From positions 1 through 35,205 of the forward strand of contig CALQZZ010000001.1 of NCBI GenBank assembly GCA_943350065.1: DNA of 35,205 nt, written 5' to 3'. Each line of letters opens with the position of its first letter. Position 1 is the first letter of the stretch. The DNA comes from Candidatus Nomurabacteria bacterium (GTDB lineage: Bacteria > Patescibacteriota > Minisyncoccia > Phycocordibacterales > UBA9973). Shown here piece after piece: positions 1 to 35,205 of this stretch. Below the pieces are notes generated by a model. It saw nothing but the letters and a program-made list of their open reading frames with translations, was not told the DNA's origin and made no database searches. The position numbers and the translations under genes are program-made.

Positions 1-720
1 ATCTTTATAATTAAGATAATTTTTAAAATCAACCTCAATTTTTTTAAGGTAAATTTTAAAATTATTTGCTATAGCAACAGGTGATGGGATTGTATCCCAA
101 TTTTCATTATTATCATTTTCGCCATTTAGAATTTTAATATAATTAAAACTAAAAACAGCTAAATTAAATCCCTTTAATGCTTCAATTTGTTCTAAAAAAC
201 CACTTTTTAATAATTTCTTTACTTCTTCGTTGCTCAAAGTGAATTCTTTTATTTTATAGTTTAAATTTTCGTAAGGGCCTGAATTTACAGCCAACCAGAT
301 TAAAAAAATAAAATATACAACACAAATTAAAAAACCTAAAATTGGCATTCCTGTAATTTCTCCTTCAAAAGGGAAATATATTGGAAAAAAGTGGTAAACA
401 GTTAATCCAGAGAAAAATACTCCGATCAAGAATAATACCCAACCTTCAAAAGTACCAAATGTATCTAATTTTGAATTTAATCTGTTTATTCCTTCAATAT
501 CAAATTGATTACTAGTTTCTTGTTTTTTATACAATTCAAGAAATTTAGCTTCAGTTTTTACAAAACGAATAAAAGAATACGCTAATGCAAGGAGGACTAT
601 TATAAAAGCAGAGGAGTAAATAAAGTTATATTCTTTAGCCAAGTCAAACTTGAAAGAAATAAAGATTAAACAAGAAAGTAGAAGAAAATAAATTGATCTT
701 TTAATAATTAATTTTTTCAT
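1..720 (-). CDS. hypothetical multi-pass membrane protein (3' end beyond window edge)
   Basis: Absent from the ORF track because it has no stop inside the window. Reverse-strand ATG at 718-720 (MKKLIIKRSIYFLLLSCLIF...) stays open for all 240 codons down to position 1 (checked by hand). Hydrophobic helices include GWVLFLIGVFFSGLTVY and ILGFLICVVYFIFLIWLAV. Confidence 0.55.
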   Translation of the reverse strand, partial: MKKLIIKRSIYFLLLSCLIFISFKFDLAKEYNFIYSSAFIIVLLALAYSFIRFVKTEAKFLELYKKQETSNQFDIEGINRLNSKLDTFGTFEGWVLFLIGVFFSGLTVYHFFPIYFPFEGEITGMPILGFLICVVYFIFLIWLAVNSGPYENLNYKIKEFTLSNEEVKKLLKSGFLEQIEALKGFNLAVFSFNYIKILNGENDNNENWDTIPSPVAIANNFKIYLKKIEVDFKNYLNYKD

Positions 721-867
721 TTTTTTATTAAGTTTTGGAGAACTTTTCAGCTCTGTAGTTTATATATCTACTAATAGGCTAACATACATAATTACAACTT
801 GTCAAGTATTAAATAGACAAAGAAAGAATGCTGGATTGGATTAGAAAATAAAATAAAAACCCACAGA

Positions 868-1362
868 CTAAGTCCATGGGTTGTTTGGGTCAAAATGTTT
901 TTGATTAAATTCGATAATCCTTTCACGTGAGATTTTTTTCTTTTCAAGAACTATTATTAGTTTAAATCTCAAAACAAACTCTGTAATTATTCTAGTAAAT
1001 GCAGCTATCATAAAAACAACAAAATCAAATATTTGAAATTTGTTTAAATCATAGAAACTTTTTCCACTTAAATACAATGCGACAAATGACCAGATGATTA
1101 AGGCTAGAAAAATTAATGCGGATACAAACCTAAAAACATTACTAGTTACCATATCACTATCTTTAAGTATAGAAAACAATTCAACTAAAAATGATGTACA
1201 AGATGCCATCACTGTTAAAAATAAAAACCAAAATATTGCCTCAGAAAAAGGACCAGTATTAAAGTACTCAGTTAGATTTACTGATAAGGAAAATGTTGAT
1301 GTTATCATCAATATAAACGAAAAAATTGATGAAATTAGGCGAAATGATTTTAAAGTCTTCAT
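868..1362 (-). CDS. hypothetical membrane protein (164 aa, about 4-5 TM helices)
   Basis: ORF track entry with strongly hydrophobic segments throughout. Same strand as its neighbours and shares the upstream 11-mer AAACTTAATAA with them. No recognisable family. Confidence 0.55.
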   Translation of the reverse strand: MKTLKSFRLISSIFSFILMITSTFSLSVNLTEYFNTGPFSEAIFWFLFLTVMASCTSFLVELFSILKDSDMVTSNVFRFVSALIFLALIIWSFVALYLSGKSFYDLNKFQIFDFVVFMIAAFTRIITEFVLRFKLIIVLEKKKISRERIIEFNQKHFDPNNPWT

Positions 1363-1436
1363 TTTATTAAGTTTTAACGAACTATCGTTCTGTTTATTCT
1401 TTTCTGAATTTACAACATATTTGTAATTTTTGCAAA

Positions 1437-1466
1437 TAAAAAAGAGCCTTTTGGCTCTTTTGTTTT
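1437..1466 (-). terminator. rho-independent terminator after 1465..1824
   Basis: AAAGAGCC-TTTT-GGCTCTTT, with a T-run on the minus strand. Confidence 0.8.
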
Positions 1467-1824
1467 AGTCATCAGAATCAATAATGATTATTTCTGAAAC
1501 TTCATTCACCGTCCTTAATGTGCATTGTACACGTGCATCACTATAAAAACTTTTACAAACCTGTGCTAAATCCGTCTGCAGTCTTCTTTTTATGTCTACA
1601 GTCCTTTCTTTTTTATCAAACAGGCAGTCGACATGTATAATAATTTCATCCTTTTCATCTGTAAATCTTGTCATAGCCTCCAATGGAAAATGGACTATTA
1701 TATCGTTGCGATGCAATTTTAATTCTGAAATTTTTTCAACAGCCTTAAGTAAGGCTTCTTTTAAATCAATTAAGCTGACTTCTGTCGTATGTTTAACTAA
1801 ACGAACTACGCTAATTTCTGGCAT
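1465..1824 (-). CDS. hypothetical protein, possible tautomerase-superfamily fold (Met-Pro start, two beta-alpha-beta halves)
   Basis: ORF track, 119 aa starting MPEISVV. The pattern strand-helix-strand occurs twice (EISVVRLV..LKEALLKAVEKISEL..IIVHFPLE; EIIIHVDC..IKRRLQTDLAQVCKSF..VQCTLRTV). Followed by a rho-independent terminator. The functional call is weak. Confidence 0.5.
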   Translation of the reverse strand: MPEISVVRLVKHTTEVSLIDLKEALLKAVEKISELKLHRNDIIVHFPLEAMTRFTDEKDEIIIHVDCLFDKKERTVDIKRRLQTDLAQVCKSFYSDARVQCTLRTVNEVSEIIIIDSDD

Positions 1825-1920
1825 AATATAATTATTAAGTTTCTTTCTGTCTTAAAGATATCACAATAATCATAAAAATCAAATCGGGTGTTCTGTGTTT
1901 ATATTTATCAAAAATTTTAG

Positions 1921-1926
1921 TATACT
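1921..1926 (+). promoter_or_regulatory. -10 box TATACT, 6 nt before the TrmB-1 ATG (leaderless)
   Basis: TAGTATACT-taaagt-ATG. No Shine-Dalgarno. Confidence 0.5.
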
Positions 1927-1932
1927 TAAAGT

Positions 1933-2682
1933 ATGATAGAAAAATTTCTCAAAGATATTGGTTTGTCAGAAAAAGAAGCTAGTGTGTATCTCGCATTACT
2001 CGCTGTAGAGTCGAGTAATGTTTCTGAACTCGCAACAAAGACTGGTATCAAACGCACGACAGTGTATCCAGTACTAGATGTGCTTATAAAAAAAGGACTC
2101 GTCAACGAAATGAAAAATGGTACGAAAGTAGAATATCAAGCAGAACAGCCAGAGCGACTTGAGACATACATCGAAGCTGAACGTATTAAATTAAATGAAC
2201 AACACAATTTATTAAAAGAAGTTATTCCTAGACTAAAAAGTATTTCTCGTGATACAGGTGAAAGACCAATTATCAAATACTACGAAGGAAGAGAAGGAAT
2301 TTTGGAATCTATAAAAGAATACTTGCACGACGCTAAGGAAAATGGAGAAATGTATTTAGTCTATCCAAAAGATTTACTTGATGAAACTTTTACAGAGACT
2401 GAAATGAAAACTGCAAAAAGCGATCGTTTGTCTAAAAAAATAACTACTCATTCTATTTACACATCTTCAAATGGAGAATTACTAAAAGATGAAAATTCAG
2501 ATCGTATACATTTAACTAATTCAAAAGACTATCCAATATTATGTGATTTAGCGGTAAAAGATGATCGTGTTCGAATACACACACTTGGTAAAAAGCTCTC
2601 TGCTATATACATAAAAAATAATGATTTAGCTGAAACATTACGCACCCTTATTAAACTGGCAATGAAAGGTTTACGTGAATAA
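1933..2682 (+). CDS. TrmB-family transcriptional regulator
   Basis: N-terminal winged-HTH typical of TrmB: LGLSEKEASVYLALLAVESSNVSELATKTGIKRTTVYPVLDVLIKKGLV. Length 249 aa, terminator follows. Confidence 0.85.
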   Translation: MIEKFLKDIGLSEKEASVYLALLAVESSNVSELATKTGIKRTTVYPVLDVLIKKGLVNEMKNGTKVEYQAEQPERLETYIEAERIKLNEQHNLLKEVIPRLKSISRDTGERPIIKYYEGREGILESIKEYLHDAKENGEMYLVYPKDLLDETFTETEMKTAKSDRLSKKITTHSIYTSSNGELLKDENSDRIHLTNSKDYPILCDLAVKDDRVRIHTLGKKLSAIYIKNNDLAETLRTLIKLAMKGLRE

Positions 2683-2698
2683 GATTTAAATAATAAAA

Positions 2699-2737
2699 GG
2701 CCTGAAACATTGCGTTCAGACCTTTTCTTTTTTTTGA
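2699..2737 (+). terminator. rho-independent terminator after TrmB-1
   Basis: GGCCTGAAAC-ATTGC-GTTCAGACC, then TTTTCTTTTTTTT. Confidence 0.8.
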
Positions 2738-2866
2738 GATTGCAACACGGCTTTGATTTCAATGTAATATACAAAGTAATCAATTTTTGTTGAGTTTGGA
2801 AAAAATTTCCATTTTTGCGTTTAAGTACTTAAACCAATAACTTTTATACGAAAGAGTCCTAAAAGG

Positions 2867-2901
2867 AGATAGGGGATGGAATCTGATTCCTGCCCCTATC
2901 T
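2867..2901. other. 35-nt near-perfect nested palindrome in an orphan intergenic region
   Basis: AGATAGGGG-AT-GGAAT-CTG-ATTCC-TG-CCCCTATCT: 9-bp outer stem plus 5-bp inner stem. Confidence 0.7.
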
Positions 2902-3070
2902 GTTTAGTTAGCGATCGCCCATAGTTACAAAGTTTTAAGGTTAGACACAAGAAACTAGATTTTGCTTTTGCTTGGTCTTACCCAAAGCATTTACAATCGA
3001 TAAGACATTTTTCTTTTTAAAAGCAACTTGTCTTCCTTTCTTAACTTACCGTTTTTCGCGGTTGCAACTT

Positions 3071-3110
3071 CGATGATTAACAGTCATTCATCGTTTTTAT
3101 TGTTTTTTTA
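3071..3110 (+). terminator. possible terminator inside the orphan intergenic region
   Basis: CGATGA-N11-TCATCG, then TTTTTATTGTTTTTTT. No annotated gene upstream, so it may end an sRNA. Confidence 0.4.
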
Positions 3111-3306
3111 ATTAACACTATACTGAACCCTAAGTATAGCAAATAGAAAAGATTTGTCAAGCGTCACTGACATGTATTAAATATTTAATATGAAATGACG
3201 TCAACTTTTTTGTTAAAATGTTAAGTGTAAAAAACAAATCTATATTTAAAATATGATTATTTTATAAGGTTATAATATAATTATAAAAAAGAAATGTTAA
3301 AAAGAC

Positions 3307-3335
3307 TTGACAAATAGATTCGAATCTGATAGACT
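3307..3335 (+). promoter_or_regulatory. sigma70-type promoter TTGACA-N17-TAGACT facing cassette unit A
   Basis: TTGACA at 3307-3312, 17-nt spacer, TAGACT at 3330-3335. Confidence 0.55.
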
Positions 3336-3459
3336 ATCCTCAGAGCCTTGATAAAGAAGTTTTACAAAGATATAGACGACATCGCGCACTCACTAATTTA
3401 AATACAGTGGAGCTAGCCCGAAAATGTTTATATTTTGCAAGTTTTCCTAAAAATTATGT

Positions 3460-3512
3460 TTTTAGGGGCTTGAAGAGTGGTTTCAAACAGACTATTCTTC
3501 TAACCTCTAAAA
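3460..3512 (+). promoter_or_regulatory. conserved 5' leader stem-loop, copy A (candidate cis-regulatory RNA)
   Basis: TTTTAGGGGCTTGAAGAGTGGTTTCAAACAGACTATTCTTCTAACCTCTAAAA. Outer stem UUUUAGGGG/CCUCUAAAA, inner hairpin TTGAA-N7-TTCAA. Lies 11 nt before ATG 3524. Confidence 0.55.
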
Positions 3513-3523
3513 CCACAAAGAAT

Positions 3524-3688
3524 ATGAAAGCTAAAAAAACGTTAACATTGGAAGAAATAGCTAATGCTTTACTCGCAAAGAGTGGCTTTGGCTCAGATGG
3601 AACTCCTAAAAAGAGAAAATCTAGAGCACAAAGCTTCTTCGAAAGAAGAACGATTATTAGTACACCGATGGGAAACGGTATAAGGTAG
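3524..3688 (+). CDS. small basic ORF (54 aa) inside cassette unit A; coding status uncertain
   Basis: In-frame ATG within track ORF 3407..3688 (MKAKKTLTLEEIANALL...), 11 nt downstream of the conserved leader stem-loop. Lys/Arg-rich, no homology recognised. Confidence 0.25.
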   Translation: MKAKKTLTLEEIANALLAKSGFGSDGTPKKRKSRAQSFFERRTIISTPMGNGIR

Positions 3689-3689
3689 T

Positions 3690-4095
3690 GTTCTTTATAA
3701 AATATTTACCGGTAAGGGATAACATGATTGGTCGACCAGCAAGGCATTGCTACCACTAATCTGTTAATCCTAAATGAGGTATGATCACCTCGTTCTATGT
3801 TGACGGCCGAGTGAGGCCATCCATATGAACAAAAAGATTCAAGTTTTTGTACTACTTAACCTTTATTGGCTAACCTTTTGTGACAACTTCAGAAGTTTGA
3901 TCAACTGTATGTTACCCGAGACCGGAGGATTAAGGAACTTGTATGAATGGGGAGAGCTCCTTCATTTGTAGAATTACTACGCAGGGGCGCTTGCCGTGTG
4001 AACAAGTACAGAGAGTGAATCCTTAGTGGTCATCAATGATGGCACACGAAGGATTCACTTCTTTATCAAAATCTTGAACATTGTTCGAGATTTTG
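3690..4095 (+). ncRNA. candidate structured non-coding RNA / 3' UTR element of unit A (family unknown)
   Basis: About 400 nt with no ORF of 60 aa or more on either strand despite being visibly GC-richer than the flanks. Many local helices: AGCAA-GGCA-TTGCT, GAGGT-ATGATC-ACCTC, GGCC-GAGTGA-GGCC, and the 10-bp GTGAATCCTT/AAGGATTCAC (4015-4058). Ends in a 12-bp hairpin at 4068-4094. Confidence 0.4.
4068..4094 (+). terminator. 12-bp hairpin closing cassette unit A
   Basis: AAAATCTTGAAC-ATT-GTTCGAGATTTT (one G-U pair). Confidence 0.5.
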
Positions 4096-4126
4096 TAGAG
4101 AATTGTTCTTTTTAAAACAAAATTAC

Positions 4127-4178
4127 ATTTAGGGGTTTGAAAAGTATTTCAAATGGAATATTTTTCTAACCCTTAAAT
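4127..4178 (+). promoter_or_regulatory. conserved 5' leader stem-loop, copy B
   Basis: ATTTAGGGGTTTGAAAAGTATTTCAAATGGAATATTTTTCTAACCCTTAAAT. Same architecture, with the outer-stem G-U wobble in a different position and inner hairpin TTTGAAA-N4-TTTCAAA. Lies 9 nt before ATG 4188. Confidence 0.55.
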
Positions 4179-4187
4179 TCTATAATT

Positions 4188-4460
4188 ATGAAAAAAATAA
4201 TGTGTATTGCGGTAATGGCTTTAGTATTTACTTCTTGTTCAAGAAATCAACATTTACGTTTTAAAAACGGAGTAGTTATTTCTGAAAATAGAGGGAGTGT
4301 CGATGTGTCGGTGTCAGTCGATACTAGTTTTGACGGTGTTGCTGATATAGAAGCTACAGTTATGGGTTTCAATAACACCAACAAAGACTACAAAAGGAAC
4401 GACACTGTATCAGTCGATGTGCGAACAAAGACTTCATACGCGGAGCCGGTGCTACATTGA
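4188..4460 (+). CDS. putative small lipoprotein (90 aa) inside cassette unit B
   Basis: Signal peptide with a lipobox-like end, MKKIMCIAVMALVFTSC. Lies 9 nt downstream of the second copy of the leader stem-loop. One of only two ORFs here ending in TGA. Confidence 0.4.
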   Translation: MKKIMCIAVMALVFTSCSRNQHLRFKNGVVISENRGSVDVSVSVDTSFDGVADIEATVMGFNNTNKDYKRNDTVSVDVRTKTSYAEPVLH

Positions 4461-4795
4461 GAAAGTGCACAAAGCAGACCATTGCTTAAGACTTATGATT
4501 AAGATCATAGGAATTTAAATGGCTTGGGAGACAGAAATGATAATCACTCTTCCAAAACGCCTAACAATCGTAGGTAAAAACGTCCTGAAAATGGGGACGT
4601 TAGTTAAAAATCCTGGGCGCACAGGTAAAGGAGTCAGGGGTGTACACTTTGGCGCGAGAGAAAACTCGTATAAAAATCATCGCAAGGGAAGTAATCCGCA
4701 GTGGTCTTCTCAAGAGGGAATCTAAGAATGCTGGTATCAGCAAACTGAAGATTTCCTTCTTTATTAAGATTTTAAGTAATACTTGAAATTTTATA
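4461..4795 (+). ncRNA. candidate structured non-coding RNA / 3' UTR element of unit B (3' end homologous to unit A)
   Basis: The only ORF here is an implausible 68-aa one (4519..4725). Helices AGCA-GACCAT-TGCT, TATGAT-TAAG-ATCATA, AACGTCC-N9-GGACGTT and GGAATCT/AGATTTCC (4717-4756) enclosing GCTG-GTAT-CAGC. Ends in a 12-bp hairpin at 4766-4792. Confidence 0.4.
4766..4792 (+). terminator. 12-bp hairpin closing cassette unit B
   Basis: AAGATTTTAAGT-AAT-ACTTGAAATTTT (two G-U pairs). Same geometry as 4068-4094 with different stem sequence. Confidence 0.5.
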
Positions 4796-4839
4796 GAGAT
4801 AATAAATTTGTTCCTTAACTTAAAAAAATAAATAGAGAA

Positions 4840-5199
4840 ATGAAAAAAGAAACTAAAGAAAATGAAATGGTATTTCCAAACAAAGAAGTTAAAAATCTTT
4901 GGACAAATATTTATAAAGAAATAAAAAAAGCAGTCGATGAATCTGCTGACGTACCTACTCCATTAGAAAAAAGAGTACGGGAAGTTTTAAAAAAACATTT
5001 AGGAACTGAATTAATACGAACTGATGCAGGATATCAAAAATTCTTTAAGGATGCCCTACGATTTGCAATTAATATGGACACCGACAAAATACTTTATCGT
5101 ATAGAAGTAGGTCGTAATCACTATGGATCAAACAATCACTCTAAAGGCAAAATCACTGGTGAATTTATGCCCGAAGACAAAAAAGAAGAAGAGTATTAA
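4840..5199 (+). CDS. hypothetical protein (119 aa)
   Basis: ORF track entry, charged soluble protein, followed by a hairpin terminator shared with convergent xth. Confidence 0.55.
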   Translation: MKKETKENEMVFPNKEVKNLWTNIYKEIKKAVDESADVPTPLEKRVREVLKKHLGTELIRTDAGYQKFFKDALRFAINMDTDKILYRIEVGRNHYGSNNHSKGKITGEFMPEDKKEEEY

Positions 5200-5204
5200 C
5201 CACT

Positions 5205-5241
5205 AAACCCGAGCACTATGTGACTCGGGATTTTAATTTTT
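5205..5241. terminator. bidirectional terminator between 4840..5199 and xth
   Basis: CCCGAG-N10-CTCGGG, then ATTTTAATTTTT. Confidence 0.65.
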
Positions 5242-6016
5242 ACTTTAAATCCAAGAAAATAGGGCAGTGGTCAGAACCCATATAGTCGCTAATCATACCA
5301 GTAGATTTTACTTTTGGAATTAATTTTTCATCAATAAAAAAATAATCTATACGCCAGCCGACGTTGCGAGTACGTGATGCAGTCTTCTGATCCCAGTATG
5401 TATACATGTCTTTTTTATTTGGATTCAAATGTCTATAGATATCTATAAATTTATTTTTTATAACTTTAGTAATCCACGCACGTTCGATAGGCAGGAAGCC
5501 AGTATTTTCTTCGTTAGCTTTTGGGCGAGCGAGGTCGACGGCTTCATGCGCAGTATTGATGTCTCCACAGAAAATAACGTTCTCACCATTCTTGCGAAGC
5601 TTTAAAATAAATTTCAAAAAAGCATCGTAAAATTCGAGTTTGTATTCGAGACGATGCGGACCCGAGCCACCGTTCGGATAGTAGCCACATATAATAGTGT
5701 AATCTTTAAACTTCGCACCCACTATTCTACCTTCATCATCAAACTTTTTTATGCCCATACCGTAAAAAATTTCTTTCGGTTTTAATTCACTCTTTATATA
5801 CACGCCGACACCACTATAACCCTTTCTTAATTTTGAATAAGAAAAATAACTTTCGTAACCTTTTATATTTCGCACATCATTAGGGAGCTGGTCTGGCTCG
5901 ACTTTTGTTTCCTGTAAACACAAAATATCAGGCTTATATTTTTTAAACAAGGGAGTAAAAAAGCCTTGCTTAGCTGTCGCTCGTAAACCATTTGTATTCC
6001 AAGAAATAATTTTCAT
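5240..6016 (-). CDS. xth: exodeoxyribonuclease III (AP endonuclease, EEP family)
   Basis: MKIISWNTNGLRA, CLQETK, GDINTAH and SDHCP motifs; 258 aa, typical Xth length. Confidence 0.9.
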   Translation of the reverse strand: MKIISWNTNGLRATAKQGFFTPLFKKYKPDILCLQETKVEPDQLPNDVRNIKGYESYFSYSKLRKGYSGVGVYIKSELKPKEIFYGMGIKKFDDEGRIVGAKFKDYTIICGYYPNGGSGPHRLEYKLEFYDAFLKFILKLRKNGENVIFCGDINTAHEAVDLARPKANEENTGFLPIERAWITKVIKNKFIDIYRHLNPNKKDMYTYWDQKTASRTRNVGWRIDYFFIDEKLIPKVKSTGMISDYMGSDHCPIFLDLK

Positions 6017-6022
6017 CTAAAC

Positions 6023-6031
6023 ATAATAACA
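6023..6031 (-). promoter_or_regulatory. extended -10 TGtTATTAT, 6 nt before the xth ATG (leaderless)
   Basis: Minus-strand reading: TGTTATTAT-gtttag-ATG. Confidence 0.55.
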
Positions 6032-6039
6032 TAAATTTA

Positions 6040-6114
6040 CCCCACCCCAACGCTAAGCATTTACCCCTCCCCATTTTCTGCAAAAAAATGGGGAGGGGTT
6101 AGGGGAGGGGTAAT
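6040..6114. repeat. GC-rich nested-palindrome repeat (one full unit on the minus strand plus a truncated partner)
   Basis: 11-bp hairpin ACCCCTCCCCA-N15-TGGGGAGGGGT (6063-6099), flanked by TAGGGGAGGGGTAA and CCCCACCCCAAC. Fills the xth/xerC spacer. Confidence 0.85.
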
Positions 6115-6115
6115 C

Positions 6116-7063
6116 TTATTTTTTACTATGAAATTTCTTATGCACTTCGAGAAGTTGCTTGTCTGTCACGTGAGTATAGATTTGTGTCGTGGCGATATTG
6201 GAATGTCCTAGCATCATTTGTACAGAGCGGATGTCTGCACCATTTGAAAGTAAATCAGTCGCGAAACAGTGCCTCACTACGTGCGGAGTCACTTTTTTAG
6301 AAATCCCAGCCATCGTCGCATATTGTTTTACAATTCTTTCTATTGACCTTCTTGTTAATGCTTTTGTGTCGAACACATCATCACCATTTTTATTTTTCGT
6401 TTTTTGATTCACTTCTTTACCGACTTGGATAAAAAGAGCTTCACTCATATCTTTTCTTTTTGCTAAATACGCTTTCACTGCATTTCGTGCATCTTCGGAA
6501 ATAAATACGACGCGAACCTTACCACCTTTTCCACGAATAGAATATTCATCGAGACTCAAATCTAAATCACTAGTTAGGGAACAAAGTTCTGACACACGAA
6601 GACCTGTAGAAAAAAGTAATTCGAGAATTGCTTTATCGCGAAGAGATTTCAAATCATTATCTTTCGGTGCATTTAAAAGTCTAGAAAGTTCAGCAGGAGA
6701 AATGAGGTCGAGGGATCGCTCTTGGACTTTGGCGAGTTCTATCTTATCAGCATGTAGTGATGTAATGTCTCTCTTTGCTAAAAATTTTAAAAACACGCGA
6801 AGTGCTATCAAATAATAATTCTGAGTTTTTTTAGACAAAGTTTTTCCTGTGGCTCTGTTGTTACCTGTAGATTGTCTGTTCAACCAGAGACGAAATTCAC
6901 GAACAACTTGGTCAGTAATTTCTTTCGCATTTTGTATCTTTGTATATTCAAAAAAACGAGTGAGGTAGTGCCCATAATTTTCGACAGTTTTAATACTGGA
7001 ACCTTTTTCAATTTCCAAATATTCCAAAAACTGCCTTTTTAAATTTTCTATCTCGGATGCCAT
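6116..7063 (-). CDS. xerC: tyrosine site-specific recombinase, XerC/XerD family
   Basis: N-terminal SAM-like domain. Catalytic residues in STGLRVSEL (Arg), HVVRHCFATDLL (His-x-x-Arg) and LGHSNIATTQIYTHV (His, Tyr). Confidence 0.88.
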   Translation of the reverse strand: MASEIENLKRQFLEYLEIEKGSSIKTVENYGHYLTRFFEYTKIQNAKEITDQVVREFRLWLNRQSTGNNRATGKTLSKKTQNYYLIALRVFLKFLAKRDITSLHADKIELAKVQERSLDLISPAELSRLLNAPKDNDLKSLRDKAILELLFSTGLRVSELCSLTSDLDLSLDEYSIRGKGGKVRVVFISEDARNAVKAYLAKRKDMSEALFIQVGKEVNQKTKNKNGDDVFDTKALTRRSIERIVKQYATMAGISKKVTPHVVRHCFATDLLSNGADIRSVQMMLGHSNIATTQIYTHVTDKQLLEVHKKFHSKK

Positions 7064-7069
7064 GCACTA

Positions 7070-7078
7070 ATTTTAGCA
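7070..7078 (-). promoter_or_regulatory. extended -10 TGcTAAAAT, 6 nt before the xerC ATG (leaderless)
   Basis: Minus-strand reading: TGCTAAAAT-tagtgc-ATG. Confidence 0.55.
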
Positions 7079-7098
7079 TAATATTGTGCGACATGGAG

Positions 7099-7194
7099 TT
7101 CCTCCTCCCCTTCGCTAAGGGGAGGAATGAGGAGGGGTGCTGAATTCTACACCCCCACCCAACCTCCCCCTTGGCAAAGGGGGAGGAGAATACC
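7099..7194. repeat. GC-rich nested-palindrome repeat, complete head-to-head pair
   Basis: Hairpins CCTCCCCTT-CGCT-AAGGGGAGG (7104-7125) and CCTCCCCCTT-GGCA-AAGGGGGAGG (7163-7186). The arms are mutually inverted around a central GAATTC (7142-7147). Confidence 0.9.
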
Positions 7195-7217
7195 ATCTTG
7201 CAAAAGTTCTGAGCTTA

Positions 7218-7226
7218 TGCTAGTAT
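7218..7226 (+). promoter_or_regulatory. extended -10 TGcTAGTAT, 7 nt before the rpsO ATG (leaderless)
   Basis: TGCTAGTAT-ataaaac-ATG. No Shine-Dalgarno. Confidence 0.55.
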
Positions 7227-7233
7227 ATAAAAC

Positions 7234-7497
7234 ATGTTAGCAACAAAGAAAAAACAAGCAGTTATAAAGAAACACCAAAAGCACGAGAAAGACACTGGTT
7301 CTTCTCAAGTGCAAGTGGCTATTTTATCTACACAAATAGACGAACTAGCAAAACACTTAAAGAAGCACAAGAAAGATAATCACTCTCGCCGTGGACTTAT
7401 CAAAATGGTAGCAGACCGCAGAACACATCTGAAATACTTAATGAGAAAAGACAAAGCTGCTTACGATGAGATAATGAAGAAAATGGAATTAGCATAA
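7234..7497 (+). CDS. rpsO: 30S ribosomal protein S15
   Basis: 87 aa with GSSQVQVAILSTQIDELAKHLKKHKKDNHSRRGL..MVADRRTHLKYL, the classic S15 signature. Strong terminator follows. Confidence 0.95.
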   Translation: MLATKKKQAVIKKHQKHEKDTGSSQVQVAILSTQIDELAKHLKKHKKDNHSRRGLIKMVADRRTHLKYLMRKDKAAYDEIMKKMELA

Positions 7498-7503
7498 AAA
7501 ACA

Positions 7504-7533
7504 AAAATCCTCTTTCAAGAGGATTTTTGTTTA
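7504..7533 (+). terminator. rpsO terminator
   Basis: AAAATCCTCTT-(TC)-AAGAGGATTTT, then TGTTT. Confidence 0.85.
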
Positions 7534-7634
7534 GGGATTCCCCCCCCTCCTTAATAAGGAGAGGATTGAGGTGAGGTTCTTAATTCAATGCACCTCATCC
7601 CGACCTTCTCCTTGTAAAGGAGAAGGGGAATAAA
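7534..7634. repeat. GC-rich nested-palindrome repeat, complete head-to-head pair (copy 1 of a near-identical pair)
   Basis: CTCCTTAATAAGGAGAGGATTGAGGTGAGGTTCTTAATTCAATGCACCTCATCCCGACCTTCTCCTTGTAAAGGAGAAGGGGAATAAAA. Matches 34106-34192 with only 3 substitutions. Confidence 0.92.
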
Positions 7635-7647
7635 ATTAAAAAAGTAG

Positions 7648-7653
7648 TATAAT
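7648..7653 (+). promoter_or_regulatory. -10 TATAAT, 7 nt before the NYN-gene ATG (leaderless)
   Basis: GTAGTATAAT-aaataat-ATG. Confidence 0.5.
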
Positions 7654-7660
7654 AAATAAT

Positions 7661-8176
7661 ATGAGTATAATAAAACATAAAGAACAACGCGTCGCAGTTT
7701 TCATAGATACACAAAATGTCTATCATAGTGCACGCAACCTATATCACGCTCGCGTGAACTTCGGAAATATTTTGAAGGACGTAGTCGCAGGACGCAAACT
7801 CGTGCGTGCTGTAGCATACGTCATCACGACTGAAGCAGGGGACGAAAATAAATTTTTCGAAGCATTAAATAAAATCGGAATCGAAACTAAAACAAAAGAT
7901 TTACAAATCTTTGCTGGAGGTGCGAAGAAAGCTGACTGGGATGTCGGCCTTGCTATGGATGTGATCAAAATGGCACCAAAACTCGATGCTGTCGTCATCG
8001 TCTCTGGTGATGGAGATTTTATTCCACTCGTAGAATATTTACAAACTATCGGTGTGCAAGTCGAAGTCGCTTCATTCGGCAAATCAACTTCTGGAAAACT
8101 CCGCGAAGCTGTCGACGAATTTTTCGACCTATCCGAAAATCCTAGAAAGTATTTGATTGGAGGAAATAATAAATAA
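7661..8176 (+). CDS. NYN domain / LabA-like (DUF88) protein, putative RNase
   Basis: RVAVFIDTQNVYHSARN and VVIVSGDGDFIPLVEYLQ..GVQVEV are NYN/LabA hallmarks. 171 aa. Confidence 0.8.
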   Translation: MSIIKHKEQRVAVFIDTQNVYHSARNLYHARVNFGNILKDVVAGRKLVRAVAYVITTEAGDENKFFEALNKIGIETKTKDLQIFAGGAKKADWDVGLAMDVIKMAPKLDAVVIVSGDGDFIPLVEYLQTIGVQVEVASFGKSTSGKLREAVDEFFDLSENPRKYLIGGNNK

Positions 8177-8185
8177 AAAAGAAAC

Positions 8186-8217
8186 AAAAAATCCTGACTA
8201 GCCTCAGGATTTTTTGT
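8186..8217 (+). terminator. terminator after the NYN gene
   Basis: ATCCTGA-CTAGCC-TCAGGAT, then TTTTTGTTT. Confidence 0.8.
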
Positions 8218-8304
8218 TTGACAAAATGTGTTTAAATTGTTAATCTAAATTCAGAAATTTGAAATAATGTTTAACAAATAAACCCGTTAAGAGCGGAGAA
8301 AAAA

Positions 8305-8601
8305 ATGAGAACAAGAGTTATTGCAGTAGATTTTAAAAAATTAGATGAAGAAAAACATGCCTTCGAAAAAACTTTTGAAGATGCTATGCCCAATGTTGAT
8401 GTTTTTACTAAAACGGGCGATAAAATTATTGCTCTTAAAATTTTAGAAACAGATTATGGAATAGCATCTGTTTCAGTAGATTTTGAAAATAGTATTACAA
8501 CATACAACTGTATTATTGAAATAGATGATTCAAAACGTAAATCATTTTTAGAAAAAGGTTGGTCCGAACATATTTGGAAACCAGCAAAAATCGTTTTATA
8601 A
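8305..8601 (+). CDS. hypothetical protein (98 aa)
   Basis: ORF track entry. GGAG Shine-Dalgarno 7 nt upstream (8294-8297); own terminator at 8616-8647. Confidence 0.6.
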   Translation: MRTRVIAVDFKKLDEEKHAFEKTFEDAMPNVDVFTKTGDKIIALKILETDYGIASVSVDFENSITTYNCIIEIDDSKRKSFLEKGWSEHIWKPAKIVL

Positions 8602-8615
8602 ATATAATTAACATT

Positions 8616-8647
8616 AACAATACAGCTCAGCTGTATTGTTTTTTTAT
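8616..8647 (+). terminator. terminator after 8305..8601
   Basis: AACAATACAG-CTCAG-CTGTATTGTT, then TTTTTT. Confidence 0.8.
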
Positions 8648-8676
8648 TTCCAAATTTTTACTTTTTAACCCCAAAA

Positions 8677-8688
8677 TGCTAGTATAAT
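8677..8688 (+). promoter_or_regulatory. pnp promoter TGCTAGTATAAT, followed by a leader of about 180 nt
   Basis: Same ATGCTAGTATA core as the rpsO promoter. Here the ATG is at 8870, giving a long structured 5' UTR. Confidence 0.5.
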
Positions 8689-8817
8689 CAGTATATTTAA
8701 CAGTTAATCAGTTTGTCTTCAGACACACAGTAGTGTACATCAAGAATGTGGAACATCTTGTTATCACGTTTCACAGATGGAACAATACTCTAGTTTGGAG
8801 ATAAACTAAACTTTTTC

Positions 8818-8866
8818 TTTCCCTCTCTAAATCTACATTTGGGGAGGGTCAGGGAGGGGTAAATAA
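8818..8866. repeat. truncated unit of the GC-rich repeat family immediately upstream of pnp
   Basis: GGGGAGGGTCAGGGAGGGGTAAAT (8841-8864). Its reverse complement, TTACCCCTCCCTGACCCTCCCC, matches the 5' arm of the unit at 6061-6114. Supplies GGAGG 12 nt upstream of the pnp ATG. Confidence 0.75.
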
Positions 8867-8869
8867 AAT

Positions 8870-11023
8870 ATGCAAAAAAAAGAGTATGAAGTAGAAATCG
8901 GTGGAAAAATTATGACCGCTATTTTTTCAGATCTAGCTGACCAAGCACATGGTTCAGTGATGTTGAAATACGGCGAGACTATAGTATTAGCGACAGCTTG
9001 TATGAGTAAAGACAAGCAAGCAGGTTTAGGATTTTTTAATCTCACAGTTGATTACGCAGAAAAATTTTATGCAACTGGAAAAATTCTCGGTTCACAATAT
9101 GTCCGCCGTGAAGGTAAACCATCAAACGAAGCGATCCTCGCATCTCGTGTGATCGACAGAACCATCCGTCCACTCTTCGACCAAAATCTTCGCCACGCAG
9201 TGCAAGTGATAGTGACTGTTATTGCTTGTGATGATAATGATCCAGCGATGCTCGCAGTGAATGCTGCATCACTCGCACTCGTCGTTTCAAATATTCCATG
9301 GAAGGGACCGATTGGTTGTGTGAGAATTGGAAAGTATGATGATGATAATTTAGTAGTGAATGCTTCAACTACAAAAAGACAAGAAGAGTATCCATACAAA
9401 TTTGACCTTACTGTTTGTGGAAGAGAGGGAACAATAAATATGATCGAAGCTGCCGCAAGACAAGCAAAAGAAGAAGAGCTAACAATCGCATTAGAAACAG
9501 CAAGTAAAGAAATCACAAAATTAGAAGATTTCCAAAAGAAGATCCAAGCAGAAATTGGAAAAACAAAAAGAGAAATAATTCACGACAAAATCAGTGAAGA
9601 ATCTGTCACATTGTTTAAAGAAAATATTTTACCAAAAATGGAAGCTGCTATTTTCGCAGGAGCAGGAAAAGCAAAGATTGATGAATTGCATTCTATTTGG
9701 AACGAACTCGTAAAAGAAAAATATCGCCAAGAAATAAAACAGGGTGATAGAAAAGATTTCCAACTCGAAGATGATATTTTCGACGAAACAGAAAACGATA
9801 TGCTCCACGAAAAAGCTATCAAAGAAAATCGTCGTGCTGATGGTCGCGCGATGGATGAAGTTAGACAACTCTATGCACAAGCCGGAGGTCTTTCAAAAAT
9901 TCTACATGGCTCAGGAATTTTTTATCGTGGAGGAACACATGTACTCTCTGCACTCACACTCGGTGGTCCAGATGACAAACAAGAAGTAAACGGAATGGAT
10001 TTACAAACTTCACGCAGATTTATGCATCACTATAATTTTCCTCCATTCTCTGCAGGAGAACCAGGAAGAAGTGGTTTCACAAATCGTCGTGAAGTCGGAC
10101 ACGGAGCACTCGCTGAAAAAGCATTGCTCATGGTTCTACCAGAAAAAGAAATTTTTCCTTACACTATTCGTATCGTTTCTGAATCAACTGCATCAAACGG
10201 TTCAACTTCACAAGCAAGTATTTGTGCATCGACTCTCGCACTGATGGATGCTGGTGTTCCAATCAAAGCCCCTGTCGCAGGAATCGCGATGGGACTAATG
10301 TATGAAAATGATAATGCATATAAAATTTTGACAGACATCCAAGGTCCAGAAGATCATCACGGTGATATGGATTTCAAAGTCGCAGGAACACGTGAAGGAA
10401 TCACAGCAATCCAACTCGATGTAAAAGTTGATGGTGTGCCAATAAAGATTTTAAGTGAAGCAATGGCGCAAAGTAAAAAAGCTCGCCTCACAATCCTCGA
10501 TACTATTGAAAAAGAAATCTCAAAGCCTCGTGATCATATTTCTCCAAATGCTCCAGAAATTTTGATAATTAAAATCAGACCAGATCAAATCGGTGGAGTC
10601 ATCGGTTCTGGTGGAAAAATAATTAAAGATATTAAAGAGAGAAGTGGTGCCGAAGTCACTATCGAAGACGATGGAACAGTATACTTCACAGGCCGTGACG
10701 GCTCTGCAGGTAAAGCAAAACAAATCGTTGAAGAAATGACACATCAATACGCTGTCGGAGATATGATAAATGGGGAAGTAGTAAAGATTGCAGACTTTGG
10801 TGCATTCGTCAGACTAAATGATTTTACAGATGGAATGGTTCACATTTCTGAAATCGCACCTTTCCGTGTTAACGCTGTAGCTGAATTGATTAAAGAAGGA
10901 ATGATCGTACCAGTAAAAGTTATCGGTATCGATGCACAAAGAGGGAAAATCAGTCTATCTATCAAAGAAGCAAATCCTACTTTCTTCCAACCAAAACTAC
11001 CACCGCAAACACCTCAAGCATAA
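8870..11023 (+). CDS. pnp: polyribonucleotide nucleotidyltransferase (PNPase)
   Basis: 717 aa. Two RNase PH domains (RADGR, FMHHYNFPPFS, GSTSQASICASTLALMDAGVP, DHHGDMDFKVAG), a KH domain (GGVIGSGGKIIKDI) and an S1 domain (GEVVKIADFGAFVRL..DGMVHISE). Confidence 0.96.
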   Translation: MQKKEYEVEIGGKIMTAIFSDLADQAHGSVMLKYGETIVLATACMSKDKQAGLGFFNLTVDYAEKFYATGKILGSQYVRREGKPSNEAILASRVIDRTIRPLFDQNLRHAVQVIVTVIACDDNDPAMLAVNAASLALVVSNIPWKGPIGCVRIGKYDDDNLVVNASTTKRQEEYPYKFDLTVCGREGTINMIEAAARQAKEEELTIALETASKEITKLEDFQKKIQAEIGKTKREIIHDKISEESVTLFKENILPKMEAAIFAGAGKAKIDELHSIWNELVKEKYRQEIKQGDRKDFQLEDDIFDETENDMLHEKAIKENRRADGRAMDEVRQLYAQAGGLSKILHGSGIFYRGGTHVLSALTLGGPDDKQEVNGMDLQTSRRFMHHYNFPPFSAGEPGRSGFTNRREVGHGALAEKALLMVLPEKEIFPYTIRIVSESTASNGSTSQASICASTLALMDAGVPIKAPVAGIAMGLMYENDNAYKILTDIQGPEDHHGDMDFKVAGTREGITAIQLDVKVDGVPIKILSEAMAQSKKARLTILDTIEKEISKPRDHISPNAPEILIIKIRPDQIGGVIGSGGKIIKDIKERSGAEVTIEDDGTVYFTGRDGSAGKAKQIVEEMTHQYAVGDMINGEVVKIADFGAFVRLNDFTDGMVHISEIAPFRVNAVAELIKEGMIVPVKVIGIDAQRGKISLSIKEANPTFFQPKLPPQTPQA

Positions 11024-11030
11024 TAAAATA

Positions 11031-11066
11031 AAAAATCCTCACCTAGTGTGAGGATTTTTTATTTTT
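11031..11066 (+). terminator. pnp terminator
   Basis: AATCCTCAC-CTAGT-GTGAGGATT, then TTTTATTTTT. Confidence 0.85.
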
Positions 11067-11074
11067 GCTATACT
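11066..11074 (+). promoter_or_regulatory. extended -10 TGcTATACT, 8 nt before ATG 11083
   Basis: TGCTATACT-tatcagat-ATG. Confidence 0.45.
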
Positions 11075-11082
11075 TATCAGAT

Positions 11083-11976
11083 ATGGAAGGGAATGAATTA
11101 AATACTCCAAAACCAATTGAAATAAAAGAAGAACCAATCCTCACAAAAAAAGGAATGGTGCAGACATATGCCGAAGATATGGCAAAAGCTGCAGAAAGTA
11201 TTCAAGGAATAGAACTAAAGAAACTCATCGAGCGTGATGAGCAATTTGGTGAGCAAAAAGAAAACTTTTCTCCTGAATCAAAGAAGAATAAGATTTTGAT
11301 GATTATTTCTACTGTCTTAATGATTGCTACTGTGGCACTGGTTTTTTTAGTATATAAAAATACTAATAAAATAGTTAGCGTACCAATAACACAACAAAAC
11401 AAATCTATAATCTTTACAGACAAGACTCAATTTTTACCAATTGATACACTTTCCAAAGACCAAATAATTCAAACCATAAAAAATGAAGTTCTAAACACTG
11501 ATGTAAAAAACAACGGAGTAGAAGCTATCTATTTAACAGAAAATAATAAAGTTATTGGTTTTAATAGATTTGTTAGTCTATTACAAATGAATGTACCGTC
11601 AGAAATTTCAAGTTATACGGATGACAATTTTCTGATTGGTGCATACAGTGGAACAACAAAATCATTTTTTATTTTATTAAAAGTTAATTCTTTCACTGAT
11701 ATTTTCCCTGGTTTTAAAATCTGGGAAAATCAAATATTTAACGATTTGCATAGCCTTTTTGGTATTGAAATAAATCCTGACACAAAAGACTTATTGACTA
11801 CAAGTTTCACTGATAATATTGTAAACAATAAAAATGCTCGAACACTAACAGATAAAAATGGAAAAACAATTTTAGAATATGTTTATGTAACTGAAACCTC
11901 TGTCGTTATCATAGGAAATGATGAGACGGCTATTGAAATAATGCTTAGATTGTCTACTGGACAAGTAGGAAAGTAG
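11083..11976 (+). CDS. hypothetical N-terminally membrane-anchored protein
   Basis: Track ORF starts at TTG 11065; I prefer ATG 11083 (MEGNELN), which lies 8 nt after a TGcTATACT box. Single TM helix ILMIISTVLMIATVALVFLVY, then an extracytoplasmic domain. Confidence 0.65.
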   Translation: MEGNELNTPKPIEIKEEPILTKKGMVQTYAEDMAKAAESIQGIELKKLIERDEQFGEQKENFSPESKKNKILMIISTVLMIATVALVFLVYKNTNKIVSVPITQQNKSIIFTDKTQFLPIDTLSKDQIIQTIKNEVLNTDVKNNGVEAIYLTENNKVIGFNRFVSLLQMNVPSEISSYTDDNFLIGAYSGTTKSFFILLKVNSFTDIFPGFKIWENQIFNDLHSLFGIEINPDTKDLLTTSFTDNIVNNKNARTLTDKNGKTILEYVYVTETSVVIIGNDETAIEIMLRLSTGQVGK

Positions 11977-12065
11977 AATGCTATTATTTAGGTACTTGTC
12001 CCGTAGTAAATTTTTGATTACGGGTATATAAGAAGATTATTAATTAATAAAATTTTACTACTGGG

Positions 12066-12425
12066 ATGCCATTAAACAAACAAAAAATTAAAGAAGATTT
12101 AGAAAAAGAAAGAGATGTCTTAGTAGGCCAAATGGGTGACATGGGAAAAATGAATCCCGAGACAGGTGAATGGGAAGCTCAACCAGAAGCACAAGACTTT
12201 CCTGAAGCAGATTCCAATGATCAAGCCGACCGTTTCGAAGAATATGAAAGTCGTAGTTCAATGATAAAAGATCTAGGAAATCGATTAAAAAATATTTTAT
12301 TTTCAATTAAAAATATCAACAAAGTTTCATTTGGAAAATGTACTGTTTGCGGAAAAGAAATAGAATTAGCTAGAATGAAAGCCAATCCCGCCGCCACAAC
12401 TTGTAAAAAACATTTAGAGAATTAA
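12066..12425 (+). CDS. DksA/TraR-family C4-type zinc-finger protein
   Basis: Acidic coiled N-terminal part, then C-terminal CTVCGKEIELARMKANPAATTCKKH (CxxC-N17-CxxH), as in TraR/DksA proteins. Confidence 0.72.
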   Translation: MPLNKQKIKEDLEKERDVLVGQMGDMGKMNPETGEWEAQPEAQDFPEADSNDQADRFEEYESRSSMIKDLGNRLKNILFSIKNINKVSFGKCTVCGKEIELARMKANPAATTCKKHLEN

Positions 12426-12454
12426 GAAATATTAAAAGATAAAATAGAAAAGAA

Positions 12455-12484
12455 AAAAGAGCGACCTTCGGTCGCTCTTTTGAT
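12455..12484. terminator. bidirectional terminator between the dksA-like gene and 12485..12772
   Basis: AAGAGCGACC-TTCG-GGTCGCTCTT, with A-run and T-run on the two sides. Confidence 0.85.
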
Positions 12485-12772
12485 TTAATACCAATATTCT
12501 ATATTGCACGTAGCTGTTCCCGAAGAATGTTCTACAAAAGAAACAATTCTAATATAGCTATATTGTCTTTTTTCTTGTTTTTTTTTCTTGAGCACTTCTT
12601 TTTCTGTCATATAACGTACTATGAACATATCTTTTGTTCCTGTACCTGGTTTGTATTTATAGAAAAAATATAGCTCCCGTAAAGCCATAAAAATTACAAT
12701 CAATATTCCTATTGACATTATTATTGTTCCAACTTCAGTAAATAGAACAATTTTATTTTCTAATGCATTCAT
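12485..12772 (-). CDS. hypothetical small membrane protein (95 aa)
   Basis: ORF track entry with one TM helix (IIMSIGILIVIFMALRELYFF). Convergent with the dksA-like gene and shares its bidirectional terminator. Confidence 0.45.
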   Translation of the reverse strand: MNALENKIVLFTEVGTIIMSIGILIVIFMALRELYFFYKYKPGTGTKDMFIVRYMTEKEVLKKKKQEKRQYSYIRIVSFVEHSSGTATCNIEYWY

Positions 12773-12873
12773 TTTTATTTAATTTTTAAAGTTCAAGCCA
12801 AAATTGACTCTGGGTATATTATATGCTATAAATACAGTATTGTCATTAAGTCGTCGACAACCGACAATCCATA

Positions 12874-12882
12874 TGCTAGAAT
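12874..12882 (+). promoter_or_regulatory. extended -10 TGcTAGAAT, 6 nt before the TrmB-2 ATG (leaderless)
   Basis: TGCTAGAAT-ggtttt-ATG. Confidence 0.55.
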
Positions 12883-12888
12883 GGTTTT

Positions 12889-13650
12889 ATGGAATTAGAA
12901 ACAATCTTATCTCTGATAGGTGTATCTGGAAGCCCACAACGGGTGCTTTTGGAGTTAATGACGAATGGTCCACAAACTGCGTCTTTTCTAGCCAAAAAGC
13001 TCTCTTTACCTCGCCCGAGCGTATATGATGCACTTCACATACTCGAAGAAAAAGGATTTGTCGTGTCTCAAGACGAAAATGGAAAAAGTATTTTTTCTGC
13101 GAAACATCCAGAGACTATTTTGCAAATTATTGATAATTCAAAAGAAAAATTGGAAAAGGCAAAAACAGATTTTTCTTTACTTATTCCAAACCTTTTAAAC
13201 TCTCCAAAAATTACCGAACCAAAAATTGAAATGTTTTCAGGAAAAGAAGGGTGTCAGCAAACAATGAGAGATATTCTTTGGTACAAAAACATCGAAACAT
13301 ATACACTTTGGCCAATGGATAAAATGATTGATGTTTTAACTCCAGAGTTTCTCGAGTGGCATAACAAAAAAAGAGTTGAGAATAATATTAGTGTAAAATC
13401 TACCCGCAAAGCGTCTGATAAAGACATAAGCGATACATATCCATTTCTAGGAATTCGTCACGAAGATTTAAGAGAAGTAAAACTTCTTTCAAAAGGAGTA
13501 GAGCTCTCTATGTCGTATTGGATCTATGCAAACAATGTAGCTTTTGTCTCAACTGAAAAAGAATTGTATGGATTTATTGTTCATAGTAAAGAATTTGCAG
13601 ACATGATGAAGTTTAATTTCGACCTGATATGGGGAATTTCGAAAAACTAA
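12889..13650 (+). CDS. TrmB-family transcriptional regulator (second paralog)
   Basis: wHTH GVSGSPQRVLLELMTNGPQTASFLAKKLSLPRPSVYDALHILEEKGFV. Same length class as 1933..2682. ATG lies 6 nt after TGcTAGAAT. Confidence 0.8.
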   Translation: MELETILSLIGVSGSPQRVLLELMTNGPQTASFLAKKLSLPRPSVYDALHILEEKGFVVSQDENGKSIFSAKHPETILQIIDNSKEKLEKAKTDFSLLIPNLLNSPKITEPKIEMFSGKEGCQQTMRDILWYKNIETYTLWPMDKMIDVLTPEFLEWHNKKRVENNISVKSTRKASDKDISDTYPFLGIRHEDLREVKLLSKGVELSMSYWIYANNVAFVSTEKELYGFIVHSKEFADMMKFNFDLIWGISKN

Positions 13651-13659
13651 CTTTTTATA

Positions 13660-13688
13660 AAAATACACAGGGTTCCCCTGTGTATTTT
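13660..13688. repeat. REP-like hairpin, left copy (13-bp stem, 3-nt loop); also a convergent terminator
   Basis: Perfect stem read directly. Abuts the RAYT stop codon and lies 10 nt after the TrmB-2 stop. Confidence 0.85.
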
Positions 13689-14359
13689 TATAACTCTTTC
13701 TTATAATTTAACCAATCATCAATCATGGCTTTAAAGTAGTTATCTTCTGTTTTGTATTCCTTTTTATATTCCGGAAAAAATTTAGGACTTGTAATTAAAA
13801 AGTCTTTTTTAAGGTGTTCTCCTATACTTGAATATTTATAACTCAAAACAAAATCTTTTAAAGAATTAAAGTCTTTCGGACCGCTTTCTTTCCATTTTTT
13901 ATCTTTTAATTTAGCTGGATTTAAATGTATATAAGAATATAAATATCTCATATACACATCGTCATCTACATATTCTGACTTAAATACTCCCTGAAAAAGA
14001 GCACCACTTCTTTTATTTTTATTATTAAAATACATAGAATAGGCAGTCTGTAGTTTTAACATAAATTTAGAAATACCATCTTTTGTTAATGGGGTAATAA
14101 GTAAATGAAAATGATTTGGCATTAAACAATAAGCTCCGATAGCTACAATTGGATCTTTATTTTTTTCTTGTAAAAGCTCATTAAAGGAATTTCCTTTTAA
14201 TAAGTCTCTGATTTTTAGATTCTGTTTAGTGTTTAAAATATGCATCAACAAAACAAATCTATTGTAATCATAGGTATTAGTAAAAATAATTCTTTTATCT
14301 ACACCACGATTGTAGACATGGTAGTAATGATCTTCAATTAATTTATGTCGTCTTTCCAT
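13688..14359 (-). CDS. IS200-like Y1 (HUH) transposase, RAYT-like (REP-associated tyrosine transposase)
   Basis: YHVYNRG, HUH motif in CLMPNHFHLLITP, catalytic Tyr context YLYSYIHLNPAK. 223 aa. Flanked on both sides by mutually inverted 12-13 bp stem hairpins. Confidence 0.85.
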   Translation of the reverse strand: MERRHKLIEDHYYHVYNRGVDKRIIFTNTYDYNRFVLLMHILNTKQNLKIRDLLKGNSFNELLQEKNKDPIVAIGAYCLMPNHFHLLITPLTKDGISKFMLKLQTAYSMYFNNKNKRSGALFQGVFKSEYVDDDVYMRYLYSYIHLNPAKLKDKKWKESGPKDFNSLKDFVLSYKYSSIGEHLKKDFLITSPKFFPEYKKEYKTEDNYFKAMIDDWLNYKKEL

Positions 14360-14365
14360 TTAATT

Positions 14366-14374
14366 ATTGTATCA
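14366..14374 (-). promoter_or_regulatory. extended -10 TGaTACAAT, 6 nt before the RAYT ATG (leaderless)
   Basis: Minus-strand reading: TGATACAAT-aattaa-ATG. Confidence 0.55.
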
Positions 14375-14385
14375 TGAGCAAATAG

Positions 14386-14412
14386 AAATACACAGGGGAA
14401 CCCTGTGTATTT
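14386..14412. repeat. REP-like hairpin, right copy (inverted relative to the left copy)
   Basis: Perfect 12-bp stem. The loop GAA is the complement of the left loop TTC. Confidence 0.85.
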
Positions 14413-14432
14413 GTTGATAAAAATAACTGACT

Positions 14433-14441
14433 TGCTATAAT
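14433..14441 (+). promoter_or_regulatory. extended -10 TGcTATAAT, 6 nt before the comM ATG (leaderless)
   Basis: TGCTATAAT-ttatat-ATG. Confidence 0.6.
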
Positions 14442-14447
14442 TTATAT

Positions 14448-16025
14448 ATGAGTTTTGCAAAAGTTTATTCTGCGCAAATTAATTTACTCACCGGCACGAT
14501 TGTCACAATAGAGACAGACCTCTCTCGAGGTTTAAATGCTTTTACAATTGTCGGGTTACCTGACAAAGCTGTAGATGAAGCGCGCGACCGAGTAGGGAGC
14601 GCGCTTAAAAATTCTGGTTACGAATCTCCAAAAAGTAAAAATCAAAAAACTGTAGTGTCACTAGCACCAGCTGATTTGAAAAAAGAAGGACCATATTTTG
14701 ACCTCGGTATTGCTGTCGCATATTTACTAGCGACAAATGAAATAAAATTCAAATCAGAAAACAAAATTTTCTTAGGTGAGCTATCACTAAATGGAGATTT
14801 AAAAAGTATTCGTGGAGTTTTACCACTCGTCCAAGAAGCAAAAAAGCAAGGATTTGAAGAAATTTATTTACCATCAGAAAATGCGCTAGAGGCAGCACTC
14901 GTCGAAGGAATAAAAATTTTTGGTGCTGATACTTTAAAACAAGTTATTGAACATATAGACCAGACACCCCATCGTCTTGATAATAATCAAGACACTTCCC
15001 CTTCGCAGGGGAAGAAAAATACTATTCCTCTCCAACCAAAAACAGAAATAGTTTTTGAAAAAGTTATTACTAATGCAGACTTTTCAGATATTCGCGGACA
15101 AGAGGGTGCAAAGAGAGGATTGGAAATTGCTGCCGCGGGTGGACACAACATAGCTATGTCTGGCCCACCCGGCACAGGAAAGACAATGCTCGCGCGAGCC
15201 TTTAGTGGATTGCTTCCTGATCTCAGTATCGACGAAGTTTTAGAAATTACCGGAATACATTCTATTGTCGGTGCGAACGGCGGTGAGCTAGTAAAAAATC
15301 CACCCTTCCGTGCCCCGCATCACACTTCATCTTATGTCTCACTTATTGGAGGAGGAACTTTCCCAAAACCAGGTGAAGTTACTCTCGCACATCGTGGAGT
15401 TTTATTTCTCGATGAATTTCCAGAATTTGATAAGAGAGTGATGGAGTCTTTACGCCAACCACTCGAAGACAATATCGTCACAATCTCTCGTGCAAAAGGC
15501 ACAGCAGTTTTTCCATCCAATTTTATTTTAGTCGCGGCTATGAATCCTTGCCCATGTGGAAACCAAGGAAATAAACAAAAAGCTTGTATCTGTAAACAAA
15601 ATGATTTGGATAGATACAAGAGAAAACTTTCAGGACCGATAATGGACCGTATAGATTTATGGATCACTGTCAGCAATATTGATTACAAAAAACTTGGAGA
15701 AGTAGGTGATGGAGAAAAAAGTAATACTATTCGTGAAAGAGTAGAAAGTGCTAGAAAAATTCAAAAAGAAAGATTTCAAAAAGCTGGCAGAAAAATAAAT
15801 TCAAATAGTGAAATGAATGTAAAAGATTTAACATTACTTATTAAACTAACAGACGAAGTTCGTAATTTACTAGAAGAAAGTTCTGAACGATTAGCTCTTT
15901 CAGCTCGTGCTTATCATCGTGTCATAAAAATAGCCCGCACGATTGCGGACTTGGAAAATTCTATTGAAATTGAGAAGCATCACATCCTCGAAGCAATACA
16001 GTATAGACCAAAAGTACAAAATTAA
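14448..16025 (+). CDS. comM: Mg-chelatase-like AAA+ protein ComM/YifB
   Basis: N-terminal Lon-protease-like domain, Walker A GPPGTGKTMLA, Walker B VLFLDEFPEF, zinc-ribbon-like CPCGNQGNKQKACIC, C-terminal Mg-chelatase subunit ChlI-like tail. Confidence 0.9.
   Translation: MSFAKVYSAQINLLTGTIVTIETDLSRGLNAFTIVGLPDKAVDEARDRVGSALKNSGYESPKSKNQKTVVSLAPADLKKEGPYFDLGIAVAYLLATNEIKFKSENKIFLGELSLNGDLKSIRGVLPLVQEAKKQGFEEIYLPSENALEAALVEGIKIFGADTLKQVIEHIDQTPHRLDNNQDTSPSQGKKNTIPLQPKTEIVFEKVITNADFSDIRGQEGAKRGLEIAAAGGHNIAMSGPPGTGKTMLARAFSGLLPDLSIDEVLEITGIHSIVGANGGELVKNPPFRAPHHTSSYVSLIGGGTFPKPGEVTLAHRGVLFLDEFPEFDKRVMESLRQPLEDNIVTISRAKGTAVFPSNFILVAAMNPCPCGNQGNKQKACICKQNDLDRYKRKLSGPIMDRIDLWITVSNIDYKKLGEVGDGEKSNTIRERVESARKIQKERFQKAGRKINSNSEMNVKDLTLLIKLTDEVRNLLEESSERLALSARAYHRVIKIARTIADLENSIEIEKHHILEAIQYRPKVQN
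14962..15030. repeat. repeat-family-like GC-rich double hairpin inside comM (in frame)
   Basis: ACACCCC...TCTTGAT-AATA-ATCAAGA (14975-14992) and CTTCCCCT-TCGC-AGGGGAAG (14995-15014). Encodes QTPHRLDNNQDTSPSQGKKN in the linker before the AAA+ domain. Confidence 0.65.
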
Positions 16026-16028
16026 ATA

Positions 16029-16066
16029 AAAAAAATCTTTACAAAACTGTAAAGATTTTTTTTATT
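16029..16066. terminator. bidirectional terminator between comM and the M23 peptidase gene
   Basis: AAATCTTTACA-AAAC-TGTAAAGATTT, flanked by A8 and T8 runs. Confidence 0.85.
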
Positions 16067-17189
16067 TTGCCCAAGACCTATCCCAACCTGGATTCCAACC
16101 TCCACGTACTTCAAAGTGTAAATGATTACCGAAAGAGTGGCCCGTATTACCGACATAACCGATGACTTGTCCTTGGTAAACATTATCCCCAATAGAGACA
16201 TTTAATTTTGATTGGTGAGCATAATATGTCTGCATTCCATTTGGATGTTGAATAATGACCAAGTTTCCAAATCCACCATTTTTACCATTTCGAGCAAAGA
16301 TTACTCTTCCAGCTGCGGCTGCATGTATAGGTGTACCAGCCACGTGACAACTAAGGTCCACAGCAGTACCATCATGTCTACCTTGAGTAGTATCACATCC
16401 AGGAAGAGGGTTCACGAAGTATCCTTCACTAGACCTCATTTGAGATTTATTTTTATTTGAAGGCAAACGTCCTCCTTGTTTTACTTTTTTACTAGTAGAA
16501 ATACTACCCTTAACCTCAGCTCCAGGAATCACAAGCTCATCACCTACAGTAATACCATTCTCTCCAATATCGTTAAAAGAGGTAATATCTTCTACTTCTA
16601 CACCATAAAGCTTTGCAATACCTTTCAAGGTTTGACCTTTTGTGACCACATGCACAACTCCAGAAACTGGGGGAATAAGCCAAACATCACCTTCAACCGG
16701 TGTTGCTCCTTTTTTAAGATCATTGGCCCAGACGATAGTATTAGCAGAAATATCAAACATTTTAGCAATATCAGCCACGGTATCTCCTTTTCGAACGACA
16801 TAGACACTGATTTGATCAGCAGAAAGATCAGCTTCATCAGAACTTGTTCCCATAGCACTAGTAGCAGGAAGAAGGGCATTATCTGAGAGAATGTTTACAT
16901 CGGTATCTGCTTTTATAGAGTTTTTATCTTTTGAATCGACGACAGAGATAGCAGAGATATTTGCTTCTAAGGCTGTGTTTTGAGCATTATTACCATTTAA
17001 AATAGAATTATCAGCAGAAACTGGAGACCCCAATACTATATCTGAAAGGAAACTAGCCTTTACGTCAATAGGCGCCAAAACAACCCCAAACACTAAGAAA
17101 AGGGCTAAAATAGGAGAAATAATTTTAAATTGAGTATTATTCATAAGATATAAAGGCTTTTCTAGCATTCGGTCATGTCTTTCGTGCAT
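16062..17189 (-). CDS. secreted LysM-LysM-M23 peptidoglycan endopeptidase
   Basis: Two LysM repeats (YVVRKGDTVADIAKMF..; HVVTKGQTLKGIAKLY..) and an M23 catalytic domain (GRHDGTAVD; GNTGHSFGNHLHFEV). The true start may be the internal ATG at 17144 (MNNTQFKIISPILALFLVF = signal peptide). Confidence 0.9.
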   Translation of the reverse strand: MHERHDRMLEKPLYLMNNTQFKIISPILALFLVFGVVLAPIDVKASFLSDIVLGSPVSADNSILNGNNAQNTALEANISAISVVDSKDKNSIKADTDVNILSDNALLPATSAMGTSSDEADLSADQISVYVVRKGDTVADIAKMFDISANTIVWANDLKKGATPVEGDVWLIPPVSGVVHVVTKGQTLKGIAKLYGVEVEDITSFNDIGENGITVGDELVIPGAEVKGSISTSKKVKQGGRLPSNKNKSQMRSSEGYFVNPLPGCDTTQGRHDGTAVDLSCHVAGTPIHAAAAGRVIFARNGKNGGFGNLVIIQHPNGMQTYYAHQSKLNVSIGDNVYQGQVIGYVGNTGHSFGNHLHFEVRGGWNPGWDRSWAK

Positions 17190-17256
17190 CTAATCTGTAC
17201 TTATTAAGGATAGCTCTTTAGGTGCCTAGAGTCAATGGGGCTGTGCAAAACTATCC

Positions 17257-17285
17257 TTGACAAATCAAGATAAAAGGTATATAAT
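17257..17285 (+). promoter_or_regulatory. consensus sigma70 promoter TTGACA-N17-TATAAT for the 17353-23222 gene set
   Basis: TTGACA 17257-17262, 17-nt spacer, TATAAT 17280-17285. Confidence 0.7.
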
Positions 17286-17352
17286 ATAAAGATATCAGAG
17301 CTCAAAAAATTAGGTATTATTAGTGATAAGTTTTATAATATATTCATATAAA

Positions 17353-18006
17353 ATGCCAAAAGAAAAAATTACAACATCTAATACAGTAGACGCTACCGAA
17401 GTCCAAATAGACCCACTTGAATTACTCAAAGACAAATGGGGTGCTAATAATTCAAATTCCAACAAAAATAAACAAAACAGTCAAAAACTAGCAAAAGTTG
17501 ACAACAGTCTGCCTAAAAAATTAAAATCTAAGATAGAGGAACAGGAAAATCTGAAAACAAAAAGAGATGAGATAGAAACAAGATTTAGCAAATTAAACTA
17601 TCCAAAAAATTTAGCCAGAACACTTTCAATTCAAAAGAAAGAGGCTTTGCTGTTAAAAGTAGAAGAAAACAAAAAAAATCAACAAACAAAAAAAGAAGGT
17701 GCGGAAAAATCAAAAGCTCAAATGAAAGCTTTTGAAGAAAATAAAAAGGCTGGTAAAGTAAGTTCTACTGAAGAAAAAGTAGAAAAATTATCTCGTATAT
17801 TATTCCCAAGACAAGAATTAATAAAACAATTACCAGATGAAGACATTGAAGAATGGAGAAAATACTACCAAGAACAACTGAAAGATGAAAGTTTAAGTGA
17901 CGAGATGAAGGAAAGATATTTAAAAAAACTAAAAACAATCAGAGAGTACAAAGAATTTATCGACGAAGTAGAAGTTGCTAAAAAAATTATTATCAAAAAA
18001 GAATGA
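17353..18006 (+). CDS. hypothetical Lys/Glu-rich coiled-coil-like protein
   Basis: Track ORF starts at GTG 17323; ATG 17353 (MPKEKITTS) preferred. Ends at TGA 18004-18006, which is followed by 39 more in-frame sense codons of the same composition. Confidence 0.6.
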   Translation: MPKEKITTSNTVDATEVQIDPLELLKDKWGANNSNSNKNKQNSQKLAKVDNSLPKKLKSKIEEQENLKTKRDEIETRFSKLNYPKNLARTLSIQKKEALLLKVEENKKNQQTKKEGAEKSKAQMKAFEENKKAGKVSSTEEKVEKLSRILFPRQELIKQLPDEDIEEWRKYYQEQLKDESLSDEMKERYLKKLKTIREYKEFIDEVEVAKKIIIKKE

Positions 18007-18127
18007 GAGGAGGACAAAGAGGAAATATTAGAAATGCTACTTAAAAAAGTCGAGGCTAAAAAAAGAGAGGAGAGGGAGAAAAAAAGAGAAGCTGGTTTAT
18101 TAAAAGATTTAAAACCTAAAAAATAAT

Positions 18128-21100
18128 ATGTCAGAACAACCACCAAAAGTTCGCACAATAGAAGAAATAAATACAGAAATAAAAAATCTGCGTTTAAATC
18201 CTAAAAAACTAAAAATGGATGTTTTGGACCTACAATTACTCGCCTTAGAGAGAGAACTCAAACAAGCTAAGAACTTGGAGCAGAGTAAAGCTAAAAAAGA
18301 AAAAGAATACAAATCTGTAACCAAAAATTACACAATACAAAATTCTAAAGAAAAAGAAACTGAAATTTTACCAGGTCTGATGATCGATGGGGTAGTAATA
18401 GGACCAAACGATAAAATATTAGGCCCAAAAACTTTTAAACAAGGTAATACTTATTTTTCAATACCAGAATCAAAAATAATTTCAAAAAAGAAAAACAAAA
18501 AAGAAAAGAAACAAGTAAATAAAATTGTCATCGAAAAAGAATTGGAAAATCTGACAAAAGGACGAAGTGTTTGGTCTAACGACAGGACAAATGGTGGAAA
18601 ATATATTATAAATGAAACTCCAGAAACAAGTAAAGATAAAAAATATGTCTTTAAAAAAGAAAATGGTAGTGTCTTTAGAATTTCTAGTGATGAATTAAAA
18701 AAATTAGTAAAAAACGAATCAATTCAATTGACTTTAACCGAAGAAGAATATAAATCAAAATCTCCAGCTACAAAAATAGCAACAGTTCCAGCGATTCCAG
18801 CGACACCCAAAGTCGCTACTGCTCCGACTATTGCAACCACTCCAGCCACCCCTGCGACAAAAATAAATAAAATTAAAACTCCAGAAGATGCAAAGAAAGA
18901 ATATCGTGATTTTATAAACAAAGCAGTAAAAGTCATCAAGCAAAGAGGAATAGATAGAATAGTCATTCATGGAGACGAATTTAAATTACAACCCCACCCA
19001 AAAGCAAAAGATATGGGTCAAGAGGAATTAAAAGAATATAGAGAACAAAAAGAAAAAGAATGGCTTGATTCACAATACGAAACCAATGACTTCGACCTAG
19101 ACCTCGAAGGTTCTATGTTGTTTCTCAATAATATGGCTAGTGGAAACAAAAAGATTTTAAACGATAAATTATTTTTAGAAAAAATTTCTAAAGGATCAGA
19201 AGGTTTAAAATATCCACTCCGTAATAAAGAAGTAATACTATATATAGACGTCGGAGGTAAAAATCCTGGAGTAGAGACAGAAGGAGGAGTGACAAAAATT
19301 TATGCTGATCATCATGGTACAGAAGGTGGCTACACCACTTCAGCTACACAAATAGTGCGAGATATAATGACAGCCGGAAAGTTTTCTCTCGGAGACTCTA
19401 AGACAAAAGAATATTTAAATAAAACAGCCAGCTTTATAGCAAAGTTTGATAATTTGGCATATCTTGATGATAAAAAAGATTCGAGAGATCCAAAGAGTGA
19501 GAGACTAGTGGATGAAAAATATTTACGAAATACTTTCCCACGAAGTCTATATTCACTTGCAAAGTTTTTACCATTTGAAACTGTTTTAGAAATTCTCGGC
19601 AAGAATGAGAAATATTTTAAAGACGGAAAACCTCGCGACTGGGCAAATACTTTTACACGCGAAGAAATAGAAAATGGAGAAATTGGAAAAATGGAAGTAG
19701 ATTACCGAGGTAAAAAAATTACTGTCAAAGAATTAGTTGAAAGAAATATTAAAGATTTAAATTATGCAATAAACAACACAAACATAGCACTAAAGTATCA
19801 AGGAAATAATACAGACTCTGTTCTCGGCAAGACCGTATTTCATGCTTTTACAAAAGATACAGATGGTAAATCTAATACTATTCCAAATCACCTGGCTTAT
19901 ATCACTGCTCGTGCATTGGGTAATGATGCTTTTGTTTCTTACAATCCAGAAAGTGGAGCGATATTTATAAACTCAGATGGAAAAGTAGATTTAATGCCTA
20001 TTTGGGAAAAATTGAATGCAATAATTCCTGGCTATCCAAAACCAATTCGTAACCAAATGATGTTTGCTCCAAAAGACCCTGAAATGAAGAAAAAAATGAA
20101 AGATATTTCACAAGAAAAAATTCTTGAGATTTTAGGAATGAAGGAAAATAACACAACAAAAGAAAATCTAGAAAAAAGAAGCTTAGATGAAATAGTCAAA
20201 ACATATCTTTCATACATAGAGACAGCAAAAACCCCTGCTGATTTTAAAAGAATTCACGAAGCAACATACAATAAGGACGGAAGCATGAAAGCAGAAAATA
20301 TAAAATATGGTGAAACTTTAAAAGAAATTTTAAACACAAAAGAAAGTAAAGAATCTCTTGAAAAAGCAAAAGGCTTAATTAGAGAAAACTTTACAAAAGC
20401 AATGATAGCACTTAATTATACTCCTACAATATATGGATTAAATGATACTTGGATATATTGGGATATAGCAAAACAGAAATATTTAACTACTCATAAAAAT
20501 GAATCAAGTAAAAACTACAAACTTGGTGATCCGTTGCAGTTTGAATCTAAAAATATAGATGCTCAAAGAGTCGCACAAGAAATAGCTGATAGACATATCG
20601 GTTGGGAAATTTTTGGTCTTGTTAAGAATATGGCAGTATTACAAAATATTTCTGTAGAAGAAGTTATAAATAGACCAAATACGTTAGTTGATAAAAATGG
20701 ACCTTTCTTTAAAGAAATCTTGGATATTCTAAAAGAATCAATTCCTGCAGACAAAAATCAAAGCTCTTTATTGCCTTCATGGAAATTAGCTAAACTAGGA
20801 GAATACTTAAGAAAAAATAAAGGAGTTGATGGAATATTTGAAAAAGACATAACTGCTGACATAAAAAAAGACATCAATGCAAAAATTGATGACAAGGATA
20901 AAAAGAAGGATGACAAAAAAGAACAACCTAAAGGACCGACGGCTGAACAAATAGCTCAAAGAGAAAGGGAAATGGCCGTAAGACTACAAGCTGTGGCTAC
21001 TGCTCGTGAGACTTTATTCCAAATTAAAAACGAACCGGAAAGTGCATGGAGTAAATTCAAAGGTTGGTTTAATGCTAAGAGTACAGAAAAGCAAACAAAA

Positions 21101-22897
21101 ATAACTAATCAAGAAAAAATTTATCATGATGCCAAAAAAGCATATATAGAAATGCTACCAAAGGGAACACCTGAGGCTAATCTTTTTATTCTTTCTGAAG
21201 TAGAAATTGTCAGAAACCATAAAACAGAAAATCTTCCACTTTCTGAAAAAATTAAAAATGGAATTTCAAAAGGAGTAAAATATTGGGAAGAAATCGGTAC
21301 TAATCCAGAAGACAGTAAGACAAAACAATGGGCTAAAAAAATAGGAAAGAGTTTGATTGCTGTCGCAATTATTGGTGGAGCTTCAGCTGCGGCAGTCAGT
21401 AGTCTGGCTGCGATCGGAGTAGGTACTGCCAGTGCACTTTCTGCTGGAGCAGGTTCATATCTCGGTAGAAAAATGCTAATGACTGTCGGAATGAGTTCTG
21501 TAATGACCATCATGCCACCTGGAGTAAAATCATTCTTATCAATGGCCTTACCAATGATGAGTGTCGCAGGTGGAGCAGGATATCTAGCATCAAAAGGAGC
21601 ACAGTTTGCAATGAACAAATGGTTTGGTTTTAGTGAAGAATCTATAAAATCAAAACTAGATACAGAAATTAATAAGTTAAAAAATCCCGACCTAAATAGT
21701 AATGAATCTTTGGACGACAAAATAAAAAGAATTGAAAAAGAATATGCAACGATAGAAAAATCTGCAAAACAAAAAAGATTTGGTAGAAGATTGATGAGTG
21801 GAGTTGCAGCTCTAGGTACCGGTATTGCTGTTTTGGAATATGGAGGATATAAAATGGACGAACATAATGCCGAACTAGCTCACGCACAACAAATAAAAAA
21901 TGAAGAGCTACAACATTTCAATCCTAATACAAAAGAAGTCGATCCTGCTTTTGCTGGTAGAGAATATCCACAAGGAGAACATGGAATAAATACCAAAGTA
22001 GAATTCAGTTCTCGTGGTGCGATAGCGACACTAGATGATTTGAAAGGAGGGCTGACAAAACAATATCATGGAGATTTTTCTCATGCACCACAAAGTGTGC
22101 AAGATTTTATGCACACCAGCTCTACAGAAGAAGCAATGAAACTCGGAATGTTTCATCCTAATGATCCTACTGGAAATGAAAGCATGATGATTATGCGAGG
22201 CTCTACTATTAGCTTTGATGAGCATGGAAATTTGTCATATCACGACATTCAAAAAAATATTGATCATACATTGATAGAAGGAGATAAAAATGCGATAGAA
22301 CAATATAAAGGAAATATGTTTGATTCAGATCAAAACTCTGAAACTGAAAATCAAACAGAAAATGCCAATTCACCAGAAGAACAAAATTTTCAAAATGAAA
22401 CAGTAGGTGAAAACAATCAAGAAAATAATAATGAAGTCACGACAGACAATCCAAATATGACTTATGACGAAGAAGCAGAAAAAGAAACTCCTATTAATCC
22501 TGAACATTCTGACAACACAAACAATGAAACACAATCAGAAGAAATAACACAAACAGAAGACACTGCACATTTTGGACTCACCGAAGATCAATTAAAAGAT
22601 GTACAGTTAGTCCATAATGAAAATGTTGATAAGTTATTTGACAATGCGAACAATTGGAATGCTGTAAAAGATCAACCAGCAGAAGTTTATGCACACGAAC
22701 AACTTGATGGTGTAAACCCTGAGTACCAAGACTTTGTAAAACATTTACATGAATTATTAGAAAAAAGTGGAATAGAACCTAGACCCGGAACGCTTATTAA
22801 TTCAGCAGAAACAAATGATCAATATATAGAAAGAGCTTTAGAAAAATTAGCCTCCGAAGATAGATTAGAAGAAGTGACATTAACACAACATTATTAA
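18128..22897 (+). CDS. giant (1589 aa) membrane protein with DHH-phosphoesterase-like motifs and low-complexity linkers
   Basis: Single uninterrupted ORF. Lys-rich N-terminus, Pro/Thr/Ala linker (nt 18778-18852), IVIHGDEF / YIDVGG / IYADHHGTEGGYTTSATQIV (DHH at nt 19307-19315). Gly/Ala-rich TM helices at about nt 21340-21610 and 21790-21850. Asn/Glu/Gln-rich acidic tail at about nt 22320-22560. Confidence 0.8.
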   Translation: MSEQPPKVRTIEEINTEIKNLRLNPKKLKMDVLDLQLLALERELKQAKNLEQSKAKKEKEYKSVTKNYTIQNSKEKETEILPGLMIDGVVIGPNDKILGPKTFKQGNTYFSIPESKIISKKKNKKEKKQVNKIVIEKELENLTKGRSVWSNDRTNGGKYIINETPETSKDKKYVFKKENGSVFRISSDELKKLVKNESIQLTLTEEEYKSKSPATKIATVPAIPATPKVATAPTIATTPATPATKINKIKTPEDAKKEYRDFINKAVKVIKQRGIDRIVIHGDEFKLQPHPKAKDMGQEELKEYREQKEKEWLDSQYETNDFDLDLEGSMLFLNNMASGNKKILNDKLFLEKISKGSEGLKYPLRNKEVILYIDVGGKNPGVETEGGVTKIYADHHGTEGGYTTSATQIVRDIMTAGKFSLGDSKTKEYLNKTASFIAKFDNLAYLDDKKDSRDPKSERLVDEKYLRNTFPRSLYSLAKFLPFETVLEILGKNEKYFKDGKPRDWANTFTREEIENGEIGKMEVDYRGKKITVKELVERNIKDLNYAINNTNIALKYQGNNTDSVLGKTVFHAFTKDTDGKSNTIPNHLAYITARALGNDAFVSYNPESGAIFINSDGKVDLMPIWEKLNAIIPGYPKPIRNQMMFAPKDPEMKKKMKDISQEKILEILGMKENNTTKENLEKRSLDEIVKTYLSYIETAKTPADFKRIHEATYNKDGSMKAENIKYGETLKEILNTKESKESLEKAKGLIRENFTKAMIALNYTPTIYGLNDTWIYWDIAKQKYLTTHKNESSKNYKLGDPLQFESKNIDAQRVAQEIADRHIGWEIFGLVKNMAVLQNISVEEVINRPNTLVDKNGPFFKEILDILKESIPADKNQSSLLPSWKLAKLGEYLRKNKGVDGIFEKDITADIKKDINAKIDDKDKKKDDKKEQPKGPTAEQIAQREREMAVRLQAVATARETLFQIKNEPESAWSKFKGWFNAKSTEKQTKITNQEKIYHDAKKAYIEMLPKGTPEANLFILSEVEIVRNHKTENLPLSEKIKNGISKGVKYWEEIGTNPEDSKTKQWAKKIGKSLIAVAIIGGASAAAVSSLAAIGVGTASALSAGAGSYLGRKMLMTVGMSSVMTIMPPGVKSFLSMALPMMSVAGGAGYLASKGAQFAMNKWFGFSEESIKSKLDTEINKLKNPDLNSNESLDDKIKRIEKEYATIEKSAKQKRFGRRLMSGVAALGTGIAVLEYGGYKMDEHNAELAHAQQIKNEELQHFNPNTKEVDPAFAGREYPQGEHGINTKVEFSSRGAIATLDDLKGGLTKQYHGDFSHAPQSVQDFMHTSSTEEAMKLGMFHPNDPTGNESMMIMRGSTISFDEHGNLSYHDIQKNIDHTLIEGDKNAIEQYKGNMFDSDQNSETENQTENANSPEEQNFQNETVGENNQENNNEVTTDNPNMTYDEEAEKETPINPEHSDNTNNETQSEEITQTEDTAHFGLTEDQLKDVQLVHNENVDKLFDNANNWNAVKDQPAEVYAHEQLDGVNPEYQDFVKHLHELLEKSGIEPRPGTLINSAETNDQYIERALEKLASEDRLEEVTLTQHY

Positions 22898-22916
22898 TTA
22901 ATAAAATAAAAATAAA

Positions 22917-23222
22917 ATGGCAACAATAAAACAAACCTTAATCGAATTATTTGAACTAGATAAAATGTCTCCTGAGAAGGCGACAGAGACAGCCGAGAGA
23001 TTGGCAAAATTAGTCATGCAAGCAGTTTTGACTCGTGTCTTACCAATGCTTTCAGAAGAAAATTTACAAAAATATGAAGACATTATAGATACAAACCAAA
23101 GCCCTGAAATTTTATTTGATTTTCTAAATTCCAAAGTAGTAAATTTTCAAGAAATTTTAACTGAAGAGACAGAAAGTCTGCACCGAGAGCTCTCTGGAGA
23201 AATGGAATCTTTGATTAGTTAA
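22917..23222 (+). CDS. hypothetical small helical acidic protein (101 aa)
   Basis: ORF track entry. Starts 19 nt after the giant ORF, so probably co-transcribed. Terminator follows. Confidence 0.6.
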   Translation: MATIKQTLIELFELDKMSPEKATETAERLAKLVMQAVLTRVLPMLSEENLQKYEDIIDTNQSPEILFDFLNSKVVNFQEILTEETESLHRELSGEMESLIS

Positions 23223-23240
23223 TAAATAAAAACCATTTAT

Positions 23241-23279
23241 AAAAAACATTTTGAAGTAAAATTCAGAATGTTTTTTATT
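23241..23279 (+). terminator. terminator after 22917..23222
   Basis: AAAAACATTTTGAA-GTAAAA-TTCAGAATGTTTTT, then TATTTT. Confidence 0.75.
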
Positions 23280-23282
23280 TTG

Positions 23283-23291
23283 TGCTATATT
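23283..23291 (+). promoter_or_regulatory. extended -10 TGcTATATT, 6 nt before the second ATG of uvrD (leaderless)
   Basis: TGCTATATT-aaaatg-ATG. Confidence 0.5.
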
Positions 23292-23297
23292 AAAATG

Positions 23298-25322
23298 ATG
23301 GAACATTTGAAAGGACTCAATGATGCTCAAAAAGAAGCGGCTCTGCACACTAGTGGGCCGTTGTTAATCGTCGCTGGTGCTGGAGCAGGGAAGACTAAGA
23401 CTATCACTCATAGGATTGTTAATCTAATAAAACAAGGTGTTTCACCAGAAAAAATCTTAGCGGTAACATTCACAAACAAATCTGCCAAAGAAATGCGTGA
23501 ACGTATCATAAATGAAATAGAAAAAAATGCAAAAGGACAAAATACCGTGCCTTTTGTGAGCACTTTTCATTCACTTGGAGTTCATATCATCAAAGAAAAT
23601 TCTAGGTTAATCGGTGTCACTAGACATTTCACTATTCTCGACGAGAGTGATTCACTTTCGATAATCAAAGAATCTCTGAAAGAAAACGATTTAGACCCAA
23701 AACAATATGAGCCAAAGAAAATAAAAGGTATGATCAGTCGAGAAAAAGGAAAGTTTACCAAGATGGAAGACTATTTTGAAAGTGCGACTGACTATTTACC
23801 TCGAGTCGTCGCTCGTGTCTGGAAAAGCTATGAGACAAAAAAAGCCAAAGAAAATGCCCTAGACTTTGATGACTTACTTTTAAAGGCCACAACCTTATTG
23901 AAAGAAAATTTAGAAGTACGAAAAATGTATCAAGACCGTTGGAGTCACATACATATCGATGAGTACCAGGACACCAATGAAGCTCAATATATAATGAGTA
24001 AGTTACTTTCTGAAAAGCATAAAAATATTTGTGTCGTCGGAGATGCTGACCAAAATATTTATTCTTGGCGTGGAGCAAATTTAAAAAACATCTTATCTTT
24101 TGAAAAAGATTATCCAGATGCAAAAATTGTATTACTGGAAGAAAATTATCGTTCTACAAAAAATATTTTGGAGGCTGCGAATACTATTATCAAAAAAAAT
24201 AAATATCGTCCTGATAAAAATTTATTCACCTCAAATGAAATTGGTGAAAAAATTTCATTACATGAAGCCCTAGAAGAAACAGAGGAGGCGGATTTCATTG
24301 CAACAAAAATTTTAGAGATTGTAGATAGTTCCGATAGTAATAAAATTTTTGATCCTGCGCCCTTCTTTGGGCGCAATTCTGGGGACAAAGTGGGACCCTC
24401 GGATACAAAAATTTCATCACTATCTCCACATTTTTCTGACGTAGCAATTCTTTACCGTGCAAATTTTCAATCTCGCGTACTAGAAGAAGCAATGCTTCGT
24501 TATAATATTCCATATCAAGTTCTAGGAATAAAATTTTTTGAAAGAAAAGAAATTAAAGACACTCTTTCATATTTACGAGCAGCACTGAATCCAGAAAGTT
24601 TATCTGACATAAAAAGAATTATAAACTTCCCTGCACGTGGAATAGGGAAGGTAACTCTCACAAAAATATTTGCAAAGGATACAACAGAGCTACCAATAAA
24701 AATGCAAATAAAAATAAAAAACTTTTATGAATTATTGGAAGAAATAAAAGAAAATATTTCACACAATACAGCTTCAGAAGTTATAAAATTTGTAATTAAA
24801 AAAACAGGCATAGAAGAAGAATTAAAAAATGGCGGTGAAGAAGAAATGGAAAGATTGGCAAACATCAAAGAACTAGCGACACTCGCACTAAAATACGACA
24901 ATTTGGAAAATGGTCTTGGTGTCGAAAAACTTATCGAGGATGCATCCCTCGCTTCCGACCAAGATTCAATAATGATTACAGATGAAAAACCTGAAAAAAT
25001 AAATGGTATTAAGATGATGACTGTTCATGCTTCAAAAGGACTAGAGTTTAAATATGTTTTTGTCACAGGATTAGAAGAAGGACTTTTTCCAAACCAAAGA
25101 GCCGGTGAGAGTAAATCAGCAGAAGATAGTGAAGAAGAACGTAGACTTTTCTATGTAGCCATCACTCGTGCTCGTGAAAAATTATTTTTATCATTTGCAA
25201 ACTTCCGAACAATCTTTGGTTCAAGGCAAATAAATTCACCGTCGCAATTCATTTCTGATATTCCTAGAGATATAATAGAAAGGAGTGATGAGAATCCAAA
25301 TGTAAAAACAATTTATATATAA
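23298..25322 (+). CDS. uvrD: ATP-dependent DNA helicase UvrD/PcrA (SF1)
   Basis: LNDAQKEAA, Walker A AGAGAGKT, TFTNKSAKEM, DEYQDTN, VGDADQNIYSWRGA, ENYRST, VHASKGLEF, RRLFYVAITRA. Track start is 23268; I prefer the second ATG of ATGATG (23298), which lies 6 nt after TGcTATATT. Confidence 0.92.
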   Translation: MEHLKGLNDAQKEAALHTSGPLLIVAGAGAGKTKTITHRIVNLIKQGVSPEKILAVTFTNKSAKEMRERIINEIEKNAKGQNTVPFVSTFHSLGVHIIKENSRLIGVTRHFTILDESDSLSIIKESLKENDLDPKQYEPKKIKGMISREKGKFTKMEDYFESATDYLPRVVARVWKSYETKKAKENALDFDDLLLKATTLLKENLEVRKMYQDRWSHIHIDEYQDTNEAQYIMSKLLSEKHKNICVVGDADQNIYSWRGANLKNILSFEKDYPDAKIVLLEENYRSTKNILEAANTIIKKNKYRPDKNLFTSNEIGEKISLHEALEETEEADFIATKILEIVDSSDSNKIFDPAPFFGRNSGDKVGPSDTKISSLSPHFSDVAILYRANFQSRVLEEAMLRYNIPYQVLGIKFFERKEIKDTLSYLRAALNPESLSDIKRIINFPARGIGKVTLTKIFAKDTTELPIKMQIKIKNFYELLEEIKENISHNTASEVIKFVIKKTGIEEELKNGGEEEMERLANIKELATLALKYDNLENGLGVEKLIEDASLASDQDSIMITDEKPEKINGIKMMTVHASKGLEFKYVFVTGLEEGLFPNQRAGESKSAEDSEEERRLFYVAITRAREKLFLSFANFRTIFGSRQINSPSQFISDIPRDIIERSDENPNVKTIYI

Positions 25323-25324
25323 CA

Positions 25325-25358
25325 CTCACCACTCTCTGCTATCGCTAGGAGTGGTGAG
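25325..25358 (+). other. 10-bp perfect hairpin without a U-tract between uvrD and rsmA
   Basis: CTCACCACTC-N14-GAGTGGTGAG. Followed by TAAAATTT and then the rsmA ATG. Confidence 0.6.
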
Positions 25359-25366
25359 TAAAATTT

Positions 25367-26281
25367 ATGAAAATACATAAAGCAAAAAAATCATTAGGTC
25401 AAAACTTTTTAAAATCAGTACCAGCGCTGAACGCTATTGTGAATGCCGGAGAAATAAAAGATACTGATACTATTTTAGAGATTGGTCCCGGTAAAGGAGC
25501 ACTGACTGAAAAACTTTTAGCCAAAATTAGTACAGATAAATCTGGGATAGGTAAGGTTATTGCTATAGAAAAAGATCAAGACCTATTAGAATTTCTAAAA
25601 GAAAAATTTGCAAAAGAAATTGAAGATAAAAAATTCATTTTAATAAATGAAGATATTTTAGAGCACCCCCTCCCGACCTCCCCCTTGGCGAAGGGGGAGG
25701 GGAAATACAAGATTATCGCTAACATTCCATACAATATCACCGGAGCGATTTTGAAAAAATTTTTAACAGCCGAAAATCAACCAGAGAGAATGGTCTTAAT
25801 GGTACAAAATGAAGTAGCAAAAAGAATTGTCGCTCGAGATGGCAGCGAGAGTATTTTATCTATCTCAGTCAAAGCTTATGGAAATCCAAAAATAATAATG
25901 AAGGTTCCCGCTAGATATTTTTCACCAGCACCTAAGGTGGATTCTGCTATTATTGCAATTACAGATATAAATAGAGATAACTTTATTTCAAAACCCCCTC
26001 GTCCTACGGACACCCCCTCTTATCAAGAGGAGAATGTTGGAATCGCTAGGCAAGACCTAGCGAAACTTACATTCGAAGAAAGATTTTGGACTTTAGTTAA
26101 AAATGGTTTTGCACACAAAAGAAAGATACTAATTAGCAACTTAAGAACCTCACCCCAGCCCTCTCCTTTTAAAGGAGAGGGAGTAATACTTAAAATATTC
26201 GAGAACTTACATATTTCAGAAAAAGCTCGAGCGGAAGAATTAGATCTAAAAGACTGGTTGGAAATTGCTAAAAAATTATAA
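25367..26281 (+). CDS. rsmA: 16S rRNA (adenine1518/1519-N6) dimethyltransferase RsmA/KsgA, carrying three repeat-derived in-frame insertions
   Basis: LGQNFL, SAM-binding LEIGPGKGALTEKL, IANIPYNITG, PKVDSAII, AHKRK. 304 aa versus about 270 aa typical. The extra residues coincide with GC-rich palindromic repeat copies. Confidence 0.92.
   Translation: MKIHKAKKSLGQNFLKSVPALNAIVNAGEIKDTDTILEIGPGKGALTEKLLAKISTDKSGIGKVIAIEKDQDLLEFLKEKFAKEIEDKKFILINEDILEHPLPTSPLAKGEGKYKIIANIPYNITGAILKKFLTAENQPERMVLMVQNEVAKRIVARDGSESILSISVKAYGNPKIIMKVPARYFSPAPKVDSAIIAITDINRDNFISKPPRPTDTPSYQEENVGIARQDLAKLTFEERFWTLVKNGFAHKRKILISNLRTSPQPSPFKGEGVILKIFENLHISEKARAEELDLKDWLEIAKKL
25664..25704. repeat. repeat unit inside rsmA, site 1 (in frame)
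   Basis: CACCCCCTCCCGACCTCCCCCTTGGCGAAGGGGGAGGGGAAA versus intergenic 7150-7190 CACCCCCACCCAACCTCCCCCTTGGCAAAGGGGGAGGAGAA. Encodes HPLPTSPLAKGEG. Confidence 0.88.
25993..26063. repeat. repeat-like GC-rich double hairpin inside rsmA, site 2 (in frame)
   Basis: CCCCCTCGTCCTACGGACACCCCCTCTTATCAAGAGGAG (hairpin CCTCTT-ATCA-AGAGG) plus a perfect 8-bp hairpin TCGCTAGG-CAAGA-CCTAGCGA (26043-26063). Encodes KPPRPTDTPSYQEENVGIARQDLAK. Confidence 0.7.
26147..26186. repeat. repeat unit inside rsmA, site 3 (in frame)
   Basis: ACCTCACCCCAGCCCTCTCCTTTTAAAGGAGAGGGAGTAA versus intergenic ACCTCATCCCAGCCTTCTCCTTGTAAAGGAGAAGGGGAAT (34153-34192). Encodes TSPQPSPFKGEGV. Confidence 0.88.
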
Positions 26282-26286
26282 CTTTA

Positions 26287-26295
26287 TGTTATAAT
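26287..26295 (+). promoter_or_regulatory. extended -10 TGtTATAAT, 6 nt before GTG 26302
   Basis: TGTTATAAT-taaaaa-GTG, heading the secreted-protein operon. Confidence 0.45.
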
Positions 26296-26301
26296 TAAAA
26301 A

Positions 26302-26673
26302 GTGAAAAAAGATTGGAAAAAAATTGGAGTAATACTAATAGTTTTATTATCTTTTAAAATAGCTTATGCTGCTTCAGGTCAACCCTTTGGTGGTAAGATC
26401 ACCGAAGCTCCAGACAATCAAGTAAAAACAAAAGATGATTCTACTTATACATGTAAACCTGAAAACAAAACCATTGTTATAAAATCTTTTAAAGGCCCCA
26501 CAAAATATTACATTGGGGAAACAAAATCAAAAACAAACAAAAAAGAGAGTCTTGGTCAGTGGGTCCTTGGACGCTATAATGGTACGACGACCATTAGTTG
26601 TACGAATGATGTTGAACCATGGGACACAATAACCTATCAATTCAATACAATACAAGTTTGGGGTAGTTGGTAA
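26302..26673 (+). CDS. small secreted protein (123 aa, signal peptide)
   Basis: GTG start. MKKDWKKIGVILIVLLSFKIAYA|AS looks like a Sec signal. First gene of a tight four-gene operon. Confidence 0.6.
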   Translation: MKKDWKKIGVILIVLLSFKIAYAASGQPFGGKITEAPDNQVKTKDDSTYTCKPENKTIVIKSFKGPTKYYIGETKSKTNKKESLGQWVLGRYNGTTTISCTNDVEPWDTITYQFNTIQVWGSW

Positions 26674-26682
26674 TTCTAAATT

Positions 26683-27660
26683 ATGCTTAAAAATTTATTA
26701 AAAAATAAATATATGCCCAGTAAAAAAATACAAATAATTACAGCCATTTGTATTTTTGTCTTAATAATAATTATTTTCTTTTTAAAATCTTCCACAAGAT
26801 CTAACTTTCTAGCAAAACAAAAACAACTAGAAGTTCAAAACTCAACGATCAATGAATTAATTGCTAAAGACACTGACGGTGACGGTGTGGCTGACTGGGA
26901 AGAGGCTCTTTGGGGTACAGACAAAAACAAAACAATGACTTTTGAAGGTGTCGCAGATAAAACATACATTGAAAACAAGAAAAAAGACCTAAATATAGCA
27001 GAATCTGGTTCTTCTGGTGAAAATTTAAATGAAACAGAGAAATTCTCCAGAGATTTCTTTACAGCTTTTATGGCAATGAAATCAGGAGAAGTGGATCAAA
27101 ATACAATCAATGGCTTTTCTTCAGCCCTAGGTCAAAAAGTAGCCAATCCAAACATACTAGACCAGTACTTAGAAAAAGATATAAAAATAGATAATTCTGG
27201 AGATTTAAACAAACAAGAAAAATACTATTTAGCTATTCAAGGCCTATTTGAGCAGTATAAATCTGAAGGACTTGGTGATGAATTAGACATTGTTAGTGGA
27301 ACATTGGCTTCTACTACAGATAACGATAAAATTACTAAAACTGAACAATTACTGAAAATAGCTAATGCTTACAAGGGTTTTGCTGCTGATATTATGAAAT
27401 TATCTGTACCAGAAAAATTAGTTAAATACCATTTAAAGATAGCAAATAGTGCAAATAATACCAGTATCAGTGTAAACAATATGTCAAAAATAGTAGGAGA
27501 TCCAGTAGTCGGACTTTCTGGTCTTTCTCAATATCAAAAATATAGTAATGAGTTAATAAATTCAGCCAAAGAACTAGAATCTACATTACCAGATAGTAAT
27601 GCTATAATAGATACTACAAATCAAAACAGTAATCAGGCTCAAGGTTTTGGTTTTCAATAA
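26683..27660 (+). CDS. membrane-anchored protein with a thrombospondin-type-3-like Ca-binding motif
   Basis: N-terminal TM helix IQIITAICIFVLIIIIFFL and DTDGDGVADWEE acidic loop. Starts 9 nt after the previous stop. Confidence 0.7.
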   Translation: MLKNLLKNKYMPSKKIQIITAICIFVLIIIIFFLKSSTRSNFLAKQKQLEVQNSTINELIAKDTDGDGVADWEEALWGTDKNKTMTFEGVADKTYIENKKKDLNIAESGSSGENLNETEKFSRDFFTAFMAMKSGEVDQNTINGFSSALGQKVANPNILDQYLEKDIKIDNSGDLNKQEKYYLAIQGLFEQYKSEGLGDELDIVSGTLASTTDNDKITKTEQLLKIANAYKGFAADIMKLSVPEKLVKYHLKIANSANNTSISVNNMSKIVGDPVVGLSGLSQYQKYSNELINSAKELESTLPDSNAIIDTTNQNSNQAQGFGFQ

Positions 27661-27668
27661 ATATTAAT

Positions 27669-30602
27669 ATGAATTTCATCAAAAATATCTATAAAAAAAT
27701 AATTTGCTCCATAATAATTGGAAGTATTGTATTGATGCCATACTTAAGTCTACCTCAGACAGTAAATGCCCAAATGAGTGGCAATGGAATGGAGGGTTAT
27801 ATCAAAACTCTTTCTCCAATTATCACTCGTCTTCCAGGATGTAAAGAAGTTTTAAAGGGTGGAATGCAAGATTTATTTTCTAACATAAAGAGAGTTTTTA
27901 AAAAACCAAAGACCGGTTCATCTGGTCATGATGCTGATCCAAATGGAGGCGGATTAGATGGTATAGCGACAGATACCACAAAAAATACAGACTCTGTTCC
28001 TGTTTTTGATTTTACGGTTCAAACAAATACCAAAAATACTGCTGATTCAGCTGCTGAGACAGAAGCTTCAACTAGTTCACTTAATAAAAACAAAACTTGT
28101 CTCGATGCTATCGGACGAGCTGTCGCAAAAATTCTCCTAAATGAAATGACTCAAAGCATGGTCAAATGGATTAATGGTGGCTTTGATGGAACACCGAAAT
28201 TTGTCCATGATCCTGTGGGATTTTTTAAAGATATTGCAAAAAATGAAATTTTAGAATTTGGACTAGAAATAGATAATCCAATTCTTTTTCCATTCGGAAA
28301 AGATTTTATGAAAATGCAAAAACAAAATTTTGTAAAACACTTTGCGGATAATGCTAAATATTCTCTTAATCAAGCCGTCGCAGATGGTAATCCGGGTCAC
28401 ACTGCTGATGATTTTAAGGTTAATTTTAGTGATGGAGGATGGGGAGCATGGGCAGCAATGACCCAAAACACAGCAAATAATCCAATTGGCTTTAATATTG
28501 CAGCTTCAAATGAAATGGAAATTAGACTCGATGGAACAATAAAATCACCGGCACAAAATCTGCGAGACGATATGGCTACAGCCAATGGTTTCTTGAGCCA
28601 AGAACGCTGTGCCACAGAAGCAGTCCAAGACTCAGATGGAAGATTGACAGGTGAGCTTGTCACTAATCACGATATTACTAGAGGTGAAGATGCTAGATAT
28701 TTAAGAAAAGAATCTGGTGCTAGACACTGTGCTCAATGGGAAAATGTCACTCCTGGTAAAATTATTGCAGAATCAGCTACAAAAGTATCTGGTTATCAAG
28801 GTAATGCTTTACTTTCAGTCCAAGACTTAAACGATGCCGAAGCTGCTTTACTCGATGCTACTTTAAGTTATCTTGTAACAAAGATTTCTAGTAGTGAAGG
28901 TTTTGCTGGATTATCTGATGATCCAAATAGTTCTCAAAACATGTTTGGTTCAGATAATGGATTAAATTCAATAGGTCAAGTTGAAAAAGATTTTTCAACT
29001 TCTATTGGTGGTACTGATTGGCTTAATTCAAATCCTGATTTTAATATTCGTACTGATTTGACTCAATCTTTGATCGATGAACAAAGAATTTATATGCAGA
29101 AATTGATAGATCAAAATACTGAATTAAAATCTCGAAAGAAAATTGGTAATCAAACATGGAACTATGGTTTACTGCCGATTATTTATCAACTCGATTATTG
29201 TATCCCTGGTCCACATCCAAACTGGCAAGAAGAAGCTCAAACACAGCTTGATATCTTAAAAGAAGGTATTATTAATATTGATGGTATGAATTATTCTCAA
29301 ATCAAACACCTGACAGGAGTAGGTAATGTTGGTTCTGGAGCAGAAACAGCCCTAAATATAGCCCATACGTTAATGGATCCAATAGGTATTACAAATGGTC
29401 TTAGTGGTATGTTTGGTGGAGGAGGAGGTGGAGGAGGTGGTAATGGTCAAGACCTTGATGCTTTGTTAGAATTAACAAAAAATTATGCGTATCAATACCT
29501 GTCTCAATTTATGTCAATATATCTCGGATTTACAGCATTCAAAGACCCATCATCAGAAACTTATTCAAACATAATCCAAGCTTTTGATGATGCTTTTAGT
29601 GGTTACAAAGCAATGATTTCTAATGTCTACAACGAGCTAACTCTACCAGGAGTTGCAGACCAAGCCAAAAAAGAATTCAATACAGCTAGTGGTTATCAAG
29701 CAATGTATGATAAAAATATTGCGGATATTGCTGTAAAGAAAAGCGATATCCAAAGATTGGCAGACCTGAAAGATAAAATAGATGCTTTGACTTTAGCTAG
29801 AGATAACCAGACATTACCTTTAACATTAATAGATCCATCTACAAACCTAGCTACAACAGATTACAATGCTCAATTTGAAGAAGATTTAAAACCTTACATT
29901 AGTGCTTTTGCTCGTCTTTCTATTAACATGAAAACAGGGGACGATATTGCTAAAGCAGATAGCTTGTTACAACAAATTAAAGATAAAGAAAAATATATTT
30001 ACACCGATCTAATAAAAGGTCCGACAGGTTGTGAAAAAGAATTATCTTCTGTTACAGCAGATAACCAAAACTCTTTACTAAAACTTTGGTCTCTAAAGAG
30101 ATATACTTATCCACTGCCTATACTGTATGACTATAACAGCTCAACATACTCTCCAGCAGCAAACATATTACCGGACCCATTTGGTTATAGTTATTCATTT
30201 CCACAAGGAATATTCCACTCTGGAACAATAGCTAATAAATCAGTTTACCAATGGGGTTCAGCAGGTATTCCACATGACTGGCAAAATCACGAATTTGCTC
30301 CAGGATTATGGTATGTTGATTTTTCAGGTGCTATCAGTGGTGGAGGTGATATTTTCTTTGATGGTAGGGATCGGGATGGTTATAGTTCGACTTACCCTGC
30401 TATTAATAAAATAAATTCATTCTGTCAAAACATAGCACTAGTTTCAAACCTAACAACACCAGGTGTTTTCTATGAGCCTTGTAGTATTCGTGGTAGTAAT
30501 TTTACCAATCTAAACATTGGAGCAATCAACTTTAAGAACAATGAGGATATGCTAAATCACCATGGAATTACTACATTTGAAAAATCATTAGGAGTTTATT
30601 AA
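27669..30602 (+). CDS. large secreted protein (977 aa), no recognisable domain
   Basis: Signal peptide IIIGSIVLMPYLSLPQTVNA|Q, a nine-Gly run (nt 29415-29441), uninterrupted ORF. Starts 8 nt after the previous stop. Confidence 0.8.
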   Translation: MNFIKNIYKKIICSIIIGSIVLMPYLSLPQTVNAQMSGNGMEGYIKTLSPIITRLPGCKEVLKGGMQDLFSNIKRVFKKPKTGSSGHDADPNGGGLDGIATDTTKNTDSVPVFDFTVQTNTKNTADSAAETEASTSSLNKNKTCLDAIGRAVAKILLNEMTQSMVKWINGGFDGTPKFVHDPVGFFKDIAKNEILEFGLEIDNPILFPFGKDFMKMQKQNFVKHFADNAKYSLNQAVADGNPGHTADDFKVNFSDGGWGAWAAMTQNTANNPIGFNIAASNEMEIRLDGTIKSPAQNLRDDMATANGFLSQERCATEAVQDSDGRLTGELVTNHDITRGEDARYLRKESGARHCAQWENVTPGKIIAESATKVSGYQGNALLSVQDLNDAEAALLDATLSYLVTKISSSEGFAGLSDDPNSSQNMFGSDNGLNSIGQVEKDFSTSIGGTDWLNSNPDFNIRTDLTQSLIDEQRIYMQKLIDQNTELKSRKKIGNQTWNYGLLPIIYQLDYCIPGPHPNWQEEAQTQLDILKEGIINIDGMNYSQIKHLTGVGNVGSGAETALNIAHTLMDPIGITNGLSGMFGGGGGGGGGNGQDLDALLELTKNYAYQYLSQFMSIYLGFTAFKDPSSETYSNIIQAFDDAFSGYKAMISNVYNELTLPGVADQAKKEFNTASGYQAMYDKNIADIAVKKSDIQRLADLKDKIDALTLARDNQTLPLTLIDPSTNLATTDYNAQFEEDLKPYISAFARLSINMKTGDDIAKADSLLQQIKDKEKYIYTDLIKGPTGCEKELSSVTADNQNSLLKLWSLKRYTYPLPILYDYNSSTYSPAANILPDPFGYSYSFPQGIFHSGTIANKSVYQWGSAGIPHDWQNHEFAPGLWYVDFSGAISGGGDIFFDGRDRDGYSSTYPAINKINSFCQNIALVSNLTTPGVFYEPCSIRGSNFTNLNIGAINFKNNEDMLNHHGITTFEKSLGVY

Positions 30603-30620
30603 AAATAACTGAAAGAAAAA

Positions 30621-33600
30621 ATGAAAAAAAATATTCTAAAAAGCTTAATAATTGTTTTAATTTTAGCTATTTTTATAGTACCGAGTTTTACTAAACATAA
30701 AATTGTTTTTGCAGCTGCTCCAATCATAACAACCGAAAATGCAACCAATGTCACGGCAAATAGCGCTACTATTAGTAGTAACATTTTAAACACTGATGGA
30801 GTTGAGACTAATATTAGTTTTATTTATAGTGAAGAACCTACTGCCACTGGTGGTCATGGTTCAGGAATGGGAACAGCAGATCCACAAGCACCTATCGCCC
30901 CTCCAACTTATATAGTATCAAAAGATTTAACAAATTTAGAACCATACACTACTTATTATTATAGATTTTTAGCTTTCAGTCCTCATGGGGGAAATCCTGG
31001 AACAATTAAAAGTTTTACAACCCTCAAAGGGGAACCTGTTGCTAGTACAGATGTTGCTACACCTAATTTAATCACTACAAATTCTGCAAGACTTAATGGA
31101 AGTATTCTCAACACTTCAGGAGAAATTCCTGACAGTGTTTCTTATGAACTAGGATACGATCCTCAGACGATAATAGATTATAATCATGGCTATGGCTACT
31201 CATCAAACCCCGTAGTTCTCTTAACTGGACATTATAATGGAACTAGTAGCAATGGTTTTATTGCCCCTCCTATTTACACAACCTATGCAGACACGACTGG
31301 TTTAACACCAAATACTATATACTATTTTAGATCATGTGTAACAATAGTCTTAACAATAAATTTCTCAATAAGTGGACATACTGGTTGTGGTGGTTTTAGT
31401 AAATTTATTACAGACACATCAACTGACCCAAATAGTGGTCATAATATCGGTGCCCCAGGAGGAATAGGAAACAATGGAAGTAATAATGGTAATGGATGGA
31501 ACACAGGTGGAGCCATCGGTACAAATACTAGTTCAAATATAAAAAATGTTAAGACATATAATGCCACAGACTTAACAGAAAATTCTACCAAGTTTAATGG
31601 TTCAGGAGATATTTTAAACAGTGAAAATCATTTTGCTTATTTTAGATATTCTAAAATTACCGACCATCCACCAATTTTCTGTAATGATATTTATGGTTCA
31701 GCAATGATGACTGCGACAGCCACAAATCCTAATGTAAATGGTTCTTTTTCTGGTGGTAATTTTTCAGCTGGAGTAAACGGGCTTGAACCTAATACTAGGT
31801 ATTATTATTGTGCTGTTGTCTCAAACAGTGCTCTTTCAAACAACCCTAGTGATCCTACTTATTTCCGACCAAGAAAATCAGATATTCAATATGGAGGTGT
31901 AAAATTTTTTGATACAAAATGTGGAAACACTTGTACAACAATAGTGACAAAACCAGCGACTGGAATAACTCCTACATCTGTTATTTTAAATGGTTCTTAT
32001 AATTCCACAAAAGATGTAAAAACATATTTAGAATACAAAATAGACCCTGTTATATATGTCTCACACGGTGGAACTGTTCCAGATCCGTATTTCCCAGATC
32101 ATTGGATAAAAGTAAACATTTTAGACCATAATACAAATACTGGTACTGTTTCTGGAAATATTCAAGGCTCAGTGACAGGTTTGTTACCAAATACCCCGTA
32201 TTTGTTCGAAGCTGTTGCTGAAACAAATTGGGGAACGACAACTACTCCAAATATACAAACATACACTGGAGATCTTATGAATTTCACTACTCGTCCACCA
32301 ACTTCAACTCCTAGTACCCCTACAGATCCAGGGACGACACAATATCAACCATCTACTGATTATAATTCTGATTATCAATACACCATCTGTCCAGATTTAA
32401 CAATATATAATATCTCAAGCAAAACTGTTCGTGCAGGAAATAATCTTTCTTTCGCTGCAAATTCTTGTGGATCAAATGGGGAGACCGTCACTTATACTCC
32501 TACAAATTTACCTACTGGATCAAACTTGAATACAAATGGTATTTTTACTTGGCCAGTACCAGCCAATCAAGCTGTCGGGTCTTATGATGTGATAATAAAC
32601 GCAAGTACTCCTAGCCAGAGTGCAGTACCTGTGACAGTACACATCAATGTAATAGCTTCAAATACTACTACAACTACAAGCTGTAATGATTTAACAATTA
32701 GCGAAATACCAGATCAACATTATACTGTGGGTCAACCTGGTAGCTTCTGGGCTAATGTTTGCGGAGATAGAGGAGTAACTGTCACTTATTCTAACGTTAA
32801 TTTACCAATAGGAGCTAGTATGACTGCTTCATCTGGATATTTTGTTTGGTTCCCAACAGAAGATCAAATAGGAGATACTGATTTATTAATCACAGCCACG
32901 ACAGGTAGCCAAACAGCAGCACCTATCACTGTACATGTCACTGTCTCTGCTGCTAACAATGGACCGACAGGTAACACTACTGTTACCCATACCACAATAA
33001 ACCCTTGTCCGGTTTTTAAATTAAATTCTATTTCAAACAAAACTGTTACAGTGGGAAGTTCTATTTCTTTTACAGCACATACTTGTGGAAATCAATCAAA
33101 GTCTGTAAATTATTTTATTACATCTGACTTAATGCCGACTGGTGCCACTATTGATCCGGCAACTGGTATATTTTCTTGGCATACAACTTCGAATCAATCT
33201 GGTACATACACAATCAAAGTACATGCTAGCGCAAATATTGGTAGTACAGATTTAATTACAGGAACCCAATCAGCAATAGAAGCCTCACCAGTCACTGTAA
33301 ACATTAAAGTAAATCCTAAACCAAAAAATTGTCCTACTTTAAAAATAAATCCGATTCAAAATGATTCTGCTTTTATAAATCAACCAGAAACTTTTTATGT
33401 AACTACTTGTGGAGAAGGGAATGCAGTAGTCGCTTTCTCTTCAACCAATTTACCAACAGGAGCTAGTATTGATCCACAAACTGGTTATTTTTCTTGGATT
33501 CCAACAGCAGCCCAAATTGGTTTACATAATATAATAATTTCAGCCAGTATTCCAAATAACCGAGCTGTTACAGATACTGTAGCTATTAACGTAAAAGATA

Positions 33601-34097
33601 TGAGTATCTTTACCTCTTCTAGCTCAGGTGGTACTTCTTTTGGAAATAGTAACTCAGGAAATGGAACTTTTGGAAATAGTGGTAATAGTAATAGTCCGAC
33701 AGTTCTAGGATCTCTAAATAATCCTGCTCCAGCCTTGGGTTCAGCATTAGTTCCTCCATATAGTGACGTCGTAAGATATCACGAAGGAATAGAGCACGTC
33801 TTTACTAGACAAATAGTAGGGGATATATCTCTCGCAAGAATTTATGGATATCAAGATGGACAAAATTTACAAATTTTTGCCGGAAACCTAGCCCACTCAT
33901 TTGCTACAATGTTTGGATATTATCATGGTGGGGGAAGAGAAATACGAGTCATTACTCCAGACATCGCAGCCTATCAGCTCGGACTCAAAGATGGAATGCT
34001 AGCTGTTTATGAATATTATGACAATCACTTGACCGGTGTCGCTACTGCCACAGGAAGCTTGAAAGAAACTTTTGAATACGAATATTATTTTCATTAA
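30621..34097 (+). CDS. surface adhesin-like protein: signal peptide, 4 Fn3-like modules, 4 Cys-paired Ig-like (He_PIG-type) repeats, C-terminal Tyr-rich domain
   Basis: Fn3-like modules end in TYYYRF / TIYYFRS / TRYYYCA / TPYLFEA. The four Ig-like repeats each carry C...C and NLPTGA(S/T).D..TG.FSW.P...Q.G. Pro/Thr and Gly/Ser/Asn linkers. Confidence 0.85.
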   Translation: MKKNILKSLIIVLILAIFIVPSFTKHKIVFAAAPIITTENATNVTANSATISSNILNTDGVETNISFIYSEEPTATGGHGSGMGTADPQAPIAPPTYIVSKDLTNLEPYTTYYYRFLAFSPHGGNPGTIKSFTTLKGEPVASTDVATPNLITTNSARLNGSILNTSGEIPDSVSYELGYDPQTIIDYNHGYGYSSNPVVLLTGHYNGTSSNGFIAPPIYTTYADTTGLTPNTIYYFRSCVTIVLTINFSISGHTGCGGFSKFITDTSTDPNSGHNIGAPGGIGNNGSNNGNGWNTGGAIGTNTSSNIKNVKTYNATDLTENSTKFNGSGDILNSENHFAYFRYSKITDHPPIFCNDIYGSAMMTATATNPNVNGSFSGGNFSAGVNGLEPNTRYYYCAVVSNSALSNNPSDPTYFRPRKSDIQYGGVKFFDTKCGNTCTTIVTKPATGITPTSVILNGSYNSTKDVKTYLEYKIDPVIYVSHGGTVPDPYFPDHWIKVNILDHNTNTGTVSGNIQGSVTGLLPNTPYLFEAVAETNWGTTTTPNIQTYTGDLMNFTTRPPTSTPSTPTDPGTTQYQPSTDYNSDYQYTICPDLTIYNISSKTVRAGNNLSFAANSCGSNGETVTYTPTNLPTGSNLNTNGIFTWPVPANQAVGSYDVIINASTPSQSAVPVTVHINVIASNTTTTTSCNDLTISEIPDQHYTVGQPGSFWANVCGDRGVTVTYSNVNLPIGASMTASSGYFVWFPTEDQIGDTDLLITATTGSQTAAPITVHVTVSAANNGPTGNTTVTHTTINPCPVFKLNSISNKTVTVGSSISFTAHTCGNQSKSVNYFITSDLMPTGATIDPATGIFSWHTTSNQSGTYTIKVHASANIGSTDLITGTQSAIEASPVTVNIKVNPKPKNCPTLKINPIQNDSAFINQPETFYVTTCGEGNAVVAFSSTNLPTGASIDPQTGYFSWIPTAAQIGLHNIIISASIPNNRAVTDTVAINVKDMSIFTSSSSGGTSFGNSNSGNGTFGNSGNSNSPTVLGSLNNPAPALGSALVPPYSDVVRYHEGIEHVFTRQIVGDISLARIYGYQDGQNLQIFAGNLAHSFATMFGYYHGGGREIRVITPDIAAYQLGLKDGMLAVYEYYDNHLTGVATATGSLKETFEYEYYFH
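32388..33600 (+). repeat. four tandem Ig-like (He_PIG-type) coding repeats of about 100 aa, each opening with Cys
   Basis: Repeat starts at TGT codons 32388, 32682, 33006 and 33330 (all in frame with 30621). Divergent at nucleotide level, conserved at motif level. Confidence 0.8.
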
Positions 34098-34192
34098 TTT
34101 CTTCCTCTCCTTAATAAGGAGAGGATTGAGGTGAGGTTCTTAATTCAATACACCTCATCCCAGCCTTCTCCTTGTAAAGGAGAAGGGGAATA
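34098..34192. repeat. GC-rich nested-palindrome repeat, copy 2 of the near-identical pair
   Basis: Same about 87 nt as 7546-7632, differing at G/A (caatGcacc vs caatAcacc) and CG/AG (cccGAcc vs cccAGcc). Starts right after the stop of the 1158-aa ORF. Confidence 0.92.
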
Positions 34193-34226
34193 AAATACAA
34201 AAAAATAGATATATCTAAAATAAACA

Positions 34227-34235
34227 TGATATAAT
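34227..34235 (+). promoter_or_regulatory. extended -10 TGaTATAAT, 14 nt before ATG 34250
   Basis: TGATATAAT-taaagtacttacgt-ATG. No Shine-Dalgarno in the short leader. Confidence 0.45.
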
Positions 34236-34249
34236 TAAAGTACTTACGT

Positions 34250-35205
34250 ATGAAAAAACTTTTTCCAAAAATAATAATATCAGTAGTAATGATAGCTATT
34301 TTCTTGGCACCTATTGCACCAAGTTTTCAAAATAAAAATAAAATAGTTTCAGTTAAAATAGAGCGAAATCTTGCTCTTGCAATCAATCCACCGAAAGCTG
34401 ATGGCTGGTATTTTTTATCTACAAACATTCTTGGAGTTGCAAGTTACAGCTCAGCGTTTCCTGATGCTACTTCATGTCGAGACGCTGCTCCAAGTGGGGT
34501 AGGATGTATTCATGTAACAAATGGTGTTGTATCTGGTGGTGAATCTGATAATGACCCTAATGCAGAATTTCAATGTAACGGATGGCCTTCTACTTGGTTT
34601 AGAGGTTGTATTGCTGAGCTTGTATATTATATGATTTTCAAACCAGTTTCTTTTTTAGCTGGTCTAGCAGCAGGTATTTTAGATTTCTTCATTTATTACT
34701 CGACAAATAGTAGCTCTTACTCAGCAGGCTTTGTCAGCACAGGGTGGGCGACAGTGAGAGATATAGCTAATATATTTTTTATTGTAGCTCTTTTATATGT
34801 AGCAATTCAAACCATCTTAGGATTAGGTTCACAAGGAAAAAAAATGATTTCGACGATTATTATCGTCGCCCTTTTAATAAATTTTTCTTTATTTTTTACT
34901 CAAGTAGTCATTGATAGTTCCAATATTCTAGCTAAAGTATTTTATAATCAAATAAAACCCGTAGGTGCCAATGGTCAACCAGTAAATGCTAGTGATCAAA
35001 AATCAATTACCGTTGGAATAGTTGATTCTTTCAAACCACAACAATTAATGACGGACTCTCAAAATGAACCAGGTAGACAATTTATTATTATTATTTTAAT
35101 GATAATAATGTCTGTTATAATGATTTATATTTTTATTTCTATTGCATTACTCTTTGTCGCACGAGTCGCAGGACTTTGGGTTGCAATGATCTTTTCACCA
35201 ATTGC
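34250..35205 (+). CDS. polytopic membrane protein, possibly TrbL/VirB6-like (3' end beyond window)
   Basis: Not in the ORF track (no stop). ATG 34250 is open to the window end (hand-translated MKKLFPKIIISVVMIAIFLAP...). Cys-containing extracytoplasmic N-domain, then at least 5 TM helices (WATVRDIANIFFIVALLYVAIQTILGLG etc.). The family assignment is a resemblance only. Confidence 0.65.
   Translation, partial: MKKLFPKIIISVVMIAIFLAPIAPSFQNKNKIVSVKIERNLALAINPPKADGWYFLSTNILGVASYSSAFPDATSCRDAAPSGVGCIHVTNGVVSGGESDNDPNAEFQCNGWPSTWFRGCIAELVYYMIFKPVSFLAGLAAGILDFFIYYSTNSSSYSAGFVSTGWATVRDIANIFFIVALLYVAIQTILGLGSQGKKMISTIIIVALLINFSLFFTQVVIDSSNILAKVFYNQIKPVGANGQPVNASDQKSITVGIVDSFKPQQLMTDSQNEPGRQFIIIILMIIMSVIMIYIFISIALLFVARVAGLWVAMIFSPI

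Follow-up and report, generated by a model that had tools for sequence, protein, structure and literature searches.

A covarying two-hairpin RNA in a CPR small-protein operon, at junctions where related genomes carry hammerheads

The purpose of bacterial hammerheads is debated, the leading idea being that they cut long transcripts into single-gene mRNAs. RNase III processing hairpins, known from rRNA operons and from the intercistronic regions of phage T7 early mRNA, offer a near-continuous RNA duplex of about 20 bp or more. Clustered bacterial hammerheads, mostly in prophage operons, flank single genes and cut polycistronic RNAs of ~2 kb in vitro (Perreault et al. 2011, PMC3088659). Different cleaving motifs have been noted at sites of the same kinds (Weinberg et al. 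2019, PMC6765202), and one such motif, hatchet, is built of P1–P4 with conserved internal loops (PMC6561176).

Here we describe a locus that resembles these clusters, in a window of 35,205 nucleotides (the whole stretch of DNA analysed) from a Paceibacteria-type CPR genome. Like clustered hammerheads, it appears to yield a long transcript in which small genes, most of them unannotated, run on one strand with a compact structured RNA at each junction. Unlike them, its junctions in the window hold a two-hairpin module that is unknown to Rfam and no hammerhead; it is a chromosomal operon beside TrmB, among housekeeping genes; and its proteins and modules were not found in IMG/VR viral contigs. 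The initial annotation had seen a GC-rich, ORF-poor gap of about 2 kb in a tightly packed genome, and rightly so, the rest of the window being densely coding under table 11 and the spacers in the gap having a GC content of 0.38–0.42 against 0.24–0.30 in the flanks. We read this gap as part of a strongly transcribed three-gene operon for small, lineage-specific proteins (3307–5241), in which a consensus promoter is followed by genes of 54, 90 and 119 amino acids (aa), all on the + strand and probably co-transcribed. About 60% of the operon transcript would be non-coding, GC-richer and strongly folded on the + strand, an amount of structured RNA in a highly promoted operon that stands out in so compact a genome. 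The features are listed here in order, related loci being designated by L and a number.

3307–3335, + strand: operon promoter, TTGACA-17-TAGACT with TG before the second hexamer (promoter scan, 10/12)
3336–3459, + strand: primary 5′ leader of presumed function, compared with the leaders of L007 and L010
3460–3512, + strand: 5′ stem-loop (SL5) copy 1, ~20 bp, ending 12 nt 5′ of the ORF1 start (repeat, fold, covariation)
3524–3688, + strand: ORF1, basic protein of 54 aa, a conserved family (homologues in relatives)
3689–4013, + strand: spacer 1, structured and non-coding (z = −3.0 alone, −6.6 with the module)
4014–4100, + strand: A-type module copy 1, made of P1 (4014–4059), a joining nucleotide (4060) and P2 (4061–4100) (descriptor search, anatomy, covariation; covariance-model match at 4050–4100, 24.3 bits)
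4101–4126, + strand: leader motif AAUUGUUCUUUUUAAAAC, family consensus GUUCWUUUAAAA (same motif behind modules and hammerheads)
4127–4178, + strand: SL5 copy 2, ending 10 nt 5′ of the ORF2 start (repeat, fold, covariation)
4188–4460, + strand: ORF2, lipoprotein-like, 90 aa, a conserved family (homologues in L010 and L014 and seven more proteins)
4461–4714, + strand: spacer 2, structured and non-coding (z = −4.6 alone, −6.6 with the module)
4715–4798, + strand: A-type module copy 2, made of P1 (4715–4757), a joining nucleotide (4758) and P2 (4759–4798) (descriptor search, anatomy, covariation; covariance-model match at 4749–4798, 24.6 bits)
4799–4839, + strand: third-gene leader containing UUUGUUCCUUAAC (comparison with orthologous junctions)
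4840–5199, + strand: third cistron, helical protein of 119 aa, a lineage-specific family (12 homologues, 52–67% identity)
5208–5241, + strand: intrinsic terminator that closes the operon, CCCGAG, loop, CUCGGG and U run (read from the sequence)

The order TrmB, promoter, small ORFs and 119-aa gene recurs in L007, L010, L014, L018, L019, L020 and further lipoprotein loci. A consensus promoter heads each related locus: TTGACA-17-TAKACT lies at the equivalent place in L007, L010, L018, L019 and L106/L107, and positions 3264–3356 of the window align with L007 7257–7350 at 74%. Within the operon a canonical terminator follows only the last gene; a further clear terminator lies at 2695–2735. An ARAGORN scan of the window was negative for tRNA and tmRNA. 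An alternative genetic code was considered and rejected, because read-through of the ORF2 TGA adds only 14 codons and the long genes are intact under table 11. The comparative sample comprises about a dozen genomes. Copies in public assemblies (L001–L006) are identical to the locus, with zero variation, and are therefore of no help for covariation; a metagenome scan yielded one locus only. Minus-strand stretches 5′ of the promoter do not align between relatives.

The two small ORFs are unrelated to each other, as first described, and each belongs to a family conserved among relatives, which argues that the peptides are selected too. ORF1 is strongly basic, and its homologues of 55–57 aa (L010 7875–8042, L019 2714–2881 and L020 1760–1933; 62–64% identity) share the C-terminus KFFERKTVIxTPMGNGSR; a search with ORF1 retrieved ORF1 alone. 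ORF2 has a lipoprotein-like N terminus and is 34–47% identical to lipoproteins in more than eight loci, and all loci with ORF2 homologues adjoin a TrmB gene. AlphaFold2 models the 119-aa protein as a bundle of four helices (pLDDT 76), for which the PDB gave no fold match. A Pfam search with the proteins, ORF1 included, returned no match, and no viral relative emerged when IMG/VR was scanned at the protein level with the lipoprotein and 119-aa families. The sets and order of small ORFs differ between relatives, between the same kinds of modules, in keeping with the 'cassette-like' organization originally described. The proposed boundaries of two 700-nt units are better redrawn after the comparison, which places the module with the junction and the 5′ untranslated region (UTR) of the downstream gene.

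Both junctions in the window carry the same module, the two copies sharing a 60-nt direct repeat. The plan is a hairpin P1, one nucleotide and a long hairpin P2 whose base reads CWUUA/UAGWG and includes an invariant U.G pair and a bulged U; in copy 1, P2 runs CUUUA, bulged U, CAAAAUCU ... AGAUUUUG, UAGAG. This anatomy keeps the shared 3′ module of the initial annotation in place and corrects its interior. What had been taken for a linker, CTTCTTTATYAARAT, pairs with the trailing RTAGAGA, extending the 12-bp hairpin into a single hairpin of ~18 bp with one bulged U in both window copies. Across the family P2 has 13–19 bp, with short versions of 13–15 bp in some copies (L007). P1 is G+C-rich and directly followed on its 3′ side by UCUUUAU in A-type copies or by UCCCUUUUU in D-type copies. 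A-type P1 loops are 10–32 nt long (29–32 nt in the window) and have no conserved sequence; that of the B-type is conserved as GCCUAnUAGUAAAA.

A descriptor search gave 15 module matches, all on the + strand, against 0.47 expected. Among 23 curated copies, 96% of cells are paired, 15 of 20 pairs have changed on both sides, and the covariation score is 0.62, compared with 0.25 for shuffles and about 0.1 when the partners are slid. A covariance model then recovered 33 copies, spread over 12 related loci and always on the gene strand, ~10 of them outside the training set. Over the 33 copies 94% of cells pair, compensatory changes are seen at 16 of 20 pairs and no copy lacks the U.G pair. As controls for the model, 48 viral loci that match the B-type sequence pattern all scored 19.4 bits or less. 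In the module pairs G.U outnumbers A.C by 59 to 1, which identifies the folded molecule as + strand RNA. In the 35-kb window, and in related loci totalling about 120 kb, the covariance model found copies nowhere but in this operon. REP- or MITE-like dispersed palindromes were accordingly rejected, all copies in this sequence lying in the operon and on the gene strand. A phage origin was likewise set aside, IMG/VR pattern scans for A- and B-type modules having returned chance matches without hairpins.

The two-hairpin module is thus a real RNA family that is absent from Rfam 15. Searches of the whole region, whether cut off at the gathering score or run at E up to 10, gave no family match, as the annotation by eye had anticipated, and none to known riboswitch, leader or large non-coding RNA families (T-box, RNase P, tmRNA, SRP, 6S, ROOL, GOLLD, OLE and others). 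With isolated A-type (3995–4130) and B-type (L022 1385–1520) modules, Rfam at E up to 10 returned only generic noise from miRNA and sRNA hairpins, and the models for twister, twister-sister, pistol, hatchet, HDV-like and hairpin ribozymes gave no match.

The second shared structure, SL5, lies before the start codons as originally noted, with refined limits of 3461–3511 and 4128–4177 upstream of ATGs at 3524 and 4188. Both copies contain the 18-mer TTTAGGGGYTTGAARAGT, which has two exact + strand matches in the window; its other matches are its own imperfect complements, and the chance expectation is 0.28 at up to three mismatches. The same kind of hairpin stands immediately upstream of the lipoprotein homologues in L010 and L109. 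In these and both window copies, 91% of cells are paired and 7 of 14 pairs have changed on both sides, and further copies occur in L016, L019, L020 and L022. This covariation, which includes G.U pairs, argues for an RNA hairpin. The 5′ and 3′ structures shared in the window both recur in relatives, then, with substitutions that preserve pairing, so that the earlier proposal that structure is selected holds for RNA (covariation, 33 modules, SL5). Its corollary, that the peptides are not selected, fails, as both ORFs belong to conserved families.

Across relatives the junctions follow a common grammar: a type III hammerhead or a two-hairpin module (A, B or D), then GUUCWUUUAAAA, then an optional 5′ stem-loop and the AUG. 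The Hammerhead_3 model (RF00008) has 13 matches in seven relatives (L010, L014, L018, L019, L020, L022 and L109), with E values of 1e-8 to 1e-5 and scores of 41–51 bits, except for a weak match of 26.4 bits at L020 2386–2432; one match exceeds the gathering score of 48.5. Relatives of the locus carry one to three type III hammerheads each. The window has none at the gathering score and none at E up to 10 in 2650–4900, so the statement that these structures are not hammerheads stands for the window, but equivalent junctions in relatives carry them. The junction 5′ of the 119-aa orthologues makes the point: it holds an A-type module in the window and in L010, a B-type in L021, a D-type in L014 and a type III hammerhead in four relatives (L018, L019, L020 and L022), with the same leader after every module or hammerhead. 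In relatives, GUUCWUUUAAAA follows A, B and D modules and hammerheads. Comparison of orthologous junctions shows module and hammerhead to be positionally equivalent, and these hammerheads are the best clue to function. The two are not simply redundant, since L010 and L014 each have an intergenic region in which an A-type module lies 95–135 nt from a hammerhead.

One orthologous junction is occupied by a hammerhead in some of these genome-reduced CPR bacteria and by an unrelated, covarying RNA of two hairpins in others. This amounts to a natural swap experiment, and suggests a requirement at this position that any of several RNA motifs can satisfy. We consider it most likely, from the comparison of loci, that the modules mark sites of processing or insulation in a polycistronic RNA. 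The modules, probably joined in this by the long 5′ stem-loops, would be cut or insulation points of the long transcript, where a double-strand-specific host RNase such as RNase III may cut the ~18–20-bp hairpins and where hairpins may also serve as exonuclease barriers. Each small cistron would thereby obtain its own mRNA with structured ends, its own stability and its own translation rate, and the hammerheads of sister genomes would do the same job autonomously. Cleavage and the enzyme responsible are both inferred. The modules resemble the T7 and rRNA hairpins in having about two helical turns, a small bulge or internal loop, partly conserved sequence and an intercistronic position. Unlike those hairpins, they comprise P1 as an additional hairpin and, downstream, a leader motif that is fixed, and some copies have fewer than 20 bp; a P2 of 13–15 bp, as in L007, is short for a classical RNase III substrate and counts against processing. 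As invariant nucleotides within a helix, the U.G pair and the bulged U would fit a site for protein binding, or a catalytic core, just as well. For the reading as a whole, that of a polycistronic three-protein operon with modular + strand RNA elements whose modules mark processing or insulation of the transcript, we see an even chance; counting against it are the spacers, the greater part of the finding, for which no homologues could be detected.

The modules might instead stay uncut and be regulatory or insulating, with P1 and its U-rich tract acting as a leaky terminator or exonuclease barrier and P2 and SL5 as operators for RNA-binding proteins or translation-control hairpins. The binder would possibly be one of the operon's own basic small proteins, ORF1 being very basic, and the hairpins would set the ratio of the cistrons. 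Protein operators typically have their conserved sequence within a helix that carries a bulged base, as here; SL5 stops 10–12 nt short of the AUG, a position from which it could influence ribosome access; and the G+C-rich P1 is followed by a U-containing tract that is better in D-type than in A-type copies. Yet the terminator scan flagged neither window module, the module U tract is weak beside the clear terminators at 2695–2735 and 5208–5241, and the substitution by hammerheads at orthologous junctions is left unexplained; we regard this possibility as doubtful. That substitution speaks for a self-cleaving role, in which the A, B and D modules would be a new class of natural ribozyme replacing hammerheads. 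Twister-sister, pistol and hatchet were themselves discovered beside known ribozymes, although structures neighbouring ribozymes are often non-cleaving (PMC6765202). Like those motifs and the ribozyme-associated RNAs, the modules are small conserved, covarying structures in hammerhead intergenic slots, with invariant non-Watson–Crick features (the U.G pair and neighbouring bulged U) and a conserved B-type P1 loop that hints at a tertiary contact. They have no covariance-model similarity to any of the three or, as isolated modules at E up to 10, to Rfam ribozyme families, and their two-hairpin layout differs from that of hatchet. Moreover, their conserved positions lie almost all in regular helices, in contrast to the junctions and loops of known small ribozymes, A-type P1 loops vary in length and sequence, and modules share intergenic regions with hammerheads. 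A ribozyme is therefore unlikely in our estimation.

The spacers raise a different question. The structured, ORF-free segments described at the outset are confirmed by folding against shuffles (z values in the list), and the minus strand of spacer 2 with its module (4461–4839) shows a much weaker fold (z = −2.3). There is no credible ORF in 3689–4013 or 4461–4714, nor any similarity to relatives at the nucleotide or protein level; decayed genes were excluded, tblastn with all small ORFs of the relatives and tblastx having returned nothing. In L010 and L014 the position of spacer 2 is taken by a C-module, a hammerhead and a spacer, and alignment of spacer 2 to these hammerhead-bearing counterparts found homology in the module only and no core, which rejects a degenerate hammerhead. 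The spacers are most likely structured 3′-UTR or inter-module RNA. One could take them, with their shared ends, for two tandem large non-coding RNAs beside which the small ORFs are incidental: they are GC-richer than the flanks and fold better than shuffles, relatives have ORF-free structured stretches of 300–480 nt after the promoter, and cutting at both flanking modules would release RNAs of 250–330 nt. Both ORFs are conserved protein families, however, modules and ORFs have the nucleotide similarity to relatives that the spacers lack, Rfam gave no match, and in L010 the large RNA precedes the ORF1 homologue rather than following it, so that the 'unit' is not conserved. Large RNAs of this kind strike us as quite improbable. 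A DNA-level role is more improbable still, and very much so. As in integron attC arrays, short same-strand ORFs of variable set and order stand behind one strong promoter with imperfect, bulged palindromes between them, and a tyrosine recombinase gene lies at 6116–7063, so that the palindromes could be cassette recombination sites or mobile palindromic repeats, which would account for the differences in gene content and order between genomes. Against this, the excess of G.U over A.C in the stems makes the pairing strand-specific, as for RNA and not for a DNA palindrome; by eye, the modules lack RYYYAAC/GTTRRRY core sites; and they occur only in this operon in the sequence surveyed. An exonuclease gene stands between the array and the recombinase, whose Pfam domains are of XerC/D type; in relatives, too, the recombinase is not a neighbour of the array. 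The array has no adjacent integron integrase.

The locus supplies a small set of candidates, each about 85 nt long, for self-cleavage or RNase dependence. At least two RNA motif families, SL5 and the two-hairpin module, are new to Rfam, and the locus also defines several families of small proteins that Pfam lacks.

Two minor observations concern the transcription signals. A promoter within the modules or leader was rejected on inspection, there being no −35/−10 pair at consistent spacing across copies; the only site that the scan flagged there, a 9/12 promoter-like match within SL5 copy 2, may have a promoter role. The primary 5′ leader contains CTTGATAAAGAAG at 3347–3359, which is the reverse complement of the P2 5′ strand (minus-strand match at 3345–3359), together with the leader-like AAGTTTTCCTAAAAA.

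The ORF-poor gap between a TrmB-family gene and the gene for a 119-aa protein is the only long one in the window, the rest of which is densely coding, and its GC content of 0.38–0.42, against 0.24–0.30 in the flanks, bears out the GC-richer gap that the initial annotation had noticed in a tightly packed genome. The shared 5′ stem-loops and the two small ORFs described there are likewise found, as follows.

Features of the locus
1933–2682: TrmB-family gene
3461–3511, plus strand: 5′ stem-loop (SL5), copy 1
3524–3688, plus strand: ORF1, 54-aa basic protein
4014–4100, plus strand: A-type two-hairpin module, copy 1
4128–4177, plus strand: SL5, copy 2
4188–4460, plus strand: ORF2, 90-aa lipoprotein-like protein
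4715–4798, plus strand: A-type module, copy 2
4840–5199: 119-aa gene

Several public assemblies carry identical copies of the locus, with no variation among them. The 119-aa protein has 11 homologues (52–67% identity), on contigs of MAGs labelled Paceibacterota, Nomurabacteria and Saccharibacteria, which are bacteria of the candidate phyla radiation (CPR). Six loci of relatives (L007, L010, L014, L018, L019 and L020) keep the order TrmB gene, promoter, small-ORF region, 119-aa gene; the consensus promoter (TTGACA-17-TAKACT) comes next after the TrmB gene, and small ORFs and GC-rich RNA without ORFs fill the 2–3.5 kb between it and the 119-aa gene. The TrmB gene adjoins again in L106–L114, loci of lipoprotein homologues retrieved later. 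In the window the locus sits among housekeeping genes (exonuclease III, XerC/D-type recombinase, S15 and PNPase), and IMG/VR viral contigs scanned with the 119-aa and lipoprotein families and with the RNA patterns yielded no relatives; the locus is therefore chromosomal, and a prophage, which we also considered, is not evident.

The two shared 3′ modules described initially form a 60-nt direct repeat at a spacing of 698 nt. The supposedly separate linker CUUCUUUAUCAAAAU base-pairs with the trailing GUAGAGA, as comparison with the L010, L014 and L018 copies reveals. The module runs from P1 (a hairpin of at least 7 bp with a loop of 4–32 nt) through one joining nucleotide to P2a (five pairs, CWUUA with UAGWG), a bulged U, P2b (eight pairs) and a variable top. 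Relatives also hold a second sequence type of the same architecture, B (CAUUAUUCAGCUCA ... UGAGUUGAUAGUG), a third, looser type, D, and in L020 a hybrid with an A-type P1 and a B-type P2. A strict descriptor found 15 instances, every one on the gene strand, where shuffles give 0.47. With GAAA substituted for loops and only genuine paired bases counted, 96% of cells are paired among 23 curated copies, a figure inflated because P1 arms and P2 register were picked for maximal pairing; compensatory changes are not so inflated, and both partners vary in 15 of 20 pairs. The covariation score is 0.62 (shuffles, 0.25; slid partners, about 0.1). Trained on these copies, a covariance model finds 33 in 12 loci, all on the plus strand within these operons and about 10 of them unseen in training, whereas 48 control viral loci preselected for the B-type sequence pattern score at most 19.4 bits. 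In the model-made alignment 94% of cells are paired, the P2a U·G pair is present in 33/33 copies and both sides change in 16 of 20 pairs; homologues of the kind sought in the initial proposal thus preserve the helices. No Rfam family resembles the isolated module at E up to 10, in line with the earlier failure to recognize a known family. By comparative sequence evidence, the 3′ module is a real, covarying two-hairpin RNA family.

The primary 5′ leader (window 3345–3359) holds CTTGATAAAGAAG, whose reverse complement is the conserved P2 5′ strand of the two A-type modules (4058–4070 and 4756–4768), with which it could pair over long range. The primary transcript may instead start with a 'half module' resembling the P2 3′ arm plus leader, a start also suggested by post-promoter sequences of L007, L018 and L020.

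The 18-mer core of SL5 occurs exactly twice on the plus strand (0.28 expected by chance at up to three mismatches), each time within a roughly 20-bp hairpin whose end lies 10–12 nt upstream of a start codon. SL5-like hairpins stand 5′ of lipoprotein genes in L010 and L109 and of 119-aa orthologues in L016, L019, L020 and L022. Four divergent copies have 91% of cells paired and both-side changes in 7 of 14 pairs, and further copies show, by inspection, additional compensatory changes in upper stems. A weak sigma-70-like match inside copy 2 would suit a promoter, a reading that we do not favour, as the covariation, G·U included, points to an RNA hairpin. SL5 is an optional, portable element placed between leader and AUG.

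Hammerhead cores (CUGAUGAG ... CGAAAC), noticed by eye in L018 and L010, were confirmed by Rfam as Hammerhead_3, with E-values of 1e-8 to 1e-5 except for one weak match; one match exceeds the gathering score.

Hammerhead_3 matches (Rfam)
L010: 9748–9803
L014: 1638–1690
L018: 5874–5928
L019: 2979–3033, 4552–4607
L020: 2386–2432 (weak; 26.4 bits, E 0.07), 2947–3001, 4226–4280
L022: 58–112, 950–1004, 2550–2604
L109: 3056–3111

Neither the window nor L007 has a Hammerhead_3 match, so the original exclusion of a hammerhead holds for the window but not for the equivalent junctions of L018, L019, L020 and L022. In the feature map each ORF is preceded, in order, by a hammerhead or A/B/D module, a conserved leader, (A)AGUUCUUUNAAAA or UUGUUCAUUUAAAA, and sometimes SL5.

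Element in the slot 5′ of the 119-aa orthologue
Window, L010: A-type module
L021: B-type module
L014: D-type module
L007: variant hairpin pair
L018, L019, L020, L022: type III hammerhead
L016: primary promoter

This variation shows the slot taken interchangeably by an RNA class of proven self-cleavage and by the window's module. Hammerheads cleave after GUC, at the motif's 5′ end, and the downstream mRNA would then begin with the ribozyme fold, immediately before the leader.

A further element of about 85 nt, the 'C-module' (AAGUCCAAACAAG ... CUGGCUAAG ... GAGUAAACAUCUUGAAACUGAA), is 77–95% identical among genomes whose proteins share only about 60% identity. It often starts within an ORF 3′ end, there encoding EKSKQ, usually with a hammerhead just downstream. 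It is absent from the window, apart at most from a degenerate trace at 4461–4480.

C-module copies
L007: 9120–9173, 9762–9811
L010: 8816–8902
L014: 1537–1621, 2235–2321
L018: 5768–5855
L020: 4122–4209

ORF1 and ORF2 are unrelated to one another. All-against-all comparison of plus-strand ORFs over the loci defined several families: ORF1 clusters with 55–57-aa ORFs of L010, L019 and L020 (62–64% identity, tblastn), and ORF2 with L010 and L014 lipoproteins, to which a profile search added seven more. Families absent from the window include a 92–97-aa CxxC protein and a 74-aa protein; none of the small-ORF families matches Pfam. Judged by this conservation, ORF1 and ORF2 are real genes. The initial view that RNA structures rather than peptides are selected thus stands for the covarying modules and SL5 but not in its dismissal of the peptides. 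The alignment of the L010 lipoprotein (tblastn) continues past the ORF2 TGA (within 4455–4484), and homologues extend about 10 residues further (... TEKSKQ ...), so the window lipoprotein is C-terminally shortened relative to its family. Public annotation of identical contigs places a 39-aa gene at 3564–3683 and a 68-aa gene at 4519–4725, the latter overlapping P1 of an A-type module; these look like over-calls. No homologues of either, or of an ORF at 3825–3971, were found in relatives, and we regard the two ORFs inside spacers (3825–3971 and 4519–4725), both overlapped by RNA structure, as spurious.

The spacers (3689–4013 and 4461–4714) were correctly described as ORF-free and structured: with the module, each folds at z = −6.6 on the plus strand against dinucleotide shuffles, and without it at −3.0 and −4.6; on the minus strand unit 2 with its module loses strong folding (z = −2.3). 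Comparison at the nucleotide and protein levels and by positional alignment shows no similarity between them and relatives. Because a conserved C-module, a hammerhead and a spacer occupy the position of spacer 2 in L010 and L014, and the large post-promoter RNA of L010 precedes the ORF1 homologue rather than following it, the 700-nt unit first proposed is not conserved as such. Each unit has, soon after its stop codon, a short sequence complementary to one at or just before P1.

Complementary pairs
Unit 1: 3752–3759 with 4023–4030, ACCACUAA with UUAGUGGU
Unit 2: 4477–4485 with 4698–4706, GACCAUUGC with GCAGUGGUC

The minimum-free-energy fold of unit 2 includes its pair. Such pairing could close each spacer as one domain, although two examples may reflect chance.

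Clustered bacterial hammerheads flank single genes and cleave polycistronic RNAs of about 2 kb in vitro, and were proposed to process the transcript into single-gene mRNAs (Perreault et al., PMC3088659); the same kinds of sites hold different cleaving motifs, and other structures discovered near known ribozymes proved non-cleaving (review, PMC6765202). Following this logic, the most economical general model is one polycistronic RNA on which the window modules would mark processing or insulation points, a reading to which we give about even chances. We favour cuts by a host RNase at P2/SL5 and/or hairpins that would block exonucleases, since P2, with about 18 bp and one bulge, and SL5 are near the length recognised by double-strand-specific RNases. 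Some P2 helices have only 13–15 bp, and in L010 and L014 a single intergenic region contains an A-type module as well as a hammerhead; both observations argue against simple redundancy.

Non-cleaving modules, serving as an attenuator or protein operator, are the likeliest of the alternatives but still improbable; self-cleavage by a new ribozyme class, in a slot that hammerheads fill elsewhere, is somewhat less probable. That the spacers are functional products, given strong folding on one side and no similarity to relatives on the other, is doubtful. DNA-level cassette recombination is very improbable: G·U outnumber A·C in module pairs by 59 to 1, so the folded molecule is plus-strand RNA, not a DNA palindrome.

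The feature is real and has more to it than the initial annotation described: an operon of cistrons separated by putative RNA processing modules. By analogy it would belong to a known kind, from which it differs in RNA motif families absent from Rfam and in its CPR lineage, and these are what is new here. We found no paper joining hammerheads with CPR or Parcubacteria, nor one treating them in Patescibacteria beyond the passing co-mention in two papers.

The TrmB-family regulator may control the operon. Its gene adjoins in every locus long enough to include that side, lying in L106–L108 (5037–5807) on the opposite strand, immediately upstream of the promoter. Both the window (7661–8176) and L010 (1680–2189) encode an NYN-domain protein (predicted ribonuclease) a few kb away from the operon. 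A second strong promoter, on the minus strand (3160→3133, TTGACA-16-TATACT with TG), is directed away from the operon into about 430 ORF-poor nt (within 2690–3160; fold z = −4.0, perfect-looking hairpin at 2867–2901) that close at a bidirectional terminator (2695–2726) common to the TrmB gene. By eye, a consensus promoter of divergent orientation stands at the equivalent position in L007 and L010. A short AUGGGNGA(U/C) motif recurs; the divergent stretches compared between relatives show no overall alignment.

Follow-up and report, generated by a model that had tools for sequence, protein, structure and literature searches.

An rsmA (ksgA) gene occupies positions 25367..26281 (+ strand, 915 nt) of the 35,205-nt stretch of Candidatus Nomurabacteria DNA that we analyzed in full and call the window. 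Its reading frame is unbroken over 304 aa, and the product matches Pfam RrnaAD (PF00398) at 1.6e-49 (168.8 bits; cut-off, 24 bits) and the TIGR00755 ksgA model with 207.5 bits (cut-off, 171 bits), confirming the original prediction that the gene is clearly intact. We aligned the protein with its 120 closest RsmA orthologues and found that EIGPGKGALT, which includes the SAM-binding GxGxLT motif, and ANIPYNIT, which includes the catalytic (N)IPY motif, were invariant columns. Measured against L001, the closest relative (an independent MAG with about 95% DNA identity), dN/dS was 0.23 for the whole gene and 0.12 for the N-terminal domain; rsmA evolves under purifying selection. Our AlphaFold model of the protein (pTM 0.84) showed the two-domain KsgA fold, with TM scores of 0.73-0.87 to KsgA structures. 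The protein had been estimated to be about 30 aa longer than a typical KsgA, but the excess is about 40 aa when it is set against insert-free close orthologues (257-266 aa).

The original prediction ascribed the extra length to three in-frame insertions of a palindromic repeat. All three (sites 1 to 3) are real, but a fourth (site 0) had been missed, and sites 1 and 3 partly replace native linker residues, with a net gain of about +7 aa each. The translations proposed for the three sites were correct on re-check. All of the inserts are stop-free and in frame, and every length difference from L001 is a multiple of 3.

Site 0 (25535..25555, + strand) is a 21-nt, AT-rich in-frame insert reading ..STDKSGI... 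Its weak hairpin, CAGAT.AA.ATCTG, does not fold significantly (z -0.5), and we do not find the palindrome convincing. The insert is missing in L001, 108 of the 120 orthologues have 5 aa at this position, and a 14-nt core of it is common to the rsmA gene of P0005. Site 1 (25664..25705, + strand), by comparison, is a canonical 42-nt unit with a C-rich arm (CACCCCCTCCCGA), a hairpin (CCTCCCCCTT.GGCG.AAGGGGGAGG) and a GGAAA tail, and is read as HPLPTSPLAKGEGK. Positions 25664-25704 are identical to intergenic positions 7150-7190 at 37 of 41 bases, as had been claimed; the best of 200 shuffled queries reached 25/41. The stability of the hairpin itself does not greatly exceed that of shuffled sequences with the same C/G-rich composition (z -1.7). 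The insert-free group of orthologues has 8 aa at this site.

Site 2 is a composite of two elements. Site 2a (25989..26033, + strand), a unit of the "PPRPxxTPxY" subfamily, combines a mini-hairpin, GTCC.TAC.GGAC, with a pyrimidine-stem hairpin, CCCCTCTT.ATC.AAGAGGAG. Site 2b (26038..26066, + strand) is a REP-type hairpin, TCGCTAGG.CAAGA.CCTAGCGA, read as IARQDLAK. The site had been described as a double hairpin related to the intergenic copies. The folding part of that description stands, since the whole site (25986-26070) folds into three hairpins at -26.1 kcal/mol (z -4.5), but its best matches elsewhere in the window (23/45 and 21/36) do not rise above chance, 2a and 2b are single copies there, and the intergenic copies belong to a different repeat. 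The repeat nature of site 2 is established from other genomes, not from copies in the window. Site 2a is missing in L001, but it aligns with site 2 of rsmA in L058 and, in L009, with an unrelated ORF of 477 aa, and its peptide family is found in 5 of the 120 orthologues; a search of the fetched loci for the 2a pattern found none, and the kinship was seen only on alignment with L058 and L009. The 2b hairpin is likewise missing from site 2 of L001, where it is found at site 3 instead, differing by one mismatch. Thirteen of the 120 orthologues carry the RQDL reading of 2b and none the opposite reading, RSCL, and in 63 of the 120 the whole site is 5-6 aa long.

Site 3 (26147..26185, + strand) is a 39-nt unit with the arm CCTCACCCCAG and the hairpin CCCTCTCCTT.TTA.AAGGAGAGGG, read as TSPQPSPFKGEGV, and it folds at -17.3 kcal/mol (z -3.5). 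It had been matched to positions 34153-34192, and a similarity of about 85% by eye is indeed found at 34151-34191. Its best match lies elsewhere, in the reverse complement of 34097-34143 (40 of 47 bases; shuffled-query maximum, 28); a 54-nt alignment with the reverse complement of 7530-7583 gives 81% identity. The similarity to intergenic copies thus survives alignment statistics for sites 1 and 3. In one place the stem difference at site 3 is compensatory (CCCTCTCC/GGAGAGGG versus CCTTCTCC/GGAGAAGG). The unit stands in place of the REP-type hairpin of L001, and its peptide family occupies site 2 in at least eight orthologues.

Sites 1, 2a and 3 belong to the main, pyrimidine-stem family. Its unit, about 42 nt long, joins a C-rich arm of 13 nt (CACCCCCTCCCAA) to a 10-bp hairpin whose 5′ stem is pyrimidine and whose 3′ stem is purine, followed by an RGAA tail; it starts with CACCCCC, ends with GGAGGRGAA and has no GTAG/CGTC tag. 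Seven stem variants occur, each perfectly complementary, with C or T on one side paired by G or A on the other. A covariance model of the unit was dropped because MAFFT put members with 3-nt and 4-nt loops out of register, and hairpins were instead counted in a census by a program written for this purpose, against a Markov-shuffle null. The window holds 10 pyrimidine-stem hairpins versus 0.34 expected, 3 of them within the 915 nt of rsmA (Poisson p = 0.002). Across 344 kb of related loci the census found 90 unique hairpins, of which 56 lie within open stretches of at least 150 codons. Scanned against Rfam at gathering thresholds, the whole window gave no match.

Intergenic units form inverted doublets that fold as one long hairpin (-45 to -59 kcal/mol, z -4.7 or lower); genic units are mostly single half-units. 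The two-unit doublet at 7098..7192 (-59 kcal/mol, z -4.7), of the source family of site 1, lies between a xerC-like gene and rpsO. That at 7535..7633 (-50.7 kcal/mol, z -5.5), of the source family of site 3, lies downstream of the rpsO terminator, and the 107-nt repeat that spans it (7537-7643) is 92% identical to 34097-34203 (family D2). A third doublet, at 34095..34193 (-45.5 kcal/mol, z -5.6), begins at the stop codon of ORF 30621-34097; in L001 another doublet follows the identical left flank. A second gene in the window is also hit, in that a double-hairpin unit (14958..15018, + strand; -22.6 kcal/mol, z -6.4) forms a linker of the ChlI/ComM-like ORF 14448-16025, in place of an unrelated AT-rich linker in L001. 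We rejected the GC island at 24354-24398 in a helicase gene as a further insert, as it is conserved without indels relative to L001 and L002. Intragenic terminators were rejected as an explanation of the hairpins in rsmA, since no terminator-like site was found in 25200-26400. An uptake-signal sequence was rejected on reasoning: the units are indels, with an identical 42 nt in unrelated genes, and not motifs made in place by point mutation.

The original prediction placed the inserts in loops, and the AlphaFold model agrees. The KsgA core is confident, and all four inserts are DSSP coil with low pLDDT (block means, 44-78), including 55 at site 1 and 44-50 at site 2a. The rsmA inserts are most likely short hairpin repeats that are translated in frame and, as modeled, form floppy loops at the protein surface. 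Loop lengths at the insert sites vary in KsgA of other phyla too; at sites 1 and 3 the Bacillus subtilis protein is of similar length, with unrelated residues.

The orthologue alignment bore out the prediction that the inserts are lineage specific. Most of the 120 orthologues lack the inserts, roughly half of the close ones being entirely free of them, and insert-free states exist at every site. Where inserts are present, they draw on a small set of peptide families and fall in the same three or four loops, a given family recurring at different sites. L001 shares only site 1, where its amino acids are identical; it has no inserts at sites 0 and 2 and a different hairpin at site 3, and the ChlI linker also differs. 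In L002 the site 1 unit sits at site 2 and site 1 is empty, and site 1 is also missing in L058. The three hits in one gene are thus accounted for by permissive loops that have been used again and again throughout the orthologue family. We found no clean pair of filled and empty sites; the native linker was replaced in every comparison, which blurs the insertion boundaries and any target-site features. Since the window comes from a metagenome assembly, in which repeats can cause misjoins, the inserts might be assembly or binning artefacts, that is, repeat-induced chimeras with intergenic repeats misplaced in the gene. We consider the chance of this negligible: besides the amino acid identity at site 1 in the independent MAG L001, the L002 insert recurs in a separate Logan assembly (L003), in-frame copies occur in dozens of independent assemblies, and misjoins would break frame and gene order.

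The same units occur well beyond rsmA. GTDB genomes have the exact hairpin core in 54 stretches, of which the sister MAG contributes 12, and the ORFs that the 42-nt unit interrupts in related genomes read as LepA, LeuRS, ArgRS, RNase HI, Tgt and an XerC-like recombinase. Between unrelated genes of one genome, the units differ at 0-3 bases. The core was not found in IMG/VR viral contigs, so that nothing there points to a phage vector. The canonical unit is open in four or more of its six possible frames, yet 20 of the 22 genic copies of this type share a single one (HPLPTSPLAKGE), and among RsmA orthologues the corresponding count is 27 to 0. The suggested likeness in behavior to Rickettsia palindromic elements (RPEs) is upheld by these in-frame copies in unrelated housekeeping-type ORFs.

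The distribution of the units also bears on whether the inserts serve the host. They could be functional extensions of RsmA that the host has selected, for example for contacts with ribosome features specific to the candidate phyla radiation (CPR), rather than selfish DNA. Their presence at the same loops in many orthologues and the purifying selection on rsmA would fit such a role, as would the closeness of the C-terminal domain and interdomain linker of KsgA to the rRNA-binding surface. We nevertheless think it improbable, because the same peptides occur in the unrelated ORFs listed above and in intergenic DNA, because so many close orthologues do without any insert and insert content varies even between 95%-identical genomes, and because the inserts are predicted to be disordered.

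A different possibility is that the hairpins are transcribed and not translated, being bypassed like the byps of Magnusiomyces capitatus mitochondria or cut from the mRNA. Byps are reportedly skipped by the ribosome, need not keep the frame and may hold stops. CPR rRNA genes are known to carry insertions that are removed, which speaks for this account. Skipped elements need no frame, however, so the strong frame bias would be unexpected, and the inserts here are all stop-free. We regard bypassing or excision as very improbable. Byps do resemble our elements as short GC-rich hairpins in coding genes of an AT-rich genome, and PMC8811140, citing Lang et al. 2014, describes bypassing in just this context. 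Unlike byps, the elements here preserve the frame and are biased to one reading, and so, judging by frame conservation only, they are most likely translated.

A candidate for a trans-acting enzyme of REP-type hairpins is encoded in the window itself. The gene at 13688..14359 (- strand) specifies a RAYT-like Y1 (HUH) transposase of 223 aa that matches Pfam Y1_Tnp (PF01797) at 3.6e-10 (40.4 bits; cut-off, 23 bits) and contains the motifs HFHLLI and YSYIHLNP. Against the NCBIfam model for REP-associated tyrosine transposases (NF047646) it scores 43 bits, under the 80-bit cut-off. A sequence search gave no solved relative. The gene lies between two copies of one hairpin (pair I3), ATACACAGGG.TTC.CCCTGTGTAT on its 3′ flank (13655..13693) and the same one on its 5′ flank (14386..14412), a REPtron-like layout also seen in 33 of 69 testable relatives. 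This particular hairpin was not found in any fetched locus. Hairpins with the site 2b core do flank RAYT-like genes in three loci, as CCGCTAGG.TCTTG/CAAGA.CCTAGCGG in L108 and L132 and as CTTGCTAGG.CAAGA in L094. Within the 35 kb of the window, the site 2b type occurs once and the transposase-flanking type twice. The pyrimidine-stem hairpins of the main family flank RAYT-like genes in 0 of 80 loci, and a tblastn search of the window and 59 loci (L001-L059, about 340 kb) found no RAYT-like gene besides the window's own.

We conclude that the repeats are an RPE-like or intragenic-REP-like family, and we think it probable that the GC-rich islands of rsmA are selfish palindromic repeats that were copied in with the frame preserved and are most likely translated as flexible loops rich in Pro, Ser, Gly, Lys and Glu. 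Copying probably takes place on single-stranded DNA by an enzyme that recognizes the hairpin in trans; for the REP-type hairpin of site 2b, the RAYT-like Y1 transposase is the best candidate. Selection would then purge insertions whose phase, orientation or location yields a stop codon or a disruptive peptide, and the survivors would be those with a benign HPLPTSPLAKGE-type reading in permissive loops only. Such selection would make the permissive loops recurrent hot spots whose content turns over fast. With few exceptions, the surviving genic copies share one orientation and frame, and they lie in predicted coil.

The turnover could also be explained without transposition, if the elements spread by homologous recombination between strains and by ectopic gene conversion between hairpins and the loops are old polymorphic cassettes shuffled between alleles. 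This would suit the differences between the window and L001, which are sharp-edged replacements within 95-99% identical flanks, the mosaic identity along the locus (95%, then 72%), the sharing of the 21-nt site 0 insert by two non-sister lineages, and a main family without a linked mobilizing enzyme. Recombination of this kind would account for how hot-spot content turns over but not for how new sites arise: near-identical 42-nt units stand in many unrelated genes without flanking homology, so a copying step is needed that allelic recombination alone cannot supply. On balance we judge recombination as the whole explanation to be unlikely, and prefer the copying of selfish repeats. A DDE-type MITE, with terminal inverted repeats and a target-site duplication, seems a poor fit: a single unit has its arm on one flank only and so lacks symmetry, and no duplication was seen at doublet or singlet borders, although replacement blurs these borders and makes the comparison a weak one.

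In-frame hairpin inserts are already known from Rickettsia and some REP elements, but we found no report of them for the phylum of Nomurabacteria and no paper tying CPR, Patescibacteria or Parcubacteria to palindromic in-frame inserts, RAYT or REPIN. RPEs and our elements are both repeated palindromes of a reduced AT-rich genome with intergenic and genic copies, the latter inserted in frame in housekeeping genes unrelated to one another, where they encode a conserved peptide, read in a fixed frame, at a position that the fold can accommodate (here by prediction). Compared by size, composition and host, the two differ. Our unit is 39-42 nt and the doublet about 100 nt, whereas the RPEs first reported measured about 150 bp (Ogata et al. 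2000; review, PMC10969869); ours is a strongly GC-rich pyrimidine-/purine-stem hairpin whose genic copies are mostly half-elements; and the host is a free-living or epibiotic Nomurabacteria-like CPR bacterium, not an alphaproteobacterial endosymbiont.

Intragenic REP-type elements have been cataloged in other phyla (Di Nocera et al. 2013, PMC3733652), and REPs carry a GTAG or CGTC tag at one end (PMC3733652). The REP/REPIN-RAYT system is similar in its hairpins of 20-40 nt, its inverted doublets forming long hairpins, its copies lying in some cases fully inside ORFs and encoding 20-30 aa, and its hairpin-flanked Y1/HUH gene, site 2b being of the flanking type. Unlike REPs, which are mainly extragenic, the main family is mostly genic, and it has neither the tag nor a place beside RAYT-like genes. 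The GC clusters of Saccharomyces cerevisiae are likewise GC-rich palindromic mobile elements in a very AT-rich genome; they are mostly intergenic but also occur as optional in-frame inserts that make protein length strain specific, and they act as recombination hot spots. They differ in being organellar and in having terminal AG/TAG repeats taken as target-site duplications, none of which we saw. Translated in-frame inserts are described for a single S. cerevisiae gene, var1, whereas our elements occur in many genes. The double-hairpin elements of Allomyces are small repeats that invade compact organellar genomes. For these and the sponge elements we know of no systematic single-frame translation in many housekeeping proteins. 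The sponge mitochondrial elements (PMC2800124) resemble ours as small hairpin or double-hairpin repeats invading compact genomes.

As a more tentative generalization, which we hold possible though somewhat doubtful, hairpin repeats in CPR bacteria of the Nomurabacteria and Paceibacteria type may be mainly intragenic and translated, one REP family being associated with an undescribed, widespread RAYT-like clade and the other having no linked mobilizer. They may home to and replace hairpins already present in permissive loops, be a main source of protein-length differences between 95%-identical strains and offer a nearly intergenic-free genome a way to house selfish DNA. The genomes of CPR bacteria are tiny and densely packed with genes, and unexplained lineage-specific insertions are frequent in the proteins that they encode. 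Judging by the rsmA locus, at least part of this variation would be selfish hairpin DNA read as loops; such loops are then to be expected in CPR protein annotation and homology modeling, and they bear on the tolerance of mobile DNA by streamlined genomes. The strong one-frame bias amounts to a natural experiment on the random peptides tolerated in protein loops, and the RAYT-like family with its varied flanking hairpins could be a tractable system for hairpin-specific single-strand DNA transposition beyond Proteobacteria. Strain typing by inserts should be feasible, because the inserts differ between 95%-identical genomes.

The rsmA (ksgA) gene at 25367..26281 on the plus strand is an uninterrupted ORF of 304 aa, whose product matched Pfam RrnaAD (1.6e-49) and scored above the cut-off of the curated TIGR00755 ksgA model (207.5 bits; cut-off, 171). 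The original prediction placed three repeat insertions in this gene, among the few G+C islands of a window with 33.9% G+C, and the translations quoted for them agreed with that of the ORF. We refer to these in-frame inserts as sites 1 (25664-25705), 2 (2a, 25989-26033, and 2b, 26038-26066), and 3 (26147-26185); site 0 (25535-25555) had been overlooked. An AlphaFold model built from a 120-sequence alignment (mean pLDDT, 85.3; pTM, 0.84) matched KsgA structures with E values of ~1e-22 and TM scores of 0.73-0.87. Beyond the first ten residues, its only low-confidence blocks were the four inserts, all coil (residues 51-60, pLDDT 78; 101-110, 55; 211-230, 44-50; 261-270, 64), consistent with the loop locations originally proposed. 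Compared with L001, the locus of the closest relative, rsmA had a dN/dS of 0.23 overall and 0.12 in the N-terminal domain, and no terminator-like sites were found within it. The gene is constrained as a host gene.

Site 1 (25664-25704) was identical to the intergenic repeat at 7150-7190 at 37 of 41 positions, while 200 shuffled queries gave at best 25/41 anywhere in the window. Site 3 best matched the reverse complement of 34097-34143 (40/47; null maximum, 28) and additionally matched 7530-7583. Against the direct copy at 34151-34191, the partner chosen originally, it was ~85% identical, with a compensatory stem change, and the hairpin is therefore preserved. The predicted base-level match to intergenic repeats thus held above the shuffled null for sites 1 and 3 but not for site 2, which folds into three hairpins (-26.1 kcal/mol, z -4.5) and for which no above-chance match was found across the window. 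The window contains 10 hairpins whose 5' stem is pyrimidine and 3' stem purine, where Markov shuffles predicted 0.34, and three of the 10 fall in the 915-nt rsmA gene (Poisson p = 0.002).

The canonical unit of this main family, derived from 34 distinct copies, is CACCCCC(T/A)CCC(A/G)(A/G)-CCTCCCCCTT-NNNN-AAGGGGGAGG-RGAA, which, counted from CAC through the final A, amounts to 42 nt (14 codons). Each of its seven stem variants, including CCTCCCCCTT, CCTTCTCCTT, CCCTCTCCTT, TCCTCCCCTT, and TTTCCCCCTT, is fully complementary to its own 3' arm, so what is conserved is the hairpin. Copies inside window genes are single units; the three intergenic inverted doublets (7098-7192, 7535-7633, and 34095-34193) each fold as a single long hairpin (-59, -50.7, and -45.5 kcal/mol, respectively; z -4.7 to -5.6). 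Highly similar copies of one hairpin family lie at unrelated places. The stems of pyrimidine-stem units (e.g., 7544-7564, 7604-7626, and 34103-34186) resemble anti-Shine-Dalgarno and Shine-Dalgarno sequences (CCTCC/GGAGG), and their CCCCTCCTTA is similar to the 16S 3' tail; they may affect translation or pausing. Another intergenic hairpin (6063-6099; ACCCCTCCCCATTTT.CTGCAAA.AAAATGGGGAGGGGT) has the C-rich and G-rich arms of the doublets around a different core.

In the databases, the window protein is closest to entries labelled as RsmA of Candidatus Nomurabacteria and Paceibacteria. We aligned the 120 best orthologues, which ranged from 253 to 328 aa, with 43 at or below 266 aa. Site 0 was in its insert-free state of 5 aa in 108 of them and site 2 in its insert-free state of 5-6 aa in 63, the remainder having 9-38 aa; the insert-free group had 8 aa at site 1, and modal lengths at site 3 were 22 and 17 aa. 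A few peptide families recur as inserts and shift between sites: SPLAKGE/DPLLISPLAGGEK at sites 1, 2, and 3; TSPQPSP(Y/F)KGEG, found at site 3 of the window protein, at site 2 of at least 8 orthologues; (I/V)ARQDL, found at site 2 of the window protein, at sites 1 and 3 elsewhere; and PPRPSGTPP at site 2. In the DNA of L002, which encodes orthologue P0009, a unit of the site 1 type (CACCCCATCCCAACCTCCCCCTTAGCAAAGGGGGAGGGGAAT) occupies site 2, and site 1 has none. The inserts are lineage specific, as had been claimed, with a unit that moves between sites rather than homologous residues shared among orthologues. At sites 1 and 3, Bacillus subtilis KsgA is of similar length but its residues are unrelated, and relative to it the window protein gains length only at site 2. 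Within the lineage, the inserts at sites 1 and 3 took the place of ~6-7 native residues and added ~7 aa net each. A 14-nt core, CAGATAAATCTGGG, of the 21-nt site 0 insert is also present in L140, the rsmA locus of the non-sister orthologue P0005; the closest relatives of both lack the insert.

When one genome per GTDB species was scanned, the exact hairpin core appeared in 54 stretches: 12 from the sister MAG, many from other Nomurabacteria, Minisyncoccia, Paceibacteria, and Saccharibacteria, and, outside these ultra-small bacteria (CPR), some from an Anaerolineae MAG and from a few Proteobacteria. In an independently sampled 225 kb of CPR-like DNA we detected only 7 weak examples, and in IMG/VR no copies; in these data, the family is lineage restricted. 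Non-CPR copies (L004, L006, L012-L014, L018, L024, L043, and L053-L055) belong to 10 loci of the Anaerolineae MAG and to several MAGs of Beta- and Gammaproteobacteria, often with the same CACCCCCTCC arm. Across genomes, the unit was better conserved than the host proteins.

At CPR loci the unit lies within long ORFs, which, from conserved motifs in flanking residues, we take to encode LepA, LeuRS, ArgRS, RNase HI, Tgt, an XerC-like recombinase, and a helicase. The identical peptide is found in unrelated proteins, which makes it quite improbable that the inserts are a functional extension of RsmA. Stop-free stretches of at least 150 codons contained 56 of 90 unique hairpins. Inspection showed no fewer than four of the canonical unit's six frames to be open, yet 20 of 22 canonical genic copies share one orientation and frame, H-P-(L/H/Y)-P-(T/A)-S-P-L-A-K-G-E (binomial versus one third, ~3e-8). 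Likewise, the SPLAKGE-type frame occurred in 27/120 RsmA orthologues and the other two frames in 0/120, and RQDL in 13/120 against 0/120 for the opposite reading, RSCL. This single-frame bias argues against the hairpins being skipped by translational bypass, as described for Magnusiomyces (PMC8811140), a reading we consider very improbable. Whole inverted doublets also occur in frame: L041 (JAPLXQ010000010, sister MAG) has two (SFPPSLRGKMKGGVESEHPTPTLPLAKG..; 1441-1525 and 3908-3992) in stop-free stretches of 740 and 946 codons and the first half of the same doublet (7945-7968) in a 288-codon stretch at the locus end, and L032 has a full doublet within a Tgt-like ORF.

L001, from a Nomurabacteria MAG from Lac Pavin, is syntenic with the window (~94-95% DNA identity over 14889-25985), and the helicase adjoining rsmA is 99.7% identical at the protein level. 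Within rsmA, the two differ at site 0 (21 nt), site 2 (39 + 36 nt), and site 3, where the window has a unit and L001 a REP-type hairpin (IARQDLTI). All genic differences of at least 6 nt were multiples of three except the site 3 replacement, whose nucleotide alignment splits into a 25-nt gap with a net gain of 7 codons. In the ChlI/ComM-like ORF 14448-16025 (97.6% protein identity over the 289 residues available in L001), a double-hairpin element at 14958-15018 (z -6.4) encodes a protein linker in place of an unrelated AT-rich stretch of L001. The sequences 3' of ORF 30621-34097 are the same up to TTCATTAATT and then continue into different doublets. Hairpin presence varies between near-identical genomes. 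The inserts are present in independent assemblies, which makes an assembly artefact extremely improbable. No clean insertion was found among the window/L001 differences, all being replacements; their sharp edges suggest either that existing hairpins are targeted or that sequence is exchanged through recombination or gene conversion.

Site 2a could be aligned with site 2 in the L058 rsmA and with an unrelated L009 ORF of 477 aa (consensus, CACCCCCTCG-YCCT-NNN-GGRC-AC-YCCYCCTT-loop-AAGRGG); it is a second subfamily, whose arm contains a mini-hairpin. The site 2b hairpin is TCGCTAGG.CAAGA.CCTAGCGA. The window also carries a 223-aa Y1/HUH transposase gene (13688..14359, minus strand) with HFHLLI and YSYIHLNP motifs; it scored 40.4 bits against Pfam Y1_Tnp (cut-off, 23) and a subthreshold 43 bits (cut-off, 80) against the NCBI REP-associated tyrosine transposase (RAYT) model. 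The same hairpin, ATACACAGGG.TTC(C).CCCTGTGTAT, flanks it on both sides (13655-13693 and 14386-14412), and with a TrmB-like HTH gene (12889-13650) it shares a ~2-kb segment missing from a syntenic contig. At least 592 relatives turned up in a metagenome scan; among the 69 loci that could be tested, 33 had an identical perfect hairpin on both sides, and the hairpins were very varied. The 5' stem ended in AGG(N) in 94 of 136 flanking hairpins, and some carried a GTAG tag (L061 and L107). Because several relatives are flanked by CGCTAGG.CAAGA/TCTTG.CCTAGCG, the site 2b hairpin, site 2b is probably a REP-type hairpin of a RAYT-like system. The main pyrimidine-stem family flanked RAYT-like genes at none of 80 loci, and no RAYT-like gene was found near main-family copies across loci L001-L059.

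The main family differs from REP/RAYT systems in three criteria: tag, flanking transposase, and extragenic location. Its behavior is that of intragenic REPs (Di Nocera et al., PMC3733652) and, as originally proposed, of Rickettsia palindromic elements (PMC10969869), although its units fall outside the RPE families by size and host. RPE-4 and RPE-6 are REPs of two tagged (GTAG/CGTC) superfamilies, and replication and repair genes host many intragenic REPs (PMC3733652). Yeast mitochondrial GC clusters, with in-frame var1 polymorphism, are a parallel (PMC8811140). We found no literature report of such in-frame palindromic inserts, RAYT, or REPIN in CPR. The same predicted loops are used repeatedly, and in a single preferred frame. 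We propose that the copying mechanism acts in trans, probably through an HUH-type enzyme working on single-stranded hairpins, and that the insertions surviving selection would be only those whose peptide is free of stops, hydrophilic, and rich in Pro/Gly and lies in a permissive loop. At the units, whose borders are blurred, we saw neither terminal repeats nor target duplications.

Relative to L001, ORF 18128-22897 (1589 aa) has ~650 nt extra at 20152-20850; the blocks (288, 183, and 177 nt) are AT-rich and not hairpin-like, and each is a multiple of three. Directly downstream of rsmA (26282 onward), nucleotide identity to L001 drops from ~95% to ~72% across large ORFs whose L001 counterparts mostly lack a Pfam match (one is He_PIG), which suggests a recombination boundary or fast-evolving genes. 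ORF 30621-34097, whose L001 counterpart has a He_PIG domain, contains internal direct repeats at 32388-33546 (84-100 nt, ~71% identity, spacing of ~620-650 nt) that look like tandem domain duplications.
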